A stretch of 64,000 nucleotides of DNA from the IMG/VR virus record IMGVR_UViG_3300025450_000013. The stretch is one strand, 5' to 3'. The position numbers and the translations under genes were made by a program. Below are positions 1-64,000 of the stretch, piece by piece; within the stretch, counting starts at the first letter, position 1; each line of letters starts with the position of its first letter. The notes under the pieces are model-generated. The model saw only the letters and a program-made list of their open reading frames with translations, had not been told where the DNA came from and did no database searches. The DNA comes from a virus.

Positions 1-315
1 ATCATCAACAAAATTAAAAAGGTCATCAAGACGGGCATTACCTTCTCCATCAACTGGCGTACCAATCATAATTGCAACTACATCAGAGTCCTTGATGAAA
101 TCAAAATCGGTGGTAAAAAGGATTCTATCTTTCTTTAGATTGATTTTAAGAATATCTTCACCACCTTCTTCCGCATAAGGTGTGATACCAGCATTTAGTT
201 TATCAACGGCATCTTGATTGATATCAATACCATATACATTATGACCTGCTTCGGCCACGACACAGGCAAATGGAAATCCTACGTGCCCGCCGGCACCGAT
301 AACTGATACTTTCAT
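1..315 (-). CDS. Nucleotide-sugar dehydrogenase (UDP-glucose/GDP-mannose dehydrogenase family), N-terminal part; runs off the window edge
   Basis: Hand translation MKVSVIGAGGHVGFPFACVVAEAGHNVYGIDIN...DSDVVAIMIGTPVD shows a Rossmann Gly-rich loop and the family GTP motif; the ATG overlaps the upstream stop (TAATG). Confidence 0.85.
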   Translation of the reverse strand, partial: MKVSVIGAGGHVGFPFACVVAEAGHNVYGIDINQDAVDKLNAGITPYAEEGGEDILKINLKKDRILFTTDFDFIKDSDVVAIMIGTPVDGEGNARLDDLFNFVDD

Positions 316-1256
316 TATTTTGTCTCCAATAAAACATCCTCTATGTCATTACAGGTATCTTGGATGGTGTGGTTTGCCATGACATAGTTATAGGCACTAT
401 CAATCTTTTCTTCATCTCTCTTATGATTACGGAGAAGTTCCATCAACTCCTTTTCATCTTTATAAGTGGTGCCATAATAGCACATATCTTTGGCACCGGC
501 AATATCTCTGGCGTACCATGGAGTTTTATTCATCATAGCCTCAAGAAGAACAAGCCCAAATCCTTCCTCATAGGAGTTCATAATGTAAGCATCGGCCGAA
601 GAAATAGAAAATAAAACATCCGTCTTGGATTTACCAAAGAAACATTTGACCGCATCATTCTCGGCAGGCATCAAATGTTCCTCACCGTATCCATATAGAT
701 GGAGTTCTGCATTAGGAATCTTGGCCTTAGTAAATGCTTCGGCGAGAGGACCCATTGCTTTATGTGAATAAAAACCACCGGCAGAAACAAAGATAGTTTT
801 TGTTTTATCAAGATTTAGTCTAACATATGCTACTTGCTCAATACCATGCCGAATACGACGACCTTTTTCTAACACATTATGTTTTCTAAGATGATCAATA
901 TCCATGCTGGTAGAGTAACCAAGGAATCGGTGATGTTTTAGACCATGAACACACATCTGACTGTCGCTTGGTTTTACAATTAGATAAAGAACAGGAGATT
1001 TTATTCTATCAGCATTTAGATGAACGATATTCTGTGCCTGAACATCACCACCATGAACGATGATAAGGTCCCACTTTTCACCTAATGAATAGAAATCATC
1101 CAGAACCTTTACACCATTATAATCACCTTGGTTTGTAGGTGCCAAAACGAACACTTCATGCCCTCGTTTAAGCATTTCTTCGGCCATATTCTGGACATAA
1201 TACTCACTACCACCAGGATATGGAGCATAACGGTGAACCACAAATAATATTTTCAT
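315..1256 (-). CDS. GT4-family (GT-B) glycosyltransferase
   Basis: N-terminal YPGGSE motif and C-terminal EEGFGLVLLEAM (E-x7-E). Confidence 0.9.
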   Translation of the reverse strand: MKILFVVHRYAPYPGGSEYYVQNMAEEMLKRGHEVFVLAPTNQGDYNGVKVLDDFYSLGEKWDLIIVHGGDVQAQNIVHLNADRIKSPVLYLIVKPSDSQMCVHGLKHHRFLGYSTSMDIDHLRKHNVLEKGRRIRHGIEQVAYVRLNLDKTKTIFVSAGGFYSHKAMGPLAEAFTKAKIPNAELHLYGYGEEHLMPAENDAVKCFFGKSKTDVLFSISSADAYIMNSYEEGFGLVLLEAMMNKTPWYARDIAGAKDMCYYGTTYKDEKELMELLRNHKRDEEKIDSAYNYVMANHTIQDTCNDIEDVLLETK

Positions 1257-2167
1257 TTACCACCCATTACAAATGTTTCCCACCAATCACATAGGTTATT
1301 TAAATCGGTGAACTCATTAGGAATATCATTTTTAAATACAGTTCTCTCTATCTTATCTAGGTACTCTTGTTTACCAGCAGGAGAATCCAAATGTCTAATA
1401 TAGTCCACAACATCATCTAAGGTTTTAAAATTATGAACATTAATAAAGGCCTCGGTATTAAAGTCACGATTAACCGTTGGGCTACCCCAATAAATCGGCA
1501 TTGTCTTGGTCTGGAATGCGTTTAGAATTTTCTCTGTAACATAACCAGGATAAGAACCATTCTCAAAGCAAATGTTAAACCTATAGTTGTTGAGAAACTC
1601 CAGTTTATATTTTAACTTATCTCTTGGTAGAATGGCATTCATGTTGTTTAGATGTGGCCCAGCCGAGTGTACCTTTTTATATTGACTTGTAAGGTGGAAC
1701 ATGGCATTCCGCATCTCTTGTCTAGGATTAGATACAACAAAAGAACAGAAATCTCTGTTATCATAATCTTTTTCATAGTCGTGTACCACATTTTTAATCT
1801 GGTAAAAATCATCTGTCCATCCTTCTTGGACAGCACCATGCATATCAACCACATAAAGTGGTAGACGATAATGCCTTGATGTGTTTAGGTGATCAAATGT
1901 AATTGCAAAGTGAGCCTTATCTAAAGGAGGACGAACATTCTCACCTGTAAATGCGATAGTCACCATATTAGGATTTTTAAATTGACTCCAATTATAATGA
2001 CTATCAGTATAAAAACTCTGATTAGGATTCAAATCACCAAATATTAGGTAATCAGGATTCTTATCATCTCTCTTTACATCAAATCTACGGCCTAATGCTT
2101 CCATAAAAAAGTTTTCGGCCGTAGAAAATGAATATATGAATCCAAGTTTAAGAGGTTTTTTCATCAT
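1253..2167 (-). CDS. GT10-family alpha-1,3-fucosyltransferase-like protein
   Basis: FTGENVRP, FCSFVVSN and YRFNICFENGSYPGYVTEKILNAF...PIYWG, the GT10 motif. Confidence 0.85.
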   Translation of the reverse strand: MMKKPLKLGFIYSFSTAENFFMEALGRRFDVKRDDKNPDYLIFGDLNPNQSFYTDSHYNWSQFKNPNMVTIAFTGENVRPPLDKAHFAITFDHLNTSRHYRLPLYVVDMHGAVQEGWTDDFYQIKNVVHDYEKDYDNRDFCSFVVSNPRQEMRNAMFHLTSQYKKVHSAGPHLNNMNAILPRDKLKYKLEFLNNYRFNICFENGSYPGYVTEKILNAFQTKTMPIYWGSPTVNRDFNTEAFINVHNFKTLDDVVDYIRHLDSPAGKQEYLDKIERTVFKNDIPNEFTDLNNLCDWWETFVMGGK

Positions 2168-2760
2168 TTATACCAGAAGAAGGTTGAGTTAGTTGATAGG
2201 TTAATAGGTGCTGTAATACCATTCTTTGTGCGGAAATCGTTTACTGCTTTATTAACATTTTGAATAGAAGAATAATCATGCCCACTAAACAATCCACCTT
2301 TTTTTAATAAAGGATAATATGCTTCACAGTCCGATAATGTAGCATCATATGAATGATCACCATCAACAAAGATAAAATCAAACTCCGCTTTATCTGTAAT
2401 GGTTTTAATTTTAGATGCAGCATCAATAGATGTTTCACGGATCATTTGCGCGCGATCACCATATTGTTTTAGGTTCTTTTGTGCAATATCTAGGAACTTA
2501 TCAATTGTATCTTGTGTAATCTCACCGTTCCAATCTTCATACGCCTTATATGGATCAATGGTGTATAGTTTAACAATGTTTGGGCATTTATCCAATAGAA
2601 ATGCTGTAGACTCGGCACGACATGTACCGATCTCAACACCAACTACGTTTTCACCAAGTCGTTTGATATAAGGTGCTAAACCTTTTACCGAAACCCATTC
2701 ATAAGGCCACTTATCACCAAGTTCCTCAATAGTCTTGAAATCATCTTCTCCTAAAGCCAT
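2164..2760 (-). CDS. Class I SAM-dependent methyltransferase (Methyltransf_24-like)
   Basis: GVEIGT, IDPY, FDFIFVDGDHSY, LKKGGLFSGHDY. Confidence 0.85.
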   Translation of the reverse strand: MALGEDDFKTIEELGDKWPYEWVSVKGLAPYIKRLGENVVGVEIGTCRAESTAFLLDKCPNIVKLYTIDPYKAYEDWNGEITQDTIDKFLDIAQKNLKQYGDRAQMIRETSIDAASKIKTITDKAEFDFIFVDGDHSYDATLSDCEAYYPLLKKGGLFSGHDYSSIQNVNKAVNDFRTKNGITAPINLSTNSTFFWYK

Positions 2761-2761
2761 C

Positions 2762-3658
2762 TTAATCTCCGTATTTGTTTTCTACTAATTCTTTCCAAAT
2801 AGGAACCCTATCCCACTGGTGAACAACTGTTGCCTTTTTACTATTGGCATAAATCTCGTTATCTGTTACATTATAGTCTATTTGTTTAACAAATGGCAAG
2901 ACCATCATAGGATTATTCCTATATGCCTCACCAATACCACCTGAACCAGCCTTGATAGCAGGTAAAGATGTACCAGCATGAATAACCCATCCATCGGTAG
3001 GATTAGTAAAATTTGTCTGGATTGTATAAGCGTCGGTTTGTAATAGGATGTTTAGAGCAGCCTGATCTGGTCCTCCACCACCGGGAACATGTGGATTAAG
3101 ACCATGACAAATTAACCAAACATTTAGAGCAAGATCACGCATAGCATTTCTTTTTCCTGCAATAACACCTGCACAATAGATTTCATTATCACCATGAGTT
3201 TCCAAGAAATAAGGACCGAATGCCTGTTGGAGATTGTTACAACCCCAAGGTTCATCTTTATACTTTAGATTTTCGGAACCAACAATAATTTGATTATCAT
3301 TATTGTTTAACCATTTTGATGGATCACTTTGAAATACCACATCACGAACATCTGTCATAATAACATTATTAACAGGTTCACTTAATACGTTTAGAAAACC
3401 ATATAGATGAAAGAAACGGTCAACCATGACAGAACCTTTGGAATTATCATGTTTAAATCCAGTCTTTTCATCATATTGGCCACAACCAATTAGCATAAAC
3501 TCTTCATCAGTAAGTTTCTTTACCGTTTCTGTGTCCATATTATAAACGATAAGAGCCTTATGACCTGTAAAACCGGACTTCTTAATAGAGTTGGCCCAAT
3601 ACTTAATCTTATCCCATTTATAGTTATCAACTACACCTACAATTAAATCTTTTGCCAT
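2762..3658 (-). CDS. Putative GT-A-type glycosyltransferase
   Basis: VDRF, MTDVRDVVFQSDP, DQAALN and VVHQWDR motifs; position within the sugar cluster. Confidence 0.6.
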   Translation of the reverse strand: MAKDLIVGVVDNYKWDKIKYWANSIKKSGFTGHKALIVYNMDTETVKKLTDEEFMLIGCGQYDEKTGFKHDNSKGSVMVDRFFHLYGFLNVLSEPVNNVIMTDVRDVVFQSDPSKWLNNNDNQIIVGSENLKYKDEPWGCNNLQQAFGPYFLETHGDNEIYCAGVIAGKRNAMRDLALNVWLICHGLNPHVPGGGGPDQAALNILLQTDAYTIQTNFTNPTDGWVIHAGTSLPAIKAGSGGIGEAYRNNPMMVLPFVKQIDYNVTDNEIYANSKKATVVHQWDRVPIWKELVENKYGD

Positions 3659-4389
3659 GGAAATTTTCCTTCATAATATTGTTCGTTTATCTTGTTACCT
3701 GAATCAAAAAATTCTTTACTTACCGAGTTGGGGTTGCCATCTAAACGATAGCAAAGTGTATGCTTACCGCTCGTATTATATTTTGAACGGTCTTTCACAG
3801 CATAGAGATACTGGCGGTCTCCACCCCAACCGGCATGCCAGTAGTGACATGTCTTTTGTAGAAATTCTCTTTTCCAACAGAATGATGATGTGTCTATTAG
3901 AAACTGGTCTCCATAAGGAGAGTTGCGTGAAGCAAATATTGGCCACTTGCCTAAACTTTCACAGTTGTCATCACAGAGATATTCTTTATTCGTATTATAT
4001 ATCTGTCGTAAAGAGTAAGCAAAATCTAAGTTCTGTGTCTCAATGGTTTCTATCAATGATGCTACATGGTCTGGTTGATACCAGTTGTCTTCATCAAGGA
4101 AGAGAATGTAATCGGAGTTTACTAGGTGTGGATATGCCGCATAGATACGATGACCATAGAATGATTGTTCACCAACTTTACCTGTGTTCTCTGGTGTTAC
4201 ACAAAATTGAATAGCACCACCAACAGCAAGAGGATATACTTTATCAAAATGTTCGGGTCCATCACATACAATTAAATGCTTACACTTGTAGGTTTGGTTT
4301 GCTACCGACTCAATGGCATCTTTTAGTTTTGGAGAACCAATAGTAGGTGTAATAACCGTTACAGGTTTTTCAATCACAAGTTTCATCAT
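3643..4389 (-). CDS. GT2-family glycosyltransferase
   Basis: VTVITPT...SVANQT...IVCDG; YILFLDEDN (DxD). Confidence 0.85.
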   Translation of the reverse strand: MMKLVIEKPVTVITPTIGSPKLKDAIESVANQTYKCKHLIVCDGPEHFDKVYPLAVGGAIQFCVTPENTGKVGEQSFYGHRIYAAYPHLVNSDYILFLDEDNWYQPDHVASLIETIETQNLDFAYSLRQIYNTNKEYLCDDNCESLGKWPIFASRNSPYGDQFLIDTSSFCWKREFLQKTCHYWHAGWGGDRQYLYAVKDRSKYNTSGKHTLCYRLDGNPNSVSKEFFDSGNKINEQYYEGKFPWQKI

Positions 4390-4399
4390 AACATCCTAT

Positions 4400-4434
4400 A
4401 AAGAAGACCGGGACTTGTATCAGAGGTCCCGGCC
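4400..4434 (-). terminator. Intrinsic terminator after hsp20
   Basis: Minus strand GGCCGGGAC-loop-GTCCCGGTC followed by TTCTTT. Confidence 0.65.
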
Positions 4435-4447
4435 GTGTTATACTTAC

Positions 4448-4987
4448 TTAGGCTACTTTCTTACCTGTCTTCTCTCCAGCAAGCTGCTTTTGAAACGCCG
4501 TTGCCTCAGAGAGGAACTGTCTCGTCGCCTCCCCGACGCCGAACGGATCCAGGATGTCGATTTTCTTCGCCTTCTTCTCTTCGGGAATAAATCGTTCAAG
4601 AAAGATTTTAAGAAGTCCATTAGCCATCTCCGCGTTCTTTACAACGACCGTGTCGGCAAGTGTAAATTGGCGAGTGAAAGCACGGTCAGCAATACCTTTG
4701 AAAATGTAGTCTTTATCATCATTCTCTAAGCGGCCAGAAACCGTCAAAACATCATCCTTCAATTCAATATCAAGGTTCTGTTTTCCGAAACCAGCAAGGG
4801 CGATTTCGATAACAAAATGTTCCTCGTCGACCTTCTTGATATTGTATGGAGGGTATGATGGGATTTTTGGAGCGTATTCACTTGCTTCCTGTAATCGTCT
4901 AAGGATCGTATCAAATCCAATAGCAGTCTTAGGAAGATTTCCAGATGTTAACCCAAAGGGGTCAAATAGTAGATGTTCTTTAGTCAT
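4448..4987 (-). CDS. hsp20: Small heat-shock protein (Hsp20/IbpA-like)
   Basis: IGFD, SYPPYNIKK, IEIALAGF, GIADRAFTRQFTLA, NGLLKI, IPEEKK. Confidence 0.95.
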   Translation of the reverse strand: MTKEHLLFDPFGLTSGNLPKTAIGFDTILRRLQEASEYAPKIPSYPPYNIKKVDEEHFVIEIALAGFGKQNLDIELKDDVLTVSGRLENDDKDYIFKGIADRAFTRQFTLADTVVVKNAEMANGLLKIFLERFIPEEKKAKKIDILDPFGVGEATRQFLSEATAFQKQLAGEKTGKKVA

Positions 4988-5046
4988 GTGTTTCTCCTAT
5001 AGTTAGCGAGAATAAAAGTGAATGAATCCTCCTGGAAACATTCACA
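4988..5046 (-). promoter_or_regulatory. ROSE-type RNA thermometer in the hsp20 5' UTR
   Basis: UUCUC-G-CU pairs with the SD AGGAGAA leaving the diagnostic bulged G of the U(U/C)GCU motif; an upstream hairpin GUGAAUG/CAUUCAC precedes it. Confidence 0.75.
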
Positions 5047-5049
5047 TAT

Positions 5050-5079
5050 ATTATATAGTAAACTTATTGATCTTGTCAA
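5050..5079 (-). promoter_or_regulatory. sigma70-type promoter for hsp20
   Basis: TTGACA-18 nt-TATAAT. Confidence 0.7.
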
Positions 5080-5420
5080 CCAATTCTCCAACTAGAACCG
5101 TCAGAATATACAGGAACTGGTGTAGATCCTCCACCTGTTACGACAACACCAATTACGTTATTAGAAAAGTCATTAGAGGAATCAGTAACAAATGCCCTTC
5201 TTCCTAAACCAACAGATGCAGATGGTAATCCTGATACCGTTGTTGGTAATGTATAAAAACTATTCTTAGAAACGTCAAAAACAATCGTGCTATTATAAGA
5301 TAGTTGTAATAGACGAGATGCCGCACTCTCACCAATAGATGTAACACTCATTCCAATACCAGTATAGGTATTGCTAGAGTTTACCCAAGATGCTGTAAGA
5401 TTTCCAATAGGAGTTGTCAT
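5076..5420 (-). CDS. Small virion-associated protein (tail-spike-like C-terminus)
   Basis: S/T/G-rich; ends TVSGLPSA...RAFVTDS...VPVYSDGSSWRIG, resembling tail-appendage C-termini; coupled to the upstream PAAR-like gene. Confidence 0.45.
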   Translation of the reverse strand: MTTPIGNLTASWVNSSNTYTGIGMSVTSIGESAASRLLQLSYNSTIVFDVSKNSFYTLPTTVSGLPSASVGLGRRAFVTDSSNDFSNNVIGVVVTGGGSTPVPVYSDGSSWRIG

Positions 5421-6100
5421 GTTGTCACCATTGCTGAAGTTAAGTTCATTGCTGGATAATAATCCAAATATGTTTGTACCACTACTCTATCACCAGAATC
5501 CGTAACAATAGCATTAGTAACACTATCGGCACTTGCATATGGTGTACCACTTACATAAAGAACAGTTGTAAGATAGTTACCTGAGGTCTGTCCTACTATA
5601 TTTTGTCCTGGATTAGCATTTACACCTGGTGTTAGTCCACTTATCTGAGCTACGGCACCAGAACCACCAATCTGTGTGAAACTAGAAACAGTTCCTAAAA
5701 CTTGGCCTGCTACAGACACCAACTCACCAACTTGTAAAGAACCCAGCCCACCACCAAGTAGTTTATTCATAATACCAAGTGTAGCACCCATACTACCCAT
5801 ACCAATCATGACATCATTAGAACCTTGTATTGGTATTGGAAATCCTTTAACATGAGGAGTAATACCAATAATGTCAGGTGATGCTTGACTTATAATAGCA
5901 GGAATAGCAGGTATACCACCAATCAAAACATTGTGTTGTAATACGTTAATCAACTGACCTAGATTAGTATGAGTGTCAATATCACCAACAACAGCAGGTG
6001 TTCTATTGTTAATTTTTACATTAGAACTTTCTGCCAGTAGGCATTTAGAAAGAGCACCGCACATTCTCATCATCAAATCAAGGTGAATGGGAAAGGTCAT
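5417..6100 (-). CDS. PAAR-like spike-tip protein with C-terminal extension
   Basis: Three PAAR-type repeats (SNVKINNRTPAVVGD, NVLIGGIPA, GSNDVMIG) with Cys/His candidates (RMCG, DTH, TPH), then about 125 extra residues. Confidence 0.55.
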   Translation of the reverse strand: MTFPIHLDLMMRMCGALSKCLLAESSNVKINNRTPAVVGDIDTHTNLGQLINVLQHNVLIGGIPAIPAIISQASPDIIGITPHVKGFPIPIQGSNDVMIGMGSMGATLGIMNKLLGGGLGSLQVGELVSVAGQVLGTVSSFTQIGGSGAVAQISGLTPGVNANPGQNIVGQTSGNYLTTVLYVSGTPYASADSVTNAIVTDSGDRVVVQTYLDYYPAMNLTSAMVTT

Positions 6101-6747
6101 ACTTTCTTAGGCCTTCCTGGTTTTCTTGTTGGAACCTTAGGTGGTGATTTAGGTGGTAGTTTAGGTGGTAACTTACTATTACCTTTCTTTCTTCTAATTT
6201 CTCTATCATCTTCTTGGACACTGATAATAATAGTTGAACCTTCAGATGATACACCAGTTGATCCCATACCACCTGTGCGGTTGGTTTTAATACCTGGTCT
6301 TGCTGCGGATTCGGAAATAGAATACTCAATATCCTTGACCAACTCACCTTGTGCAATACGATCACCAGCATTGATTACAATCTGGTTCTGAGAAATGTTA
6401 TAGACAAGAACCATAACCTCATTGACATAATCGGAATCAATAACACCTTCAGCATTAGCAAGAACTAGACCTTGCTTCAGTGACGCTCCGGAGCGGGCGT
6501 GGAGGCGCACGGAGTAACCTTCTGGAATGTCAAAGATAAGTCCAGTTGGTACCATAACACGGTCACCTGGCTGAACAACAATCTGGTTATTCATAGGTCT
6601 TTTGAAGTTTTTATTATGATGACTATACCCTTCATAGGTATTATTGTAATACCCCTGGAAAGACAAGTCAAAACATGCTGACTGTGTGGTCTGCTTTGCT
6701 GGTAGTTTCACCTGTGGATGTAATCTAAAAAATTTCAATTGTGTCAT
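6097..6747 (-). CDS. dut: Trimeric dUTPase with basic Pro/Lys-rich tail
   Basis: ACFDL, VPTGL, ARSG, NAEGVIDSDY, GDRIAQG, RTGGMGSTG; start moved to MTQLK behind GGAG. Confidence 0.95.
   Translation of the reverse strand: MTQLKFFRLHPQVKLPAKQTTQSACFDLSFQGYYNNTYEGYSHHNKNFKRPMNNQIVVQPGDRVMVPTGLIFDIPEGYSVRLHARSGASLKQGLVLANAEGVIDSDYVNEVMVLVYNISQNQIVINAGDRIAQGELVKDIEYSISESAARPGIKTNRTGGMGSTGVSSEGSTIIISVQEDDREIRRKKGNSKLPPKLPPKSPPKVPTRKPGRPKKV
6137..6172. repeat. Three 12-bp tandem repeats encoding xPPK
   Basis: ttaggtggtgat ttaggtggtagt ttaggtggtaac. Confidence 0.8.
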
Positions 6748-6761
6748 AATATACTCCAATA

Positions 6762-7175
6762 TTATTCTTGGTCTGGATATCTTTTCTTACCGAGAGAATA
6801 CTTGGCGACCAAGTTCCATTCAGGTTTCTCACTATAGGAGATAATTTTAATCCTATTTAGAGGTGTAAGTGGATCAGCACTCTTGTCTTTACTAACAAGA
6901 TTAACTAAACCCCATTCTGCTAAAAGGTTAGCAATAGTATTACGACGGCCCTTATCTTCCTCCGAGAAGTCAGTAGGTTTTCCGTCTAACATAAACATTT
7001 CTTTAAAATGAACTAAGTAGTATCTGCCTTGTTTATGTAGGATATGGCATGACTGATATAGTGTTTTATCCTTTTTGGATGCAACACCTATACGAGTCAA
7101 AGTTTCCTTCACTTTTAAGAAGGCTTGTGGATCAGGTAATCTTACCTCCACGAAGTCGTCTAGGTTTACTGTCAT
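6762..7175 (-). CDS. regA: Translational repressor RegA
   Basis: FLKVKETLTRIGVAS, LYQSCHILHKQGRYYLVHFKEMF, RRNTIANLLAEWGL; follows gp62. Confidence 0.97.
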   Translation of the reverse strand: MTVNLDDFVEVRLPDPQAFLKVKETLTRIGVASKKDKTLYQSCHILHKQGRYYLVHFKEMFMLDGKPTDFSEEDKGRRNTIANLLAEWGLVNLVSKDKSADPLTPLNRIKIISYSEKPEWNLVAKYSLGKKRYPDQE

Positions 7176-7548
7176 TTGTGCCACCTTTGTGAATACGTTT
7201 TTTTATTTCTTCTATCTGGGCATCGTTCAGTAAAACCAGAACCTGTTTCGCTTTATCATAAGAATAACCATAATACTCTTTGACGGCCTCCAAGTTATCT
7301 GAGGTTTCACGTTTTACCCATTTACTGTAAGGTCTTTTATACCCACGGACAGTATTTAGGAGATATTGATATTGAAGAGTTCCAGGAAGATTGGGATACA
7401 AGTTCATCTGGTTGGCTTGTAAGGTGCAATCATAATGAAACGACAACGCCTTATTTATAATATATCCCTGGTAGTCCTTCTCATCCTCCAGAACGTATTT
7501 CTTGTTCTGGAGGATTGAAGGTATAATATCTTTGAATAGGTCAGCCAT
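7132..7548 (-). CDS. gp62: Clamp loader small subunit
   Basis: YIINKALS, ANQMN, QYQYLLNTVR, VKEYYGYS; lies between gp44 and regA. Confidence 0.92.
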   Translation of the reverse strand: MADLFKDIIPSILQNKKYVLEDEKDYQGYIINKALSFHYDCTLQANQMNLYPNLPGTLQYQYLLNTVRGYKRPYSKWVKRETSDNLEAVKEYYGYSYDKAKQVLVLLNDAQIEEIKKRIHKGGTNDSKPRRLRGGKIT

Positions 7549-8483
7549 TACTTGACCTCACATTCCACCATCATTTCAGTTAGACAGGCCACTAGGTTCA
7601 ACTCTTGGTCTGCCACAAATGCTGCCTGATACTGATACTTGGCAAGGGTTATGACCGCAGCAGGAATGGATTCTGGTTTCAGATACTCATACAAACCATC
7701 ATACACATCACGGAAGATTTTTGCTGGATCAACATCAGAGTTATTTACAACCCACTTACGCATAGCACCAAAGTCTTTCTCCTTTAGTGCCTTGATAAGT
7801 TCTTCCAGTTTTCTTACATTGTCAACTTGAGCAAGAACACCAGCATCAATAGTTCCGCCAGAAGAATAACGTTGTATCTCGTTGAGAGTTCGGCGGTAAT
7901 CTGGGAAATACCGCGAAACAATCTTTCCCAAAACGTTGGCATCGTATTCAATTCCCTCTGTTACTAATATTGTTTTTAGTCTTTTGAACATCTCCATTGC
8001 CATCTTGGCCTTCTCATCACCTTTGAGTGAGAAGTCAACAACGGCACAACGAGAATGTAGAGCATCAATCAGCCTTGCCTTAAAGTTACAGGTGAAGATA
8101 AAGGAACAGTTGTCACTAAACTCCTCAATAGCCCCACGAAGTCCCGCCTGGGCCTCTGGTGTAAGATAATCAGCCTCATCAAGGATGATAACCTTACGAC
8201 CACCTGTAAGAGAGATGGTTGAGGCATAACCTTTGATCTTGGTTCTCAACATATCAATACCACGTTCATCAGAACTATTGATAAAGAGATGGTTGAGACC
8301 AAGTTCTTCACACATGGCCTTGGCGATGGTGGTCTTGCCGCAACCGGCAGGACCAGTTAGCATTAGGTTGGGTATGTTACCCTCTTTCACATAATCCTGA
8401 AATACCTTTTTGATACGATATGGCAGGATGGTGTCCTCGACCTTATGAGGACGATAGCGTTCGCATAACAAATATTCACTCAT
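7548..8483 (-). CDS. gp44: Clamp loader large subunit (RFC-type AAA+)
   Basis: ERYRP, GPAGCGKTT, IILDEAD, HSRC, FPDYRR. Confidence 0.97.
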   Translation of the reverse strand: MSEYLLCERYRPHKVEDTILPYRIKKVFQDYVKEGNIPNLMLTGPAGCGKTTIAKAMCEELGLNHLFINSSDERGIDMLRTKIKGYASTISLTGGRKVIILDEADYLTPEAQAGLRGAIEEFSDNCSFIFTCNFKARLIDALHSRCAVVDFSLKGDEKAKMAMEMFKRLKTILVTEGIEYDANVLGKIVSRYFPDYRRTLNEIQRYSSGGTIDAGVLAQVDNVRKLEELIKALKEKDFGAMRKWVVNNSDVDPAKIFRDVYDGLYEYLKPESIPAAVITLAKYQYQAAFVADQELNLVACLTEMMVECEVK

Positions 8484-8779
8484 TAAGATGCCGTCTTTTC
8501 CATAACAGTGGTGTAAAACTCTTCAAAGTCCGTATTCTCTTGAACCTCTTCTTTGAAGTTGGCACGGAAGTAGGCCCTTGACATACGGCGGAACAACTTC
8601 TTATCAATACCGAGTTTGTCGGCAACCTCATTCGTGGTTTCTTTTTGTAGTTCACGTTCGGCACCAACACGGGTCATGGAGTCATTCATCTCCATAACTG
8701 CCTTGCGGAGGATCTTACGATCTTCATCTGTAAGGCCTTGAACCGACCGTTGCTGCTGGTTATGTCCAATCATACTCAT
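8483..8779 (-). CDS. dsbA: DsbA-like double-stranded DNA-binding protein
   Basis: Pattern ADKLGIDKKLFRRMSRAYF...EEFYTTV resembles T4 DsbA; N-terminal IGHN motif. Confidence 0.65.
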   Translation of the reverse strand: MSMIGHNQQQRSVQGLTDEDRKILRKAVMEMNDSMTRVGAERELQKETTNEVADKLGIDKKLFRRMSRAYFRANFKEEVQENTDFEEFYTTVMEKTAS

Positions 8780-8976
8780 TAGTCCACCTCAATAATCGCA
8801 CTAGGGTTAATACAAACATATCCATTTGCTGCTACAACGGCAACACCGCCGCCGTCTTTACATTTTTGGATATACAGTTCATGCAGAGAAACATTGTTAG
8901 CAATCACATAAACAAATGCCACAATGGTGGCACCTGTAAATGTCATTAACAGAACATCATAGATTTTCTTACTCAT
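8779..8976 (-). CDS. Small membrane-anchored hypothetical protein
   Basis: One hydrophobic segment, then a C-x13-C pair; TAATG-type coupling on both sides. Confidence 0.6.
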   Translation of the reverse strand: MSKKIYDVLLMTFTGATIVAFVYVIANNVSLHELYIQKCKDGGGVAVVAANGYVCINPSAIIEVD

Positions 8977-9632
8977 TATTTTGTTTCCTGAGCAATGAAG
9001 TATTTAAGATTACCTGCCTTGTTCACGAACTTGGCAAAGGCACCAATCTGTAGTTCCACATCATAGTCATCAGGAATGAGTTTTAGGTTCTCACTCTTGA
9101 AGGTTGCGATAAAGTCCTTACCAGCATAGTCACCAATCTTTGTAGAACCGTGGTTGGACGTGTCATTTGCTTTCTCGTGGATCTTTAGCAACAGAGATGC
9201 ATCCTTACCAACTACCGATAGGTGTGGAAGGTTGTTCATCGAGGCCAACTTTAGCAACCGTGAGATAGAAGCATTTAACAAGGTAAAAGATACATCAACA
9301 TTCTTGATTGATAGTTCCTTATCGGCAGGTGGTGTAATGATAAGATTAGGAGAACAAGGAAGATACGTCAAGGTAAAGTCACCTTCAGTCATAGACACGG
9401 AGTCGGTGCTAAATGTGATTTCAGGATTGCGTAAGGTTGTAATGTTACCTAGAAAGTTATTCAGATCATAGATGCCGAACTGTTGTGGGATATCATCTTC
9501 AAGAGTTGCCTCAAGGAGAATGGATCGTTCCGATGACATGGTCTTCTGAACCTTGCCAGGATTAAGAACAACACCGCTATTGATATTGGCAAAGTTCTTT
9601 AGAACCGTTAAGGTATTTTCACTAAACTTCAT
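8976..9632 (-). CDS. gp45: Sliding clamp
   Basis: MKFSENTLTVLKNFANIN, FGIYDLNNFL, ENLKLIPDDY, LKYFIA. Confidence 0.97.
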   Translation of the reverse strand: MKFSENTLTVLKNFANINSGVVLNPGKVQKTMSSERSILLEATLEDDIPQQFGIYDLNNFLGNITTLRNPEITFSTDSVSMTEGDFTLTYLPCSPNLIITPPADKELSIKNVDVSFTLLNASISRLLKLASMNNLPHLSVVGKDASLLLKIHEKANDTSNHGSTKIGDYAGKDFIATFKSENLKLIPDDYDVELQIGAFAKFVNKAGNLKYFIAQETK

Positions 9633-9645
9633 ATTATACTCCTTA

Positions 9646-10245
9646 TCATATTGTCAAACTATAATATATACTAGCATCTTTATCGTTTTGTGTCAAGATG
9701 GTTTTTATATTTTCTTTTAGATCATTCACTGTTCCTTCATTGTGAATAATAAAATCTGGAACATAGTTATTCCATGCCGTCTCTGATATATGCATCTTGG
9801 AAAGTTCTTCTGGAGATGGGTCATCACCTCGTTTTACTCGGATAATCTTACCGCCGGCACTCCGAATAAAATCAATCTCATTAGGAAAACGAGTATCGGA
9901 TATAACCACATCTTGATATCCTTGTATGCGTTTCTCTAAGGCTGCAATCCAGATGTTATCTGCAATATTGTCTCGGCATGCCTCACTACCCATTTTTTGT
10001 AGAATAAGGCGAGGTGTAACCTCGTATCCAAGTTTATTAGACCACCAGGGGTCAACACGTTCACGAAAGGCCCGTGAAGCGTTACTATCACCTTCCAAAA
10101 GACCCCGTGGCCATACAAAGATGGAAGCCACGGCATCTTTTAGAGCATCGGCAAAGGCAAACTTTTTGTAACCATAATCTCTTTCGAGAATGTCACCTAC
10201 TGTGCCTTTGCCGGAACCAATGTAACCGACAACGCCGATTATCAC
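9646..10245 (-). CDS. gp1: Deoxynucleoside monophosphate kinase (T4 gp1-like)
   Basis: GYIGSGKGT, FADALKD, TPRLILQKMG, ISDTRFPNE, HISE. Confidence 0.92.
   Translation of the reverse strand: MIIGVVGYIGSGKGTVGDILERDYGYKKFAFADALKDAVASIFVWPRGLLEGDSNASRAFRERVDPWWSNKLGYEVTPRLILQKMGSEACRDNIADNIWIAALEKRIQGYQDVVISDTRFPNEIDFIRSAGGKIIRVKRGDDPSPEELSKMHISETAWNNYVPDFIIHNEGTVNDLKENIKTILTQNDKDASIYYSLTI
9668..9696 (-). promoter_or_regulatory. sigma70-type promoter for the gp45-44-62-regA operon
   Basis: TTGACA-17 nt-TAGTAT with extended -10 TG. Confidence 0.65.
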
Positions 10246-11048
10246 CGCAAATTACCGCTCAATGCTGCTACTGCTGGAAGGTCACCCTGGAACCCATATG
10301 TACCAACGTGTGTTGTCTTCATCCATGGGCATAACCACACTTTAACACCGATAGCTCGGGCATTCTGACAGAACATATAGTCCTCAGAAAGGTAACGATG
10401 TGATTGTGGATCAATGACTGTATCAAAGAAAGCATGAATGTATCGTGAACCATCAAAGTTAGCTTGACCAACGTGGTCTGGCTTATAGTGAAGGTGTGGA
10501 TATTCTTCAGCATACTTATCAAATACTTCACGTTTCACCAACATAAATCCTGTACCAATCTCCATAACCTCAACTGGTTCAGTTACCTTGAATGATGTGG
10601 TACCTGGAACTGGGTTAAACACGAAGTCACCTGTAACACCGTCAAGCATACCAGGTTCAAACTCTTTATTATCCACATTCTTTTTTACAGCATTGACAAT
10701 GTTAGACCAGTTAATTGACTTCTTTGGATATGGACCACCGATGATTTCTTTATCCAAAGCCAATAAAGCAAGAATGTCCTGTGGATTAAACTGGATATCG
10801 GAGTCAATAAACAATAGATGGGTGCAACCTGAACGGAGGAACTCATCAACAAGGTAGTTTCGTGCCCTAGTAATAAGGGACTCATTAAAGATAAATGAGA
10901 ATCGGCATTCCATACCATATTGGATGCAGGTTGCTTGAAGGTCGAGACAGGCTTTAGCATACAAACCGAAGCATTGGCCTCCGTAGCACGGCGTGGCCAC
11001 AAATAATTTTTTTTGACGCAAGGATTCGGTTGAAATCTTAATTTCCAT
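10242..11048 (-). CDS. GT-A-fold glycosyltransferase-like protein
   Basis: ATPCYGG, NESLITRARN, THLLFIDSDI (DxD), GTGFML, YLSEDYMFC; start moved to MEIKI because the track start lies inside a terminator. Confidence 0.7.
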   Translation of the reverse strand: MEIKISTESLRQKKLFVATPCYGGQCFGLYAKACLDLQATCIQYGMECRFSFIFNESLITRARNYLVDEFLRSGCTHLLFIDSDIQFNPQDILALLALDKEIIGGPYPKKSINWSNIVNAVKKNVDNKEFEPGMLDGVTGDFVFNPVPGTTSFKVTEPVEVMEIGTGFMLVKREVFDKYAEEYPHLHYKPDHVGQANFDGSRYIHAFFDTVIDPQSHRYLSEDYMFCQNARAIGVKVWLCPWMKTTHVGTYGFQGDLPAVAALSGNLR

Positions 11049-11062
11049 AATGTTCTCCATAA

Positions 11063-11096
11063 ACAAAAAGGGACGTGACAAGGTGCCACATCCCTA
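11063..11096 (-). terminator. Intrinsic terminator closing the tRNA-like RNA + HTH unit
   Basis: AGGGATGTGGCA-CCT-TGTCACGTCCCT followed by TTTTGTTT. Confidence 0.8.
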
Positions 11097-11119
11097 TATA
11101 GCATACTTTTTAGAAAGTA

Positions 11120-11341
11120 TTACTGAGCAAGGCGATAGAAAGCGGTGCGCTTACCGTCAACATTGCGGTAGTTGGTGTAAATGTTGTAATACTCACGAAG
11201 GTCGGAAACTCGCTTACCAACGTTCTCACGAGGAACACGGGCCAACTTGGCGATTGAGTCCGCCGTGATACCTGGTGACTTCGTGTTCTTTAGAAGAACA
11301 TTTTCAATCTTCTCAATTTGTGTCTTACGTGGTGTAGCCAT
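11120..11341 (-). CDS. Small winged-HTH DNA-binding protein
   Basis: GITADSIAKLARVPRENVGKRVSDLRE helix-turn-helix plus a beta-wing; start MATPR behind AAGGAAG. Confidence 0.65.
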   Translation of the reverse strand: MATPRKTQIEKIENVLLKNTKSPGITADSIAKLARVPRENVGKRVSDLREYYNIYTNYRNVDGKRTAFYRLAQ

Positions 11342-11380
11342 AATATATACTTCCTTTTTCATAGTTAAGTTTCGTCGTTT

Positions 11381-11452
11381 TGGAGCGGAGACTGTGTAAT
11401 CGAAACACAGATTCCAGGGGGGACCTGGGTAATACCTTTATACGATCTCCGC
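11381..11452 (-). tRNA. Non-canonical tRNA-Gly-like RNA (CCC-containing loop), 72 nt, encoded CCA
   Basis: GCGGAGA TC GTAT AAAGGT ATTAC CCAGG TCCCC CCTGG AAT CTGTGT TTCGATT ACACAG TCTCCGC T CCA: perfect 7-bp acceptor stem, U73, glyT-like D-arm, but a 6-bp T-stem and a shortened anticodon loop. Confidence 0.8.
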
Positions 11453-11486
11453 ATTTATACCCTGCTATAATACCGACGATTTTTAT

Positions 11487-11515
11487 ATTATAGCAAAGTA
11501 TTGGTGTTATGTCAA
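11487..11515 (-). promoter_or_regulatory. Consensus sigma70 promoter driving the tRNA-like RNA and HTH gene
   Basis: TTGACA-17 nt-TATAAT, extended -10 TG, upstream A-tract. Confidence 0.85.
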
Positions 11516-11527
11516 CAACTTTTTTTA

Positions 11528-11655
11528 TCTCTTTAGAAGGATACAGGTTTACTACCGTCCGCATTATGATGGTGGCCATTCCAGAGCATAACCTATTTGG
11601 TTGGCAAGGTTCAGGGTGATCATTCCCCAAGCGAGCCTGTATCCATCTAAGGAGA
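11528..11655 (+). ncRNA. Unidentified structured RNA (about 25-bp closing stem around a multibranch core), antisense to flanking genes
   Basis: TCTCTTTAGAAGGATACAGGTTTACT pairs with AGCGAGCCTGTATCCATCTAAGGAGA; inner hairpins CTACCGTC/GATGGTGG and AACC/GGTT; irregular pairs are mostly G-U on + but A-C on -. Confidence 0.55.
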
Positions 11656-11682
11656 CAGGGGAAAATCCCCTGTCATTTTTTT
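11654..11682 (+). terminator. Plus-strand intrinsic terminator
   Basis: GACAGGGGA-AAA-TCCCCTGTC-A-TTTTTTT; no U-tract in the minus direction. Confidence 0.75.
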
Positions 11683-11683
11683 A

Positions 11684-12910
11684 TTAGAAAGTAGGACCAG
11701 AGGCGCCATTAGCACCAACGGCACCCGGATACTCAACTTCACCAGTAGCACCTGTAGCACCAACAACAGGATCGGCGGTTTCATCCACTTTACGATACAA
11801 CTCTAAAAAGGCATTTTTCGTATCAACGTCAAAACGGTTGAGGCACAATTCAATAGCCTTTACCTTGTTTTGGTTGAAGATGGAATATGCCTCGCAGATA
11901 TGGACAAGACGGCGGGTTGAGATGATTTCACTCAAAGCACCTTCAAAGAAGGACTTGCGGATAACATCTGCCCAAGTAACCAACTTGTCAACAAACTCCG
12001 TTGCGGTGATACCGGATGCTTGTAGAACATTGTTGAGGATTTTTGTCTCAACCTTAGCGGCAGGATATTCTTGTTCCATTGTAATGCTGAAACGCTCAAG
12101 GAACGCCTCATTCATAACATTGGTGCCGATAAAGCGGCCGTCATCAGAACCTTTGCCTTTAGTATTGGCAGTGGCAACAATGTTAAAACCTGACGCAGGG
12201 TGAACCACACGGTTAGTTTTTTTCAGATAGATTGCTTTACCTTCAAGCACCGGCTGGAGGCACATAAGTTTGTTGGAACCGAGGTCAACCTCGTCCAGTA
12301 ATAGTAAGGCACCGCGAGACATAGCAGTAATAACAGGACCGTCTTGCCATACGGTCTCGCCATTGATAAGACGGAAACCACCGATAAGGTCGTCCTCGTC
12401 GGTCTCAATTGTAATGTTGACACGGACACATTCTTTCTTTTCTTGGGCACATACTTGTTCCACCATCATAGTTTTACCGTTGCCAGAAAGGCCGGTGATA
12501 TATGTTGGATAGAACTTTTTGGATTTGATGATAGCACGGACGTCCGTGAAATGGCCGAACGGAACATAACCGAGTGCCTTTTCAGGAACAAGTGAAACCT
12601 CGGCGTTAGTAGAAACAACCGAAGGTGCCACCATAGCAACGGCCACGGCAGGCGCCGCTTTCGGAGTTGGTGCCTTAGGAGCCGGGGCAACTTTTTTAGC
12701 AACCTTTGGAGAAGCATCGGCGCCGTGTTCAGGAAGAGAATAGATACCACGACCAATCTTGCGGGATACGTCATTAAGTATCCAGTTAGGTTTATCAAGT
12801 CCGTATTTGTCGCAGATTTCCAGGACTTGCGGACGGGTGATTGAACGGATAGCACCAAACTCGAAACGGATTTTATCGAGGAACTCGGTGCGGTCAATCT
12901 TCTTAGCCAT
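11684..12910 (-). CDS. cobS: MoxR/CobS-like AAA+ ATPase
   Basis: GLSGNGKT, DEDDLIGG, WQDGPV, LLLDEVD, ATANTKGKG, NEAFLERF, ISTRRL; start moved to MAKKI because the track start lies upstream of the promoter. Confidence 0.9.
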   Translation of the reverse strand: MAKKIDRTEFLDKIRFEFGAIRSITRPQVLEICDKYGLDKPNWILNDVSRKIGRGIYSLPEHGADASPKVAKKVAPAPKAPTPKAAPAVAVAMVAPSVVSTNAEVSLVPEKALGYVPFGHFTDVRAIIKSKKFYPTYITGLSGNGKTMMVEQVCAQEKKECVRVNITIETDEDDLIGGFRLINGETVWQDGPVITAMSRGALLLLDEVDLGSNKLMCLQPVLEGKAIYLKKTNRVVHPASGFNIVATANTKGKGSDDGRFIGTNVMNEAFLERFSITMEQEYPAAKVETKILNNVLQASGITATEFVDKLVTWADVIRKSFFEGALSEIISTRRLVHICEAYSIFNQNKVKAIELCLNRFDVDTKNAFLELYRKVDETADPVVGATGATGEVEYPGAVGANGASGPTF

Positions 12911-12946
12911 TAGAACTATTCCTTTCAGATTTCTCATTATATATGG

Positions 12947-12975
12947 ATTATAGCATACGGAATGGTAGGTGTCAA
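12947..12975 (-). promoter_or_regulatory. Consensus sigma70 promoter for the cobS-like gene
   Basis: TTGACA-17 nt-TATAAT with extended -10 TG. Confidence 0.85.
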
Positions 12976-12978
12976 CCA

Positions 12979-13284
12979 TTATTTTCGATTGTAAACACCG
13001 TTGTTTTTCTTAGACTTTTTCTTTGAGTATGCCTTCTTGATTTCCTCAGGGTATGTAAACAAGCACAGGTCGGCACTCGCACCTTCCCAAGGAACCCATC
13101 GTTTTACTGTGGCACGGTCATCTTGCTTATCATATTCATAACTTCCGTGTGTGTTCCACCACAAGTCAAACTTGTTTTTAGGGCGCCATATATCAATAAA
13201 TCGCCAATAGTTTGTATCATAGTTATCTTCCAACCATCCAGCATATCGACCATTATCTCGGTCAGGAGATTTATATTCTTTCAT
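12979..13284 (-). CDS. Hypothetical Trp-rich protein
   Basis: 101-aa ORF coupled (TAATG) to the upstream vWA gene. Confidence 0.6.
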   Translation of the reverse strand: MKEYKSPDRDNGRYAGWLEDNYDTNYWRFIDIWRPKNKFDLWWNTHGSYEYDKQDDRATVKRWVPWEGASADLCLFTYPEEIKKAYSKKKSKKNNGVYNRK

Positions 13285-15515
13285 TATGCTACCTTCTTTG
13301 CTTGTGTTGCGATACGGTCAACAAACTGACGGAGCAGAACTCGATTGACCGTCTTTTTCATGGCAAACTTGGAGAATGCCGCAGCCATTCGTTTTGGAGA
13401 CATTTTCTTTTCACCGCTATTGTCGATTTCCAGTTTGTTAGTATTATCGCCAATGGCATTAGAGTCAATAACATAGTATTCATCATAGCCGGCACTCTGA
13501 ACAGGATAGAACTTATTGTCCTGCCAGAACTTTTTAACTTTTGTATCTTTATCGGTATAACTCCAAAGGTTAAAGTCAGACATGAACCGTTTGAAGTTCC
13601 GCTCAAAGAGATAGAAACCAACAAGGTTACAACCGGTGCGGTCTTTTAGAATACGCAGGAGGACATTTGTATTGTTTTGCGTACCCATCCAACCCCAAGG
13701 CTCATAGTCATATGTCTTGCGGGTTACCGGATCAACATAGAAATACTTGCGGTTAGCAGACCGTTGCGTAGTGGTCATACCTGTAGTAGGAAGAGTTTCA
13801 TTCTTTACACCTTCACCACTGTCAGAACCACCGTCGGTCATAAAGATAGTATTGACGATTTCCAGTTTGTTCTTAGCACGGAAATCTTCAACCATCTTAG
13901 GAGCAATCATAATGGCCAGGTTCAGAGGTGTACCGCCGAGGCCGTCGCAACCGATATAGTTCCGACCAGAGGTATACCAAAGCATGGACATGGCGAAGTT
14001 AAGTTCCTGTGTATTCATACGGGATGATAAGAAGTTCCGCATAACCACGGCACCACCACCAATCACATTTTGCTGGTTCATATATGTGAATGGATTGTCT
14101 GCACCGCAATCCCTGAAAGCATATACCTCAAAAGGCACTCCGATTTGTTTACAGAATAAGCAAAGGGAGAATAGTTGCTTTAGAGTATTGCGGAGGTTAT
14201 ACTGCATAGAACCAGACCAATCAAGGAACATGATAAAGCCGTGGTTCTTGCCTTTTGGAATAACCGTCAGGCGGCGGAAGATATCATCATTATACTTGTA
14301 AGAATGGAGTTTGTTAGTATCAATAACACCAGTCTTGGCAATATTGATACGGGCATACATTTCAGCAGCCTTTTTAGCCTCAAACTCCTTGACCAAGAAA
14401 GAGATGGTTTCTTTCTCTTTCATTTTCCATTGCGTCATATCTTTCTGGCAAGCAAGGAAGGTAACGTTATCAAAATAACGGGTGGTCATTTCTTTGCGCC
14501 AGTCTTCAAGGACCATTTTGTAATCGTTTATGGCCTTGTCCCAATTTACTTGCGGCATATTGAGATAGATATAATGGCAGTTTTCGTCCTTTACGATATC
14601 TTGGGAACGTTTCTGCCACGTTTGATCCGTTTCAGACACAGGAACATTGTCAGGAACCTCGGTGTTTTGACCAGCACCGTCGCCTGATTTATTGGACTCA
14701 GCTTCAAGGTCGCCTTCGCCTTGGGTTACACCATTGGCCTTTTCTTCACTTTCACCGGAATCGGTTTCATCTTCATCCTGGCCTTGGCCTTCACCGTCAT
14801 CATCACTAGTATCACGGTTGTCATTGCCATCATAATCGGAGTAATCATCGCCTTCTCCTTCTTCGGACTCGCCTTCAACAAGGTCGATTTCCATTTCTTG
14901 CTGGTTTTCAAGTTTTTCTTTACAAAACTTGTAGATTTCCTCCGTGAGTGCAACAACCTCATCGAAAGTTTCCAGACCTTCGGCACGTTTTATGAATACA
15001 CGTTCCTCAGGTGAAAATTCTATATTCATATTTATATTGCCGCCTTTGAAATATACATTCATGCGGTCAATAAAATTCATGGTATTGATATCACGTTTAG
15101 CTGTGCCAAAGAAGTCACGTTCCATAAGTTCCTTGTAACCGATAAGATAGTTTTTACGGGAACCAGGATAGCGGCGTTTCTGGCGCTTATCAATACGAGC
15201 ATCCTCAACACAGTTAAGGAAACCTTTAACCGTTGATTGTAATTGTTCGGAAACTTTTTCATTAGGAAAAATACGTGCGGTGATATCCTCATATGCCTTT
15301 TTATATGTGTCGGCATCAGGAGTATCTAGAGCATGACCCGTCTCATGGACAATAAGGAGGTCCTGAAGATCATTAGAAATACCTTGCCACAAAGGAAGCA
15401 TAAGGACACGACCTTTGAGGTCGAACATTGCCGTTTTGATACCGGGAGTTTGTTGGACCGTGATATTTTCCGTGGCAAGGAGTTTTGCTAACAAAGAAGT
15501 TTGATTGCCTGACAT
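13284..15515 (-). CDS. CobT-like protein: HExxH metallopeptidase-like domain, acidic linker, vWA domain
   Basis: VHETGHAL, NCVEDARI, D/E-rich linker, MIDAS DWSGSM, GGTPL, FMTDG; start moved to MSGNQ. Confidence 0.85.
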   Translation of the reverse strand: MSGNQTSLLAKLLATENITVQQTPGIKTAMFDLKGRVLMLPLWQGISNDLQDLLIVHETGHALDTPDADTYKKAYEDITARIFPNEKVSEQLQSTVKGFLNCVEDARIDKRQKRRYPGSRKNYLIGYKELMERDFFGTAKRDINTMNFIDRMNVYFKGGNINMNIEFSPEERVFIKRAEGLETFDEVVALTEEIYKFCKEKLENQQEMEIDLVEGESEEGEGDDYSDYDGNDNRDTSDDDGEGQGQDEDETDSGESEEKANGVTQGEGDLEAESNKSGDGAGQNTEVPDNVPVSETDQTWQKRSQDIVKDENCHYIYLNMPQVNWDKAINDYKMVLEDWRKEMTTRYFDNVTFLACQKDMTQWKMKEKETISFLVKEFEAKKAAEMYARINIAKTGVIDTNKLHSYKYNDDIFRRLTVIPKGKNHGFIMFLDWSGSMQYNLRNTLKQLFSLCLFCKQIGVPFEVYAFRDCGADNPFTYMNQQNVIGGGAVVMRNFLSSRMNTQELNFAMSMLWYTSGRNYIGCDGLGGTPLNLAIMIAPKMVEDFRAKNKLEIVNTIFMTDGGSDSGEGVKNETLPTTGMTTTQRSANRKYFYVDPVTRKTYDYEPWGWMGTQNNTNVLLRILKDRTGCNLVGFYLFERNFKRFMSDFNLWSYTDKDTKVKKFWQDNKFYPVQSAGYDEYYVIDSNAIGDNTNKLEIDNSGEKKMSPKRMAAAFSKFAMKKTVNRVLLRQFVDRIATQAKKVA

Positions 15516-15540
15516 TCCGTAACCTTTCTCGATTTTCACT

Positions 15541-15569
15541 ATTATAGCAAATCGAACCTGGTTTGTCAA
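15541..15569 (-). promoter_or_regulatory. Consensus sigma70 promoter for the cobT-like gene
   Basis: TTGACA-17 nt-TATAAT with extended -10 TG. Confidence 0.85.
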
Positions 15570-15579
15570 GTCCGTTAGG

Positions 15580-15592
15580 AATCAGTAGGTTA
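15580..15592. promoter_or_regulatory. IHF-type binding site just upstream of the -35 box
   Basis: AATCAGTAGGTTA fits WATCAR-N4-TTR. Confidence 0.5.
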
Positions 15593-15603
15593 GCGGGTTA
15601 GAC

Positions 15604-15651
15604 GATTGTAAACATAAGAGAATGTGAAGATTACCGCATAGATTGTAAACA
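15604..15651. repeat. Direct repeat GATTGTAAACA (two copies; third copy at 12987-12997)
   Basis: Exact 11-mers at 15604, 15641 and 12987, each upstream of a strong promoter. Confidence 0.65.
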
Positions 15652-15711
15652 CGGAAAGGATTACTTCCGCGTTGTCATACATATGGTTCACTTTATAAAA
15701 GTCAAAATATT

Positions 15712-16209
15712 TCATGCCTTTTTTATCCTCTTGTTGAACCTTGCCTTTGATATATGTGCAATATGTTCATCAATCTTTTTTAGACGGAGATATTTACAAA
15801 GTGTATCAACCACAACCTCATCTCTTTCCGCCTTTGTGATATACTTTACATAAATTGGTTCATCATGTCGGATGAAACCAATCTTTCTTATCTTTTTGGC
15901 CGCACTATGACCTTCATCATCTCTACACATATCGGCAAGTTCTTTTTCAAACCTATATACTCTATATCGTATATTGCCTTCACCAGCATATATACATTCA
16001 TATTGATTGAAATCACCTTTATGATAGATAAGATATAATCCAGGACTATCTGGTAGTTCTTTCATATTTACATCAAGTGTAACACCTCTATCGGTTTTAT
16101 CTGAACTAACCACCACAAAATCTTTTTGTAACATACGTTCAAAGATTTTTTCCGCAACATCATGTTCTGTCAGTTTTTCATTACCATCTGTAAGGTCATA
16201 GTGTGCCAT
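15712..16209 (-). CDS. GIY-YIG-like nuclease-domain protein
   Basis: LPDSPGLYLIY...CIYAGEGNIRYRV and C-terminal RFN resemble the GIY-YIG core. Confidence 0.5.
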   Translation of the reverse strand: MAHYDLTDGNEKLTEHDVAEKIFERMLQKDFVVVSSDKTDRGVTLDVNMKELPDSPGLYLIYHKGDFNQYECIYAGEGNIRYRVYRFEKELADMCRDDEGHSAAKKIRKIGFIRHDEPIYVKYITKAERDEVVVDTLCKYLRLKKIDEHIAHISKARFNKRIKKA

Positions 16210-16210
16210 T

Positions 16211-17470
16211 TTATCTTCCCACCTGTGTTAGGTATTTGGCCTTTGTCTCTTCCCAATCCATATAGATTAGGTCATCATAGAAAAGAGTTTCCTTAGAAAC
16301 ACGGTCTTGCTCAATCAAGGACTTGATCCGTTTTCCTGCATACTTGTCTTTCCATAGATTTACCAGAGCATCATAACTGGAATCAAACGCCTTGGCAAGT
16401 TTATCTTCGGTGATTTCCTTACGAAGAAACTCGTTGGTGTTGTTATACAAAGGACTAAAATAGATACCACGGGCATGTTCAGAACGGATAAGTTCTTTAG
16501 GAATATTCAGTTGAGAATATATAAATGTGTAAGAACGGTTTTTGTGGTCTCTTTTATAAGGCAAACCATCAAGGTTCTTAGCTACATACCACTCAAAGTA
16601 TTTGCGGGTATGGTTTTTCTTCAACCAATCTAGCATTAGTTTTACAGTAGGTTTTCTTGCTTCATAAGAGACAGAGCCTGATGTGAAGCCCATTTTCTTC
16701 CAATGTTGTAGGCGATCATATTGCGATAACTGGTTAGTTTTAGACTTACCGTATAATGATGTAGTAGTGACGCCAATGAGTGTATCACCATATTGTTTTT
16801 TCCAATCCTGTTGTACCTTATCACAAAGACAAAGTAATGCTAAAAGTTTACCACCTGTGTAGTTATAACCAAGTGGTTGTAGAGGCACAATGGTAGAACC
16901 AATGGCCGTATGATTGATCATACCTTGACTTGTCTTAACATCACGGGACCATCCAATATGGTTATCTCGTGGAGTCAAGTCTAAGAAGTCAGAAGAGATA
17001 CAAATTACCCCTAGGTACTTTCCGGTAACATCATCTTGAACAATATAATTCATGTTCCTTCCGATGTTGTTATTATTCTTCATGGTAGAAGTAAAGTTGC
17101 GAATGGTGTTCCATTTACTAGCAAGATCACCACCATTAGAATAGATTAGTCTAGGTTGCAATTTCTCATAGTCTATTGGATCGTTTGGTATCCAAATATT
17201 ATCTTTAATAGATTGAATATACTTTTTATCCTTTTCATCAATATCATCATCATATAATCCACCTGGTATGATAGGATATTTGATATGGATTTCTAACCAC
17301 TTTTGATAGAGTGTGTATTCCTCTACAGTCATAGCGGATACATTTGTGAGGTCCTCAATGACGACCTTTTTTAGTTGTTCATCATTAAGGGCCTCAGGTG
17401 TTTCAAATGTAGAGTTAAATGCATCCCATTGCTTTTCAACATTTTTTAGTTCTTCATCACTTTTTGCCAT
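16211..17470 (-). CDS. DUF4338/DruA-like protein, probable Mom-related GNAT fold
   Basis: IGRNMNYIV, LGVICISS, PRDNHIGW, PLGYNYTGGKLLALL, GVTTTSLYG, SQY, WKKMGFTSG. Confidence 0.7.
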   Translation of the reverse strand: MAKSDEELKNVEKQWDAFNSTFETPEALNDEQLKKVVIEDLTNVSAMTVEEYTLYQKWLEIHIKYPIIPGGLYDDDIDEKDKKYIQSIKDNIWIPNDPIDYEKLQPRLIYSNGGDLASKWNTIRNFTSTMKNNNNIGRNMNYIVQDDVTGKYLGVICISSDFLDLTPRDNHIGWSRDVKTSQGMINHTAIGSTIVPLQPLGYNYTGGKLLALLCLCDKVQQDWKKQYGDTLIGVTTTSLYGKSKTNQLSQYDRLQHWKKMGFTSGSVSYEARKPTVKLMLDWLKKNHTRKYFEWYVAKNLDGLPYKRDHKNRSYTFIYSQLNIPKELIRSEHARGIYFSPLYNNTNEFLRKEITEDKLAKAFDSSYDALVNLWKDKYAGKRIKSLIEQDRVSKETLFYDDLIYMDWEETKAKYLTQVGR

Positions 17471-17479
17471 AATAATCCT

Positions 17480-17656
17480 TTATTTCCAACGGTCTTTAAG
17501 TTCTTTCACACGGTCACGAAGGTATTCTTCAATTATAGGTGTTATATTATCATTTTTCTTGCGTAATGGCAAGGTCAATAGTTCACTTTGTAATGCTGTA
17601 ATAAGTATGTAATCTTGGGAATAACTATGATTTTTATGAGGATCAGTTTTTGCCAT
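17480..17656 (-). CDS. Hypothetical 58-aa protein (not in ORF track)
   Basis: MAKTDPHKN...EEYLRDRVKELKDRWK with GGAG SD; fills the gap upstream of the DUF4338 gene. Confidence 0.6.
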   Translation of the reverse strand: MAKTDPHKNHSYSQDYILITALQSELLTLPLRKKNDNITPIIEEYLRDRVKELKDRWK

Positions 17657-17753
17657 ATTGTTTGCTCCAGAGATAGCTGTTTAGTTTTGAGACAGAATGT
17701 GCTACTCTGTCCATAAACCAACTATTCCAGAACCAGTGATTATAACGTTTCAT
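17643..17753 (-). CDS. Hypothetical 36-aa Trp-rich peptide (not in ORF track)
   Basis: MKRYNHWFWNSWFMDRVAHSVSKLNSYLWSKQYGKN; ATGA overlap with the upstream stop. Confidence 0.5.
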   Translation of the reverse strand: MKRYNHWFWNSWFMDRVAHSVSKLNSYLWSKQYGKN

Positions 17754-17986
17754 TTTAGAACTCCATTGTTGATTAGGCCGGCAAGGTAAATCACAGTGAT
17801 TACTAACTCAATAGTAATCAACGACCATTTACGCCACGATAAGGCGACCACCAACCACCCTAGATTACCTATCAGTGATAGATAAACATTCATAGGATAT
17901 ACATTGTAAGATGTGAGTGCTGCACCTGCTAATAGCAAAAAGGTTGACAACCACTCAAAGCAAAACTCTACTTTTTTAGGAAACAT
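17750..17986 (-). CDS. Small three-helix membrane protein (half-PnuC-like)
   Basis: EWLST, YPMNVYLSLIGNLGWLVV, WSL; three hydrophobic segments. Confidence 0.6.
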   Translation of the reverse strand: MFPKKVEFCFEWLSTFLLLAGAALTSYNVYPMNVYLSLIGNLGWLVVALSWRKWSLITIELVITVIYLAGLINNGVLK

Positions 17987-18074
17987 TGTTCCAACCCATT
18001 TGTGATAGTCCTTCCCATAAATTATCTACATTATAGGTTACATAGCCAAAAGGTGTATCAACAACCATTATCAT
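17976..18074 (-). CDS. Hypothetical 32-aa peptide (not in ORF track)
   Basis: MIMVVDTPFGYVTYNVDNLWEGLSQMGWNNVS with AAGGAG SD; overlaps both neighbours. Confidence 0.4.
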   Translation of the reverse strand: MIMVVDTPFGYVTYNVDNLWEGLSQMGWNNVS

Positions 18075-18369
18075 TATCCATCTCCTTACGGAAGTCAAAG
18101 TCATCGGTCAATAAACCATCTTCTATTTCTTGAGAAATTTCATCTAACTTTTCTGCTAATATTCTCAAGGACTCAGAAGCAATAGCATCAACAAGGATTG
18201 AGTTTACGGTCTGGCCTTGAACAAGACCAAGTTCTTCCATAATAGTAGAAGCAACAGCCAACCTTTCCATTTGACCAGAAGGTGATGGTGCCCATACAAA
18301 TGGAATAAGCCCTGCGTCCATCATACGTTCGGACTCGGCCATCTTCCGTAAAGTTTCTTTGTCTAGCAT
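18058..18369 (-). CDS. Hypothetical acidic protein
   Basis: 103-aa ORF with AGGA SD downstream of gp46. Confidence 0.6.
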   Translation of the reverse strand: MLDKETLRKMAESERMMDAGLIPFVWAPSPSGQMERLAVASTIMEELGLVQGQTVNSILVDAIASESLRILAEKLDEISQEIEDGLLTDDFDFRKEMDNDNGC

Positions 18370-18386
18370 GATTGTATCCTACCAGA

Positions 18387-20108
18387 TTATTGTTCTTTTG
18401 TCAAGACCGAAAAGTTTTTTACCTTTTCAAACTTTACCGTTCTTTGGAAACGGTCAATCATGGCATCTTTATGTGATATAACAAAGATATTAGAACCACT
18501 GTCACCCATGTCCCACATGATCTTGATAAACTCATCCGTTCCACTAGCATCCATAGCACGGTCAAGGATCTCATCGAACACAAGTATATTCACATTAACG
18601 GAGTTTTTCATCTTGGCAATCTGTCTCCATGTAAGGAGAATAGCCAAGTCTATTCGTAACTTTTCTCCTTCGGAAAAGTTGTGGTATGAGAACTCGTCTC
18701 GGTATCTTGACTTGATTGATTCCTCGAATGACTCATTAATATTAAAGTTGACAAAAAAGCCAAGTTTAGCGAGGTACTTATTGATATGTTTATTAATGAT
18801 AGGTAGATACTGTTTAATGATTTTTGTCTTGATTCCACCATCTTTAAGTAGAGTAGTGGCCAAGTCCACATATTGGCGTTCATCTAGAAGGGCCTTCTTT
18901 TCTTCTTCGAGGGAGGAAATATCATGTTGGACTTGAATGAGTTGTCGTTCCGACTCTTGGGTAGTTGTGTCAGATAATGCGAACGTTTCAATCTGTGCCA
19001 CAATTTGAGACAGATTATTAGAAATATGGTTATAGGAAGACCTACTAGATGTAAGATCCATCTTAACTCCATTAAGACGCTTGAGAACCTCATCAATCTT
19101 CTCTATTTCTTCCAGGACGGCAGTAATCTGTTCGTCAGCCTTATTTATACCCTGAGATATTTCATCAATCTTAGCATTACTATCTTTGATGTTCTTTTCT
19201 TTATGGTCGGCAGCAATGTCCTGCTTACAGGTAGGACAACTATCATTATCGTGATAGAACGACACCTCTTTCATCAATCTTTCTGAATTGCCTTCCATCT
19301 TGGCCTTGAAACCGACTAACTTACCATACTTTGTCCTTAATGCCGAGGTATCAATACCTTGTTCGAGGAGTTCATCTCTTTGCTTCTCTAGGTCGGAAAT
19401 AGTCGTTTTCTCGGAAACTAAACTATCTTTTAGTTCCTGTTCTTTCTCTCGTAAAAGAGCAAGTTTAGTTTCATTATTCGACTTTAAGGACTCTAAAGTC
19501 TGCTCAATGTAAGTTTTATTTTCATTTTTACTGGTTAAAGTAATCCTATTCTTCTCTAGTCCTTCACGGTTGATCTGTAGTCGGTTCTTAACCACATTAG
19601 ACATAGCAGAAAAGATTTGAATATCTAGAAGGTCCTCAATCACCGTTCTACGGTCACCAGGTGACAACTGCATGAAAGGAACAAATGATGCCGAACCAAG
19701 AATAACAACTTGTGTAAAAGACTTAAAGTTCATCTTTAGAATGTGCTTTTCTAGATGCTCTTGATAGTCCTTGGCCGCTGCATCCTGGTTGACCATTTTA
19801 CCTTCACAATAAATCTCGAAGATATTTGGCTTCGCACCACGAATAATCTTGTACCGTTTGTTTGAAATAGAAAACTCAATCTCCACCTCACAGTTCTTAC
19901 CATTGATAGAATTTACCACATTACCTTTGTTAACCTTACGAAAAGGTTTACCAAACAACACAAAGGTCAAGGCATCCAGAAATGTGGATTTACCTGATCC
20001 ATTATGTCCCATGATTAAGGTGTTCTTATGTGTATCTAACTCCAACTCGGTCCAGTTGTTACCGGTTGCAAGAAAGTTTTTATAGCGAATTGTATGGAAT
20101 GTTATCAT
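18387..20108 (-). CDS. gp46: Recombination endonuclease ATPase subunit (Rad50/SbcC-like)
   Basis: YKNFLATGN, GHNGSGKST, zinc hook CPTC, FSEGEKLRID, VFDEILD, VISH. Confidence 0.97.
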   Translation of the reverse strand: MITFHTIRYKNFLATGNNWTELELDTHKNTLIMGHNGSGKSTFLDALTFVLFGKPFRKVNKGNVVNSINGKNCEVEIEFSISNKRYKIIRGAKPNIFEIYCEGKMVNQDAAAKDYQEHLEKHILKMNFKSFTQVVILGSASFVPFMQLSPGDRRTVIEDLLDIQIFSAMSNVVKNRLQINREGLEKNRITLTSKNENKTYIEQTLESLKSNNETKLALLREKEQELKDSLVSEKTTISDLEKQRDELLEQGIDTSALRTKYGKLVGFKAKMEGNSERLMKEVSFYHDNDSCPTCKQDIAADHKEKNIKDSNAKIDEISQGINKADEQITAVLEEIEKIDEVLKRLNGVKMDLTSSRSSYNHISNNLSQIVAQIETFALSDTTTQESERQLIQVQHDISSLEEEKKALLDERQYVDLATTLLKDGGIKTKIIKQYLPIINKHINKYLAKLGFFVNFNINESFEESIKSRYRDEFSYHNFSEGEKLRIDLAILLTWRQIAKMKNSVNVNILVFDEILDRAMDASGTDEFIKIMWDMGDSGSNIFVISHKDAMIDRFQRTVKFEKVKNFSVLTKEQ

Positions 20109-20754
20109 ATTCACGTATTCTCTTGACAGGATTTAATATTTCAGACTCCAATTTTTTGACGAAAAATACCTGTACCAATCTAGTTTCATCACCCATATAG
20201 TAGTTACTTGGTGAATGTGGTATGTTTCCATCAAAACATATTAAACGGTTATACACGTTAGATATACGGACAGTTTCTTCAAAACATGAATTATTTTTAA
20301 TGATGTTTTGATCAAAGTCACAATCTTCACCTTTGGAATAAAACTTTTTCATATATGTACCATCTATGTCTTGTTTTTCTTTTATCTGTCTATAAATTGT
20401 TGTTCCTAAATTTCTATCAAAACCAGGTGTCAAATATACAACACCGGCCATTAGACATCCATCTTCATGTATCCATCCCATATTCTTAGGTGATAAAGGA
20501 TCAGGATCTAGAGTGTTTACCTTCCAAAAGTTTGTCTCTACTCTCCATTCTATATTGCCATAAGGATAATATATCTGAAATATTTTAGAAACAAAACCAG
20601 AAAATAATTCTCTATTTAAATCATATAGAGGTATTGTTCTTTTACCTGGATAGTTACCAGGAGAATCCAAAAAATGCTGTTTTAAGGCAAACTCTCTGAC
20701 CTTATTCGGATCATTATAAAAGTTGTCTATACATGTAGTAGGAAAGTTATTCAT
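20080..20754 (-). CDS. 2OG-Fe(II) oxygenase-like protein (DUF6445-like)
   Basis: IDNFYNDP..VREFAL, YPGKRT, WIHED (HxD), AGVVYLTP, GT, NVYNRL..F, PH, RLVQVFF. Confidence 0.75.
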   Translation of the reverse strand: MNNFPTTCIDNFYNDPNKVREFALKQHFLDSPGNYPGKRTIPLYDLNRELFSGFVSKIFQIYYPYGNIEWRVETNFWKVNTLDPDPLSPKNMGWIHEDGCLMAGVVYLTPGFDRNLGTTIYRQIKEKQDIDGTYMKKFYSKGEDCDFDQNIIKNNSCFEETVRISNVYNRLICFDGNIPHSPSNYYMGDETRLVQVFFVKKLESEILNPVKRIREYDNIPYNSL

Positions 20755-21827
20755 ACCGTTTCTACCTGTAATGCCTCTTGGTAAACGTCTAACATGAATG
20801 ATTTCATTCTAGCAGATTCCACCGGCAAAGTCAACCCATCAATATACTTGGAAAGGATTGTGGAGGTATCTTCTGCTTCATCAACCGAGTCCATATCTTC
20901 ATTCTCAAGCAATACCGAAGGATCTTCTACAACGGTAATATCTAAAGGGCCTGCCTTATAGATGGAGTCAAAGAGAAGATCAAAGGCATAAGGATTAGAC
21001 TTGTTTACTACAATCAACTTTACATAAGTATTCTTATACTTGGAAAAGTCCGTGTTTTGGATTTTTTCTACAATCTCAGGATTGGCCACATCATCATACT
21101 TAGCAAGACGGAACATCTTATAAGGATTCTGTATAAACTCTATTTCTCTAGTGTCAGTATCAAACACAGAGAAACCACGAGGATCGGCATAGTCGTGCCA
21201 GGTATATTCAGCAAAAGCACCGATATAAGATACATTACCAATAGTGGAACGATGATGATAATGCCCAGAGTAAACTTTATCAAACTTATCAAAAGTAACA
21301 CGATCAAGCCCATGGTCTGATATCAAACCTCTATGCATAGTGAAACCGTTTAGTTCTAGGTGACCCATAAGAACCTCGGCCCGTGGTTGACTGATAACAT
21401 CCATAGCCTGTTCACGGTTAGAATCTGTGATCCAAGGCATGATCTGTATATCAAGGCCATCTATATTGATCAACTCAGGAAGTGAATAGGTATGAATGAA
21501 CTGATAACGGTTAACAACCAATTCATCTAGAGCATTTACTTCGTGGGTGTCTTTATAGTAACTATCGTGGTTTCCTTGAATGATATGGGTTTCGATACCA
21601 CGGTCCTCCAAAGGATCGAGGAGGTCTTCTCTACATCTTTTGGCGGAGAGGAAGTTGATGTATTTACGTCGGTCGAAAATGTCTCCAAGGTGTACCACAT
21701 TCCGAATATTATGAGTATCAATATAATCAAAGAACCAGTCGTAACAACGTTTTTGATAATCGTGAAACGCCGGGTTATCATTGCGTATTCCGGCATGTGT
21801 GTCTGTCAAAAGTGCTATCTTCGCCAT
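20751..21827 (-). CDS. gp47: Recombination endonuclease nuclease subunit (Mre11/SbcD-like)
   Basis: TDTH, HLGDIFDRRK, GNHD, GHLE, SGHYH. Confidence 0.97.
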   Translation of the reverse strand: MAKIALLTDTHAGIRNDNPAFHDYQKRCYDWFFDYIDTHNIRNVVHLGDIFDRRKYINFLSAKRCREDLLDPLEDRGIETHIIQGNHDSYYKDTHEVNALDELVVNRYQFIHTYSLPELINIDGLDIQIMPWITDSNREQAMDVISQPRAEVLMGHLELNGFTMHRGLISDHGLDRVTFDKFDKVYSGHYHHRSTIGNVSYIGAFAEYTWHDYADPRGFSVFDTDTREIEFIQNPYKMFRLAKYDDVANPEIVEKIQNTDFSKYKNTYVKLIVVNKSNPYAFDLLFDSIYKAGPLDITVVEDPSVLLENEDMDSVDEAEDTSTILSKYIDGLTLPVESARMKSFMLDVYQEALQVETV

Positions 21828-22329
21828 CTATTCTACATCCTTTGCTTCTATTTTCACTTTTGGTTATAATCTGTAAGTTGTCCTGGTGATGAAAACCACC
21901 TTTGGCAATAGGTATGATATGGTCTACTTCATATTCTATTCCTGTTTCTTCACACATTTGACGACACCTCTGATATATTGTTTTTATAGCATCAAAATCA
22001 GCATCATTAGGTATTTGATTTCTAACTCTCGCCCTTCTACGTCCTTGACGGTCGGCTGACTTCACTTTCGCTTCATCATTTAACCATTGCTGTTGATACT
22101 TATCATAGTTATTCTTTCTCCAATTTTGGAGTTTTTTTTTCTGTTTTTCTTTAGTTCTATAAGGAGCCATAAGTTCGACATTGTTTAATTTTTCACGACC
22201 TTCTTTGATAGAACAAGGAACACATTTATATCCAGATGTATATTTCTCAAAACTACCACAATGCTTACAAGCAACATCGGATATATATTTCTTATCACCT
22301 CTTATTAATGCTTCTTTTCTTTTTCCCAT
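21778..22329 (-). mobile_element. Free-standing HNH homing endonuclease
   Basis: N-terminal CxxC...CxxC; YEVDHIIPIAKGGFHHQDNLQIITKSENRSK; overlaps the gp47 start. Confidence 0.85.
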
Positions 22330-22362
22330 AGTGTGTTCCTTTCTATGATACGCACTCTGGGT

Positions 22363-22369
22363 TATTTAG
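22363..22369 (-). promoter_or_regulatory. Late (gp55-dependent) promoter before the HNH gene
   Basis: CTAAATA, same core as before the structural genes. Confidence 0.55.
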
Positions 22370-22382
22370 TATTTTTAGATTT

Positions 22383-22568
22383 TTAATCCTCTTTAGTAAG
22401 TTCTTTATAAGTATCAACTTCACTCTGCCTTATCCATCCAAGGGTAATCATTCGTTGGAAAACCTTGTCTTTATCTTCTTTACTATGAGGAACCGGTTCT
22501 ACGATTTTATCACAGAACCATTCCATGGATTGTTCTACTTCTCTGATTAGGTCATCAATATCAGTCAT
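22383..22568 (-). CDS. Hypothetical protein
   Basis: 61 aa, ATGA-coupled. Confidence 0.6.
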   Translation of the reverse strand: MTDIDDLIREVEQSMEWFCDKIVEPVPHSKEDKDKVFQRMITLGWIRQSEVDTYKELTKED

Positions 22569-22768
22569 GACGATTTCCTACGTTTAAAAGTATTTGCCGT
22601 TCCCATTTCCGTATCATAGTCATTGATAGCTGTATCAATAGCACGTTTAATGGCATCTAACCGCATACGGTAGTTACCACGAACATGAACTCTTTCTTTC
22701 TTGTCCTTCAAGGCCGACAATAACTGCTGGACCTGGAAAGGTACATCAAACTGGTTCTCTTCCTTCAT
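22565..22768 (-). CDS. Hypothetical protein
   Basis: Short ORF directly after gp55, GGAG SD. Confidence 0.6.
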   Translation of the reverse strand: MKEENQFDVPFQVQQLLSALKDKKERVHVRGNYRMRLDAIKRAIDTAINDYDTEMGTANTFKRRKSS

Positions 22769-23318
22769 CGTCTTCTCCAAAAAACTTATCTAGTCCTTCT
22801 TTGGCCGCTTTACGTTTCTCTTTCTTTTCCGCTTCACGACCTTCAAACTTCTTTATGAACTCGTTTAGGTTATCATACATCGTAGAGGAAATCAAGTGCT
22901 GATCATCATGGTCAATCATCAAAGCGGCATCCGATGTATCTAGGACACTTTCTTGGAATTTTTTGTATATAATGTAACGATTTTTTTCTTCTTTACTAAT
23001 CCTTCTATGGAAGGCATAGTAAATGATTTGAGTAAAGTAAGCAAAAGGATTTGAACCTTTATCAGGATTAAAGTTATCAAAATAAAGAAAGCAATTTTCA
23101 ATAGCATCAGATACCAACTCATCACGGAATGAGTAGTTCATGAAACGAGGTTTATGGGAAAGGTTTTCTGCAATAAGGTATATACATTTACCGATATATT
23201 CAGAAACACGGGGTTTTTCGGTGCCTTGCTCTTTTGAAATTAATACCTGTTTTTTATACTCAACAATTTCAGCAAGAAATCTTTCATTATCAACATAATG
23301 TTTTTTGTTCTTTGACAT
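22746..23318 (-). CDS. gp55: Late-transcription sigma factor
   Basis: HYVDN, YIGKCIYLIAENLS, FMNYSFRDELVSDAIENC, NPFAYFTQIIYYAF.RRI.KE. Confidence 0.97.
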   Translation of the reverse strand: MSKNKKHYVDNERFLAEIVEYKKQVLISKEQGTEKPRVSEYIGKCIYLIAENLSHKPRFMNYSFRDELVSDAIENCFLYFDNFNPDKGSNPFAYFTQIIYYAFHRRISKEEKNRYIIYKKFQESVLDTSDAALMIDHDDQHLISSTMYDNLNEFIKKFEGREAEKKEKRKAAKEGLDKFFGEDDEGREPV

Positions 23319-23342
23319 TTTAACCCCTTTTATTAAAGTATG

Positions 23343-23371
23343 ATTATACTATCAATTTTGTATATTGTCAA
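23343..23371 (-). promoter_or_regulatory. sigma70 promoter for gp55
   Basis: TTGACA-17 nt-TATAAT. Confidence 0.8.
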
Positions 23372-23374
23372 GTA

Positions 23375-24154
23375 TTATTTTCCAAACCCGAAAGGGCACT
23401 TTTTTTCCTGCTCTGACATTTTTTCCTGTATTTTTAGGATTTTTCTCCATCCATAAAAAGATTGATTTGCCCCATTTCTAACAACTTTTACAAACTCTTG
23501 TTTTGATAATAAATGATTTTTAAAGGTAAGTTTTTTTTCTGTAATAGGAACCATATGAACCAATGGAGTACCTATTGTTATCTCAAATTCATATGATAAT
23601 TTAGGAATCATTATATTAACATTAGTAGATGAGTTCATTTTAAAAGATGTTATAGCAGGTAAAACTTTGAATAAATGATTGTGTAAAGACCAATCATCAC
23701 CTACCCACATAAATTTTATTCCTGTTTTCTCGTAAAAGTGCCAAGGTGAATTTAATTTTAAATGATTATGAAATGGAAATCCTGCACCTAATTGTTCTCT
23801 GGCATGATCTTTAGGAGCCGGACCACAAGACCAACAATAGTTCATATCGTCATAATCAACTTTTATAGCAAAATCACACCAACAAGGTAATGATATTCCT
23901 TTTTTATAGAACTCTATAATCGCATAGCAATCTTTTGCTGTTTGTGCATTTCTATTTCTATTTTTATATGCTATTTTACCATCATCGGATGGACCATAAT
24001 CAGGTTTGAAACCAGAAGGTAATTTCCTCCACCAATCAGGAGTTGATCTACTAGTATAGATTATTGGTGTATTATGATAAACTTCTACCTCATCGGTAAA
24101 ACAATCTAAGTGTATTTCAGGAGTTCTATGAAAAAAACTGAACATTTTTATCAC
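23375..24154 (-). CDS. Hypothetical protein (AT-rich accessory gene)
   Basis: 259 aa; PDWWRKLP, HLKLNSPW, GTPLVHMVP, C-terminal KCPFGF. Confidence 0.65.
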   Translation of the reverse strand: MIKMFSFFHRTPEIHLDCFTDEVEVYHNTPIIYTSRSTPDWWRKLPSGFKPDYGPSDDGKIAYKNRNRNAQTAKDCYAIIEFYKKGISLPCWCDFAIKVDYDDMNYCWSCGPAPKDHAREQLGAGFPFHNHLKLNSPWHFYEKTGIKFMWVGDDWSLHNHLFKVLPAITSFKMNSSTNVNIMIPKLSYEFEITIGTPLVHMVPITEKKLTFKNHLLSKQEFVKVVRNGANQSFYGWRKILKIQEKMSEQEKKCPFGFGK

Positions 24155-24172
24155 TTTCTTGCATTTTGGGGC

Positions 24173-24276
24173 TTGACAAGGTTCCTAATATGTGTGTATA
24201 ATGAGCTTTGTTACCACCACCAATATTAACCAGTTGCTCAAGACGAACGAAGTGAGTCCGATGCGAAGCATCGGAC
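24173..24276 (+). other. Antisense sigma70 promoter followed by GAA-triloop DNA hairpins; candidate replication origin
   Basis: TTGACA-18 nt-TATAAT at 24173-24202; GACGAAC-GAA-GTGAGTC at 24242-24258 and GTCCGATGC-GAA-GCATCGGAC at 24256-24276. Confidence 0.5.
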
Positions 24277-24277
24277 A

Positions 24278-24679
24278 CTAATGAAAAACTTTACCATTCT
24301 TTAATGATTGCAATATTTCTTCCATTGTCTCTTCATCAATTTTTTCTTCTTGTATTTCTTCTACCTTTTCACGTTTAGCAGCAAGGTAATGATCTACACT
24401 TTCCCAATAATACTCATTCATATTATCGGTGACATCTTGGTAAAGAAGAACCTCTTCCCTTTTGATATTAAATTCCTGTTGATCACATATACGAGGATAA
24501 ACCCAAGGCATAAATGCTATCTGTAAATATCCTGTAGATGTTGCTGGAACATACATAGCCTTGAGTGGATTGATTACCGTGATATAATCACCAGTATCAT
24601 CACCTGTCTCAAAGGCCTCGGCAATAATATCATCACCGGTCTTTAGACGGATGAATTTGGCGATTGATTGATTTTCCAT
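24278..24679 (-). CDS. Conserved T4-like hypothetical protein downstream of uvsW
   Basis: IRLKTGDDIIA, NPL, FMPW, acidic tail ending KVFH. Confidence 0.65.
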   Translation of the reverse strand: MENQSIAKFIRLKTGDDIIAEAFETGDDTGDYITVINPLKAMYVPATSTGYLQIAFMPWVYPRICDQQEFNIKREEVLLYQDVTDNMNEYYWESVDHYLAAKREKVEEIQEEKIDEETMEEILQSLKNGKVFH

Positions 24680-24680
24680 T

Positions 24681-26156
24681 TCACTTATCCTTCATGTCAA
24701 TTTTGTATATACGGAACCTAAAGTGTTCTTCACTATAGGTTTTTAACCTCTCTAAAAAATGCTTTAGAGTGAAATTTTCGCGTTTTTTGTAGGTAAAATC
24801 ATCGGCGATATCAAATAAGGTGGCGGATTTTTTCGTTGCAGAAACACGGAGTCCGCGACCAATGGACTGAAGGTTACGGATCTTGGACTTGGAAGGAGAT
24901 GCAAAGACGATGTTGTCCAAGGCCACAATATTAGTACCAGTGCTAAGAACACCAACGGACCCAACAATAATAGCATCACGTTCGTTCTCGACGACCCTGC
25001 GTATTTGTTCTCTGTCTTCGACATCAGTTCCTCCATGAATAAAAAAGACCTTACGGCCGTCCTTGACTTTCTTATTTAGCATGTCGTGGAGGACGGTCCC
25101 ATGCTTCTCAACAAAGTTAAATAGTAATAAGGTATTGCCTTCTAAAGACAAGACAAGATTACATATAAACTTATTACGACTATTATTAGATATAATATAT
25201 TCAAGTTCCTCTTGGTATGTGGCCGATTTCATATAGTGACATTCTTCCTCACTATATTTCAACAAAAGACACTTGATGGTAAGTTCTGCTAGTTGTTTCT
25301 TCTCCATCAGTTCTTTTGATGTGGTAGCCTTATATATCTGCCCGAATAATCCCATCAATACCCATTCGTGTGCCTTGGCACCGGATAATGTGCCTGTTAC
25401 ACCGAGTCGGTATTCTGCTTTGGTACATTTGGAAAGGATATCAGATAGAGCCTTGGCCTGTGCTTGATGAACTTCGTCACAGATTACATAATCAAACTGC
25501 TCAAAGTATTCTTTAGGCATCCTAAACAAGGACTGCCAAGTGGATATCATAATGGGATGTTCGGAGTTTTTATCTTTACCTGAATATACTCTCCAACAAT
25601 ACTTGAACATATCCTTACCATTCTTAGTAGAATAGTCTTGGAAGTCGGAGAACATTTGTTCTACTAGTGCGGACCTAGGAACAATGAGAAGGCCTCGCTT
25701 CCCTTGTTTGAGCAAATAATTGCAAACAAGGTATAGCAAAAGAGACTTGCCGGAACCAGTAGGAGACAACACAATGCGACGTTTAGAACGAATAGAATGA
25801 ACGAAAGCATCCATTTGATAATCGCGTGGAGGGTGTTTAGGATTGAGTATTTCAACATATTCTTTAGCCTCTTCTAAGGAGAATGATGTATCTAAGTCTT
25901 CATCCTCATACTCATATGTATAACCTCTCTCCTTGATCCACTTCATTACCTGTGGTGCAAGGCCACGATATATCAAACCTGTGGTAGGTGAATAAAGTCT
26001 GAGGTATCCATCCCAAAGTTTCTGCTTGTAAGAAGGAACAAACTGAAACCCTGGGGGACGGAAAGAAAATGCATCTCGCAATTCCCATCCTTTACCTTCA
26101 TCACAACGGATATGGATGTAGGCCTCATTCTTATTTGTTATAACAAAGTCTATCAT
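24681..26156 (-). CDS. uvsW: SF2 DNA helicase UvsW
   Basis: WDGYLRL, PRDYQ, SPTGSGKS, STWQS, DEVH, TGT, QSIGRGLR. Confidence 0.97.
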   Translation of the reverse strand: MIDFVITNKNEAYIHIRCDEGKGWELRDAFSFRPPGFQFVPSYKQKLWDGYLRLYSPTTGLIYRGLAPQVMKWIKERGYTYEYEDEDLDTSFSLEEAKEYVEILNPKHPPRDYQMDAFVHSIRSKRRIVLSPTGSGKSLLLYLVCNYLLKQGKRGLLIVPRSALVEQMFSDFQDYSTKNGKDMFKYCWRVYSGKDKNSEHPIMISTWQSLFRMPKEYFEQFDYVICDEVHQAQAKALSDILSKCTKAEYRLGVTGTLSGAKAHEWVLMGLFGQIYKATTSKELMEKKQLAELTIKCLLLKYSEEECHYMKSATYQEELEYIISNNSRNKFICNLVLSLEGNTLLLFNFVEKHGTVLHDMLNKKVKDGRKVFFIHGGTDVEDREQIRRVVENERDAIIVGSVGVLSTGTNIVALDNIVFASPSKSKIRNLQSIGRGLRVSATKKSATLFDIADDFTYKKRENFTLKHFLERLKTYSEEHFRFRIYKIDMKDK

Positions 26157-26608
26157 CTATCCGTCATTTTCTTCCATTCAATAAAGGATCTTAGAGCATA
26201 TACTCTACTGTTTAGTTCCTTTATAATAGAGGTGCAAAACTCTACAATTTCTTCATGGACTACTTTTTTAAGAACTAGATTATTTAGGTCTTCGTCCGCG
26301 TCCATGTATATTGGTGTATATTGTTTGATTATAATACGACCTTGAGGTTCCCAACCACGTTCTTTCAGTTCTTCCATATCAAGTTCACCTTGATAATATT
26401 GATGCTTAATCAAACGCATTTTATTATAGTCATTGGTAAACTTCTTGACTAACATTCTATGGTGAGATAGAATGTGTAAGTATTTACCATGAAGGGAAGA
26501 AATACGTATTAGTTCTAGGCCTGGTTCAGTGGAGTCAATAGCACAATCCTTATGCCATTCTTCCATTAGGTCATCAAGTTTAACTGGTGGTCGCAAAGCA
26601 AACTCCAT
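26153..26608 (-). CDS. uvsY: Recombination mediator UvsY
   Basis: EWHKDCAID, LHGKYL, YYQG, YMDADEDL, IEWKK; directly upstream of uvsW. Confidence 0.9.
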   Translation of the reverse strand: MEFALRPPVKLDDLMEEWHKDCAIDSTEPGLELIRISSLHGKYLHILSHHRMLVKKFTNDYNKMRLIKHQYYQGELDMEELKERGWEPQGRIIIKQYTPIYMDADEDLNNLVLKKVVHEEIVEFCTSIIKELNSRVYALRSFIEWKKMTDR

Positions 26609-26624
26609 TCATTATCAAATGACT

Positions 26625-26653
26625 ATTATACAGGAATATTATACGGAAGTCAA
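26625..26653 (-). promoter_or_regulatory. sigma70 promoter for uvsY-uvsW
   Basis: TTGACT-17 nt-TATAAT. Confidence 0.75.
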
Positions 26654-27163
26654 TCTCTCAATTTCAAAGAGGTCATAACGGAAGGTAAAGTCAGCGGTAG
26701 GAATAACATCCGCGTCTACCTTGGTATCAAAGGATATTAATCCAATTGATGTCGGGTGACAGTTATGGAACTTTACCCGAATGTTAGGATTATTTGCATT
26801 GGTATTTACGGTAAGATATCCGTCAAAATAAAGTGGTGCTTTAGGATTCTTTGCCTTAATGTATTGAGCATATGATTGTGGTCTGGTTAGACCTACCAAC
26901 CACTTATATGTCTCCTCCCATACCCGAAGGTCCTCATCGATAATAGCAGTGATGGTGAAAGCATCATATACTAGTTTATCACCGTGACGATATGTATTAG
27001 AAAATGGTGTAGGAACCATAACCTCTGTGGTAGATACTGAAGGTAGATTGACCGTTTGACAGAAATATTTTAGAAACGGAAGATCAGGAATAATGAACGT
27101 GAACTTGGTACTCTGTAGAATACTGGTGTTCGTAGGTGTCTGTGGTAAAAATTCTGTAGTCAT
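26639..27163 (-). CDS. gp3: Tail completion / tube terminator protein
   Basis: YFCQTVNLPSVS, GDKLVY, IDEDL..W.E.YKW, PTSIGLISFD; start MTTEF behind GGAGG; late promoter CTAAATA at 27179-27185. Confidence 0.9.
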   Translation of the reverse strand: MTTEFLPQTPTNTSILQSTKFTFIIPDLPFLKYFCQTVNLPSVSTTEVMVPTPFSNTYRHGDKLVYDAFTITAIIDEDLRVWEETYKWLVGLTRPQSYAQYIKAKNPKAPLYFDGYLTVNTNANNPNIRVKFHNCHPTSIGLISFDTKVDADVIPTADFTFRYDLFEIERLTSV

Positions 27164-27309
27164 ATTTCCTCCGTCCATTATTTAGGCATTCACTTTTGAC
27201 GGCCAACATTACGAAAGTTTAATGTTCCGTTAATGTTTGGTTCATTGAAAAAAGTTTTTTGATGACTATATACTATTAGGTTAGATTACGAACGACCAAG
27301 GAGGTTATT

Positions 27310-27870
27310 ATGGGTATCATTTACTGTTACACAAACAAGGTTACTGGAAAGAAATATATCGGACAAACCATACATCCAGAACAAAGGAAACGCAACCACT
27401 TGCACGAAGCAATGGAAAGAGATTCTAATTATTATTTCCATCGTTCTATCAGGAAACACGGATGGAATAACTTTGACTATGAGGTTCTGGAAGAAAATGT
27501 TGAGAACCTAAATGAAAGAGAAAACCATTATATTAATATGTATAATACATTATGGCCCAGTGGATACAACCAATGTCCTGCCGCAGCATTAGATAAGACC
27601 GCTATTGAGAAGATGAAAGATACTAAAAGAAAACAGTTTTTCTCCATGTCAGAAGAAGAACGCAGAGCAAGAGTAGAGTGTATGGTACAAGCCAATATTG
27701 GATCTAAACGAACAGAAGAAACAAAAAAGAAAATGAGTGATTCAGCAAAAAAGTATCTTGCTGAAAATCCAAGAGTCAGAAGCGAAGAAACTAAAAAGAA
27801 AACAAGCGAAACTATGAAAAGAATAAGAGCAGAAAAGTTTTGGTCGACCAACAAAAATGCCGGGGAGTAA
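27310..27870 (+). mobile_element. Free-standing GIY-YIG homing endonuclease with NUMOD3 repeats (Seg-like)
   Basis: IIYCYTNKVTGKKYIGQT, RE, GYN, RTEETKKKMS, RSEETKKKTS; AAGGAGG SD; opposite strand, just after gp23. Confidence 0.88.
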
Positions 27871-27884
27871 ATCCCCGGCAGTTT
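27853..27884. terminator. Terminator between gp23 and the convergent endonuclease
   Basis: TGCCGGGGA-5 nt-TCCCCGGCA with TTTTT on the minus side and GTTT on the plus side. Confidence 0.75.
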
Positions 27885-27924
27885 GTCTTATACACTTATA
27901 AGTTGTGTATAAGTATTTGATAAA

Positions 27925-29295
27925 TCAAGTGAGGTTCCGCACTCTGAAAATACGGTAGTAGATGTTAGCCTGACCTGATGTGTTGCGGTCGCCAACTACA
28001 CCATCGCCGTTTGAAGTTGCGAACGGATTGGCAACCATTCCGTAACGTGTTTTGAAACCAATCTTTGGCTGGAATGTATCCTGACCGATTGCACGAACCA
28101 TCTGTAGTGGAACGTATGGGCAGTAGAATAGACCAGCGTCAAATGGTGACTGACCACGGAAGCCAACTGTGACAAGCTCGTCGCCGACTGCTGAACCACC
28201 GAAGTAAGGATCAATATAAACCTTAATGCGGTTGTGAAGCATACCAACGAAGGTGTTGCCTGTATCGTCAACTGTTAGGTCGGCAGATAGAGCAGGTGTA
28301 TAGGAAAGAACACCAGCCATAGCCATAGCAGATGCAACGTCTGAAGAAACGATGATGACGTTGCCTTTGCCGCGACGGGTTGCCTTCGCAATAGCGTTGG
28401 CTTCGCGTTCAATCTGGAAAATAAGACCTTTGAACTTCTCAACTGACCAACGGCCGTTTGAGTCTGTGTCAAGATCGAATGTACCAGCAGTTGTAACACC
28501 ATACTGAGCACCAACTGATGCTGAACGGTAGATTGTGCGGATAACTTCACGGTTGATTTCTGCTAGGATCTCTGTTGAGAGAATGTTAGCAAGTTCTGTC
28601 TCAGCATCAAGGCCGTGAATGGCTTTAAGATCCTGAGCAAGTTCTGTGGTGTATTCTGCTTTTAGCGCACGGCTACGAGCAGTAACAGTGACTTTATCAA
28701 TGTTGAATGCCATTTCAGCAAAAGCATTACCTGAAGTACCGTCGCCGAGTGCTTCAGCCTGTGCTGTTGTCATGCCTTTACCAACACCGTATGTTGCTGA
28801 ATCGCCAAGAGCGAAAACAGGATCGGTGTTTGATGTGTTACCAGATGTAGCACCAGCAAGACCACCAGCAGCGTTCTGTGAAGAGAAAGCTGAGTTAGCT
28901 TCAAAGAACAATGCTTCGTTTGCTGTTGCAGGTGTCTGACCGTATGGAACAGTCTGGTTGCTATAACGGGCACGCATAGCAAAGATAAGGCCGGTAGGAC
29001 CTGTCATTGGCTGAACGCCGCAAACGTCATAAGCGATTAGGTTAGGAAGCGCACGACGGACAAGAGAAATAAGAATTGGATCGTATGAACCAATTGCTGT
29101 ACCAGCACCGAGGCCGCCACCTGAGTTTGTAGGTGCAGCTTCGTTAAGTGTGCGGCTTTCCTCAGCCATTGCTTTTTCTTGGTTCTCAAGAACTACGGCT
29201 GTAACCGCACGGCGGTATGGATCCTTAATTGATGAGAGACCGTCGTGGTCAAGAACTGGTGACCACTTCTGCTCTAGTTGTTCTGTTAAATACAT
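27925..29295 (-). CDS. gp23: Major capsid protein
   Basis: KWSPVL, LENQ, DPILISLVRR, GVQPMTGPTGLIFAMR, SRALKAEYT.ELAQDLKAIHGLDAE, YCPYVPL, FQPKIGFKTRYG. Confidence 0.99.
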   Translation of the reverse strand: MYLTEQLEQKWSPVLDHDGLSSIKDPYRRAVTAVVLENQEKAMAEESRTLNEAAPTNSGGGLGAGTAIGSYDPILISLVRRALPNLIAYDVCGVQPMTGPTGLIFAMRARYSNQTVPYGQTPATANEALFFEANSAFSSQNAAGGLAGATSGNTSNTDPVFALGDSATYGVGKGMTTAQAEALGDGTSGNAFAEMAFNIDKVTVTARSRALKAEYTTELAQDLKAIHGLDAETELANILSTEILAEINREVIRTIYRSASVGAQYGVTTAGTFDLDTDSNGRWSVEKFKGLIFQIEREANAIAKATRRGKGNVIIVSSDVASAMAMAGVLSYTPALSADLTVDDTGNTFVGMLHNRIKVYIDPYFGGSAVGDELVTVGFRGQSPFDAGLFYCPYVPLQMVRAIGQDTFQPKIGFKTRYGMVANPFATSNGDGVVGDRNTSGQANIYYRIFRVRNLT

Positions 29296-29330
29296 TTTAG
29301 TTTCCTTCTTTCTATGTTACTAAAGTTAAA

Positions 29331-30770
29331 TTACTTTGGGAGGCTTCTACCAAGTGCTTTTACGTAGTTTGCCATAGGACCTTCAAGATTGCTTTCGTTA
29401 ATCATTGATGGATCTGCGGACTCTACGCGGTCAAGCACCTCATCAGCCTTAACTGATGTTGGGAAGTAGTTCTCTCGTAGTGTTGAAATTTTTTCGATAA
29501 ACTGGTCATCGTTATTATAAGCAACATTCTCAACGAGACCTTTAAGTTTCTCGGCCTGAGTAGTTGTAAGACCTTCACAAACATAACCTACCAACTCATT
29601 CTTACGAGCCTCAGCAATCATGCCTGTTAGAGCAACATTGCGTTCAATCTCTTCATTGAGTTTTGCTTCAAGTTCTTCAACGGTATGTGAAAGTTCTTCT
29701 ACAACGGCAACTTCCTCTTCAGGAATGTCGATGTAGTGTTCGGCGAATAGTGAACGAAGACCGCTGATGAAATCCTCGGTAAGTTCGCTACGGAGAGCGG
29801 ACTCAACGGCAACTTCATTTTCTTCGATCCATTGTTCAACTACGTAATTGAGATAGTTATCAACGTCAGATGAAAGTTGTTCCATAATCTCTGCAACTCT
29901 TTCTTCCAATGTCTCTGCATAAGCCTGCTCAAGTAGGGCAACTTCTTCTTCAAGTTTCGCTTTTACAGCAGATTCAAAAATTGTGGTTGCCTTAGCATGA
30001 AAATCTTCTGAGAGGTTTTCACCTTCGAGTAGAGCATTAACATGTTCAGACATGTCAACTGGATAATACTCGACTGGTGATTCCTCTGATGTCTCTTCGT
30101 CTAGAACTTCTTCTGAAAATTCAAAGTTCTCTTCAATTGCTGCAAGTATCTCTTCTTCTGAAAGACCTGCTTCAATTTGTTCGTTGATAAATGCCTCTAG
30201 TTCTTCAGAAAGTTCAATTTCTTCTTCTAGTGATTCTTCTTTATCTTCTTCCATTGAACAAGCAGCAGCCATTTTTGATTTCTTAGCTGCTTCTTTAATG
30301 GTTGCAACACGATCTGCAATTGCTGATGTTTCAGCAACTACTGGACGGTCATCTTCCATCTCTTCTGGAAGACCAGCAGGAGAAGATGAACCGGACTGTG
30401 GTTGTGCTTTTAGTGATTTCTTACCTTCACCTTTAACGGATGGAACAGATGACTTTGATGTGTCTTTGCCGGTTTTGCCAGCAGCTTTAGCACCAAGGTT
30501 ATCTTTTGCTAGGCTTGTTGGTGTAGCACCACCAAGATCCTCAACACCGTCAAAATCTGATGGACCAGAAGCACCGTTGCCTTGAGCATGACGGTCTTCT
30601 TTAGCCTTTGTACCAGGATGCAATGTCTTGGCGTTGGCTGTATTAACTGTTGAAGGATCAACTGGATTAGGATTTGAAATCTTACCAGGTGATACTTCTG
30701 GATAAGCACCTTCGGTTAGTTGCTTACCTTCTAGAACAGCTTTAGCTGCTTCGGTTAGTGATTTACCCAT
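29331..30770 (-). CDS. gp22: Prohead core scaffolding protein with long N-terminal extension
   Basis: LSEDFHAKATTIFESAV, YLNYVVEQWIEENEVAVE, LFAEHYIDIPEE, LRENYF. Confidence 0.93.
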   Translation of the reverse strand: MGKSLTEAAKAVLEGKQLTEGAYPEVSPGKISNPNPVDPSTVNTANAKTLHPGTKAKEDRHAQGNGASGPSDFDGVEDLGGATPTSLAKDNLGAKAAGKTGKDTSKSSVPSVKGEGKKSLKAQPQSGSSSPAGLPEEMEDDRPVVAETSAIADRVATIKEAAKKSKMAAACSMEEDKEESLEEEIELSEELEAFINEQIEAGLSEEEILAAIEENFEFSEEVLDEETSEESPVEYYPVDMSEHVNALLEGENLSEDFHAKATTIFESAVKAKLEEEVALLEQAYAETLEERVAEIMEQLSSDVDNYLNYVVEQWIEENEVAVESALRSELTEDFISGLRSLFAEHYIDIPEEEVAVVEELSHTVEELEAKLNEEIERNVALTGMIAEARKNELVGYVCEGLTTTQAEKLKGLVENVAYNNDDQFIEKISTLRENYFPTSVKADEVLDRVESADPSMINESNLEGPMANYVKALGRSLPK

Positions 30771-30798
30771 GTTTAGGATACTCCTTTATTTCCTATGT

Positions 30799-30805
30799 TA
30801 TTTAG
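30799..30805 (-). promoter_or_regulatory. Late promoter for gp22-23
   Basis: CTAAATA; the same TAAATA core occurs at 31482, 37804, 40210, 47298, 51266, 54136 and 61773. Confidence 0.7.
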
Positions 30806-30809
30806 TATT

Positions 30810-31457
30810 TTACAATTTTGAAATATAATTTTCAAAAATCTTTAAGGCTACAGATTCAATATCGTGTTTGGATGCTTCTTTAATGAGTTTTACCGCACGG
30901 TAGTGATCTTGTTCATGCCACTCTCCGTTTAGAAAAACCCACTCTTTGCCTTCCATTATACCACGAACGAATGCCTCTGGTGCTGATGGGTCGGCCACAA
31001 CATCTGCTGCTGTTGCTAACTTGTAATCATCTTGGACTTGTTGATAACCATTGTGTGCTTTAAGAGACCCTACACCTCTCGTTGACACACCAAGGCTTGC
31101 ACCACCATCTAGTAGACTCTTAACTATTTTACCGTTAGGAGTATCTAAAATCTTTGCTTTACCAATAAAATTATTCCCGTCAGGATGTAATGATGTAATC
31201 ATGTGGGACACACGGTCTAGGTTAATTTGAGGATTCTCAGGATGACCTAGCTCACCAAACGCTCTGTTCTTTTGAACGTATTCGCGGTTGTAACGATCTG
31301 CCTCTTTGGAAAGGACATTCAATGGATAAACACGACCGTTTCTATTGACCTTCTCGGCCTGCATAAAGATACCTTGAATAAAGTGGTTTTTTCCACCTTT
31401 ACCATTATCTTCAACAAGATATTGAATGTCTAGAATTTCTTCGGTTATTAGTTTCAT
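30810..31457 (-). CDS. gp21: Prohead protease
   Basis: MKLITE, NRNGRVYP, GELGHP, INLDRVSH, GVSTRGVGS, D.VADPSAP.AFV. Confidence 0.98.
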   Translation of the reverse strand: MKLITEEILDIQYLVEDNGKGGKNHFIQGIFMQAEKVNRNGRVYPLNVLSKEADRYNREYVQKNRAFGELGHPENPQINLDRVSHMITSLHPDGNNFIGKAKILDTPNGKIVKSLLDGGASLGVSTRGVGSLKAHNGYQQVQDDYKLATAADVVADPSAPEAFVRGIMEGKEWVFLNGEWHEQDHYRAVKLIKEASKHDIESVALKIFENYISKL

Positions 31458-31484
31458 TGGTTTCCTCTACCTTTATAGGTATAT

Positions 31485-32246
31485 TTAGTTGTTTTCTTCC
31501 GATAATGGATTAGATGACATGGATCCAAGAGTTCTTAAAACAGGATTATCTCCAATACGTTTAGCTGTATTTTTAATAGATGTATTCCATTTCTTATATC
31601 CAATAGCACGACCTAATCTTTTTGCTTTATTCGTTTGACCGCGTTCTTTCCAACTTTGTATTTTTTCAGCCCTTCTTTGTGCTTTAACATTTGCTATTGT
31701 TTTTTTAGAAAGTTTAGCCCAATCAGGTTTTTTTAATTTATCATCTTGTTTTGTAGGAGCAGTAGGTTGATCATCTTTTTTTATTCCAAAAGCACCTTTT
31801 TGTGGCTTTGTAGCAGATGGTTTTGATTCTGGTTCTTTTTCATCAACATCAGCCATAGCTTGTGCAGTTTTACCAAATTGTTTACCAAGTTTTTCTGCAC
31901 TTGTTTTAGCTCTTCTTTCTAATTCTGATGATGGTTTTGTCCAACCGGTTTCTCCATCTTCATCTAACTTTTTTTTACGTGTTTTTGGTTTTTTTAATTT
32001 TTCTTTATGCTCTTGCTCAATTTCTTTAAGTTTATCCATTACATCAAAATAATGAGATGCTTTAATAAATCCTGCTTTCTTTCTATCCTCAATGTCTTGT
32101 TTAGACATACCACCCATGGCCTCAGCCTGCATCATTTTCTTTTTTTCAACAAGTTTCTTTTCAACGATGCTATTCAATCGTTCCTCAAAAATCTGAGAAG
32201 CGGCAACGTAATTTTCGGAAAGGATGTGTTCTAATAAATCATTCAT
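31485..32246 (-). CDS. Head-core/internal protein with N-terminal gp67-like module and basic tail
   Basis: MNDLLEHILSENYVAASQIFEERLNSIVEKKL resembles T4 gp67; lies between gp20 and gp21. Confidence 0.55.
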   Translation of the reverse strand: MNDLLEHILSENYVAASQIFEERLNSIVEKKLVEKKKMMQAEAMGGMSKQDIEDRKKAGFIKASHYFDVMDKLKEIEQEHKEKLKKPKTRKKKLDEDGETGWTKPSSELERRAKTSAEKLGKQFGKTAQAMADVDEKEPESKPSATKPQKGAFGIKKDDQPTAPTKQDDKLKKPDWAKLSKKTIANVKAQRRAEKIQSWKERGQTNKAKRLGRAIGYKKWNTSIKNTAKRIGDNPVLRTLGSMSSNPLSEENN

Positions 32247-32767
32247 CTTAGGTTACCTTGGAAATCGTAAGCATTAAATGCCGCAGGATCAGCAGTTTGA
32301 CCGTTATCATAATCACGGTTATCTTTCTTGAGGTCAATGAAAATAGTCACTGCGTCAGATGATGCAACTGAACCAATATTAGAAATAACAATATTTCCTG
32401 TTGTGTTAGCAACCGCAGGTGGAGAAATAGCAGCAGACATACCTTGCGGATCAAAATTAAAATCAAACATACCAGATCCAATTGATACAATATCGGAATT
32501 GGCATCTGATTGCCAACCAAGAGCAATACTATAACCTGATTTAAACTGGCCTTGTCCAAAAATACGTTTAATGGTTGTTCTGTATGTTGATTTTATGTCT
32601 GTATTAGATGACATAATACGATTGTTTGTATTCATCGCATATACCAACTGAGAAGCATTTACCAACAAAACATTTGCTGTTGATGTTCCGTCAAAACGGA
32701 TAACATATTTTAGCAATGCTCTATTGTGATTATCAATGACCTTTTGTTCTGTTATTACGTTTGCCAT
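32243..32767 (-). CDS. Hypothetical virion protein
   Basis: 174 aa, beta-rich composition, within the head operon. Confidence 0.6.
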   Translation of the reverse strand: MANVITEQKVIDNHNRALLKYVIRFDGTSTANVLLVNASQLVYAMNTNNRIMSSNTDIKSTYRTTIKRIFGQGQFKSGYSIALGWQSDANSDIVSIGSGMFDFNFDPQGMSAAISPPAVANTTGNIVISNIGSVASSDAVTIFIDLKKDNRDYDNGQTADPAAFNAYDFQGNLR

Positions 32768-32769
32768 TT

Positions 32770-33696
32770 TTAGTTCCTAATTGAGAAGTTTAATAGTTTC
32801 TTGAAGGACTCAAGGTCTTCATTTAGCATACCTTCAACAATTTTTTTGTTTTTGGTATTAACCGAGTCATAAACTTCAAGTATTCTTTTTGCCATAGATG
32901 TATTTAGTGTAACTTGCCTTCCATTAATAGAAAGATCCATGTTATCAATACCTTCTTTAATCATGGTGCGAATATCTGTAATCTTGTTTTCTTTTATAGG
33001 AGCAATAGCAGCCTGCTTGGCCTTTGATTGATAAACAGGATCGGATGTAGGTTTATTTTCCCAAGAACTGCTAACTTTAGCTGTAGCATCATGTTTTTGT
33101 TGTGTTTGACTTACAGGCTTTTCATTTTTATCATCACTCTTTTCTTTTTTATCATCGTCTTTTTCATCGTCACCTACTAATGCTTTGCCTACCATTTTAA
33201 GACCTTTTTTAGCTAAGTCTTTTAAACCAGTAGAACCTAAAGCACGAAGGCTTAGACCAATTAAAGGATTTTCCTCAAGTTTTTCTTCACGGAGTTTTTC
33301 AACTCTTTCTTTGAAACTTTCATATGTTGGTCTGGTTGTATAAGAAGGATTACCTGGGCCGTCTTCTTTGACAGGTACACAATTTGGTACCTCTCTATTA
33401 CCTTTTTTCTTCATACCAACCTGTTCATAACCTTTCCAACAAGCCTCACTTAGATTTACATTATCTGGTCCAATTGGAATGGAAAGATACTTATCCATTA
33501 CTTTTGAATAGTAAAGAGCAACAACCTGACCTTTAGGATAGGATCTAAAAGATACTCTTCTAAAAACTATTACTGCTGGCATCTCTTTTGTAGATGGTAT
33601 AACACTTTTCTCAAGCATCAACTCCTCAGGAAGAACTTCAACCTGAGACATAAATTTATCATTATATTCTTCACGGATTTGTTTTAGCGTTTTCAT
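32770..33696 (-). CDS. Probable internal head protein (gp68-region)
   Basis: N-terminal MKTLKQIREE resembles the T4 capsid-targeting sequence; several (I/L/V)xE sites flank the module ACWKGYEQVGMKKKGNREVPNCVP. Confidence 0.55.
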   Translation of the reverse strand: MKTLKQIREEYNDKFMSQVEVLPEELMLEKSVIPSTKEMPAVIVFRRVSFRSYPKGQVVALYYSKVMDKYLSIPIGPDNVNLSEACWKGYEQVGMKKKGNREVPNCVPVKEDGPGNPSYTTRPTYESFKERVEKLREEKLEENPLIGLSLRALGSTGLKDLAKKGLKMVGKALVGDDEKDDDKKEKSDDKNEKPVSQTQQKHDATAKVSSSWENKPTSDPVYQSKAKQAAIAPIKENKITDIRTMIKEGIDNMDLSINGRQVTLNTSMAKRILEVYDSVNTKNKKIVEGMLNEDLESFKKLLNFSIRN

Positions 33697-34190
33697 TTAT
33701 TACCTTTTGCTTCTTGTCTTGACTTACTAATTTTCTTTTTTGCTTCATCAGTATGTTTGTAAAGGTTTGTTTTTCCCTTGTTATGGCCACCCCAACCTTT
33801 AAGACCTTTATTCCAAGGCACACGACCTTTAATAGCATCACTTAATTTCTTTTTTGTTTCTTCGCTATAAACTTTACCTTTATGAGATTTACTCATTTTT
33901 CTTTTGGTTTCATCCGAATGATAACATCCTGAGGAACCTTCTCCACCGTCAGTCATATTTCTTAATATTCCTGTTCCATTATCTTTACGACCATACCAAC
34001 GAATATAAAATCTTTCTAGAGCAAGGGCACCAATATCTGTCAAGTTAGATTCCATAAGCACTATTCTTGATTTATCTTTTGGAGGTTTAACCTCGTTTTC
34101 ACGATATTTATAATATGCTCTTTTACCTTTACCCTTACCAATATAATATGGTGTACCATCTGTTCTTAGATATGCATAAATATAAAACAT
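33693..34190 (-). mobile_element. Free-standing GIY-YIG homing endonuclease with NUMOD3 repeats
   Basis: YIYAYLRTDGTPYYIGKG, LRNMTDGGEG, HSDETKRKMS, VPWNKG; start moved to MFYIY behind AAGGAG. Confidence 0.88.
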
Positions 34191-34245
34191 GCTGTGTCTC
34201 CTTATTAGACATAGAGTAGGCAGGTTCCCCAACCGTGGCCTACAC
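34191..34245 (-). promoter_or_regulatory. Structured leader of the endonuclease gene
   Basis: GTAGGC-CAC-GGTT-GGGG-AACC-T-GCCTAC hairpin, then TGTCT/AGACA enclosing and overlapping the SD. Confidence 0.5.
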
Positions 34246-34253
34246 TTTATTCA

Positions 34254-35843
34254 TTACTGTGCAAAATACTCAGATGCTATGATCTTTTTCTTTTCTTCCA
34301 ACTTTTCTTGTGCCTTCTCTTGTAGAGCGGTCATAAGATTTTCTTTCATAGCGTTAAGGTCATTCTCTAGAATGTTCTCAATCGCCTCATTAATAAGGTT
34401 TTGATTTTCCATTTTAGTTTCCTCGTGTATTGTTCGTTGAGTTCCTCCAGGGCTTGTGTATGATGCTCCCTGTAATCTTAAATCTGGTTTATCACCTGCT
34501 TCTGATACATCACCTTTACCCATAAATCCTACAGTATCATCAAAATCTTTATCTTTGCTATTTTCTTTTGTTAGTTGTTTAATGGCGGTTGTAATGCCTT
34601 TTTGGCGTTTACCCCAAGTTTTGATGTCTGCTTTAGAACCTTGTAAAGCCTTTCTACGTGAAGAAGAGGCCTTCTTTACGTAAGAACCGAGTGTTTCTGC
34701 CTTTAGTTCATCAATCTGTTCTTCAGCAACCTGCTTTGCTTTTTTTGTTGCTGTAGCATACAATACTTCTTTGGCACGTTCGCCATAACGCTTTTTCATT
34801 CCAGGAAGACCTTTCTTCATGGACATTACAATCTCTTCTTTCTTTTTGGTCTCAGCAGGAGTTAAATGCTTTTCATAAATACCGCGTTCTGCGGCATCTG
34901 AGTATTGCGCTGGTCTATCACCTCGTTGTTCTTCGCAGTTCCACTTACGCAATGCTAAGGCCTTACGAGTTGGTCTACCTTTTTCATCTTTCATAGGGCC
35001 TTTCATTCCACCCATGCGGGCACAGAATGACTTACGACGCTTTGCTGGTTTGCTATCAGGATCCAACTTTGATGGTTTAGTTGTAACAGCCATTGATAGT
35101 TTAGAACCAGGATGCTCTCTACGATATGAAGCAATACCTTTACGGTTCAAACCACCTTCTGGATCTTTACCAGCACTACGTTGCCATGCTGCGGATTCTT
35201 CGATGTCGTTATCTTCTTCCATGGTAGCCTTCTTTTTCTTTAATACGTCTTTTGCTAAATCGTAACCTTTTTTACCGTAATGTGCGGCACTTGCTGCCCA
35301 TCCTGCTGCACCTGGTAATGCTGTTGCAGCACGAACCATATCACTTTGAGGATGTGGATGATGCTGACTTATAGCATCTGCCATGGTATACATATTAGCA
35401 GCAGTCATTCCTGCCATAGCAACTTTTTTAGCCTTATCTTTTAACGGACCTTCTTCTAGTTGGTCGTTTGTTCTACCTTTTGGTGGTGGATCAGAGATAC
35501 CTTCGTATCCTACATTACCACCCAATTCATTTAATTTACCCAATTGGAGACCTAGTTCATCCAACTTTGATTTAACTCTTATTCTAGCTGTTGTTGTTTC
35601 TTGTATAACGGTGTTAGATTTCAAGTGATGATTTCTTCCTGTTCTTATTTCGGTTGGATTAAAGTGATTGAAACCTAATGCCTTATTATGATGATCCAAA
35701 TGTGCTTTTTGGATTGTCATCAACTTATCTTCTTGATCAAGTTGATAGGCATTAACATTATTGTTAATGTATTGGTGTTCTTCTCCTTTAGCGGTGCCAT
35801 CTATTACAGATGCAACACCTGTATGACTATGTTCTTTAATCAA
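34254..35843 (-). CDS. Modular internal head protein (DUF6321-like module, C-terminal gp67-like module)
   Basis: SAAWQRSAGKDPEGGLNRKG...RRKSFCARM module; many LxE/IxE sites; C-terminal MENQNLINEAIENILENDL...IASEYF. Confidence 0.65.
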   Translation of the reverse strand: MIKEHSHTGVASVIDGTAKGEEHQYINNNVNAYQLDQEDKLMTIQKAHLDHHNKALGFNHFNPTEIRTGRNHHLKSNTVIQETTTARIRVKSKLDELGLQLGKLNELGGNVGYEGISDPPPKGRTNDQLEEGPLKDKAKKVAMAGMTAANMYTMADAISQHHPHPQSDMVRAATALPGAAGWAASAAHYGKKGYDLAKDVLKKKKATMEEDNDIEESAAWQRSAGKDPEGGLNRKGIASYRREHPGSKLSMAVTTKPSKLDPDSKPAKRRKSFCARMGGMKGPMKDEKGRPTRKALALRKWNCEEQRGDRPAQYSDAAERGIYEKHLTPAETKKKEEIVMSMKKGLPGMKKRYGERAKEVLYATATKKAKQVAEEQIDELKAETLGSYVKKASSSRRKALQGSKADIKTWGKRQKGITTAIKQLTKENSKDKDFDDTVGFMGKGDVSEAGDKPDLRLQGASYTSPGGTQRTIHEETKMENQNLINEAIENILENDLNAMKENLMTALQEKAQEKLEEKKKIIASEYFAQ

Positions 35844-37746
35844 CTAAACTATCCTTATTTAGTTCCGTTAATATACCATTTTCATTGATAAATCTAACAG
35901 TACCTTGCGGATCACTATATTGACCATTACCAACATAAATCAGGCCCATATCTTTTGCTTCTTTAGCAACGGACTTTTTCTTAGGTGCTGGTTTTTTAGT
36001 AGGTACCGCAGATTTAGATTTAGATTTTGCTTTAATTTTTTCAATCTGAATTTTTTTATCCATCATTTTTGATTCATGGTCTCTACCAGCCTTTTCTGCT
36101 GGTGAAACCTTATCATCTTCTTTTTCATCTTCTGAACTAACCGTTTTATCAACTTGTGCTTGAATGGCAGCCTGCTGAATTTGTTGTTGACCTTGGAAAT
36201 CCAATTGATTTTGTTGGTCTTGTTGTTGCTGAGCCTGTTGATCGGCCATTTGTTGTTGCTGTTGCTGTGCAAGAATGGTATTTTCTGTTTCCATTTCAGC
36301 ATTAATTTCTTCAATCTCTTCATCGTTCTGCATAAGTATATTCTTACGAACCCACAAAGCAGAAACATATTTACCCACAAACGGGTCAACAGCAGCCAAT
36401 AAAGTAAAACGATTGGTTAATAATTCCGCATCTTTTAGTTCATCAAAGTTATTATCTTTTTTGAAGTCATAGAATATATCTTCCTTGAACTCTTTCCATT
36501 CTTCTTCGGTACAGACCTTTTTGAGAACCAACTGAACTCTTAGTAAGTCATCAAATAGTGTGGAGAATTTATTACGAAGACGCTGGATGAACTTTGTGAA
36601 CTTTAACTCATCTCTGGTAATTTCTGTTGATCTACCTAGTGAAAACCCTTGTTGTGGTTCTAGACGACCAATAGGAACATTAAGTGAACGGTATAATTTG
36701 GATTGGAAATACTTAACATCTTCCAATTCACCAAGATTACGAGCACCTTCTAGTGTGGAGATTTCTGTACCTTTAGAACCTTCACGACGAGGTAACCAAA
36801 AGTCCTCAATCATAGATAGATGTTTGCGGTCATCTTTTATTTCACCTGTATTAGAATCATAAACCAATTTGTTACGATACTTAACCATAATATCACGAAC
36901 GTATTGGTCAGCCTTGACTGTTGGCATATTACCTACGTCAATATAGAATACACGACGCTCTGGAGCCCGGGAAAGACGGTATATAACAGTAGCATCTTCA
37001 ACCATGCGTAAGTTGTTAAATGGTTTAATAGCCTTGTGAAGATAAGAAAGTACCATTGTCTGTTTTGGATCCATTAGACCCGAATTGACGTTTATGATGG
37101 AATCTGGTGCAATCTTAGAACCTAATTGTGTACCTGATCCAATCATTCCTTTTTCATTGTATAGGTAATATTCAATTGCTTTTTTGATTAGCTCTACACC
37201 TGTTTGTGGATCACGCATCTTTTGAATTTCACGGATCTTACGAATACGGCGTGGATCAATATACTTTACTTCTTGTATACCATACATTGGTTGCGTTTCA
37301 TCAATAACAGCATGATAATACAAACGACCATCAACATAATAACGACGAAAGATATCGTGACCCATGTTGTTAAAGTTAAGAAGTTTTAGTATAAAGTTAA
37401 ATTCATCTTCAATACGTTTCTTAATACCAGCAGGAACTTTGAGTTCATCGAGGTTAATTTCAACACATTGACCAGATTCTTCAATGACGATTGCTTCATT
37501 TACAATCTCATCGATAGCTGATTCCATTTCTGGTTGAATAGCAAGTTCTCGGTATTTTGTAATTAATTGTGTTTCGTTACGGAATGTACCATCAAGGTCT
37601 ACATATGTACCATAATAACCGGCACCAGCAACCGTAATCGCCCCATCATCAGATTGTGGGAGAGTAAACGATTTTTTGGTTGGTTGCTCTAGTTGAGCAT
37701 CCTCTAATTTTTTGGGAGTTCCTATTTCAAAGCCAAATAATTTCAC
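35836..37746 (-). CDS. gp20: Portal protein with C-terminal extension
   Basis: MKLFGF, YIDPRRIRKIRE, SYLHKAIK, IYRLSRAPERRVFYIDVGN, EDFWLPRREG, EITRDELKF. Confidence 0.98.
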   Translation of the reverse strand: MKLFGFEIGTPKKLEDAQLEQPTKKSFTLPQSDDGAITVAGAGYYGTYVDLDGTFRNETQLITKYRELAIQPEMESAIDEIVNEAIVIEESGQCVEINLDELKVPAGIKKRIEDEFNFILKLLNFNNMGHDIFRRYYVDGRLYYHAVIDETQPMYGIQEVKYIDPRRIRKIREIQKMRDPQTGVELIKKAIEYYLYNEKGMIGSGTQLGSKIAPDSIINVNSGLMDPKQTMVLSYLHKAIKPFNNLRMVEDATVIYRLSRAPERRVFYIDVGNMPTVKADQYVRDIMVKYRNKLVYDSNTGEIKDDRKHLSMIEDFWLPRREGSKGTEISTLEGARNLGELEDVKYFQSKLYRSLNVPIGRLEPQQGFSLGRSTEITRDELKFTKFIQRLRNKFSTLFDDLLRVQLVLKKVCTEEEWKEFKEDIFYDFKKDNNFDELKDAELLTNRFTLLAAVDPFVGKYVSALWVRKNILMQNDEEIEEINAEMETENTILAQQQQQQMADQQAQQQQDQQNQLDFQGQQQIQQAAIQAQVDKTVSSEDEKEDDKVSPAEKAGRDHESKMMDKKIQIEKIKAKSKSKSAVPTKKPAPKKKSVAKEAKDMGLIYVGNGQYSDPQGTVRFINENGILTELNKDSLVD

Positions 37747-37770
37747 TATGTAGTCCTTTACTTGATTGAA

Positions 37771-37797
37771 GACCCGTGGAGGGTTGCTCCACGGGTT
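37771..37797 (-). terminator. Hairpin between gp19 and gp20 (weak terminator or attenuator)
   Basis: ACCCGTGGAG-5 nt-CTCCACGGGT with no clear U-tract; lies downstream of a late promoter at 37804-37810. Confidence 0.45.
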
Positions 37798-37818
37798 TAG
37801 TTATATTTATGTTACAAA

Positions 37819-38385
37819 TTATGCGCCAGAAATATCTGTTGTTCCAATTGGATACGCAGATTCCCACCACTGGTAGGCAAATGTAACACTAAACTCTTCA
37901 ATCTGATCACCTGATGCCCAATCAAGGTCAATAGCAGCAACGTCGGTTGGAAAACAACCAATCATTTTATATTCCTTAATAACTTCACCTGTTTTAGCAT
38001 ATTGTCTAATTGTAGCATCGGCCTGATAAGTTGCCATTGTAGCTACAGCAGGGTTACGAAGATTATTGACATGTGAGTTAAGGGCACTCATCCAAAGTTC
38101 AAGGTTATTGCGGATGAGGAAGTTCTCATCGTTAATAACTGTGAATGACCAATCTGGGAATGTTCTTGTACCGGCAACTTTGATCTCACGACCAAAGTAT
38201 GGAACGGTAATAGAAGAGATGGAATCTCCAGGCAAGGATGAAGCCCTTGCCTTGAAATTAATTGCAGCAGAGGTAAGGGGTGTAATACCTGGTGCTGGAG
38301 GCATGTTCAAAGAAATATCAAAAAGTGATGCGCGGGCACCATCAAATTCGAGGGTTGCTCTGAACTGTTGAACGTTAAAAGCCAT
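37819..38385 (-). CDS. gp19: Tail tube protein
   Basis: GARASLF, SSLPG, YFGREIKVAG.RTF.DW..TVINDE.F, IEEF.VTF.YQWW. Confidence 0.97.
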   Translation of the reverse strand: MAFNVQQFRATLEFDGARASLFDISLNMPPAPGITPLTSAAINFKARASSLPGDSISSITVPYFGREIKVAGTRTFPDWSFTVINDENFLIRNNLELWMSALNSHVNNLRNPAVATMATYQADATIRQYAKTGEVIKEYKMIGCFPTDVAAIDLDWASGDQIEEFSVTFAYQWWESAYPIGTTDISGA

Positions 38386-38407
38386 TTGTTTTTACTCCTT
38401 TTCCTAA

Positions 38408-40162
38408 TTAGGCGCCTGTTTTGCCAACAACTTCGGAGAAGGCAACTCCTGTACCAACTGCGATAAAGTTCAACTGAATGAAGTTGATTGCGCGGGCTGG
38501 CTTGATATAGATGTCACCAACGAAACGGTTGCTATCGATGACTTCTGGTGTATTGTTAGTGGTATCACAAACAATTTGGTAATCAAAGATACCTCTTTTG
38601 CCTTTGATGTCTCTAAGGAAAGGATCTACAAGAGCAACGAATTGGGCACGTGTGAACTCATCGTTGAACTCAAATAGTGAATACTTAGCTGCTTTAGAGA
38701 TTGACTGTTCAAGTGTAATAAACAATCTGCGAACGTTGATACGATCAAATGCAGATGGTTTTGCTGTCATAGTTTTATCACCATAAAGAACTGTACCAAC
38801 ACCATTCATTTGAACGACTGGGTTGATTGAGTTTTTATAAAGATTGTCACGATCTGCTTGATTTGGGCTCCAAGAAAGTTGTGTAACATTCTTGATTAGG
38901 CCACGATTTAGACCAGCAGGTGACCACCATGCAGCATTTGTATAATCTGTCTGAGCGCAAAGACCAGCAATATCACCGTTTAGTGGAATCCAGCGGTAAA
39001 CATTGTTGTATTTGTCAAACTGTTTCTTCCAGCCGGAATCAAATACGGTATATGAAGATGATCCAAACATGTTTCTTGTTGCAATTGCTGATGTTGTTTC
39101 ATTACCCATGTTATTAACAACGTCATTAAACTGTGGTGAAACAAATAGAACATGGTCTTTACGAGATTCAGTAACGTTGCTTAGAACATATTCTGTTACA
39201 GTTGGGCTTGAATTGCCCATCATCATTAAGGAAACGTCAGCAACGTCTGAATTTCCAAAAAATGAATAAGCAGTTGACAAAGCACCATCCGTAATAGGAG
39301 CAGTATTACCACCTGTTAGGATTGCTGTATAGTTTGTATTTCCTTGAGCAAAGTTAGTGTTTGCTGCTGTCATACCCCAGGTTGTTGTATCAGAGAACCA
39401 GGTATTTGAGTTTTGATACTGAGCACCGTGTAGGATGTAAATGTATTTTGATTGTGAATTGATTACATTTACATAGTAGTTTGATGTACCATCATCGTTG
39501 GTAGCATCAACTGCCTTAGAAACATAAGAATATTTTTCCAAAACGGTATTTGGAGTTGAAGTAAATGTGCCCAAAGTATCAATAACAATAATGTGCATCT
39601 CATCATTCATACCACCTCTTGAAGAGACATAATGAGATGTTGATGGAAGACCGTTAAAGAAGGCTGAAAGATTCAAACCTGAGTTTAGTTGGCCTGTAGA
39701 TGTCCACTGTGAGAAAGCATTTGCGTTAGATGTGTTTGCCCAAATGGATACAAGAAGACCGTTACCTAAGTCACTTGGATAACGAGCAGCATACATGCCT
39801 GTGTTAGCAGGTGCTTGACCGTCCATATATTCAATATCATATACGTTTTTATTTTCAATAACAATTGTCTGATTACCAGATGTTGCATTACGTGTGCCTG
39901 TTAGGTCGGCCGCACGAACAACCATTAGATTTTGTGTGTAAGATAGAAAGTTTGCCGCTGTGAAAAACGCTACGTAAGATCCATCATCTGGCATACCAAA
40001 GGTATTTACCAAATCGATTTCATTGCTAATTGTTGTAATTTCATTTACTGGACCCCAATTAAAGTTTCCGGCGAAACCTCCCACTGTAGTAGATAGTGAT
40101 GGCACAATGGTCGTTAAATCAATTTCCGACCAAGCTACACCAGGTGAAAGTAGAGTTGCCAT
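38408..40162 (-). CDS. gp18: Tail sheath protein
   Basis: SPGV...EIDLT, F.WGP, WWSPAGLNRG, LYGDKT, SAFDRINVRRLF, FEFNDEFTR, IYIKPARAINFIQLNF. Confidence 0.98.
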   Translation of the reverse strand: MATLLSPGVAWSEIDLTTIVPSLSTTVGGFAGNFNWGPVNEITTISNEIDLVNTFGMPDDGSYVAFFTAANFLSYTQNLMVVRAADLTGTRNATSGNQTIVIENKNVYDIEYMDGQAPANTGMYAARYPSDLGNGLLVSIWANTSNANAFSQWTSTGQLNSGLNLSAFFNGLPSTSHYVSSRGGMNDEMHIIVIDTLGTFTSTPNTVLEKYSYVSKAVDATNDDGTSNYYVNVINSQSKYIYILHGAQYQNSNTWFSDTTTWGMTAANTNFAQGNTNYTAILTGGNTAPITDGALSTAYSFFGNSDVADVSLMMMGNSSPTVTEYVLSNVTESRKDHVLFVSPQFNDVVNNMGNETTSAIATRNMFGSSSYTVFDSGWKKQFDKYNNVYRWIPLNGDIAGLCAQTDYTNAAWWSPAGLNRGLIKNVTQLSWSPNQADRDNLYKNSINPVVQMNGVGTVLYGDKTMTAKPSAFDRINVRRLFITLEQSISKAAKYSLFEFNDEFTRAQFVALVDPFLRDIKGKRGIFDYQIVCDTTNNTPEVIDSNRFVGDIYIKPARAINFIQLNFIAVGTGVAFSEVVGKTGA

Positions 40163-40235
40163 TTTTTACTCCTTTTTATAGGTTGAATGGTTTGATATCC
40201 ATTTCTACTTATTTATCGTTTTGTTGTTTTTGAGA

Positions 40236-41909
40236 TTATAACCTAGGATCCCAGTTATCATGTGTGTAAAGGCCTTCTTTTTCAGTAGTTAACCATCTAT
40301 CTCCACTGGGGTCCTTTTGATCAGGAAAAGGATCATCTATACCATTATCAATAAAACCAAAAGGAACATTCTCCACATCTTGGAGGTATTCTAGTTCTTT
40401 TTGTAGAACATGACGTATATCATTTGAAACGGTTTCTTTAAATAGTTTCTGTGCAGTTAACCATCCAAAGTGAACCAAAGTCATAGCAAGGTCGTCATTT
40501 GACCCTTCCTCTGCCATGAAGGTTTTCTTATTAGCAGAAAATGAAAATAACTCGGTAATACTATCTTCATCATTAAGAATGAGTTTATCATTCTCTACTA
40601 ATGTCTTTAAGTTAGCACAACCAATCATTTTGGATTGTGCCGTTATCCTGAGACCAAAGGCCAGTTTATTTTTACCAGCAGCAAAACCACTGGATGCCTG
40701 TGTTCCCTGTTTACCTTTTGCTTGAAACTTTAAAAGATTTTCGTAGTTCAATTCAAAGTGTAAAATGTCGGCCACTTGTAAACCTATTGAATTTATTTCA
40801 ATAAGAACAAATGCTTCGTTATAAGTTGTAGCGGCTGAATAGATAACCGCTGGTAGAAGCATCGGGCTAATCTCGTTATTACGGTATTTAGCAACCTGTC
40901 TATATGGTATTTCTGTAACATCAAATATAGAAAATGCTGAATAATCTAGACCTTGACCTTCAGACACATCTGCGGTTAGAACATATGTGTGCTTTGGAAT
41001 AGGTTCTTCAAATATATCCATACATTCCATTCTACGAATAGGTTCTTTCCAGTGTAATGCTGCTAGCTTAGCACCGTTGATAAGAGTATTAGATGAACCT
41101 AAAAACTCACAACCAAACTCTTGATCAAACTGACGTTGACTTGTGTTTCTTATAGTTTCTTCGGCCCAGGCCTGGTCACGCCCGGGTACCATAGACCAGT
41201 GTATCTCAATAGGAATGTAGGTGCTAGTTTTATCAACTGCCTTTGTCCACATTTTATAGAACAAGTTCATTCCATTTGGTGTTGATACTATAACAACTTT
41301 AGAAGTTTTACCAGAAGAGATGGTAGGATAGGTTGAGTTAAAGAACTCTTCAGCGATGTTATTAGGTACGAACGCAAACTCGTCCAAAAAGATTAAGTTG
41401 AACGAGAAACCACGGACAGAACTACCAGAGGTGGAATCTGCTAGGACTCTTGACCCATTGGCCAGATATATAGAACCTTTGTTCCATTCTTTGATACCTT
41501 GCTTGAGAAACATAGGAAGATACTCAAACGCTAGTTTCAGTTTACCTAGCAACTCACGGGCCGTAGGTGCACGGTTAGCAAGGATAGCAACCACAAAATT
41601 TTCGTTGAATAATACTTGATGTAGGATGTAGGCTACACTGGTAGTTGATTTACCAACCTGTCGTGGTAGTTTGCAGATAGAGAAACGATTAGCATGAAAT
41701 GTTTCTAGCATACGCTCCTGGAAGTCCCACATGTCAAATGGAATCAAACCACGGTCAACGTTGATGATACGAATATATTTACGAGCGAAGTAAACTGGAT
41801 CTTCCGCACACTTTAGGTATTCATCAAATTCTGTTTGTGTAAATGAATGACGATATTGTTCGTTGGGAAGATTAGGATTATTTTGATAACTATACGGTGT
41901 CCTTGCCAT
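40236..41909 (-). CDS. gp17: Terminase large subunit
   Basis: KLPRQVGKST, IFLDEFAF, VSTPNG, QEF.CEFLGS, ADVSEG.G.DYS, NDDLAM. Confidence 0.98.
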   Translation of the reverse strand: MARTPYSYQNNPNLPNEQYRHSFTQTEFDEYLKCAEDPVYFARKYIRIINVDRGLIPFDMWDFQERMLETFHANRFSICKLPRQVGKSTTSVAYILHQVLFNENFVVAILANRAPTARELLGKLKLAFEYLPMFLKQGIKEWNKGSIYLANGSRVLADSTSGSSVRGFSFNLIFLDEFAFVPNNIAEEFFNSTYPTISSGKTSKVVIVSTPNGMNLFYKMWTKAVDKTSTYIPIEIHWSMVPGRDQAWAEETIRNTSQRQFDQEFGCEFLGSSNTLINGAKLAALHWKEPIRRMECMDIFEEPIPKHTYVLTADVSEGQGLDYSAFSIFDVTEIPYRQVAKYRNNEISPMLLPAVIYSAATTYNEAFVLIEINSIGLQVADILHFELNYENLLKFQAKGKQGTQASSGFAAGKNKLAFGLRITAQSKMIGCANLKTLVENDKLILNDEDSITELFSFSANKKTFMAEEGSNDDLAMTLVHFGWLTAQKLFKETVSNDIRHVLQKELEYLQDVENVPFGFIDNGIDDPFPDQKDPSGDRWLTTEKEGLYTHDNWDPRL

Positions 41910-42339
41910 CTTCTTCTTTCTTTTTCTTTATGGCAGACAATAACTCGGCTGCCGAACCAACAAATACAGCCTGTTCTACATTAATGGAATCAGGATTCTT
42001 CTTACGTGGATCGGAGTCCGGATCAGGACCTTTAAGGTCTTTGGTCATTTTCTGGAGTTGATATAGGTCTTTTGTGGTTTCACCAACGGTCTTGATTAGA
42101 GTAGAGACAACCTCAAAACCTCTTGCGGATTCTTGTTGTCGTGCAATCTGTGAGATTTCTTCAATAGCATCATTACCTTTTTCAATAAGGTTTCTGAGAA
42201 CTCTTCTGGCTAATAGATAATCTTCTTCGGCATCCGAATGAGTTTGTGGAGGTTCATACGGCATTATCTCCTGCTTTGGTACAGCAGGAGTTTCATGGTC
42301 AATGCCTAAAGCATCAGATAAGTTTTTTTCAAGTCCCAT
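41890..42339 (-). CDS. gp16: Terminase small subunit
   Basis: DY..AR..L.NLI.KG..AI, RGFEV...LIK, FVGS..EL; overlaps the gp17 start. Confidence 0.9.
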   Translation of the reverse strand: MGLEKNLSDALGIDHETPAVPKQEIMPYEPPQTHSDAEEDYLLARRVLRNLIEKGNDAIEEISQIARQQESARGFEVVSTLIKTVGETTKDLYQLQKMTKDLKGPDPDSDPRKKNPDSINVEQAVFVGSAAELLSAIKKKKEEDGKDTV

Positions 42340-42344
42340 AATGT

Positions 42345-43517
42345 CTACTCTTTATTTAAAATGATGTTGATCATAGTATCGCCTGTGCCTGTAGCAGATA
42401 CCTTATATATCAAATCGAAATCTTTTGTTACAATTTTATATCTACCAATCTTATCTAGTAATATTTCTAGATAGGCAATCATTAGTTCTTTTGATATAGC
42501 AAGAGCAATACAAGAATGGACTCCATGACCCCATGCCAAATGGCCTGAGGTATCTCTATGTATATCAAACTTGTCAGGATCAGTAAACTTATTAGGATCT
42601 CTATTAGCAGAATCCAAACAAACGGCCACTCTATCTCCAGGTTTTAGATCAACACCATGTATAGTGATTTTTTCAGTTGTGGTTCTGGTAAATCTTCCTG
42701 TAGGAGTATTGAATCTTAGAGATTCGTTTATAGCAAAAGGAATAAGAGATTTATCTTTCAATAATATGTCTAGTTTGTTTTCTCTATATAGGTCCAATGT
42801 AAGAAACTGTAATGCTGATATCAATGAACCAGCACCAGATATAGTAGGAGCACCTGTGAATAGTGATGTTTTAGATTGATCTTTTAAAATAGGATCATTA
42901 AAAGTTTTTAAAAATTCGTTATACACACCAGGACCTTTAGAAGGTGTATTTCCATATATTACATTATCCAACACTCTATATTTAATGCTTAAATTACGAC
43001 TTCTTTCTTCAAAATTTTCAATATGATCCGAATAAACCGCATGTTGACTACATTCTTGTGTTTCTGATATAATATTTTTGACATAATCTTTTTCTAAAGG
43101 AAAATTTAAAATTTCCGCAATAGCCCATGATGCTAGTTCTTTTGTAATTTCCGAAACGTTTAATTGTGTTTGACCTTCAAAAAACTCAATTGCTTTTTTG
43201 GAAAACAAATCAACAACTCTCTTTATGTTGTCTTTGGTATAAGCATTTTTTAAAAGGTTTTTGTATTCGTTATGCAAAGGATTATCGCTCGTACCTAAGG
43301 TATGACCAAATCTAGGAGGATAATCAAAAGGTAAATTGCCTTTTGCTGATGAGAAAATCTCTGGATTACTCAGTATATAATAGACATCATCATATCTGGT
43401 TATGACATAAAGGTTATACTTTTCACTCCAATATGCTGTCTGACTATTTCGGAGTTCTTTGTATATGCTATGTTTGTTTAATAGCCATTCTCCGGATTGT
43501 GGTTCAAACATCACCAT
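42345..43517 (-). CDS. Cytochrome P450
   Basis: ITRYDDV...L..P..FSS, D.P.H, K-helix ESLR (ExxR), SANRDP..F.DPDKFDI.R, heme motif HLAWGHGVHSCIA; start moved to MVMFE behind GGAG. Confidence 0.92.
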   Translation of the reverse strand: MVMFEPQSGEWLLNKHSIYKELRNSQTAYWSEKYNLYVITRYDDVYYILSNPEIFSSAKGNLPFDYPPRFGHTLGTSDNPLHNEYKNLLKNAYTKDNIKRVVDLFSKKAIEFFEGQTQLNVSEITKELASWAIAEILNFPLEKDYVKNIISETQECSQHAVYSDHIENFEERSRNLSIKYRVLDNVIYGNTPSKGPGVYNEFLKTFNDPILKDQSKTSLFTGAPTISGAGSLISALQFLTLDLYRENKLDILLKDKSLIPFAINESLRFNTPTGRFTRTTTEKITIHGVDLKPGDRVAVCLDSANRDPNKFTDPDKFDIHRDTSGHLAWGHGVHSCIALAISKELMIAYLEILLDKIGRYKIVTKDFDLIYKVSATGTGDTMINIILNKE

Positions 43518-44955
43518 TTTTTCTCTCCGAATCAATAAATTCAAGTAACTTATCTCTATCTGGTTTTACAGCAACCGTTACAAAAGAATAGTTTTTCATA
43601 TACAAAACACTTTTTAGTTCAACTTCGGAATTATATATTTCTTTTATAATACTTTTAACTTCTTCTTCTTGACCAACAAGTTCTTTACTATCCGTAACAA
43701 TATAAAGTTCATTATAGATTTCATCCACTACAACCTCAAATCTATTTCTAGAACAAAACTTTTCTGCCTTTTCTATTATATCCAATGGATTTATTTCAAT
43801 ATCATTAATTTTTCTTAATTTATTTTTTCTAATGAAATATAAACCGTCTTCCTTTTCATCTACTATATCTTCGGTTATAACTCTTTTACCGTTCGGTAGA
43901 TCAACTGTAAGTAGCCCATCAATTTGTTTTGTATCATAGAAACCGGTGGTTGGTTTACCTAAAAACAAAGGATTAAAATTTTCTGTGGTCTTGTCTATGT
44001 AAGGAACAAGCAATGGTCCACCTGTCTCAGAACAACCAAATGCACTAATGATTTTCTTTAGTTTACCTTCTTTGATAACTTTTAACCACTTTGGGTTTAT
44101 AAATGATACAACTATGATAGTGGTGTCTGGTAAACCAATATCATCTTTTTCTATAGAATCAATGATAGAATCGGTAATAGATGCGTTTGGAGATAATAGT
44201 TTGGTGATATCACGATCTTTAGCAGTCAAAAAGATATAATAAGGATATCCTTTGTCTGCTTCTACTAAGTGTTGAACAGAAAGATAATGTGTCTTGCACT
44301 TACGAATAGATGGAAGATATAACACACTAAGAGAAGCACCATGGTTTATAGAAGACATATGGAATACGGCATCATTATTTTCCAGTTCCATGGGGTGCCA
44401 GTTATAACTACAAAGACCATAAATGTATTCATGGTTATGATATATTAGTTTTGGATCACCGGTGGTTCCACTACTATTACATAAAAGTATATCATCTCCT
44501 GGTCTAGCCCACACAGGGGTTTCATAAGAACATTTTAAAGAATTGGTTAAGTTCCATTCTTTTGTAATACAAATAACTTTATCTGAGTTTTTAATATAAT
44601 GTTGTATGGTTAGATCAAATGCATACATTGTATTTTTATCATCATAACAAACAAAAATATCCAAAGGCATATGTGCTTTTGCTTTTGGTTTAAATGTTTC
44701 GTTTGGTGAATGAAATCTATGTAAGACGGTAAGTTTTAATCCTAACTCAAATATGGCAAAAAGCAATGCTGTATAAAAAATATCGGTAGGTAAAAGTGTG
44801 ACGCCTATTTTATGACCTCTTTTAGCACCACATTCTATTAATTTATATTTACAATAGTCTATTATTCTGCAAAGACCATCTTTATCATATTTTTGGCCAT
44901 AACAGTAAAAAATTGCATCATCATTAATCCATTGTCTAGTAACAATTTTATACAT
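43504..44955 (-). CDS. Adenylate-forming (ANL/AMP-binding) enzyme, divergent
   Basis: P-loop NSSGTTGDPK, FGCSETGG, TED (TGD equivalent), RK....KI....INP.DI, terminal KPDR lysine. Confidence 0.8.
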   Translation of the reverse strand: MYKIVTRQWINDDAIFYCYGQKYDKDGLCRIIDYCKYKLIECGAKRGHKIGVTLLPTDIFYTALLFAIFELGLKLTVLHRFHSPNETFKPKAKAHMPLDIFVCYDDKNTMYAFDLTIQHYIKNSDKVICITKEWNLTNSLKCSYETPVWARPGDDILLCNSSGTTGDPKLIYHNHEYIYGLCSYNWHPMELENNDAVFHMSSINHGASLSVLYLPSIRKCKTHYLSVQHLVEADKGYPYYIFLTAKDRDITKLLSPNASITDSIIDSIEKDDIGLPDTTIIVVSFINPKWLKVIKEGKLKKIISAFGCSETGGPLLVPYIDKTTENFNPLFLGKPTTGFYDTKQIDGLLTVDLPNGKRVITEDIVDEKEDGLYFIRKNKLRKINDIEINPLDIIEKAEKFCSRNRFEVVVDEIYNELYIVTDSKELVGQEEEVKSIIKEIYNSEVELKSVLYMKNYSFVTVAVKPDRDKLLEFIDSERKNGDV

Positions 44956-45172
44956 TATTTAATTTATCTTTAAGATCCTGTATAAGAGTTTGGAATTGTT
45001 GTTTTTGATCATCGGTTAATTTATCATAATCAAAACCAGATTCGGTTATATTATTTGCTAGAAAAAAAGGTTCAAATATACTCTGAAGTAATGACTTGTC
45101 AACCCAGTTGTTATTAAAAGGGCACCAAACATAATTAGGTCCTGGAGAAGGAGGTCTTTTGGTATTTGTCAT
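44948..45172 (-). CDS. Hypothetical 74-aa protein
   Basis: PPSPGPNYVWCPFNNNWVD; overlaps the ligase start; possibly a fibre-assembly-type helper. Confidence 0.55.
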   Translation of the reverse strand: MTNTKRPPSPGPNYVWCPFNNNWVDKSLLQSIFEPFFLANNITESGFDYDKLTDDQKQQFQTLIQDLKDKLNNV

Positions 45173-45176
45173 ATTA

Positions 45177-45836
45177 TTAACTCCAACTAATGTTTACGTA
45201 ACCGTTTCCACCATTACCACCGTTACCACCACCAGCATTACCACCTCCACCACCACCTCCAGCACCAACTACTACACTTAAATATGTATTCCATGCTGGA
45301 TATCCAGGTGTTGCAATATAAGTCCAAGTTTTAACAGCAAGCCCACCTGCTCCCCCTGGTACAGAAGGTCCTGTTCCGTTACCTGAACCACCGTATCCAC
45401 CGTTAAATGCACCACCTGTATCATTACTATCACCACCTGAAGCAGTACCAAGACCACCTCCACCCAAACTAGGTTGTGATCCACCACCTTGCCCACCATT
45501 TGCTATTACACCGTCAAAGATACTTGCGGTACCATCACCTCCACCGGATCCTGAATACCAATATATGAAAGCGGTTGAACCACCTCCACCGCCTCCTCCA
45601 CCACCAGCTACGGTAACACTTAAAGTTTTGTAGGCAGGAATTAAAAAAGAATAGGTACCAGGAGTAGTAAATGATTGAGAACCTGCAACAGGTTTACCAA
45701 CTGCTTGTGATAGTGATATTTTACCAGATGCAGAACCTAAAAGATATCTAACATTAGGATCACTCATAGAGATTTGAGTAATGCCATTTTTAACAATACT
45801 TGCAATTTGACTCATAGATGGGATAGAGATTGGCAT
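45177..45836 (-). CDS. Glycine-rich tail-fibre tip (adhesin-like) protein
   Basis: N-terminal ISMSDPNVR.L.G.ASGKISLS.AVGK, FTTPGTYSF, polyglycine tracts, VVVGAGG...GGNGYVNISW. Confidence 0.65.
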   Translation of the reverse strand: MPISIPSMSQIASIVKNGITQISMSDPNVRYLLGSASGKISLSQAVGKPVAGSQSFTTPGTYSFLIPAYKTLSVTVAGGGGGGGGGSTAFIYWYSGSGGGDGTASIFDGVIANGGQGGGSQPSLGGGGLGTASGGDSNDTGGAFNGGYGGSGNGTGPSVPGGAGGLAVKTWTYIATPGYPAWNTYLSVVVGAGGGGGGGNAGGGNGGNGGNGYVNISWS

Positions 45837-45840
45837 TGTA

Positions 45841-47271
45841 TTATCCTATCTTAGATTCAAGTGCTTCAATTTTCTTTTGTTGCTCTTTAATGGCTTCAAT
45901 TAATAAAACGATTATTTTTTCATATTTGACAGCTTTTATACCGTTTTCTCTTACAGCTACGGCTTCTGGAAGGACTCTTTCAATTTCTTGTGCAATAACA
46001 CCAACATCATGTTTACGAACAAAGTATCCGTCTTCACCACCTTTTTCTTTAATGTAATCATCCGTCCAATCAAATTCCACACCACGGATCTTCTTAACTT
46101 TATTAATAGCATTTTCAATAACTGTCACATTTTCTTTAAGTTTTATATCAGATCCATAATATGCAGTAATATCATTTGAGGCCCAAATTTGATTTAGACT
46201 CCAGAATCCACCAGTGTTGAAAAGACCTATATTAGTTCCATTTGTTCTTATATAGACAGGTGTGTTTATATCTGTTCCTAAACTAAGTGCTCCACCATTT
46301 ACAACAACTGATCCCCACTGTGTTGACTGATATTGGTCAGTGAATTGTAGAATACCAGAACCACTTGAACCCGGATAAATTCTAATACCGTAGTTTCCAC
46401 CACCTGTTCTGAAAACACCACCATTACCATCAATATAACTATAAGTACCAAAAGTTGCTGAACTATCAACAGATAAAGATCCTTGAACTCTAAATGATGT
46501 ATAAGCAATACCATTATATTTTGGAATTGCTGCTGATCCTAAACTGTAAGCTGCATTGGCCCAAGCATATGCTCCACTCGCAACAGTACCGACATAATTG
46601 GAATTATATATTGCAGCATTTGCTTGGTTGAATCCTGCATTAGCAACACCAAATGCGTATCTTAATTGATAACCAATATTATTGGCATAGTTATATGCTG
46701 AAGTTGTATTAGCAGTAAGACCGGATACTGCACTTACAGTTAATCCTAAAGTGCTATTAGATTGATCAAATGAACTTGAAACATAATATTGCAATGCATT
46801 TGCTTGATCAAAAGCGGCCGCTGCATTGATTGTAGCACCATAGGCGATAGAATTTATAGAATTTGCAAATGTTCCTACTGAATTAACGGAACCAAATGCA
46901 CTATTAGATGTTAAATAAGCAACGTTTAATTTATCACTTGTTGATGAGATTAAATCATATGAAGCATTAGCAGCTGCCCATGCGGCATTAGCAGTATTGG
47001 CAATAACAAATGATGTTTGTGCGGCAAAGTAAATTCCATTGGCCCAATTAAAAGCAGCATTAGCAGTATTATAAGCCTCGACGGTCTTATTCTGAATTTC
47101 ACCACCAAAGTTAATAAAGATGCCTGATATATTTTCTAAATTAGCAGTAAGATTAGCGACAGAAGTATAAAGTTCACTAAAGTTATTATCAACCTTAGTA
47201 AAAGATACTCTCATTACATCGCCGGTACCGTCATTAGGAACTGTACCTATGTTAATATATTGTTGTGCCAT
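45841..47271 (-). CDS. Tail fibre with C-terminal intramolecular chaperone (peptidase S74-like)
   Basis: N-terminal INIGTVPNDGTGD..R..F.KV..NF.ELY; Ala/Asn heptads; SDIKLKENV, GVEFDW, GVIAQEIE.VLPEAV, LLIEAIKEQQ. Confidence 0.85.
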   Translation of the reverse strand: MAQQYINIGTVPNDGTGDVMRVSFTKVDNNFSELYTSVANLTANLENISGIFINFGGEIQNKTVEAYNTANAAFNWANGIYFAAQTSFVIANTANAAWAAANASYDLISSTSDKLNVAYLTSNSAFGSVNSVGTFANSINSIAYGATINAAAAFDQANALQYYVSSSFDQSNSTLGLTVSAVSGLTANTTSAYNYANNIGYQLRYAFGVANAGFNQANAAIYNSNYVGTVASGAYAWANAAYSLGSAAIPKYNGIAYTSFRVQGSLSVDSSATFGTYSYIDGNGGVFRTGGGNYGIRIYPGSSGSGILQFTDQYQSTQWGSVVVNGGALSLGTDINTPVYIRTNGTNIGLFNTGGFWSLNQIWASNDITAYYGSDIKLKENVTVIENAINKVKKIRGVEFDWTDDYIKEKGGEDGYFVRKHDVGVIAQEIERVLPEAVAVRENGIKAVKYEKIIVLLIEAIKEQQKKIEALESKIG

Positions 47272-47311
47272 TGTGATTTTTCCGCTGTTTGTTTACTTAT
47301 TTATACCACTA

Positions 47312-48571
47312 TTAGGTCAGACCAGTTCCTGACATTACAAATGTATTACCACTAGATCCAATACCTTGAACGCAAATTATATGTGCTAGGCCGTTTGCAG
47401 CAAGAGTTCTATTACCAGTGGTAAGACCACCTGCTCTTAATGATACGTTTGTATTCTGTGTAATGGTAATTGATGATGATGTATTGTTAAAAATATACAT
47501 TGTATTACCAGCAGAGAATACAGCATTAGGAACAAAAATTGTTCCTGTAGCAGCAACTACGGAACCAACATCAGAAATAGTTAAACCATATGGGCTCGCT
47601 TTAGAAGAAACGAAACGATTATTTGACAGTGCGGTGTTTGCCACACCAAAGGCCGCATTAATAACACCAAAGGCACTATTAACTGCCGTATAAGTTGTAT
47701 TGGTAAGACCAAAAGCAGCAATAGTGTTGGTTGATACACCATTAGCAAAACCAAATGCCGAACTTAAAGTTGATAGAACATTTTGACCTGCAACAAACAA
47801 TGAACTAGAAACGTTTGTTGATCCTGCAACATCAAGTGTATATTGTGGATTAGTGGTACCTATACCAACATTAGCACCACCTGCAAAGTCCTGAATACGC
47901 ATTGCTTCATTGACTGCAAGAGAACCGCCTACGAAGAAATTTATAAACTTGAAAGTAGAAGTTGAATTAGCCGTACCAATTGAAAGATTGCCATCAGATG
48001 TGTAGAGATAACCATCATTATTAGCATTAATAGTCCATGTTGGTAGGCTATACTTAGAACTATTAATACCAAGATCAATATAGTTTGTGGTATCTGTACC
48101 ATTATCTGCGGTTGCAACAATGTCTGTGGAAGAGTTTACACCAGCATAAGCATTACGAATCTGTAATTGGACTGTATTGTTTTGTGTACCTTCAGCATCA
48201 ATAATATCACCAAAGAGAGCAATTGGAGTTACAGAACCTTGAACGATTGTTAGTGGTGCGGCCGCTGTTGTTGTTCCTATACCGACGTTACCTGTTGGAA
48301 AATATAGAGTTCCACTGAACTTAGAACCTGATGTATTTGGTAAAGCAGTATTGGCAATACCATATGCATTATTTGTCAGAGTATAAACGTTTGCAATTAA
48401 AGAACCGTTTACATCTAATCCTATTAATAAGTCTGAACTACTAGCAAAAAGAGATGATGTAAAACCATATAATTCATTAAAATTAGCATTTACTTTGATA
48501 AACGCATCTCTTAATTTATCACCGGTACCATCATCGGCTGTTGTTCCTGTATTAATTACTTGTTCCGACAT
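47312..48571 (-). CDS. Tail fibre / appendage protein
   Basis: Same N-terminal attachment motif (INTGTTADDGTGDKLRDAFIKVNANFNELY); GNVGIGTT repeats; C-terminal FVMSGTGLT. Confidence 0.75.
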   Translation of the reverse strand: MSEQVINTGTTADDGTGDKLRDAFIKVNANFNELYGFTSSLFASSSDLLIGLDVNGSLIANVYTLTNNAYGIANTALPNTSGSKFSGTLYFPTGNVGIGTTTAAAPLTIVQGSVTPIALFGDIIDAEGTQNNTVQLQIRNAYAGVNSSTDIVATADNGTDTTNYIDLGINSSKYSLPTWTINANNDGYLYTSDGNLSIGTANSTSTFKFINFFVGGSLAVNEAMRIQDFAGGANVGIGTTNPQYTLDVAGSTNVSSSLFVAGQNVLSTLSSAFGFANGVSTNTIAAFGLTNTTYTAVNSAFGVINAAFGVANTALSNNRFVSSKASPYGLTISDVGSVVAATGTIFVPNAVFSAGNTMYIFNNTSSSITITQNTNVSLRAGGLTTGNRTLAANGLAHIICVQGIGSSGNTFVMSGTGLT

Positions 48572-48594
48572 TTACTTGCTCCACTTTTGTCGTT

Positions 48595-49599
48595 TTATTC
48601 TATTTCTGGCCACTCAATGATATCTGTCGTATAACCATAATCGTCCGTTGGTTTTGCATTAATAGGATCTGGAGTTATTTTTATACTTACTAATTCTAAT
48701 GGTTTGGTATAAAATGACGCTAAGGTACAAACACCATTGGTAGACACTGCATGTATGGTATTATTTACTTTAAATATACCTTGAGTAGCACCTAGTACCA
48801 ACTGATTAGATTGACTATTATAACTTATAACAATTGCAGTTGCAGTTGCGGTCCCGTAATTATTACCTTGAAAGACAAAATCATTTATCTTAAATGTACC
48901 GTTTGCGTTTGATGTATTTATCCTTGTTATATATCCAGATTGTAAACTTGTATCGTTCCAGATATTTGCATAAACAGTGCGAATAATCTTTGGATAACTG
49001 ATAGGTCCATAATAATACATCTTCATGGTAAAGTTAAGGGTCCAATTTACATACCTTACAGTATCAAAATCTCCCTCATATTGAATGTCATTTGATACGT
49101 TATTAAGTATGATAGGAACATCTTTTAATGCTCCTAGGTCTGGTATCATATTGGTAGATACGGTAAAATCTGGATTAAAGAATGGTAAAATCTGTTCAAC
49201 AATCTGAGTACCATCGTCAATGTTCCGTGTGTAGATGTTCAACTGAAAGTTAATATCATATGGAACACCCATATAGGATGCTGAGACATGTGTGGTTGTA
49301 TTGGATCTGGCCGCTTTCAATAAAGAGTTTTGTTTTCTTGTGGCGTCATATGTGATACCAGTTATTTCAAAAGACATTCTAGGTAATATAACTTGAACTG
49401 ACTTCAATAAATCTGGATCTGAAAATAAACGAGTAATCATTTTCTCTTTTGGAGAATAAATAATAGGAACTAAAAAACGATTGGTTTCTGCACCAGTTTG
49501 ATCATTTGTTCTAACCAACGTAATGTCATCAAACAAACGACCAAAAAGGACGACTGCTTTACGGGTTAATTGATGATAAAATGGATCGTTACCTAACAT
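48595..49599 (-). CDS. gp15: Tail sheath stabiliser / terminator
   Basis: FYH, FGRLF, VPIIYSPKEK, LPRMSFE, VPY, QIVEQILPFF.P, WTLNFT.K..YYGP. Confidence 0.95.
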   Translation of the reverse strand: MLGNDPFYHQLTRKAVVLFGRLFDDITLVRTNDQTGAETNRFLVPIIYSPKEKMITRLFSDPDLLKSVQVILPRMSFEITGITYDATRKQNSLLKAARSNTTTHVSASYMGVPYDINFQLNIYTRNIDDGTQIVEQILPFFNPDFTVSTNMIPDLGALKDVPIILNNVSNDIQYEGDFDTVRYVNWTLNFTMKMYYYGPISYPKIIRTVYANIWNDTSLQSGYITRINTSNANGTFKINDFVFQGNNYGTATATAIVISYNSQSNQLVLGATQGIFKVNNTIHAVSTNGVCTLASFYTKPLELVSIKITPDPINAKPTDDYGYTTDIIEWPEIE

Positions 49600-50486
49600 T
49601 ATGCTTTTCCAAATGGGTTATTTTCTGACAAGTCAAGTATAATACCAGCATCATTATAAACATTTTGATTATCTGTTAAATTATAAGTGGATTGATCATA
49701 TTCATCAACCAATAGTATGGAATAATTTGCTCTACTTGTATTACCAATAATATTAGCATTATTCTGGAATTCACCTACAATGTTATACAACCAAATTGTA
49801 TCATTTGAAGCCATCCATTGTGTGACTGTACCAGAGGCGGTAGAATTTGCCAGAGTACCATCGGGAGATTGATAAACTTGTTCTCCAACATAATAGTCAT
49901 CCGCAATAATTCCTGGTGTTAATTTAAGTGAAATGGTGTAGTTATTATCAATACCAACTTGATCAATCTCTTCAATACCAGTATTAATAGGTTCCTGAGA
50001 TGATCGGAATGCCTCACATCTCAACTCATAAACAAATGGTAATCTTTTACCTAAGGAGTGAAACATTAGTTCCTGTTCAACAAACTTAATCTCATACATT
50101 TTATGAAGCACAGGAACATATAGTAAATCTCCTTCTCTAGGCCTCATTCTAATAGAACCTGGTAGTATATTAAGAAAAGACCTACGTGAAAGGACGAACG
50201 TATCTGTGTCCCTGATCTCTAGTCCAAACTTGGAGAAGAAATCACCTTGACCCTCATGCCCGGTGACATTGGATAGGTAGGCTTCAATAAGGTATGCTTT
50301 ATTAAATGCACTTTTGGAATACTCACCAAAGACCATATCACCTTCATCAAAGGACTCTCTAGGAACATAGTAGATATTGTGACCCATCATCTGTATGGAT
50401 TCCACGATTATATCTTCCATGACTAGGTATTCGTTTGTTATTCTTTCCTGCGATGGATAGTTGTTTATGTAACGGTTGACTGCCAT
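49599..50486 (-). CDS. gp14: Neck (head completion) protein
   Basis: ESIQMMG..IYYVPRE, FGE, FFSKFGLEIRD, RPREGDL.Y, SENNPFG. Confidence 0.95.
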   Translation of the reverse strand: MAVNRYINNYPSQERITNEYLVMEDIIVESIQMMGHNIYYVPRESFDEGDMVFGEYSKSAFNKAYLIEAYLSNVTGHEGQGDFFSKFGLEIRDTDTFVLSRRSFLNILPGSIRMRPREGDLLYVPVLHKMYEIKFVEQELMFHSLGKRLPFVYELRCEAFRSSQEPINTGIEEIDQVGIDNNYTISLKLTPGIIADDYYVGEQVYQSPDGTLANSTASGTVTQWMASNDTIWLYNIVGEFQNNANIIGNTSRANYSILLVDEYDQSTYNLTDNQNVYNDAGIILDLSENNPFGKA

Positions 50487-50487
50487 A

Positions 50488-51237
50488 TTATCCTACAAGA
50501 AACTGAGGCGGCGCCTGGTATGTTGTCTCAATGTATTGCTCAATCTCTTTAATCTCATTTACAGCTTCTTCAAAGATTTGTTGACCGTTCATTGTAATAC
50601 CGCCTGGTAACTGCATACCACCAAACTTTTTAAGATTGTTACCCCATTGTTTTTTAACATATGCTACTGCTAGTTTTTTTAACATACGGTCATTATAAGC
50701 CTTATTATATGCTTCTGGATCAGTAATAATGTATCCTTCAGCAACAATCCACTGGCCTGAGGTAATGTCTGATGACCAATCCCAGTCAATATAAAGGTTT
50801 TCACTAACACGATTAAAACGGACAGGAGTTTCACCAGAGAAGATCATGTCTAAGGTACGCATATGCTGCATAGTTAGAGCATAGTTTACATAAGAGGTTG
50901 ATGAAAGGTCCCAAAGGTCGTTAAGGCGTAACTGGTATCGAAGGTCAAAGAAGGTCATTGACTGGTTCGTACCACCAACTGGAAATATGTTGGTTACGCC
51001 AATGACATTAGGATTCATTGTGATATATTGATTAGTTATATCGGTATCGGTAATAAGATGCTTTAGATATGTTCTTTCGGTTCCATCATAATGAAACTCT
51101 TGCCAATACTGAAAGGCAAGATTGATAGCATCTTCAACCTGGACATCATCTACGTTAATTGTGATTACAGGGTAACCTAGCTGACGTAGGCAGAAATCTT
51201 TAAGTTCTTGTCTAGATGCTGGTGCTGACTGAGCCAT
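50488..51237 (-). CDS. gp13: Neck protein
   Basis: LRQLGYPVI.INVD..QVED, HYDG, YQLRLNDL, KKQWGNNLKKF.G.QLPGG. Confidence 0.96.
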   Translation of the reverse strand: MAQSAPASRQELKDFCLRQLGYPVITINVDDVQVEDAINLAFQYWQEFHYDGTERTYLKHLITDTDITNQYITMNPNVIGVTNIFPVGGTNQSMTFFDLRYQLRLNDLWDLSSTSYVNYALTMQHMRTLDMIFSGETPVRFNRVSENLYIDWDWSSDITSGQWIVAEGYIITDPEAYNKAYNDRMLKKLAVAYVKKQWGNNLKKFGGMQLPGGITMNGQQIFEEAVNEIKEIEQYIETTYQAPPQFLVG

Positions 51238-51278
51238 AGTAATCCCTTTATATGGTATTTCATACTATTTAGGATTAT

Positions 51279-51884
51279 TTACCTGAACTTAGGACCTTCT
51301 ACCCATATAACAATTGACTTACGAATACCTAAGTGTACCGGTTTCACTCTATGGATCAGAAAAGATGGAAATGCTATAATCTTACCTCTAGTCATTTCAG
51401 GTGTTCTTGCATCTTCTTCCATTCCAAGGTTTATTTGAAATTCACCCCCTGAGAAATGAACTTGTGGTTCTGATAGTAACATAACCAAAGTTAATTTTCT
51501 GACAGAATCGGTACAATCATTATCACCTAATACCGTATCCATATGCCAGTCATACATTCCTTTATTCAAAGAATCATAAACAGTGTATTGAAAATCTTTA
51601 TAACCATAAAGGTCAAATCCAAAATAAGTTGAATTTATTCTATCAATCACACCGTTAAATTTATCAAAAATCCAATAATTCTCTTCATTTCTGCTGATAA
51701 ATTTTACCTTAGATTTTCTATGCTGTTCACAATCTTCACCTTTACCGACTGTTGTGGATCTATGTAATTCTTCTTTTTGACATAATTTTTCAATGTCATT
51801 CAATTCATTTTCAACAAATAAATTTTCCCACAAAATATAACTAGGTATATTTTTTCTAAAATTCACAGGATCATTTGAAATCAT
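51279..51884 (-). CDS. 2OG-Fe(II) oxygenase, prolyl-4-hydroxylase/PKHD-like
   Basis: RKSKV, FQYTVY, YDWHMD (HxD), RKLT, GGEF, FPSFLIHRVKPV..G.RKS.V.W; start moved to MISND (TAATG coupling). Confidence 0.88.
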   Translation of the reverse strand: MISNDPVNFRKNIPSYILWENLFVENELNDIEKLCQKEELHRSTTVGKGEDCEQHRKSKVKFISRNEENYWIFDKFNGVIDRINSTYFGFDLYGYKDFQYTVYDSLNKGMYDWHMDTVLGDNDCTDSVRKLTLVMLLSEPQVHFSGGEFQINLGMEEDARTPEMTRGKIIAFPSFLIHRVKPVHLGIRKSIVIWVEGPKFR

Positions 51885-52345
51885 TATGTATTGGCCACCA
51901 CCATTTTGTTTGATATCATGTAATTTATTACGTTGTTTACCACATTTGGCATACATTTATTTGCCACATCATTAATTTCATCAAGTTGTGTTTTAAGTAT
52001 TAGATTGTTAGCATCATTTGCTGAATAACTATTTACATTGTATAAAAATGTATTAACATTTGTAAAATTAACAACTGTATTAACTTTTGGTGTAATAGCC
52101 CAAAAAGGAGTTGCTGATTGTATAAGATTTAAAATATCATTAGATGAAGTATTTGCAGTATCATATATTGTTAAATTTGTGTCGGTAGAACAATGAATAG
52201 GATAACCATTACTGGTTAACATAATATCCCCACGAACATCAATGGAGGTTGATAGTGTATTTTCAGAAACCTTATCACTCCAATATCTAACAGTAAATGT
52301 ATTTTCCTCTGGGAAAACATCTATAATTCTAAAAAATACGTTCAT
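51884..52345 (-). CDS. Hypothetical protein, possible fibre chaperone
   Basis: 153 aa between the Gly-X-X adhesin and the oxygenase; AGGGG SD. Confidence 0.6.
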   Translation of the reverse strand: MNVFFRIIDVFPEENTFTVRYWSDKVSENTLSTSIDVRGDIMLTSNGYPIHCSTDTNLTIYDTANTSSNDILNLIQSATPFWAITPKVNTVVNFTNVNTFLYNVNSYSANDANNLILKTQLDEINDVANKCMPNVVNNVINYMISNKMVVANT

Positions 52346-52355
52346 TTTATCCCCT

Positions 52356-54104
52356 TTAGACCTTAGGTCCGTTGATTGTACCCATATTTATATACTTAAT
52401 ATTTGAGTTACCACATATTGCGGATCCTTGAGTACCTGGTGAACCTGATGCTCCCGAAGATCCTGGTGAACCTGGTGATCCTTGAGAACCGGCATTTCCT
52501 GGATGCCCTGTTGCTCCTGGTGAACCGGCATTTCCTGGTTGACCTGATGGCCCAGAATTTCCTGCTGATCCTGGGGATCCAGCATTTCCTGGTTGACCTG
52601 AATGCCCGGCCCCACCTGTTGATCCGGCTGAACCGGCTGGACCAGGTTGACCAGAATGACCAGCTGGTCCTCCACCACCACCGCCTCCTGGATATCCTGG
52701 TTGATTTAAGTCACCGCCTCCACCACCACCATTTGGACCGGATCTACCAAAATGATGGCTGCATCCGTGATGGTTAGCAGGTTGATGACTTGCTCCGTGA
52801 TAACATCCTGAAGCGTGGTGCCCATTATATCCACAATGGGCACAATTTACTTGGCCAGCACCTTGATGATTTGCGCTATAATGTGCTGCTGGTTGGTGCT
52901 GACCCCATCCACCACCTTGATGAGAATGACCGGGAGGTCCATGAGGACCACCACAAGCACTACCGCCTGGGCCTGGAGGTATACCTGCACCACCTCCACC
53001 GCCGCCTCTATGACCGGAAGCTCCGCCGCCGCCGCCTCCAGGTCCTCCTGGTCCAGAATTTCCACCTGAACCACCTGGTCCGGCACTTCCTCCAGAACCA
53101 CCTGGTCCTGCATTTCCACCTGAACCACCTGATCCAGCATAACCGCCTACGCCACCAGGTCCGGCATTTCCACCTGAACCACCTGGACCTCCCGGACCCG
53201 CAGCTCCACCTGGTCCTCCAGATCCACCAGGACCAGATGATCCTCCAGAACCTCCTGGACCAGATGATCCTCCACTTATTGTTGATGTATTGTTGAGAAT
53301 TATACTAACACCATATACGGCACATGCTTTAAGTGATACACCACCAGGTTGCCCGGTGCCTCCTGTACCACCAGGTTGCCCGGTGCCTCCTGCACCTCCT
53401 GGTTGACCACATCCACCTCGGACACCTGAACCTCCCGGTTGACCACAACCACCTAGGCCGCCTGAACCTCCTGGTTGGCCTGCACCTCCTGGTTGACCAC
53501 AACCACCTCGGCCACCTGGTTGACCATAACCACCTGGTTGACCGTGACCACCTGTACCTCCTGTGCCTCCTGGAGTACCGCCTCCACCATGGTGGCCTCC
53601 ACCGAACCATCCGGGTCCGTGACCTCCACCACCACCAGCACCAAATGCACCTGTACCACCTGGTTGACCGTGTGCTCCTGTGTATCCTGGTTGACCGTGT
53701 GCTCCTGTACCACCTGGGTTACCGTGACGACCTGCTCCACCTGGTTGACCGTGTGACCCTGTACCACCTGGTGTACCTACAGATCCTGAACTACCTGTAG
53801 CACCTGGATTTCCTGTAGAACCTACAGATCCTGGAGCACCTGGTGTGCCTGTAGCACCTGTAGTACCAGCTGCACCTGCTATGGTTGCTGAATTTTTAAT
53901 ATAAATTAGAGTACCTGGCCTCCAACTGGAACCTGTCTGTAAAGCAGGTGTTGAAGTTGAGGTACTTCCTATGTTAGCATTGATAAAAACAAATATATTA
54001 CCAGGGTAGGATGGGCTACCTGATTGATTGTAGAGATTAACATTATTAGTCGCGGAACTAATATTAATAATTTTTGTTGGTCTGGTAATAGGAAACAAGA
54101 ACAT
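52356..54104 (-). CDS. gp38-adhesin-like protein with very long Gly-X-X tracts and His/Cys-rich loop
   Basis: Framework segments NNVNLY...INANIGS...PALQTG...IYIKNSATIAG, IILNNTSTISGG and GSAICGNSNIKYINMGTING interrupted by four (GXX)n runs. Confidence 0.65.
   Translation of the reverse strand: MFLFPITRPTKIINISSATNNVNLYNQSGSPSYPGNIFVFINANIGSTSTSTPALQTGSSWRPGTLIYIKNSATIAGAAGTTGATGTPGAPGSVGSTGNPGATGSSGSVGTPGGTGSHGQPGGAGRHGNPGGTGAHGQPGYTGAHGQPGGTGAFGAGGGGGHGPGWFGGGHHGGGGTPGGTGGTGGHGQPGGYGQPGGRGGCGQPGGAGQPGGSGGLGGCGQPGGSGVRGGCGQPGGAGGTGQPGGTGGTGQPGGVSLKACAVYGVSIILNNTSTISGGSSGPGGSGGSSGPGGSGGPGGAAGPGGPGGSGGNAGPGGVGGYAGSGGSGGNAGPGGSGGSAGPGGSGGNSGPGGPGGGGGGASGHRGGGGGGAGIPPGPGGSACGGPHGPPGHSHQGGGWGQHQPAAHYSANHQGAGQVNCAHCGYNGHHASGCYHGASHQPANHHGCSHHFGRSGPNGGGGGGDLNQPGYPGGGGGGGPAGHSGQPGPAGSAGSTGGAGHSGQPGNAGSPGSAGNSGPSGQPGNAGSPGATGHPGNAGSQGSPGSPGSSGASGSPGTQGSAICGNSNIKYINMGTINGPKV
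52430..53880. repeat. GC-rich 9/27-bp periodic repeats coding Gly-X-X
   Basis: For example CCACCAGGTTGCCCGGTGCCTCCTG repeated with 27-nt period near 53341-53392; recurring CCTGGTTGACC. Confidence 0.8.
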
Positions 54105-54107
54105 TAA

Positions 54108-54142
54108 TTACACCTTATGAGCATATACTATATACTATTTAG
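54108..54142. promoter_or_regulatory. Divergent control region
   Basis: Plus strand TTACAC-17 nt-TATACT (weak -35) before hldE; minus-strand late promoter CTAAATA at 54136-54142. Confidence 0.45.
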
Positions 54143-54159
54143 TTACTATGGAGTTTGCT

Positions 54160-55329
54160 ATGAAAATTGGTCTTATAGGTGATCATATTACCGATATTTA
54201 TATATATGGGAAAATGACTAGGTTTTCACCGGAGTCTCCTATTCCTATCTTTGACATAGAGAGAGAAGAAAGTCGTTCTGGCGGTGCTTCCAATGTCAAT
54301 AACAATCTAATGGCCCTTGGTGCTTCTGTTGATTACCACTGTGACAAAATAAACTATTCTATCAAAAAACGATATGTCTGTGACGGCCACATAATGTTCC
54401 GTGTGGATGCCGATAAGACCAGCACCGTTGATCCATGTCTTGCCGAATTTACCGAAGAAACCAAGTATGTCATCCTTTCCGACTATGGTAAGGGTATTTT
54501 GACATATAGTTCTGAAGTTATTGATAAACTGAAGCAAGATGGTAAGATCGTCATTGTTGATCCTAAAAGGCATATCAGTCATTATGAAGGTGCTGATATT
54601 GTCAAGATGAATGAGAAAGAATATTATCAGTTCTGCCCACAGGGAAAAGGTGCTTTAAAGTATTATGATATAGGAACTTTTGTGATAACCTTGGGTGGCA
54701 AAGGTGTTAGAATTATTAATGAAAATGGTGATACAACAATTCCAGGTCTAGGATTACAAGTATCTGATGTGACAGGCGCCGGTGATGTGTTCATTGCTGC
54801 TATGACATACTACCTAGCAAAAGGTAAAGACATATATCAGGCCTGTGATATTGCGAACAAGTATGCGGCTAAGTCCGTAACCAAGTTTGGTACCTATACA
54901 ATTACCGAAGATGATAAAAGAGAGATTGAAGGTAAGATAGTATTCACCAACGGTTGCTTTGATATTCTACACCGTGGCCACATTGAATATCTACAAAAGT
55001 CTAAAAAATTAGGAACTAAGTTAATTGTAGCTTTAAACTCAGATGAATCAGTTGCTAGACTAAAAGGCACTGTCAGACCACACAATAAGCAGGAAGATCG
55101 TAAGAGAGTATTAGAGGCTCTTGATTGTGTTGATGAGGTTATTATCTTTAATGGTGACACACCATATGAAATAATTAAAGATTTGAAGCCTGACATTATA
55201 ACAAAAGGTGGTGATTATAAGACTAAAGAAGAAGTGGTCGGGCATGATCTTGCTGAGGTCGTTATATTACCTTTTGTTGATGGATATTCTACTACTAAAA
55301 CATTGGAGTATATGAATGGAGATTGTTGA
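54160..55329 (+). CDS. hldE: Bifunctional heptose-7-phosphate kinase / heptose-1-phosphate adenylyltransferase
   Basis: R.SPE.P.P, GGA.NV..N, ILSDYGKG, VDPK, DVTGAGD (PfkB), then FTNGCFDILHRGH, NSDESV..LKG..RP, KGGDY, GYSTT. Confidence 0.93.
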   Translation: MKIGLIGDHITDIYIYGKMTRFSPESPIPIFDIEREESRSGGASNVNNNLMALGASVDYHCDKINYSIKKRYVCDGHIMFRVDADKTSTVDPCLAEFTEETKYVILSDYGKGILTYSSEVIDKLKQDGKIVIVDPKRHISHYEGADIVKMNEKEYYQFCPQGKGALKYYDIGTFVITLGGKGVRIINENGDTTIPGLGLQVSDVTGAGDVFIAAMTYYLAKGKDIYQACDIANKYAAKSVTKFGTYTITEDDKREIEGKIVFTNGCFDILHRGHIEYLQKSKKLGTKLIVALNSDESVARLKGTVRPHNKQEDRKRVLEALDCVDEVIIFNGDTPYEIIKDLKPDIITKGGDYKTKEEVVGHDLAEVVILPFVDGYSTTKTLEYMNGDC

Positions 55330-55666
55330 GAAGAAATGGGGTAGAGAGATAATCTTTGCCAATAATGATAAGTATTGTGGTAAACTTCTTATACATGATA
55401 AATCCGGTTCTAAAGGTTCTATGCATTTCCATATGAAGAAACATGAGACCTTTTATGTCCAGAAAGGTATATTCAAGATACACTGGATTGAAACCAATGA
55501 TGCAAAGATACATAATACTATCCTTAGAGAAGGTGATACATGGGTCAATGAACCTGGGCAACCGCATCAGATTGAGGCTTTAGAGGACAACTCAACTATA
55601 ATCGAGGTATCTACAACACACTTTGACAATGACAGTTATAGAGTTATGCCAGGAGACGGTCAATGA
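55316..55666 (+). CDS. Cupin-fold sugar isomerase/epimerase-like protein
   Basis: KWG.E, YCGK.L, SMHFH..KHETFYV, PHQ, IEVST. Confidence 0.75.
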   Translation: MEIVEKKWGREIIFANNDKYCGKLLIHDKSGSKGSMHFHMKKHETFYVQKGIFKIHWIETNDAKIHNTILREGDTWVNEPGQPHQIEALEDNSTIIEVSTTHFDNDSYRVMPGDGQ

Positions 55667-55965
55667 AGTATATAATGGATATCGACGGAACAATCTGTAC
55701 CAATACTAATGGTGATTATGAGAAGGCAACTCCTTATCTAGACCGCATAGATTATATCAATCACCTATATGATAAAGGGCATGAGATACATTACTGGACG
55801 GCCAGAGGTGGTAACTCAAGGAGAGATTTATCAGAACTAACCAAAAAACAATTAAAAGAATGGGGATGCAAATACACCTCACTAAGATGTGATAAACCAG
55901 CATATGATTACTGGATAGATGACAAGGCATTTAATGATAGAGATTTCTTTGGAGTTAATTTATGA
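55663..55965 (+). CDS. Minimal HAD-family phosphatase
   Basis: DIDGTIC, WTARG, KP..D.WIDDKA. Confidence 0.8.
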   Translation: MKYIMDIDGTICTNTNGDYEKATPYLDRIDYINHLYDKGHEIHYWTARGGNSRRDLSELTKKQLKEWGCKYTSLRCDKPAYDYWIDDKAFNDRDFFGVNL

Positions 55966-56753
55966 TATTGATAACTGGTCATAAAGGATTTATCGGTCAA
56001 AACCTTGTTAATAGATTAAATGATAAACTCTTTTGCCTTTCTGATATTGACAGTTGCTTCAAAGACCTTTATTTAACACCTTGGGAAGATATAGAAGAAA
56101 TATGGCATATGGGTGCCATCTCTGATACTACTTGTACCGATTTAAATAAAATCCATACTTATAACATAGAATATACCATAAATCTATTTGAACTTGCTAT
56201 TCAATATAAGATACCAGTAAAGTATGCCTCGTCCGCGTCCGTGTATGGAAACACTAACTATCGTAGAGAGATTAATCCACTAAACTTCTATGCTATGTCT
56301 AAGGCTACTATTGATCGTTGGGTAATGGATAATTTATACAAGTTTGAATCTATACAAGGTTATCGTTTCTATAATGTATATGGTAAGCATGAAGACCATA
56401 AAGGTGGCCAGGCCAGTCCGATACATACATTCATCAAGCAGGCAAAAGAAACAGGAACGATTAAACTATTTGAAAACTCGGTTGCCTATATGAGAGACTT
56501 TATTTGGGTTGAAGATGTTATAAATTGTATGCTGTATGATAAACCAAGTGGTATATATGATCTAGGAACTGGAGTAGCAAGGTCGTTTGAAAGAGTGGCT
56601 GAAATCATAGCAGACAGATATAATGCCAAGTTAGAGTATGTTCCATTTCCAAAACACCTTGAAGACAAGTATCAATACTTCACTTGTTCATTAAATCACT
56701 TTGATCATACATTCACATCAATAGAGGAATATGTTAATGAAAGAGGAGTATAA
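55962..56753 (+). CDS. hldD: ADP-L-glycero-D-manno-heptose 6-epimerase-like SDR
   Basis: ILITG..GFIG.N, H.GAIS.TT, YASSASVYG, PLN.YA.SK, R.YNVYG..E.HKG..AS, RDFI.V.DV, KYQ.FT. Confidence 0.9.
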   Translation: MILITGHKGFIGQNLVNRLNDKLFCLSDIDSCFKDLYLTPWEDIEEIWHMGAISDTTCTDLNKIHTYNIEYTINLFELAIQYKIPVKYASSASVYGNTNYRREINPLNFYAMSKATIDRWVMDNLYKFESIQGYRFYNVYGKHEDHKGGQASPIHTFIKQAKETGTIKLFENSVAYMRDFIWVEDVINCMLYDKPSGIYDLGTGVARSFERVAEIIADRYNAKLEYVPFPKHLEDKYQYFTCSLNHFDHTFTSIEEYVNERGV

Positions 56754-57348
56754 AGAGATTGCACCTGGCTGGTTATGGCAGTCTAATGTCACTAGTGATC
56801 TTATGAAATATGATGAGAACTATGTAAAACCATACACTAAGTATGATGATACTCTCTCATATATTAGACTCAACTTTTGTCAAAAGTATGCCAAGTTTTA
56901 TTCGGTTCTTGATGTTGGATATGGCGACGGTAACTTTCTCAAAGTATGTAATCGTGAAGGATACAAATGTTTTGGTAATGATATATCAGGATATTCTTTA
57001 TCAGACGGAATAACTTTTACTGAAAATAGAAATATACCTGTTGACCTTGTTACGTTCTTTGATTGTATTGAACACTTTCCACAAGAAAATGTTGAAGAGG
57101 TATTAAAAGAACTAAATTGTAAGTATATCTGCATTTCGATTCCTTGGTGTCATTTTGATAATTTTGAAATATGGAAACACCGCAAGCCTAATGAACATTT
57201 CCATCATTTTGGTGTTAGAGGTGTTACTGAGTTATTGAATAGAGGTGGGTTTGATTTGATTGTTTCTGCTTCAATTGAAGATCAAGTTAGGTCAAACAAA
57301 GGCGGAATACCAAATATTTTAACTGTTATTGGAAAGAAAAGATGTTAA
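56731..57348 (+). CDS. Class I SAM-dependent methyltransferase
   Basis: VLDVGYGDG.F, DLVTFFD.IEH, EH.HHF. Confidence 0.8.
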   Translation: MLMKEEYKEIAPGWLWQSNVTSDLMKYDENYVKPYTKYDDTLSYIRLNFCQKYAKFYSVLDVGYGDGNFLKVCNREGYKCFGNDISGYSLSDGITFTENRNIPVDLVTFFDCIEHFPQENVEEVLKELNCKYICISIPWCHFDNFEIWKHRKPNEHFHHFGVRGVTELLNRGGFDLIVSASIEDQVRSNKGGIPNILTVIGKKRC

Positions 57349-58022
57349 ATTTATATTATTCGCATAGGACAGATGTTGAAAAAGCATACATTATTACAAT
57401 AAAGGGTAATAATATGTCCGAAAAATATTCAAAAAGATGTCAAGAATCGTGTAAAAATGTTGGTATGCAATATCAAGTATGGGACGCATTTGATGGAACT
57501 GGTGATGAAATAATAATACCAGAACACTCTAAGAATAATCCCATTTTTAAAATGGTGAAAATACAAGATCATCATATGACAAAAAGTGAACTTAGTTGTT
57601 TTCTTAGTCATTTAAGTTTATGGGCTAGATGTGTCGAGATAGACCAACCAATAGTTATACTTGAACATGATGCTATAATGGTAAAAAAGTTTGAAAATAA
57701 AACTAGTTATAATTCTATTGTATATCTTGGTTGTGAAATATGGGCAAAAAAAGGATCTAATATAGAAGATATTCCAATATATGGATCTGGTGGAATGAAT
57801 AATCTTTATATATATAAAGGACATGCATATTGTATAGATCCACAAGTTGCTAAGAATATGTTATCAGATGTTTTTAAGCGTGGTATATGGACAATTGCAG
57901 ATAGATTTATGAAAGCAGATTTATATAACATAACTCATCAAGGATTATATGCTTTTGAAAATAAATTTAACGATGAAGATTCTACTATAGTTCCAAGAGA
58001 GAAAGATGAATATACATGTTAG
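57342..58022 (+). CDS. GT25-family glycosyltransferase-like protein
   Basis: AFDG, E.SCFLSH..LW..C, IVILEHDA, HAY.I.P..A. Confidence 0.8.
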   Translation: MLNLYYSHRTDVEKAYIITIKGNNMSEKYSKRCQESCKNVGMQYQVWDAFDGTGDEIIIPEHSKNNPIFKMVKIQDHHMTKSELSCFLSHLSLWARCVEIDQPIVILEHDAIMVKKFENKTSYNSIVYLGCEIWAKKGSNIEDIPIYGSGGMNNLYIYKGHAYCIDPQVAKNMLSDVFKRGIWTIADRFMKADLYNITHQGLYAFENKFNDEDSTIVPREKDEYTC

Positions 58023-58852
58023 ATGAAAATATGCAAAATTATTTAAGTCATATGTTTGACATGGTTAGTGATTTAAGAGACTTAAAGTTATATGAAAGAA
58101 CCAATACATCTAAGAATCCTTTAAATCATTATGGTCGTAGGGCTTTCAGTCAGTCAGACGAAGATGGTATTACACAAGAGATTATGAAACGTATAGGAGT
58201 TGATAATGGAGTTTTTGCTGAATTTGGAGTAGGATCAGGTTTAGAATGTAATACATTATTGTTAGCTGGATTAGGTTGGTCAGGGTTTTGGGTTGACGCT
58301 GGAAACATATTACCTAAAATTGAACAATCTGCAAATCCAAAATTTTCATTTTTTAAACGTCATATAACATTAAATAACGTATTAGAAACATACTTACAGT
58401 GTTTGAAATATATTAATAAAGAAGAAACAGATTTTATTTCTTTTGATTTTGAAGGTAATGATTATTATTTAATTGAGAGATTATTGCAATCTGGAGTATC
58501 TCCTAAAGTATTCGTAGTTGAATATAACGCTAAATTTATACCACCCATTGAATGGAAAGTTAAATATCATGAAAATCTAATATGGGAATATGATGATTAT
58601 TTTGGTGCTTCTCTTATGTCATATGTTAAATTGTTTGAAAAACATAATTATTTTCTTGCATGTTGTAATAGTTTTACAGGAGCAAATGCTTTCTTTATTA
58701 AAAACAAATATAAAGAATTTTTTAGTGATATTCCAAAATCAATCAATGATATTTGGGTTGAGCCTAGATATTATATTACTAAAAAGTATGGTCATAAGAG
58801 TTCTGTTAGGACTGTAGAATTGTTGCTTAATAATTTAAACTCTTGTCAATAA
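58016..58852 (+). CDS. FkbM-related methyltransferase-like protein
   Basis: FSQSDEDGI, EFGVG.G.ECNT, ISFDFEGNDYY, VVEYN, GASL, GANAFF. Confidence 0.7.
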   Translation: MLDENMQNYLSHMFDMVSDLRDLKLYERTNTSKNPLNHYGRRAFSQSDEDGITQEIMKRIGVDNGVFAEFGVGSGLECNTLLLAGLGWSGFWVDAGNILPKIEQSANPKFSFFKRHITLNNVLETYLQCLKYINKEETDFISFDFEGNDYYLIERLLQSGVSPKVFVVEYNAKFIPPIEWKVKYHENLIWEYDDYFGASLMSYVKLFEKHNYFLACCNSFTGANAFFIKNKYKEFFSDIPKSINDIWVEPRYYITKKYGHKSSVRTVELLLNNLNSCQ

Positions 58853-60053
58853 CAGATATCCAATCACCCATCTTCTGTTGACGCCAAACAGTAACATCAG
58901 GAAACCAATCTGATTTACCTCCGTTTTCGGCAGCACACCAAGTAAAATAACCAACCACAATATCATAAAGATATGTTTTAATACCTAATGCGCCAGCAGC
59001 GACCGAAACGCTTGAACTACTGGTATAACACATTTTACACAAGCTAAGAATAGCAAGCGTATCATCCCAATCTTTTATATCTTTTGTTAAATCAATTACG
59101 CCTTCTGGACATGTTTCTGCTCCCATACAAACAGAAATTAGTGTTCCTTGGTGCTTAATCTTATCAATAAGGTATTCAATTGGTATTGTTCTCAGATCAT
59201 TTTCTGAGTGTTCTTTATCACCCGTCCAATTTAAAGCAATTAAATTGTCATACATTTTAAGTTTTTGTTTCCACTTTGCTAGATAAACTGGATTAGGTTC
59301 TAAATATTTTTCATTACCAGGTTTTTCTACTTTCAAATTAAATGGTAAACTCATAGAAGGTACCCAATAATCATATTTGATTGTTGGATCTACTGGAAAA
59401 ACTTTAAAGTTTCTTGATATAACATTCTTTAAACTATTATCAGTGTAGTAATATACAAAAGCACCCATGTCTTTTAACATAGGAATCCATCTACTGAATA
59501 TCATTTCGTCGCCAAGCCCAGCTTCTCCTATGACGCATATTTTAGATCCTTTAATATTTTGATAACCAAACCATCTATCTACATTTGGAGGAGGAAGTTT
59601 TTCATTAGTCCAAAACGCACCATTTCTTCCAATCTCCGTTTCAATAAACGCTTCTTTAAATTTACCCTTTCTGTGTAAAAACCATCCTATATCTAAGTGT
59701 TTATCCTCACATTCTATTTGATTGTTTTTGATATACTCGTAACCTTCGTCATATCTACCAAGTCTAGTTAGATATTGAGCGTATTGCCTTATATCCGTTT
59801 TATCTTTAGATTTAGTTATATCCATGTATTCTTGAAATAGTTCTAAAGATTTGTCAATTTCACAAAGATTGTAATGACAAATTGCTGAATTTTTAAGAAC
59901 ATCAGGATGTCTATATTCTAATAAATCTAATGTTAGTAGATTCTGATTAATAGACTCCCGAAACATTTTTTTATTATAATATTCTATTGATAATGATTCG
60001 GAAGCCTCAACAGATTTATTTATTTGAAAAGTATTCATCAATCGCTCTATCAA
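58827..60053 (-). CDS. TPR-containing GT-B (GT9-like) glycosyltransferase
   Basis: N-terminal helical repeats; EAGLGDE.IFSRW, DYWVP.MSLP, W.G, R.IP, DWDDT.A, S..SV...AGALG. Confidence 0.75.
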   Translation of the reverse strand: MIERLMNTFQINKSVEASESLSIEYYNKKMFRESINQNLLTLDLLEYRHPDVLKNSAICHYNLCEIDKSLELFQEYMDITKSKDKTDIRQYAQYLTRLGRYDEGYEYIKNNQIECEDKHLDIGWFLHRKGKFKEAFIETEIGRNGAFWTNEKLPPPNVDRWFGYQNIKGSKICVIGEAGLGDEMIFSRWIPMLKDMGAFVYYYTDNSLKNVISRNFKVFPVDPTIKYDYWVPSMSLPFNLKVEKPGNEKYLEPNPVYLAKWKQKLKMYDNLIALNWTGDKEHSENDLRTIPIEYLIDKIKHQGTLISVCMGAETCPEGVIDLTKDIKDWDDTLAILSLCKMCYTSSSSVSVAAGALGIKTYLYDIVVGYFTWCAAENGGKSDWFPDVTVWRQQKMGDWISVIDKSLNY

Positions 60054-61734
60054 TATCTACTTGACTATATCTCGGCGGTTTGTGAACCTGAACCAATATT
60101 TTAGTCAAAGCAGCAACATTATTATAATTATTAAGAGAGAAAGAAACATCCTCTTGTGTAGCTTTGTTTTTTTCAAACATTTCTAACCAATTCGTATTGT
60201 AGATATATTCAACTAAACAAACCTCTATATCTATATTATTTTGAAGACATAGAATTGCTTCTGAAGGAGCTTTAGAGAATTTATCCATACAAAATTTCAT
60301 ATCAAACATTTTAAATGTGTCTGGATGAATTAATCTTTTATGTGTCGGATCAATCAAAGCCAAATCACTACGATGATGTGGAACTTGAATTTCCCAAATT
60401 GCACCATGTTTACTGATTCTATACATTTCCTTAATGACATTAACTGTATCATCAAGATGTTCAATTATATCTTTAGCGACAATGTGATCGTATTCACCAT
60501 CAGGAATGTCCCAATTTTTAGAATTGAGATCCACAATTCTATCTGGTCTTACTATTGGAGAATAATCAACATTATCATAACCTTTCACTTTATCAAAACC
60601 ACAACCAAGGTTTATCTTTTTACATTCTTTATCACAGCTTGGTAGGTCGATGTGTTTTAAATTAAACTCATTTTCAAGATCTTGATACATTTCCTGAAAC
60701 ACATCATTCCATTTTGTTGGATTAGTTTGCCTATAAACCCTAACAGATTTATAAAATGGTGAAGTTTTTGATTCTGGAGCACCAAGAGTCCATGTGTGAT
60801 AAGGGAGCGTTGGTGTGAATACCCAAGTCTCTTTACCAAGAGCAGCTGCCGCATGAGCGATACTTGTGCAAGAGGTTATAATAAGATCCAATTGTGATAA
60901 TGCAGAAAGAGTGTCTTCCCATGAAATTAATAGATATTGAAGATCAGTTATATTTTCAGGAAGAATTTGTAGATTATGATCTCTCTGTAGGCTATAGATA
61001 TCCAAATCTTCATGTTTAGCAAGGTTTATCATAAACTCTGGAGGAAATCTACGAAACTGTTGATGTTCAAATTTTGGATTACCAGACCATCTAATTCCAA
61101 CTTTTTTCTTTCCATTATTTTTAATAATGGAAGACCAAACTTCATAAGAAGAAGGTATCGGAGATAGATATGGTTCATTTGGTAAATTATCATATGTATG
61201 ACCTAAAACCCAACCAGCACTGAAACCCGGAATCCAGTAATCATGTTGGACCGTATGTGATTGGTCTCTCTGAATAACACCATCTACGCCAGGAACTCTT
61301 GTGAAAATTGAAGCAATTTCAGGAGCAGCTGCTAAATAAACCTTATTGGCTCCTAATTTTTTTGCAGTTTGTGCAAAACGAGAATGAATAATTTCATCGC
61401 CATAACCACCTTCAAGAGAGATGATAATAGATTTTCCTTTAATATCATGTTCTTCTGGATTGTATATTGGTGCAGAAGTTTGTAGATGACCACTACCGTA
61501 GACGTTAATGAATCTACCAGATTCTAAAAGTTGAGAACCTTCACGATAATTTCCTTGCTGTAAAAGAAACCAACCTCTGTTGAAATTATGTCTAAGCCAC
61601 ATCTCAGGATTTTTATTTCCTTGCGGGTCAAGAATATTATCTTTACCCAAAGCCTGTAATTTTTCAGATATTTTCCAACCTTCTTCAAACTCACCCTTTA
61701 ACATATGCTCAAGTTGCAAATCAATATCATGCAT
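60016..61734 (-). CDS. TPR/GT9-like glycosyltransferase fused to a C-terminal methyltransferase
   Basis: EGGYGDEI...RF, VGIRWSGNP, YSLQ, WEDT...L..LDL.ITSCTSIAH.AAALGK; then INLGCG, IIEHL, DPTH; late promoter TATAAATA at 61773-61780. Confidence 0.8.
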   Translation of the reverse strand: MHDIDLQLEHMLKGEFEEGWKISEKLQALGKDNILDPQGNKNPEMWLRHNFNRGWFLLQQGNYREGSQLLESGRFINVYGSGHLQTSAPIYNPEEHDIKGKSIIISLEGGYGDEIIHSRFAQTAKKLGANKVYLAAAPEIASIFTRVPGVDGVIQRDQSHTVQHDYWIPGFSAGWVLGHTYDNLPNEPYLSPIPSSYEVWSSIIKNNGKKKVGIRWSGNPKFEHQQFRRFPPEFMINLAKHEDLDIYSLQRDHNLQILPENITDLQYLLISWEDTLSALSQLDLIITSCTSIAHAAAALGKETWVFTPTLPYHTWTLGAPESKTSPFYKSVRVYRQTNPTKWNDVFQEMYQDLENEFNLKHIDLPSCDKECKKINLGCGFDKVKGYDNVDYSPIVRPDRIVDLNSKNWDIPDGEYDHIVAKDIIEHLDDTVNVIKEMYRISKHGAIWEIQVPHHRSDLALIDPTHKRLIHPDTFKMFDMKFCMDKFSKAPSEAILCLQNNIDIEVCLVEYIYNTNWLEMFEKNKATQEDVSFSLNNYNNVAALTKILVQVHKPPRYSQVDIDRAIDEYFSNK

Positions 61735-61788
61735 AAATATTTACTCCTTCATAATTATCATTTAATGTAATATATTTATAAAATATAT

Positions 61789-63999
61789 TTATCTTGTCAA
61801 TCCAACTGCTGTAAAACTGAAACTAGCGGATACAGCCGCCCAACTACTGCTTCCCAATTGCGTAGGAGAAAAGACGTTTCCTGAAATAGTTCCATTACCT
61901 AATTCTCCATAACCAGAACTATTATAACCCCATACAAATAAAGCACTGTCGGATCTTATACCATAGCTAGAATATTGACTAGCATAAACAGCTGTCCAAC
62001 TACTATTTCCTATTTTTGTAGGTGATGTTATGGTACTTCCTCTTGCTGGATTTCCAGTGTAAGCTGCTCCACCAGTATATAGTGCGCCATTGTTACCAAT
62101 TGCGGCAGCAGTTGAACCACCGTTGCAGTTTGGTATAAAGCTAAACCCTGTACCAATTTGTGTTGGAGAACTGAGAATAAAAGTTGATGTATCGGTTCCT
62201 CCCAAATAATTAGATCCACTAGATGCATTAAGACCAGTACCAAATAAAACACCATCTATTCTTAACATCCAACTAGAATAATCTCCACTACTGCCGTTTT
62301 GGATACAAACAGCAGTCCACGAACTTGTTCCAATTTGAACAGGTGATGAATAGGAGGTGAGATTACCAGTACCTAAATATCCATATCCCCAGTAAGCTTG
62401 ATATCCCCATCCCCATAATGTACCATCTAATTTAATTCCTAAAGAACCGAAGCCACCACAAGAAACAGCTTTCCATGAACTTGTTCCAATTTGAACAGGT
62501 GATGAATATGTAGTAGCATTGTTGGTTCCTAGAGTGTTATAAAAATTATAACCCCATCCCCATAATGTCCCGTCTGCTCTAATTGCAAGCGCACAACTAC
62601 TTCCAACAGACACTAATGTCCAAGAACTAGTTCCAACCTGAACAGGTGATGAATAAAATGCAGTTGCAGTATTAACACCCAATGCTCCAGATGCATTGTA
62701 ACCCCATGAAAATAGGCTTCCTCCGCTTCTAATTCCTGCGGATTGATTAACACCTGTGGATATTGAAGTCCAACTACTAGTACCTACTTGGACAGGAGAA
62801 GATACATATGTATATTGTGCTATATTCTGACCAAGTTCTCCACCTGCATTGTAACCCCAAGACCATAAAGTATTATCCGCTCTTATTGCTAAAACATGAC
62901 AATAACCAACGGATACTGATTTCCAACTACTAGTACCTACTTGAACAGGAGAATAATATGATAAATTGTTATTCTGTCCTAATTGCCCGTATGCTCCGTT
63001 ACCCCATCCAAACAAAGCACCATCGTTTCTGATAGCAAAATTTGCATATAGTCCTAAACTAATTGCTGACCAACTGTTAGTTCCAAGTTGAGCCAAAGAT
63101 CCAGTAACATCAGTTGCTAGAGCACCATAAGTACTTGTACCCCATGCCCATAAAGAACCATCAGTAGTTACGCCAAGCACATGCGCATGGCCTAATGACA
63201 CAGCATTCCATGAACTTGTTCCAATCTGGACTGGAGATGAAGTTGCTGTAGTGTTTCCATTACCAAGTTGATAAAAAACATTATATCCCCATGCCCATAA
63301 TGTCCCATCTGCTCTAATTGCTACTGTTGTTCCGCTAACATTATTACCATTTAATCCTAAAACTTTCCAACTATTTGTTCCTACTTGAACTGGAGTTTGA
63401 ACTACTAAAGTACTGTTTAATCCTAGCGAACCGTTTGTGTTGGATCCCCACATAAAAAGACCACCATCTGATCTAATTGCACCAACATGAGAAGCACCAG
63501 CCGCAACAGAAGTCCAACTACTTTTTGATATTTGGTATGGAGCGTCCGAAAATGCCTGTCCTGATATAAGAGTAGTATAACCCCAAGACCATAAAGTATT
63601 ATCCGAACTTATTGCTAAAGCTGTGCTATGTCCTATAGAAACAGCTTTCCATGAACTTGTTCCAATCTGGACTGGAGAGTTTATTGTAGTAGGTATAATT
63701 CTTCCAACTGTAATCGTATTACCACCATAACCACCCCAAGTATAAAGAGCTCCTAAAGAATCAATAACTCCACCACCACAAAAATTATCAGTATTACCTG
63801 AACCACCTCCAGTTGGAAGCACAGACCAGCTGGAGGTTCCTATTTGTACTGGAGAAGATATAGAAAAAATACCAGCACCACCGCCTACCGCTGAGTTGAT
63901 AGCGCAAGTTTGAAACAACAATCCATCAGTTCTTAGAAGTAAACTAGAATAACCACCAAGAACTGATACAGCTTTCCACGAACTTGTTCCGATTTGAAC
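61789..63999 (-). CDS. RCC1-repeat beta-propeller protein, Ser/Thr-rich; 5' end outside the window
   Basis: Roughly 50-aa repeats SSPVQ(I/V)GTSSW..VS.G..H...IR.DG.LW.WG.N..G.LG; the frame stays open to the window edge (VQIGTSSWKAVSVLGG). Confidence 0.88.
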   Translation of the reverse strand, partial: VQIGTSSWKAVSVLGGYSSLLLRTDGLLFQTCAINSAVGGGAGIFSISSPVQIGTSSWSVLPTGGGSGNTDNFCGGGVIDSLGALYTWGGYGGNTITVGRIIPTTINSPVQIGTSSWKAVSIGHSTALAISSDNTLWSWGYTTLISGQAFSDAPYQISKSSWTSVAAGASHVGAIRSDGGLFMWGSNTNGSLGLNSTLVVQTPVQVGTNSWKVLGLNGNNVSGTTVAIRADGTLWAWGYNVFYQLGNGNTTATSSPVQIGTSSWNAVSLGHAHVLGVTTDGSLWAWGTSTYGALATDVTGSLAQLGTNSWSAISLGLYANFAIRNDGALFGWGNGAYGQLGQNNNLSYYSPVQVGTSSWKSVSVGYCHVLAIRADNTLWSWGYNAGGELGQNIAQYTYVSSPVQVGTSSWTSISTGVNQSAGIRSGGSLFSWGYNASGALGVNTATAFYSSPVQVGTSSWTLVSVGSSCALAIRADGTLWGWGYNFYNTLGTNNATTYSSPVQIGTSSWKAVSCGGFGSLGIKLDGTLWGWGYQAYWGYGYLGTGNLTSYSSPVQIGTSSWTAVCIQNGSSGDYSSWMLRIDGVLFGTGLNASSGSNYLGGTDTSTFILSSPTQIGTGFSFIPNCNGGSTAAAIGNNGALYTGGAAYTGNPARGSTITSPTKIGNSSWTAVYASQYSSYGIRSDSALFVWGYNSSGYGELGNGTISGNVFSPTQLGSSSWAAVSASFSFTAVGLTR

Positions 64000-64000
64000 A

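Follow-up and report, generated by a model that had tools for sequence, protein, structure and literature searches.

A non-canonical phage tRNA-Gly with a collapsed anticodon loop, and a DruA-family GNAT as its candidate partner

Introduction

What would a phage do with a tRNA-Gly that keeps its acceptor end and has an anticodon loop of only five nucleotides? The question is raised by a 72-nt element in a 64,000-nt stretch of viral DNA (IMG/VR record IMGVR_UViG_3300025450_000013; hereafter, the window). Genes for gp23, gp45, a clamp loader and cobS show that the window belongs to a T4-like myovirus; it comes from freshwater metagenomes, and comparison of cobS places pelagiphages and cyanophages nearest to it among cultured phages. 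Examples of dedicated non-ribosomal tRNAs come mainly from staphylococcal cell-wall synthesis. An initial annotation, made from the window alone, described the element as apparently chargeable by GlyRS yet unusable by the ribosome, and proposed a glycine donor for a tRNA-dependent transferase or, alternatively, a decoy.

Results

A real, conserved RNA with a glycine acceptor end

The cloverleaf described in the initial annotation, with an encoded CCA and a 5-nt loop, was seen on the minus strand of the window (Table 1). Its acceptor stem comprises 7 bp, beginning with G1-C72, C2-G71 and G3-C70, and is followed by U73 and CCA; this is the acceptor set of a canonical tRNA-Gly according to the GlyRS identity set of PMC9976931. 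By contrast, where a canonical tRNA-Gly has a 7-nt anticodon loop with U33, C35-C36 and a purine at position 37, the hairpin of this RNA (CCAGG/CCUGG) has the 5-nt loop UCCCC (5–6 nt in relatives), and in place of a 5-bp T stem and a 12-bp acceptor+T helix there is a covarying 6-bp T stem, closed by U-A, with the loop UUCGAUU. GG (G18/G19) and UUCGA are retained. A preferable reading of the anticodon stem, 4 bp with a 26:44 pair in addition, gives a variable region of normal length (4 nt). The fold scored z = -3.8, with none of 200 shuffles equally good; the 3-bp D stem is weak, being present in the MFE structure and absent from the centroid.

Table 1. Positions of the RNA, its parts and the surrounding features in the window
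Feature	Position	Strand	Description
tRNA-Gly-derived RNA ("type A")	11381..11452	-	72 nt, 7/6 acceptor/T helix, 5-nt anticodon loop, encoded CCA
Acceptor stem, 5' strand	11446..11452	-	partner 11391-11385; U73-CCA = 11384-11381
Anticodon arm, shortened	11414..11428	-	15 nt, versus 18 in most relatives and 19 in canonical tRNA (positions 26-44)
T arm, one additional bp	11392..11410	-	covarying: outer pair C-G/G-C, inner pair U-A/G-C
DruA/DUF4338 (PF14236) protein, 419 aa, GNAT fold	16211..17470	-	candidate glycyl-transferase partner, 4.76 kb upstream of the RNA
Sigma70 consensus promoter, extended -10	11487..11515	-	TTGACA-17-TATAAT, 12/12 with TG; retained in close relatives
Leader stem enclosing the RNA	11372..11479	-	11479-11474 paired with 11377-11372
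Inverted repeat	11457..11501	.	left arm 11501-11486 on the -10 box; right arm 11472-11457 in the transcript
73-aa protein, probably helix-turn-helix	11120..11341	-	co-transcribed; presence of the RNA does not depend on it
cobS-like AAA ATPase gene	11684..12979	-	synteny marker; deformed tRNA-Gly of HTVC008M likewise 3' of cobS

Standard tRNA finders had been expected to return a low score or a pseudogene call; ARAGORN made no call, and neither did Rfam at gathering and E-value thresholds. The element is spanned without indels by contigs from two other runs (X3, X4), ruling out an assembly error, and the identical 72-nt form is present in several IMG/VR and JGI contigs from independent samples. 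In relatives, the leader at this site is either empty or filled by the element, with a canonical tRNA-Gly in none of them; neither of two findings that would have told against the initial annotation, a canonical tRNA-Gly here in relatives or an assembly error, was made. We conclude that the 72-nt RNA is a real, conserved, non-canonical tRNA-Gly.

The type A family varies in the loop and not at the acceptor end

Relatives of this RNA (type A) were gathered through loci of the downstream 73-aa gene, DNA patterns and a covariance model; the pattern matches L066/G018, with 7 nt in the anticodon loop and 8 nt in the T loop, and L073 were excluded. Ten distinct relatives share the 7/6 plan, and one further relative (L100) has a bulged T stem. 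The acceptor end, GCG/CGC-U-CCA, is unchanged in every type A row and in every row of type B, described below. The anticodon loops of type A are UCCCC, UUCCCA, UUCCAU, UUUCAU and UUUAU. Nine pairs, including the extra T-stem pair, have changed on both sides, which none of 500 shuffles matched; kinship of the sequences can inflate this count, but slid-register controls were nonetheless far lower. The check proposed in the initial annotation, covariation across homologues in related phages, supports its view that the paired stems reflect selection and not decay. Two other claims stood in part: the acceptor end of the GlyRS identity set is invariant in the family, whereas the loop CC is missing in L074 and L075; and the additional T-stem pair covaries, whereas its closing U53-A61 is present in just 4 of the 10 members.

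No type A RNA is more shortened than the window form; relative to a 75-nt form from which it can be derived, it lacks one entire stem pair and one base of the loop. One run (X2) contains both short and 75-nt forms, and another (X18) has the 72-nt form at a second locus. Type A also occurs at unrelated loci (L056, L100) and immediately 3' of a canonical tRNA-Gly, ending tRNA clusters (L074, L075); blastn found no type A relative in cultured phages. Together, the conservation and the pattern of loci indicate a trans-acting RNA in which the 3' end and the shape are under selection and decoding is not. A tRNA-Gly pseudogene, inherited by descent and decaying, would explain the patchy presence, the loss of CC in L074/L075 and the window form being the shortest of type A. 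However, there are compensatory changes in all stems, the partners of one pair were lost together, two copies are maintained in one population, and the acceptor end is invariant; we regard a pseudogene as very unlikely, this reading being already largely refuted by the covariation.

Some tRNA-Gly-like sequences outside the family are also unusual. L073 1435-1507 (-) and L076 9134-9206 (-) combine a tRNA-Gly-like body and a bulged T stem with the loop CAUCAAA, which places UCA where the anticodon would be; they are clustered with two normal tRNA-Gly genes. In a 285-kb phage (L066 545-619 and 2358-2432 (-), G018), the T loop is 8 nt long in both tRNA-Gly genes, and neither a DruA-like gene nor a Mom gene was detected in this phage. 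Within the family, the element's second locus, L056, lies upstream of a gene (4768-5772 (-)) with 4Fe-4S-type cysteine motifs that by eye resembles epoxyqueuosine reductase.

A promoter shared with the downstream gene

The perfect sigma70 promoter of the initial annotation was confirmed 35 nt upstream of the RNA, but it is common to the RNA and to the small gene downstream, in whose leader the RNA is located. Reading the product of that gene as helix-turn-helix is probable, and a lead only. Its leader offers a further explanation, in which the RNA is a tRNA-shaped processing or stability element acting in cis; the RNA indeed follows the promoter and precedes the gene, enclosed by a leader stem. 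However, the same leader exists without the RNA in L008, L012 and L014, and the element is found at the unrelated loci and tRNA-cluster ends named above, with the 72-nt form at the second locus in X18. We consider a cis-acting signal scarcely probable.

The inverted repeat of this region is independent of the tRNA-like RNA, and its arms co-vary between relatives. All leaders of the 73-aa gene (window 11457-11501, L001-L055) have such a repeat, of 13–16 bp, plus a closing leader stem. The repeat suggests autoregulation via a DNA operator, a cruciform or RNA-DNA pairing.

A DruA-family protein with a GNAT fold is encoded in the window

The proposal of a donor for a tRNA-dependent transferase gained a candidate partner within the window, a 419-aa protein whose gene is surrounded by phage genes; in the Druantia defence system, DruA shares an operon with the other Dru genes and the DruE helicase. 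The protein matched Pfam PF14236 with E 3e-21 (76 bits, cut-off 27), and all 67 of its 67 homologues matched the same family. Its AF2 model (pLDDT 84) adopts a GNAT fold. Mu Mom (8BV8) ranked first in both Foldseek (E 2.3e-3, prob 1.0) and VIA-align (Z 9.9, rmsd 3.7, 165 aligned), although this Z lies less than 1 unit above those of ordinary acetyl-CoA GNATs. Four profile comparisons of the DruA group with Mom revealed homology neither of sequence nor of profile (hhalign probability <1% with shallow and deep alignments), PF14236 was the sole family matched, and a sequence search of the DruA alignment against the PDB gave no match. The Mom motifs HY, R111, S124 and D149-x-R151 were not recognisable in the 419-aa protein, the catalytic R111, D149 and R151 having no evident counterpart. 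Because of the missing profile homology and motifs, we do not class the protein as Mom; a cyanophage homologue is labelled mom in GenBank, by annotation only. Mu Mom itself takes glycine from charged tRNA-Gly, whichever the isoacceptor, and attaches it to adenine N6 of dsDNA; it probably recognises only the acceptor (3') end (PMC13219725).

In a tree, the window enzyme and pelagiphage proteins form a supported clade (96/97), the members of which have a type A or type C RNA located away from the gene. Some genomes encode more than one DruA-like protein: G019 has two such genes in tandem (117469-119821), and G009 and G015 each have a close and a distant paralogue.

Deformed tRNA-Gly genes accompany DruA-like genes

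The association between DruA-like genes and such RNAs was measured across phages. At 55 of 77 viral loci of the gene, a Gly-acceptor mini-tRNA starts no more than 200 nt past the stop codon; by protein cluster, the adjacent RNA is present in 9 of 20, on an all-or-none basis. Elsewhere in 1.57 Mb there were just 3 matches, all type A. The 22 enzyme loci lacking an adjacent RNA are mostly fragments (<30% complete), and two of them have a type A RNA farther along. The adjacent mini-tRNAs (type B) are 63–69 nt long, sometimes occur as a tandem pair, and combine the GCG/CGC-U-CCA end with a reduced D arm, an altered T loop and an anticodon arm with a long stem and a short CC-containing loop; their stems covary strongly (15 pairs). 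A third form, type C, has a related D stem, a 7-nt loop and a T loop such as GGCAGUA or AGCGUUA.

The association also held in the reverse direction. A pattern scan gave 119 matches, which we sorted by eye into ~20 genuine-looking mini-tRNAs, 8 of them with a DruA-like gene 9–547 nt away, and ~99 chance matches, none of which lies beside such a gene. Three larger contigs of the reverse-scan remainder carry a DruA-like gene elsewhere, as does a phage with another 7/6 tRNA-Gly. Among genomes chosen independently of the RNA, a deformed tRNA-Gly was found in 8 of 9 larger genomes with the enzyme gene, including Mosig and HTVC008M, and in 0 of 10 genomes without it, or 1 of 10 with the T-loop insertion of G018 included; these genomes are related, so that the counts are not independent events, and the gene-negative ones are mostly cyanophages, in a search that required an encoded CCA. 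The exception among the nine, G003 (100% complete), has only canonical tRNA-Gly genes, and three cyanophages with a distant enzyme homologue have no deformed tRNA-Gly. We discounted a Fisher test on the genome counts, which took in two RNA-found genomes and treated related genomes as independent. The window RNA itself lies 4.76 kb from the enzyme gene in a separate transcription unit, and its link to the enzyme is therefore indirect.

The tRNA-Gly-like genes of the two cultured pelagiphages (HTVC008M, KC465899.1 91140-91213 (+); Mosig, MT647606.1 7779-7852 (-)) have ACC at the anticodon position, a D loop without GG and a non-consensus T loop. That of HTVC008M is unannotated and has the same position relative to cobS as the window RNA.

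Mini-tRNA-Gly genes at true Mom loci

We also looked at true Mom homologues (E 4e-56 to 8BV8). In a GC-rich, unrelated 38-kb phage, a mini-tRNA-Gly overlaps the end of a true Mom gene. At 6 of 55 true-Mom loci a mini-tRNA-Gly lies 3 nt past the domain; two more loci have one without a full CCA, and one more has one ~300 nt on. Querying GTDB with a true Mom sequence turned up a single locus. No mini-tRNA-Gly is present in Mu or at most true-Mom loci, indicating that a private donor is optional. In L313-L318, L358 and L368, 3 nt separate the final conserved Lys-Pro codons from the mini-tRNA-Gly, which begins within the open frame; tRNA processing would therefore cut the mom mRNA. A tRNA-Gly-like locus inside mom has been known since 2011, from Dehalococcoides islands, with no role proposed (McMurdie et al., 2011, PMC3146451).

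Discussion

The window RNA probably serves outside the ribosome, as a dedicated donor of glycyl groups to the DruA-family GNAT of the phage. More tentatively, and somewhat short of an even balance of belief, SAR11 and freshwater T4-like phages may have a two-part DNA hypermodification system, in which a DruA-family GNAT, unrelated to Mom in sequence, is fed by a phage tRNA-Gly that has been withdrawn from translation by several structural routes. Early sigma70 transcription would be followed by excision of the RNA from the leader by host tRNA-processing enzymes, and host GlyRS would charge it through the intact acceptor end, as the identity elements suggest. C35/C36 are GlyRS determinants (PMC9976931), and the 5-nt loop may charge poorly. 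Exclusion from translation would follow, possibly aided by the 13-bp helix. The GNAT would then transfer the glycyl group from the 3' end of the RNA, most likely to phage DNA as Mu Mom does, and glycylated phage DNA would resist host nucleases; of this scheme, the observed parts are the structure and conservation pattern of the RNA, the GNAT fold of the enzyme model and, at the level of families, the genomic association of the two. The shrunken loop may also protect the donor from host anticodon nucleases, and with a private donor the enzyme would not have to compete with EF-Tu and would escape the effects of host attacks directed at tRNA-Gly.

The initial annotation had pointed to the T stem, which EF-Tu reads, as well as to the short loop. 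The EF-Tu argument carries less weight than was supposed there: published T-stem rules, which were not built for a 6-bp stem, give predicted increments for the window RNA of 0 (from the acceptor end) or +0.8 kcal/mol (from the loop end), depending on register. The collapsed loop is firmer ground for non-decoding, since a loop of 5–6 nt would be unable to present an anticodon. A tRNA that does act in translation, for example as an adaptor for frameshifting or bypassing at glycine codons, is the least probable of the explanations considered here. Altered tRNA-Gly mutants can cause frameshifting, G18-G19 and UUCGA are kept, and the T stem is not clearly bad for EF-Tu. However, the loop varies freely in length and sequence, relatives with the same acceptor end lack a D arm or the T-loop consensus, and several carriers also encode a canonical tRNA-Gly.

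The RNA could instead be a decoy or inhibitor, absorbing a host defence that targets tRNA-Gly (an anticodon nuclease or a TacT-like toxin) or restraining the phage GNAT. Its conserved acceptor end suits a ligand of any protein that reads the 3' end, TacT reads U73 and G71 (PMC9976931), and an inhibitor of the GNAT would likewise be gene-linked. By contrast, a decoy for host defence has no reason to adjoin GNAT genes in several lineages, and a nuclease decoy would be expected to preserve the anticodon loop, where the RNA in fact varies most. We consider a decoy or inhibitor unlikely.

Several known systems resemble a donor RNA paired with a GNAT. Mu Mom shares the GNAT fold, as the best structural match of the 419-aa protein, and true Mom genes elsewhere carry mini-tRNA-Gly genes; however, Mu draws on host tRNA-Gly and has no such gene, and the window enzyme is of the DruA/PF14236 family, twice as long, with no detectable sequence homology. 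The pseudo-tRNA of Dehalococcoides ssrA islands is likewise a conserved tRNA-Gly-like locus tied to a Mom-type gene and missed or mislabelled by annotation, but it is 76 nt long and embedded in the mom homologue (PMC3146451), whereas the window RNA is free-standing, with a 7/6 helix, a collapsed anticodon loop and a DruA-type partner in a lytic T4-like phage. The staphylococcal NP1, NP2 and NEW tRNA-Gly for FemXAB (PMC4574755, PMC3239215) also keep Gly acceptor identity, with proposed diversion to a non-ribosomal GNAT-fold transferase. In these NP tRNAs the loop, with UCC, still has 7 nt and the helix 12 bp, and G18/G19 and the EF-Tu-friendly T pairs are lost; the window RNA, by contrast, has kept G18/G19 and UUCGA, lost the loop and gained a T-stem pair, and so does not show the staphylococcal-type loss of G18/G19 and U55/C56 (PMC4574755). 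Types B and C, with an altered T loop and no GG, are nearer to the NP tRNAs than type A is. The 13-bp acceptor+T helix recalls tRNA-Sec; however, the window RNA is 7/6, has neither a UCA anticodon nor a long variable arm, and has Gly and not Ser identity. The acceptor/T folds of tRNA-Sec are 8/5 or 9/4.

In the literature searched, coverage of which was incomplete, we found no report of a dedicated phage tRNA-Gly donor or of DruA as a GNAT, and none of a 7/6 form separate from the enzyme gene. If the donor reading is correct, phages have repeatedly evolved such tRNAs to supply a modifying enzyme with activated glycine, and standard tRNA finders overlook a class of donor tRNAs in phages. DruA/DUF4338, an uncharacterised family that is also a component of Druantia defence, would gain a testable biochemical activity. 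A modified base would be predicted in the culturable pelagiphages HTVC008M and Mosig, and the RNAs would be natural templates for tRNAs that are charged yet ignored by the ribosome.

Two further observations concern the window itself. A 128-nt element at 11528-11655 (+), antisense to every neighbour, has a plus-strand fold of z -5.7 versus -3.0 and belongs to no Rfam family; some strains have it and others are cleanly without it, and a terminator lies at 11654-11674 (+). Judged from translations only, 315-4389 (-) and 54148-61734 contain clusters of glycosyltransferase, methyltransferase and ADP-heptose-pathway-like genes.

What the first reader, a model, noticed from the sequence alone, without database searches (positions are those of the whole stretch)
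11381..17470. Candidate tRNA-dependent DNA modification system: aberrant tRNA-Gly, Mom-like DUF4338 protein and GIY-YIG-like nuclease
Seen: a DUF4338-like gene (16211-17470) one base from a GIY-YIG-like gene (15712-16209), with the aberrant tRNA-Gly about 4.3 kb downstream of the pair in the same sigma70-driven region. Inference: the motif order of the 419-aa protein (GVICISS...GKLLALL...VTTTSLYG...SQY...WKKMGFTSG) parallels Mom-family GNATs. Known: phage Mu Mom adds a glycine-like carbamoylmethyl group to adenine. I recall, and it needs verifying, that Gly-tRNA-Gly was reported as its donor. Hypothesis: the phage supplies a private glycyl-tRNA to modify its own DNA while the coupled nuclease cuts unmodified DNA. 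The linkage is loose because the cobT/cobS genes lie in between.
Basis: inference. Interest (0 to 1): 0.75.

Follow-up and report, generated by a model that had tools for sequence, protein, structure and literature searches.

The report
Phage glycine-tRNA mimic with DruA acyltransferase
A T4-like phage related to SAR11 (Pelagibacter) phages carries a strongly promoted small RNA that keeps every feature needed to be loaded with glycine yet cannot read codons, and in related phages this RNA travels with a DruA-family acyltransferase gene whose nearest solved relative is phage Mu's Mom, which points to an untested system that uses tRNA-bound glycine to modify DNA or another target.

Summary
Window 11381-11452 (minus strand) is a 72-nt cloverleaf RNA behind a 12/12 sigma70 promoter. 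ARAGORN and Rfam miss it because its central loop has 5 nt instead of 7. It keeps the bacterial tRNA-Gly identity set: G1:C72, C2:G71, G3:C70, U73, an NCC loop and an encoded CCA.

A covariance model built only from other phages' copies finds it as the sole hit in the window. In 56 of 80 related viral loci, one or two copies lie 23-136 nt downstream of the DruA-like gene. Other arrangements also occur: after cobS, directly upstream, or elsewhere in the genome.

The 419-aa protein is Pfam DruA (ex-DUF4338) with a confident GNAT fold. Mu Mom is its top structural neighbour but only by a tie margin, and profile comparison shows no Mom-family membership.

The 165-aa neighbour is plausibly GIY-YIG, but it is a sporadic insert (5 of 80 loci), not a conserved partner.

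Best reading (about 45%): a private glycyl-carrier RNA feeds a tRNA-dependent GNAT transferase, with DNA the favoured but unproven target. I found no paper describing this link. The scan has noted the same system before on other DNA (e1-5388419, e1-5618211).

The parts
11381..11452 (-). 72-nt tRNA-Gly-like RNA. It has a 7-bp acceptor stem (GCGGAGA/UCUCCGC), U73 and an encoded CCA. The D-arm is 3 bp with a GG-containing loop. The central stem is 5 bp with a 5-nt loop UCCCC. The T-arm is 6 bp with loop UUCGAUU.
   Evidence: Fold, z -3.4. Model R2, built without the window, scores 38.5 bits, E 5e-7. Acceptor and D-arm covariation with 6 counterparts: 98.8% paired against 40-63% in slid controls. 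Not called by ARAGORN or Rfam.
11487..11515 (-). Sigma70-type promoter TTGACA-17-TATAAT with TG extended -10. It ends 34 nt before G1 of the RNA.
   Evidence: 12 of 12 consensus positions. The same promoter is conserved in L002 and L003.
16211..17470 (-). 419-aa DruA-family (PF14236, ex-DUF4338) GNAT-fold protein with N- and C-terminal helical extensions.
   Evidence: Pfam E 3e-21. phrog_19197. PADLOC DruA. AF2 model pLDDT 94.1. All top structural matches are GNATs, with Mom 8bv8 first.
15712..16209 (-). 165-aa GIY-YIG-like protein. A sporadic neighbour, probably a free-standing homing-type or EndoII-like nuclease, and not a conserved part of the system.
13284..15569 (-). cobT-like 761-aa protein (phrog_459). 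Conserved synteny partner; a functional role in the system is not shown.
   Evidence: phrog_459 E 3e-185. It follows the DruA-like gene in 73/80 loci.
11684..12979 (-). cobS AAA+ (MoxR-like) ATPase. Conserved synteny; a functional role is not shown.
   Evidence: AAA_5 and CbbQ_C. phrog_249. Present in 56/80 loci.
11654..11674 (.). GC-rich hairpin just after the cobS stop, separating cobS from the RNA's own promoter.

Best explanation
The window encodes a two-part system. One part is a DruA-family GNAT-fold transferase (16211-17470). The other is a dedicated, highly expressed tRNA-Gly mimic (11381-11452).

Proposed mechanism:
1. Host RNA polymerase transcribes the RNA from its own consensus promoter, and RNase P trims the leader.
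2. Host GlyRS charges the RNA with glycine. This is possible because the RNA keeps G1:C72, C2:G71, G3:C70, purine4:pyrimidine69, U73, the C35-C36 equivalents and an encoded CCA.
3. The shortened central loop (5-6 nt) and, in most relatives, a stunted D-arm keep the RNA out of ribosomal decoding. It therefore acts as a private pool of activated glycine.
4. The GNAT enzyme takes the glycyl group from the RNA's 3' end and transfers it to an acceptor. By analogy with Mom and from gene context, the acceptor is most likely phage DNA.

Shown: the RNA family, its covariation, its glycine-type signature, its genetic association with the gene, and the GNAT fold.
Inferred: charging, exclusion from translation, use as donor, and the DNA target.

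My step-wise odds:
- RNA family real and tRNA-Gly-derived: 0.97.
- Functionally tied to the DruA-like gene: about 0.7.
- Glycyl donor for it: about 0.5.
- Acceptor is DNA: about 0.3.
For: 1. RNA family. 21 distinct gene-adjacent copies give 89.7% paired cells against 40-47% in slid controls. 19 of 23 pairs have compensatory changes, and 0/500 shuffles reach the observed values. G1:C72, C2:G71, G3:C70, the loop CC, G53:C61, A58 and CGC-U-CCA are invariant.

2. Glycine type. These invariants are the determinants of bacterial alpha2beta2 GlyRS (PMC10464925). In whole phage genomes the model's best hits among about 30 tRNAs are the tRNA-Gly genes. All 66 ARAGORN-callable matches to the signature in viral contigs are tRNA-Gly.

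3. Linkage to the gene.
- 56/80 loci have 1-2 copies 23-136 nt after the DruA-like gene on the same strand. Shuffled sequence gives 4.6 hits anywhere.
- The window, L002-L004 and cultured HTVC008M have it after cobS.
- L103 and L180 have a tRNA-Gly 25 nt upstream of the gene. L169 and L176 (homologues at 28-35% identity) and S-SSM7 have a solitary tRNA-Gly within 0.9-3.2 kb.
- Apparent orphan copies sit in genomes that carry the gene elsewhere (G001, Mosig, G006, G007).
- S-M1 and QB2 share the cobS/cobT/gp46 synteny but have neither the gene nor the RNA.

4. Own transcription unit. Consensus promoters end 9-34 nt before G1, and copies are often followed by terminators.

6. DNA context. The gene lies between gp46/gp47 and the gp45/gp44 replication genes. 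In cyanophages the homologue sits between gp44 and gp62, a slot that in S-M1 holds a D12 N6-adenine DNA methyltransferase. DUF4338 is also reported fused to DndF (PMC10853773).
Against: - No biochemical or expression data.
- The gene-adjacent arrangement is essentially one clade (40 distinct rows, no losses). The 56 loci therefore count as roughly one ancestral placement plus retention.
- Strong family members (L127, 76 bits) occur with no DruA-like gene within +/-5.7 kb on short contigs.
- 15 distinct DruA-like loci have no adjacent RNA. Distant homologues on L098-L102 have none nearby, and none was found in S-SM2.
- Mom leads other GNATs by less than 1 Z unit, which is a tie, and profile comparison finds no specific relationship.
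- GlyRS is reported to need the overall L-shape (PMC10464925). Charging of the stunted mini-forms is therefore uncertain.
- One contig encodes both a DruA-like protein and a true Mom, so the two are not simple equivalents.
Confidence: 0.45

Rival explanations
1. The RNA and the GNAT gene have unrelated functions, and their proximity is inherited gene order. Under this reading the RNA acts alone. It could be a decoy for host tRNA-targeting defence nucleases, a sponge or regulator of GlyRS or glycine status, or a processing signal. The GNAT would use acyl-CoA on some other substrate.
Against: At least four further arrangements keep a tRNA-Gly or mimic next to DruA-like genes, including homologues at 28-35% identity. 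The RNA is the only tRNA-like gene in HTVC008M, which is listed with 0 tRNAs in PMC7029224, and the only one in the window. Two relatives without the gene also lack the RNA. A decoy would not need strict retention of the acceptor identity set plus an encoded CCA.
Confidence: 0.25
2. The RNA is the enzyme's target or regulator rather than its donor. For example, the GNAT could acylate the amino group of the glycyl-RNA, as TacT/AtaT-type toxins do with charged tRNA. Alternatively the RNA could bind and restrain the enzyme like an RNA antitoxin.
For: GNAT toxins acting on Gly-tRNAGly exist (TacT, discussed in PMC13219725). The gene-RNA pairing with a separate strong promoter for the RNA resembles toxin/antitoxin stoichiometry control.
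Against: No TacT/AtaT-type chain is among the 50 rows listed in either Z-ranked search. The gene sits in a lytic T4-like replication/recombination module. The family is elsewhere fused to DNA-acting proteins (PMC10853773).
Confidence: 0.1
3. The RNA is a working but unusual decoding tRNA-Gly. It might boost GGN decoding or promote frameshifting with a 2-base anticodon, for instance to help translate glycine-rich phage proteins such as the collagen-repeat protein at 52356-54104.
For: ARAGORN calls the L003/L004 orthologue a tRNA with a 2-base anticodon. Some relatives carry fully canonical tRNA-Gly genes instead. The window encodes a collagen-repeat protein.
Against: Central loops are 5-6 nt on stems of 5-8 bp. 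The mini-forms have a 3-bp D-arm with a 4-nt loop lacking G18G19, and T-loops with G or U in place of the usual U55/C56. Rfam's tRNA model does not match at all. These features are conserved rather than decaying.
Confidence: 0.05
4. One reading: the 165-aa GIY-YIG-like protein is the system's nuclease arm, cutting unmodified DNA while the GNAT protects phage DNA.
For: The genes are one base apart. The fold and motifs resemble GIY-YIG nucleases, including T4 EndoII. From my own knowledge, EndoII attacks unmodified host DNA. When the gene is present, it is always directly after the DruA-like gene.
Confidence: 0.08

Closest known systems
Mom of bacteriophage Mu (Pfam PF25680; PDB 8bv8), a GNAT that transfers glycine from Gly-tRNAGly to N6 of adenine in dsDNA (PMC13219725)
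   Different: No detectable sequence or profile relationship and a different Pfam family. The protein is about 180 residues longer, with helical N- and C-terminal extensions. Mom uses ordinary host tRNAGly, whereas here the phage supplies its own non-decoding mimic. One phage contig carries both families. Product and target are unknown.
Non-proteinogenic tRNAGly isoacceptors with FemXAB in Staphylococcus aureus (PMC7826273; Villet 2007, PMC2175331)
   Different: The staphylococcal tRNAs are full-size with 7-nt anticodon loops and can still decode. The phage RNAs have 5-6-nt loops and often a stunted D-arm. Fem enzymes have two GNAT domains and act on peptidoglycan precursors. The system here is viral.
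DruA of type I Druantia (Pfam PF14236 / PADLOC DruA)
   Same: Same protein family by Pfam and PADLOC.
   Different: No DruB-E partners are present. The gene is in a lytic phage replication/recombination module, and it is paired with an RNA gene. The biochemical role of DruA itself is not described in the papers I found.
GIY-YIG nucleases: T4 EndoII (2wsh), R.Eco29kI (3mx4) and free-standing homing endonucleases. This comparison concerns the 165-aa neighbour only.
   Same: Order of conserved G-x-Y, Y-x-G, R, H, E, N residues. These are the best fold matches. The patchy presence is typical of mobile endonuclease genes.

Membership tests
Canonical tRNA (Rfam RF00005 / ARAGORN) | Recognised by tRNA covariance or heuristic models | tested here: not met
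   ARAGORN finds 0 genes in the window. Rfam gives no hit at gathering score, and no tRNA hit at E<=10 in the 500 nt around the RNA. Orthologues in L003 and L004 are called 'tRNA-???' with a 2-base anticodon.
Canonical tRNA (Rfam RF00005 / ARAGORN) | 7-nt anticodon loop on a 5-bp stem | tested here: not met
   The window has a 5-bp stem with the 5-nt loop UCCCC. Relatives have 6-nt loops, or 8-bp stems with 5-nt loops.
Canonical tRNA (Rfam RF00005 / ARAGORN) | Four-arm cloverleaf maintained by compensatory changes | tested here: met
   89.7% of cells paired and 19/23 pairs covarying. For the window type, acceptor and D-arm are 98.8% paired.
Substrates of bacterial alpha2beta2 GlyRS (tRNAGly identity) | G1:C72, C2:G71, U73, C35 and C36, plus purine4:pyrimidine69 (PMC10464925) | tested here: met
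   Invariant in 21 mini-forms and 7 large forms. Position 4:69 is G:C or A:U. CC is invariant in the central loop.
Substrates of bacterial alpha2beta2 GlyRS (tRNAGly identity) | Actual glycylation by GlyRS | not testable with these tools
   Needs an aminoacylation assay. PMC10464925 notes that the L-shape matters.
DruA family (Pfam PF14236, ex-DUF4338) | Score above Pfam gathering threshold | tested here: met
   76.2 bits against a cut-off of 27, residues 120-350. PADLOC DruA E 1e-19.
Druantia type I defence system | DruA together with DruB, DruC, DruD and the DruE helicase | tested here: not met
   None of 9 neighbouring proteins matches a Druantia model. gp46 gives only generic SMC-type hits. 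The neighbours are cobT-like, cobS and gp46/gp47.
GNAT acyltransferase superfamily | GNAT core fold | tested here: met
Mom family (Pfam PF25680) | Sequence or profile membership | tested here: not met
   No PF25680 hit. BLASTP E>1. hhalign probability 0.1%.
Mom family (Pfam PF25680) | Catalytic residues equivalent to R111, S124 and R151 (PMC13219725) | not tested
   No residue-level structural superposition was available. The family's own invariant residues are G154, G206, G207, K208, Y251, G335 and W373.
Mom family (Pfam PF25680) | Closest structural neighbour, clearly separated from other GNATs | tested here: inconclusive
Fem / aminoacyl-tRNA-dependent transferases | Tandem GNAT domains and a specific match to FemX/FemA | tested here: inconclusive
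GIY-YIG nuclease superfamily (165-aa protein) | GIY...YIG motifs with conserved R, E and N, and the GIY-YIG fold | tested here: inconclusive

The most novel reading that the evidence does not exclude
Abundant marine and freshwater T4-like phages (pelagimyophage type) encode a self-contained nucleic-acid hypermodification system. A virus-made, non-decoding glycyl-carrier RNA is charged by the host GlyRS. A DruA-family GNAT then uses it to aminoacylate phage DNA. If so, the whole DUF4338/DruA family would be tRNA-dependent nucleic-acid aminoacyl-transferases. That would include the unexplained DruA of Druantia, and the modules that earlier unchecked notes of this scan report fused to transposases.
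Probability: 0.3. Interest if true: 0.9.

Novelty: new variant of a known kind. Interest (0 to 1): 0.8.

Why it matters
Mom was until now the only enzyme known to use charged tRNA to modify DNA. A second, unrelated-in-sequence GNAT family that brings its own glycine carrier would have four consequences.
1. It would show that tRNA-dependent modification is a wider viral strategy.
2. It would give the first testable biochemical hypothesis for DruA/DUF4338, which includes the Druantia protein.
3. It would reveal a class of viral tRNA mimics that standard tRNA finders miss. HTVC008M is listed with 0 tRNAs.
4. It would concern phages of SAR11, among the most abundant hosts in the ocean.

Two carriers (HTVC008M, Mosig) are in culture, so the idea can be tested directly.

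Tried and rejected
- ARAGORN and Rfam (gathering and E<=10) do not call the RNA.
- Megablast of the region against phage genomes found only cobS at 74% identity.
- blastn-short with the element found only L002, so covariance models were needed.
- A relaxed cloverleaf scanner was too noisy, with 120 hits in shuffled sequence, and was replaced by the acceptor-signature scan.
- Mom against the DruA-like family: no BLASTP hit, hhalign 0.1%.
- Foldseek alone gave only E>=0.015 for both models.
- Distant homologues on L098-L102 have no RNA nearby, and the record behind L098 is not held.
- One look-up returned no DNA.
12 of 24 uncalled matches were chance matches.
- Three weak hits in high-GC phages or a provirus without the gene look like ordinary tRNA-Gly remnants.
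- No whole genome is held for the window.
- The careful ML tree did not finish, so the quick IQ-TREE tree was used.
- The Koonin-lab YprA preprint does not mention DruA's fold.
- One script call returned nothing and was repeated.
- The central and T-arm registers of the large RNA type are not consistent in the MAFFT alignment. Only the acceptor, the D-arm and two T-arm pairs were counted there.


Full report
**What is in the window**

All genes of the region lie on the minus strand. The window is part of a T4-like myovirus. It encodes gp23 capsid, scaffold, gp18 sheath, UvsW, gp47 (Metallophos), gp46 (SMC-like), gp45 and gp44.

The order in the direction of transcription is:
- gp47, a DUF6445 gene, gp46
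- several small ORFs, including a DUF6552 gene
- the 419-aa DruA-like gene (16211-17470)
- the 165-aa gene (15712-16209)
- cobT-like (13284-15569), a 101-aa ORF, cobS (11684-12979)
- a hairpin, a promoter, the tRNA-like RNA (11381-11452)
- an 80-aa ORF, then further downstream gp45 and gp44

The closest cultured relatives of the 419-aa protein are the Pelagibacter myophages Mosig EXVC030M (58.7% identity, annotated 'DUF4338 domain-containing protein') and HTVC008M (57.3%).

**The RNA**

ARAGORN and Rfam do not call any tRNA in the window. The minus strand 11381-11452 nevertheless folds as a cloverleaf at -24.9 kcal/mol, z -3.4. Its parts are:
- a 7-bp acceptor stem, a U discriminator and an encoded CCA
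- a 3-bp D-arm whose loop keeps GG
- a 5-bp central stem closing a 5-nt loop, UCCCC
- a 6-bp T-arm with loop UUCGAUU

A 12/12 TTGACA-17-TATAAT promoter with an extended -10 ends 34 nt upstream.

Orthologues after cobS in L002 and L003/L004 keep the promoter and the shape. They change stem sequences in a compensatory way, and the central stem is entirely different, while the loop still reads UUCCCA or UUCCAU.

**A family, and a link to the gene**

A first model (R1) unexpectedly found weak hits directly downstream of the DruA-like gene in more distant loci. A signature scan then looked for GCG..., a 7-bp acceptor stem and CGC-N-CCA. It found 64 elements in 56 of 80 loci, each 23-136 nt after the gene on the same strand. 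Three further loci have the element after cobS. Only two hits lie elsewhere. Shuffled loci give 4.6 hits per replicate, spread anywhere.

These 63-69-nt forms fold as mini-cloverleaves:
- a 6-7-bp acceptor stem
- a 3-bp D-arm with a 4-nt loop
- an 8-bp central stem with a 5-nt NNCCN loop
- a 5-bp T-arm with a 7-nt loop

On 21 distinct sequences, 89.7% of cells pair against 40-47% when partners are slid. 19 of 23 pairs show changes on both sides, and no shuffle reaches the observed values. The invariant positions are G1:C72, C2:G71, G3:C70, the loop CC, G53:C61, A58 and CGC-U-CCA.

Model R2, built from these copies only, finds the window's RNA at 38.5 bits, E 5e-7, as the only hit in the window. 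The window's 'aberrant tRNA' therefore belongs to this family. For the larger window type, the acceptor and D-arm are 98.8% paired across seven sequences.

**Glycine identity**

The invariant positions are the determinants of bacterial alpha2beta2 GlyRS: G1:C72, C2:G71, C35, C36 and U73, with a purine at position 4 and a pyrimidine at 69 (PMC10464925).

In complete phage genomes with tRNA clusters, R2's best hits are the tRNA-Gly genes. In a scan of viral contigs with the signature, all 66 ARAGORN-callable matches are tRNA-Gly.

The shortened loops, stunted D-arms and altered T-loops argue against ribosomal decoding. This is an inference from what is known of tRNA architecture. The same paper warns that GlyRS needs the L-shape, so charging is plausible but unproven.

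**How strong is the linkage?**

A quick ML tree of the DruA-like proteins shows that the adjacent arrangement is essentially one clade, with 40 distinct rows and no loss inside it. It should be counted as about one ancestral placement that has been retained.

Independent support comes from the other arrangements:
- After cobS in the window clade and in HTVC008M.
- 6.5 kb downstream in Mosig and about 33 kb away in G001. Both are aberrant forms that ARAGORN misses.
- A callable tRNA-Gly(UCC) 25 nt upstream of a 59%-identity homologue in L103 and L180.
- A solitary tRNA-Gly near homologues at 28-35% identity in L169, L176 and L164 (0.9-7 kb away), and 3.2 kb downstream in S-SSM7.

Apparent orphan RNAs on long contigs (G006, G007) sit in genomes that encode DruA-like genes elsewhere. 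S-M1 and QB2 share the gp46/cobT/cobS synteny but have neither the gene nor the RNA.

Evidence against a strict link:
- Strong family members on short contigs have no gene in view (L127, L120, L173).
- 15 distinct loci have no adjacent RNA.
- No RNA lies near some distant homologues.
- None was found in S-SM2.

**Expression**

Nearly all adjacent copies have their own sigma70-type promoter ending 9-20 nt before G1. 19 of 37 distinct contexts meet stringent consensus, and most others have a clear TATAATT. Many copies are followed by a hairpin plus a U-run. Several loci carry two tandem copies. No RNA-seq evidence could be obtained.

**The enzyme**

The 419-aa protein matches Pfam DruA, phrog_19197 and PADLOC DruA. 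None of its neighbours matches Druantia partners.

It has thousands of relatives: 4,240 hits at 90% clustering and 910 representatives at 50% clustering.

Sequence tests find no Mom relationship. The protein is therefore a GNAT of the DruA family. 'Works like Mom' is a hypothesis, and 'is a Mom' is not supported.

Several context facts favour a nucleic-acid target:
- The gene's position among recombination and replication genes.
- The cyanophage homologues sit between gp44 and gp62. In S-M1 that slot holds a D12 N6-adenine DNA methyltransferase.
- DUF4338 is reported fused to DndF (PMC10853773).

One contig has both a DruA-like gene and a true Mom gene.

**The 165-aa neighbour**

It has no Pfam, PHROG, NCBIfam or PADLOC family, and only 25 related clusters.

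The gene follows the DruA-like gene in only 5 of 80 loci and is absent from the closest relatives. This fits a mobile free-standing endonuclease better than an obligatory partner.

**Literature and earlier notes**

Mom's use of Gly-tRNAGly is established (PMC13219725). DUF4338 occurs in four papers of the searched library, and none links it to tRNA. The Phold preprint notes DruA-like CDSs in six Synechococcus phages. The pelagimyophage survey lists HTVC008M with 0 tRNAs (PMC7029224). I found no paper describing the RNA or its link to DruA.

The scan's own notebook holds two earlier reports of the same system on other DNA (e1-5388419, e1-5618211), and several reports of DUF4338 modules on transposases. 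I treated these as leads. My census, models and structure searches were run independently and agree with them.

**Verdict**

The most likely mechanism is a private glycyl-carrier RNA feeding a DruA-family GNAT transferase, with DNA as the favoured but unproven acceptor. The GIY-YIG gene is incidental.

Noticed in passing
L098:6001-7212 and L098:10041-10868: A 66-kb phage contig encodes both a DruA-like protein (33% identity to the window's) and a true Mom-family protein (PF25680, E 3e-49). They lie 2.8 kb apart among replication genes, so the two families coexist and are not simple substitutes.
   Followed up: partly
L226:335-1168 (Synechococcus phage S-M1); compare L092:2671-3813, L093, L094: The slot between the clamp-loader genes gp44 and gp62 holds a D12 N6-adenine DNA methyltransferase in S-M1 (PF02086, E 8e-28). 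In S-SSM7, S-SM2 and S-SCSM2R it holds a DruA-like gene, which one record annotates as 'methylcarbamoylase mom'.
   Followed up: partly
L090:9998-10071 (HTVC008M) and L096:1501-1574 (Mosig EXVC030M): Both cultured Pelagibacter myophages carry an unannotated member of the tRNA-Gly-like RNA family (29 and 35 bits). HTVC008M is published as having 0 tRNAs.
   Followed up: yes
L029:5658-5797; also L058, L061, L067, L070, L076, L078, L080: These loci carry two tandem, diverged copies of the RNA, 4-6 nt apart, downstream of the DruA-like gene.
   Followed up: partly
L169:7070-7142: A solitary tRNA-Gly with the unusual anticodon ACC lies about 870 nt upstream of a distant DruA-like gene (28% identity). 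Several mini-forms also have an ACC-type loop (UACCC).
   Followed up: no
G006 (contig of L134): L223 and L225: One 136-kb phage contig encodes two DruA-like paralogues (505 and 170 bits) in addition to the RNA.
   Followed up: no
window 52356-54104 (-): A 582-aa protein with collagen triple-helix repeats explains the GC-rich patch (GC 0.50 against about 0.36 elsewhere). It is presumably a fibre or structural protein.
   Followed up: partly
window 61789-63921 (-): A 710-aa protein made of RCC1-like repeats (PF25390, E 1e-128), unusual in a phage. It may extend beyond the window's end.
   Followed up: no
window 13284-15569 and 11684-12979 (-): The cobT-like/cobS pair follows the DruA-like gene in nearly all relatives (73 and 56 of 80 loci). 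Whether this AAA+ pair takes part in the same process is open.
   Followed up: partly
window 20080-20754 and 17750-17986 (-): Genes of unknown function, DUF6445 (between gp47 and gp46) and DUF6552, flank the recombination genes upstream of the DruA-like gene.
   Followed up: no

Follow-up and report, generated by a model that had tools for sequence, protein, structure and literature searches.

The stretch between positions 42345 and 45836 of the window (the whole 64-kb piece of viral DNA analysed here) is best read as the 3' end of an operon of late distal tail-fibre genes in a novel T4-like freshwater myovirus. It encodes a cytochrome P450 and an adenylate-forming enzyme of the ANL superfamily, and we give a probability of roughly 40% to the reading that both are autonomous accessory enzymes, joined by recombination in a plastic slot of the fibre operon and using host cofactors to act on small aromatic or acyl substrates. 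The only phage for which papers cite a P450 gene is Mycobacterium phage Adler (PMC9405906). The P450 described here belongs to a sizeable family that extends across T4-like and jumbo phages of fresh water and has no member among deposited phage genomes; alongside it stands a phage-restricted family of ANL enzymes. Whether such late-expressed enzymes are metabolic cargo or chemical modifiers of the host-recognition apparatus is a testable question, and either answer would widen the known range of chemistry encoded by phages.

Gene order of the fibre operon

The genes and the one regulatory motif considered are the following:

48595-49599, minus strand: gp15 tail sheath stabiliser (PF16724, E 4.5e-68, 229.5 bits), the upstream boundary
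47312-48571, minus strand: 419-aa fibre or baseplate-connector-like protein with a gp9/10-like N-terminus (PF07880, E 6.5e-5, slightly under cut-off; phrog_958 baseplate wedge subunit)
47298..47305, minus strand: T4-type late promoter motif TATAAATA, 27-34 nt 5' of the S74 fibre start, putative function
45841-47271, minus strand: 476-aa tail fibre ending in an S74 intramolecular chaperone domain (PF13884, 53 bits; many tail-fibre PHROGs, best E 4e-37)
45177-45836, minus strand: 219-aa Gly-rich tail protein, fibre tip-like (PHROG minor tail protein families, E 1e-4; weak Gly_rich_2)
44948-45172, minus strand: 74-aa protein (p74), a stand-alone C-terminal domain of the f170 family described below (f170 HMM, E 6.6e-13)
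43504-44955, minus strand: 483-aa ANL-superfamily adenylate-forming enzyme (PF00501, 45.6 bits, cut-off 29.9)
42345-43517, minus strand (longer TTG-start ORF, 42345-43544): cytochrome P450 of about 390 aa, CYP203-like, without the I-helix acid (PF00067, 54.2 bits, cut-off 22.8)
41890-42339, minus strand: gp16 small terminase (PF11053, 36.6 bits), the downstream boundary of the insert

Coordinates and profile matches agree with the order given in a preceding sequence-only reading, namely fibre, S74 fibre, Gly-rich protein, 74-aa protein, ANL and P450 between gp15 and gp16. The late fibre operon with two enzymes that it proposed is likewise recovered: both enzyme genes are intact, and the genes of the block are tightly packed behind one T4-type late promoter motif. 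The window has eight copies of the TATAAATA-type motif, all of them on the coding (minus) strand, a total not above chance. The overlap of the last three genes also stands. The p74 and ANL genes share 8 nt; the ANL gene (stop TGA 43504-43506) and the P450 gene share 14 or 8 nt, depending on which of the two likeliest P450 starts is used (ATG 43517 or ATG 43511, with GGAG upstream). The TTG at 43544 is an unlikely start. GC content is 0.30-0.32, compared with 0.378 for the whole window. The AT-richness that had been attributed to the last three genes is real but not peculiar to them, as low GC3 (0.15-0.215) spans the entire block from fibre to P450, against 0.25-0.33 in core genes. The Gly-rich protein shares 52% identity with the protein in the same position of locus L001-3 and 58% with that of L136/L162. 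Elsewhere in the window, a P4H-like 2OG oxygenase gene adjoins a gene for a collagen-repeat protein, an arrangement that resembles the pairing of an enzyme with a structural substrate.

The cytochrome P450

The P450 scores above the PF00067 cut-off and is also matched by 404 P450 sequences of the PDB. Its heme loop reads LAWGHGVHSCIA, with the Cys invariant in 25 of 25 homologues and His343 and Gly339 likewise invariant; the K-helix E274-S-L-R277 and the meander N314-R315-D316 (NRD) show no variation among the same 25 sequences. Both motifs named in the sequence-only reading, ExxR (as ESLR) and the heme Cys (in WGHGVHSCIA), are thus present and invariant. In the I-helix, SGAGS aligns to AGVES of PDB 8FBC, which places Gly at the acid position (Ser in the family consensus) and Ser, nearly invariant in the family, at the alcohol position; the pattern (A/G)Gx(D/E)T does not occur. 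Of the acid-Thr pair said to be missing, the acid is indeed absent, throughout the family, whereas the alcohol position is retained as Ser. Some bona fide P450s also lack the acid-alcohol pair, so its absence is no bar to membership.

CYP203A enzymes (P450-T2, PDB 8FBC; CYP203A1 of Rhodopseudomonas palustris) are by a wide margin the best solved relatives. The single sequence matches 8FBC with E 3.7e-39 and 138 bits over 345 residues, the family profile matches it with E 1.7e-58 and 201.6 bits, and the next-best solved relative of the profile reaches 130 bits. Common to both are the soluble bacterial P450 layout, ExxR, NRD and the HxC heme loop. The similarity is nevertheless distant, as the single-sequence score indicates; the I-helix pair is Glu-Ser in 8FBC and Ser/Gly-Ser in the phage family, and the phage enzyme is viral and located in a fibre operon. 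CYP nomenclature asks for at least 40% identity to a named family member. Judged from the score, the identity to 8FBC appears to lie below 40%, and we refer to the P450 as CYP203-like without classing it as a member. The best NCBIfam match is a cyclodipeptide-synthase-associated P450 model, at 114 bits against a cut-off of 500 bits. A relationship to CYP203A and CYP199A enzymes, binders of aromatic acids and phenols, would fit these matches. Substituted phenols and benzoates are bound by CYP203A enzymes (PMC7780096).

Homologues number 331 in metagenomes, with 45 loci in IMG/VR. In a collection of 50,697 deposited phage genomes, tblastn with the P450 gave no match at E 1e-5 and megablast with the whole locus gave none either; among PHROG families there was no significant match. 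Judging from these sequence comparisons, the P450 is an intact soluble bacterial-type enzyme of a large phage family that is represented in metagenomes only. Most of its members are located away from fibre modules. Some sit among small early-type ORFs; others, on viral contigs of about 130-360 kb, sit in clusters with genes for fatty acid desaturase, fatty acid hydroxylase, radical SAM and FabD-like proteins.

The sequence-only reading had seen no ferredoxin or reductase in the window, and a motif scan (as distinct from a full profile scan) of all six-frame ORFs of the 64 kb found neither an Fe-S ferredoxin Cys motif nor a flavodoxin/reductase motif. No viral redox partner was detected in the five viral records examined. 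Other viral P450s, such as those of giant viruses and Mycobacterium phage Adler, are likewise reported without a virus-encoded redox partner (PMC9405906). The P450 differs from these in that no deposited phage genome matches it at E 1e-5, and in belonging to a large, metagenome-only family of T4-like and jumbo phages that is partly fixed in a tail-fibre cassette.

The adenylate-forming enzyme

The ANL enzyme retains A3 as SSGTTGDPK (residues 161-169; S162, G163, P168 and K169 invariant in 24 homologues), A5 as FGCSETGGP (E310 invariant in the same 24), A7 as TED (D363 invariant, the Gly of canonical TGD replaced) and A10 as VKPDR with an invariant catalytic Lys464. The A8 hinge region reads RKNKLRKINDIEIN; K377 and D385 are conserved, the canonical GRxxD is not. 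A4 reads H-x-S-S-x-N-H-G, with NHG as in acyl-/aryl-CoA ligases and without the FDxS of amino-acid-activating domains. The AF2 model (pLDDT 88.2, pTM 0.88) predicts a full two-domain ANL enzyme, and its best 50 Foldseek matches are all ANL enzymes. The two-domain fold (Foldseek E ~1e-21, TM 0.6-0.72), P-loop, A5 Glu, A7 Asp and A10 Lys are shared with stand-alone aryl-/acyl-CoA ligases and acyl-ACP synthetases (AuaEII, ACSM2A, AasS, 4CL, FadD13). The phage enzyme departs from these in its A7 (TED, not TGD) and atypical A8 hinge, and from solved ANLs in general by an identity of 13-16%, with a best PDB profile match of 28 bits. Sequence and structure searches returned a flat list of neighbours with no clear subfamily.

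Metagenomes contain 80 homologues. There was no tblastn match in the 50,697 deposited phage genomes and a single weak PHROG match (E 0.006); as far as these searches extend, the family is phage-restricted, known only from metagenomes and carried on phage contigs. Most members lie outside fibre modules, in an early region near tyrosinase, gp59 and gp32. Clustering of neighbouring ORFs yielded no clear functional partner: the close subfamily has only syntenic early genes, and a distant subfamily (25-29% identity) has an 86-aa membrane-like protein plus further genes, which from their N-terminal sequences we take to be radical-SAM-like, NAD-dependent epimerase-like and cupin-like. A 94-aa secreted-looking neighbour of ANL genes in other phages, considered as a relative of p74, is unrelated to it.

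The 74-aa protein and the f170 family

A 170-aa protein, here called f170, follows the Gly-rich tail protein in every locus with neighbours examined. p74 matches only positions 101-174 of the f170 profile and the N-terminal domain is missing in the window; on this alignment the p74 gene is a truncated C-terminal domain of f170, in which Tyr14, Trp23 and Lys57 are invariant. The f170 family so defined is large (579 representative clusters); its members are small, match no known fold and stand beside Gly-rich tail proteins. The f170 locus search used a 5-sequence alignment, as a 12-sequence alignment lacked conserved stretches. Of 40 members, one matches Caudo_TAP (E 0.0016), four match tail-fibre-assembly or tail-chaperone PHROGs and five tail-fibre-protein PHROGs; the nearest named Atlas clusters are Caudo_TAP_N or Phage_tail_APC, with weak scores (at most 0.80). 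The family thus resembles tail-fibre assembly proteins (Caudo_TAP, Phage_tail_APC, PHROG), also in its position after a Gly-rich tail protein, as chaperones follow fibres. It differs from them in having no Pfam membership and a confident AF2 model (pLDDT 84.8) without PDB neighbour (Foldseek best E 0.3, VIA-align best Z 4.3), and the window holds only the C-terminal 74 aa. In an exhaustive representative search there were no fusions longer than 310 aa among the best 150 matches, and the f170 HMM found no f170 domain adjoining P450 or ANL outside fibre loci.

The sequence-only reading had named the 74-aa peptide as a possible target of the enzymes. That p74 is a peptide or carrier dedicated to them is not supported: it is homologous to f170, and it has Thr/Ser at a helix N-cap and no phosphopantetheine-type Ser or (D/H)S(L/I) motif. 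A role as a carrier, MbtH-like or 'aroma-sacti' protein was rejected on the same grounds, the one NCBIfam match reaching 17.5 bits (cut-off 30).

A variable slot in the fibre cassette

The cassette of S74 fibre, Gly-rich protein and f170 directly precedes a P450 in at least nine lineages and an ANL in at least four; the translationally coupled order Gly-rich protein, f170, enzyme (P450 or ANL) is found in at least 12. A recurring link to fibre genes, suggested as a check of the sequence-only reading, therefore exists for each enzyme separately but, among the loci examined, not for the pair. Besides a P450 or an ANL, the slot may hold a P450 with a 2OG-Fe(II) oxygenase (L023, L163), a 2OG-Fe(II) oxygenase alone (L146, L154, L158) or other genes. 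The latter three loci share downstream genes, and the oxygenase there may represent one event. f170 and the P450 or ANL overlap or are separated by at most 15 nt, an adjacency that persists at enzyme identities down to 54-56% and is retained where the whole cassette sits before gp13 (L020, L023, L163) and not between gp15 and gp16 as in the others. A semi-blind check on three new f170 proteins with two domains again showed an ANL or P450 behind two of them. Every fibre-context P450 follows an f170 bearing the p74-type C-terminal domain, exactly the domain that the window has kept; in L137, an ANL follows an f170 without it. By these counts, a part of each enzyme family is fixed at one precise slot of the tail-fibre cassette. 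Since the trees need one (P450) and two (ANL) context changes, the recurring adjacency can reflect vertical inheritance of few capture events.

P450 and ANL occur together in the window only; none of about 130 related loci holds both. A complete viral record of 348.7 kb has the P450 without the ANL, and a complete record of 172.4 kb the ANL without the P450. Other viral records show the same reciprocal absence, with positive controls matched in both directions. Because each enzyme occurs alone in other phages, they are autonomous, and the coupled two-enzyme pathway of the sequence-only reading is not borne out. The Gly-rich protein, p74 and ANL of the window are nearest to the ANL-type module L136/L162, and the P450 is nearest to the P450-type module L011-15; the window looks like a recombinant that joins the two types.

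Possible functions

As accessory enzymes, both would be produced by late co-transcription of all genes from the fibre promoter, with translational coupling. The ANL would adenylate a carboxylic acid and transfer the acyl group to CoA or another nucleophile, as its A4 motif suggests (NHG, no FDxS). The P450 would oxidise a small aromatic or lipophilic compound of host origin, with electrons from host ferredoxin and reductase; because the family as a whole lacks the I-helix acid, non-canonical oxygen activation may apply instead. The substrates may be related in this phage, and neither enzyme would need the other. We count in favour of this reading the integrity, independence and mosaic origin of the enzymes, their mostly non-fibre contexts, the binding of phenols and benzoates by the nearest characterised P450s, and the lack of a viral redox partner in five records. 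Counted against it are the tight f170-enzyme adjacency and its survival of cassette relocation, the semi-blind result (2/3), the retention of exactly the f170 C-terminal domain in the window, and the flat list of ANL structural neighbours. Late expression together with structural genes would also be unusual if the role were purely metabolic.

Part of this evidence speaks for the main rival reading, which is somewhat less probable: post-translational modification of the Gly-rich tip protein or of the C-terminal domain of f170 by the P450, the ANL or both. The P450 would hydroxylate or cross-link a conserved Tyr or Trp, the ANL would acylate a conserved Lys via an acyl-adenylate, and fibre assembly, stability or receptor binding would be tuned. 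This agrees with the coupled gene order, which recurs in at least 12 lineages and persists where the cassette has moved, and with the constant position of fibre-context P450s after the domain with invariant Tyr, Trp and Lys. It also fits the window's loss of the N-terminal f170 domain and retention of a C-terminal domain overlapping the ANL, the 2OG-Fe(II) oxygenases in the same slot or after the P450, and the P4H-like oxygenase beside the collagen-repeat protein. However, the idea is weakened because in both enzyme families the majority is found away from fibre modules, in most phages without a nearby f170 or Gly-rich gene. One slot with two unrelated chemistries is more easily understood as a place for cargo than as serving one maturation step, the ANL of L137 follows an f170 without the C-terminal domain, the three 2OG cases may be a single event, and the closest characterised P450 relatives bind small aromatics. 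Complex prediction of P450 (residues 10-399) with p74 scored 0.00, which is no answer and counts neither for nor against. It is rather doubtful that the P450, and separately the ANL, are virion-maturation enzymes in this phage clade, oxidising or cross-linking aromatic residues or acylating Lys of the Gly-rich tip or f170 C-terminal domain; if true, this would be the first P450-dependent post-translational modification of a phage receptor-binding apparatus.

A dedicated small-molecule pathway, in which the ANL activates an acid or amino acid, perhaps on p74 as carrier, and the P450 oxidises the tethered intermediate, is improbable. It would resemble the A-PCP plus P450 beta-hydroxylase cassettes of NRPS systems, and it could draw on the overlap of the p74, ANL and P450 genes and on the cyclodipeptide-synthase-associated P450 model, far under its cut-off as that match is (114 against 500 bits). 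The pair is found nowhere else among the loci examined and is absent from complete genomes carrying one enzyme, p74 is an f170 fragment without a carrier Ser motif, the ANL lacks the FDxS amino-acid motif, and the trees and identities point to a junction formed by recent recombination; the locus thus shows no carrier Ser, no FDxS and no co-inheritance of the kind expected of an NRPS-type cassette. Least probable by our estimate is that one or both enzyme genes are decaying passengers without function in this phage, as the truncation of the neighbouring f170 gene to 74 aa and the Gly in place of the relatives' Ser at the I-helix acid position might suggest, given that both frames are full-length with family-invariant catalytic motifs intact, start/stop coupling and a GGAG ribosome-binding site are present, and the predicted fold of the ANL is confident.

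Gene layout of the fibre operon

The source of the window is a T4-like myovirus whose large terminase shares only 53-55% identity with its counterparts in Synechococcus phages and Methylophilales phage Melnitz. The window proteins map to a 174,226-bp contig, and by sequence comparison the phage is without a close cultured relative. The genes that follow gp15 are arranged as listed below.

Genes from gp15 to gp16 in the window
48595-49599, minus: gp15
47312-48571, minus: 419-aa fibre or connector protein
45841-47271, minus: 476-aa fibre with S74 chaperone domain
45177-45836, minus: 219-aa glycine-rich tail protein
44948-45172, minus: 74-aa ORF (p74)
43504-44955, minus: 483-aa adenylate-forming (ANL) enzyme
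42345-43517, minus: cytochrome P450
41890-42339, minus: gp16 (TerL lies beyond it, also minus)

These coordinates bear out the order fibre, S74 fibre, Gly-rich protein, 74-aa protein, ANL and P450 between gp15 and gp16 that the sequence-only reading had proposed. From the S74 fibre onward, neighbouring genes touch or overlap one another. The P450 most probably begins at ATG 43517 or 43511, with GGAG ahead of it, and its 5' end overlaps the stop codon of ANL. The S74 fibre start is preceded, at a distance of 27-34 nt, by the T4 late-promoter motif TATAAATA. All exact copies of the motif in the window (8/8) are on the minus (coding) strand, their number not exceeding the shuffled expectation. 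The same reading had described the last three genes as AT-rich: the shift is real but spans the fibre genes as well, with a GC3 of 0.15-0.215 across the whole fibre-to-P450 block versus 0.25-0.33 in core genes. No tRNA genes are found in the 64-kb window.

The 74-aa ORF is not a private peptide, as the same position in related phages is held by a protein of 169-193 aa (f170). Its N-terminal domain has ~95 aa and its C-terminal domain ~70 aa, and the alignment of p74 is confined to the C-terminal domain. The family of the N-terminal domain comprises 579 representative clusters (E <= 0.001), the best 150 of which are all small stand-alone proteins (<= 310 aa). In every locus with neighbours examined, the f170 gene is directly 3' of the Gly-rich tail protein, and some members match tail-fibre and fibre-assembly PHROGs; a confident AF2 model has no PDB neighbour. 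Position and weak matches suggest that f170 is a partner of the Gly-rich tail protein, resembling a fibre-assembly protein.

The P450 and ANL families

The P450 has 331 metagenomic homologues (E <= 1e-5). An alignment of 25 homologues shows no variation in the Cys ligand, the HxC loop, ExxR or NRD, which agrees with the earlier statement that ExxR and the heme Cys are kept. The I-helix, whose consensus in this alignment is SGASSL, had been read as devoid of the acid-Thr pair; since a conserved Ser occupies the alcohol position, only the acid is missing. The top solved match of the family profile is P450-T2 (8FBC, CYP203A; 1.7e-58, 201.6 bits), the next solved P450 scoring far lower (130 bits). 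Substituted phenols and benzoates are ligands of the CYP203A enzymes, whose natural role is unknown (PMC7780096). Neither the 50,697 deposited phage genomes nor the PHROG families contain a match to the P450. In papers citing viral P450s, Mycobacterium phage Adler is the only phage named, and a virus-encoded redox partner is said not to be known (PMC9405906).

As had been noted before, no ferredoxin or reductase is seen in the window, where a motif search yields no ferredoxin-type Cys motif, flavodoxin motif or reductase motif. Likewise, no Fer2, Fer4_15 or flavodoxin genes are found in five viral records carrying P450 or ANL. The P450 would therefore rely on host proteins or on a non-canonical route.

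The ANL enzyme has 80 homologues; across 24 of them, the A3 P-loop, A5 Glu, A7 Asp and A10 Lys are invariant or almost so. At A4 it has NHG, a trait shared with acyl- and aryl-CoA ligases, where amino-acid-activating domains have FDxS. The enzyme is confidently predicted to adopt the two-domain ANL fold (pLDDT 88.2). Structure comparison yields a flat list of neighbours, each 13-16% identical to it, AuaEII, McyG, an acyl-ACP synthetase and ACSM2A among them. The 50,697 deposited phage genomes yield no match, and a single PHROG family is matched weakly (E 0.006).

Neither viral P450s nor auxiliary enzymes of phages are new as kinds. The novelty lies in a large P450 family of phages that is apparently separate from the CYP families described so far, in an ANL family restricted to phages, and in the fixation of part of each behind the Gly-rich/f170 fibre cassette.

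Neighbourhoods in other phages

The order S74 fibre, Gly-rich protein, f170 and P450 recurs in related loci on other phage contigs (L001-3/L016, L011-15, L017, L018/19/21, L020, L022, L023/L139 and L163/164), whose P450s are 54-66% identical to that of the window. The f170-P450 spacing is tight in each of them, and the order is the same at both sites of the cassette, either upstream of gp13 or in the gp15-gp16 interval. In L057/58/L138 (52%), L136 (70%), L137 (61%) and L162 (56%), the Gly-rich protein and f170 are followed by ANL; in L137 the f170 preceding ANL consists of the N-terminal domain only. L162 and L163 stem from a semi-blind check, for which new two-domain f170 representatives were chosen without prior knowledge of their neighbours; ANL or P450 follows f170 in 2/3 informative representatives. 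Trees require a single change of context in the P450 family and two in the ANL family, so a few captures with subsequent vertical descent can account for the recurring adjacency. The same slot in other phages also takes 2OG-Fe(II) oxygenases.

Most members of both families are located outside this cassette, and the f170 HMM has no match beside the non-fibre copies. ANL is usually sited in the early region near tyrosinase, gp59 and gp32. The P450 is also found on viral contigs of ~130-360 kb, in clusters with FA desaturases, an FA hydroxylase, a radical-SAM protein and a FabD-like acyltransferase; further copies stand among small early-type ORFs.

We tentatively favour, at a probability of about 0.4, that ANL and P450 are autonomous accessory enzymes occupying a variable slot where the fibre operon ends. 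Their expression would be late and their substrates small aromatic or acyl carboxylates, with cofactors supplied by the host. A somewhat less probable reading is modification of the fibre tip or of the C-terminal domain of f170 by these enzymes; in its favour are the tight and long-conserved adjacency, the retention of this domain in the window and the outcome of the semi-blind check.

The sequence-only reading had coupled both enzymes in one pathway, which is very improbable. Besides the window, none of the loci examined contains both genes. The ANL profile has no match in whole P450-bearing viral records, including a complete 348.7-kb genome, nor has the P450 profile in whole ANL-bearing viral records, including a complete 172.4-kb genome; each profile matches in its own records. 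ANL and P450 are not a pair. The Gly-rich protein (58%), p74 (40-42%) and ANL (56-70%) of the window have their nearest relatives in the ANL-type modules L136 and L162, and its P450 in the P450-type modules L011-15 (66%); its f170 has lost the N-terminal domain. By these affinities the window looks like a recombinant of ANL-type and P450-type modules. Decay of the genes is less probable still.

Further observations

The conserved cluster of P450, FA desaturases and radical-SAM protein on the viral contigs of ~130-360 kb (L005, L024, L028, L032, L045-L048) also contains repeated paralogous proteins of ~100 aa and ~196 aa of unknown family, which flank the P450. It resembles a gene cluster for lipids or natural products in jumbo phages. 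On T4-like phage contigs, a tyrosinase of ~476 aa (PF00264) is encoded a few kb upstream of ANL (L004:4489-5928, L009:3866-5296, L010:358-1788), and a Gad2 family protein (PF26128) ~1 kb downstream of it (L006:10453-11493, L007, L008). In L014:2135-4864 and L015:2941-5670 an extra ~1.07 kb separates the TerL match into two parts, which suggests an intron, intein or homing-endonuclease insertion.

Further genes of the window are listed below.

Other genes in the window
51279-51956 and 52356-54104, both minus: P4H-like 2OG-Fe(II) oxygenase (PF13640, 46 bits) adjoining a 582-aa collagen triple-helix repeat protein (PF01391), just upstream of gp13
54148-58852, plus: sugar-nucleotide/glycosylation island within the structural region
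61789-63921, minus: 710-aa RCC1-repeat protein (PF25390, 430 bits)
33693-34232, minus: 179-aa protein with NUMOD3 motifs, between a DUF6321 protein and the next structural-region genes

The first two may constitute a prolyl-hydroxylase/collagen-like structural-protein pair; a 2OG-FeII_Oxy_3 gene is also found just upstream of gp13 in L001-3, L163 and L164. The 179-aa protein is likely a homing endonuclease, as judged from its motifs. The island encodes an HldE-like PfkB kinase/cytidylyltransferase fusion, a cupin, an NAD-dependent epimerase/dehydratase, a methyltransferase and a family-25 (LPS-type) glycosyltransferase.
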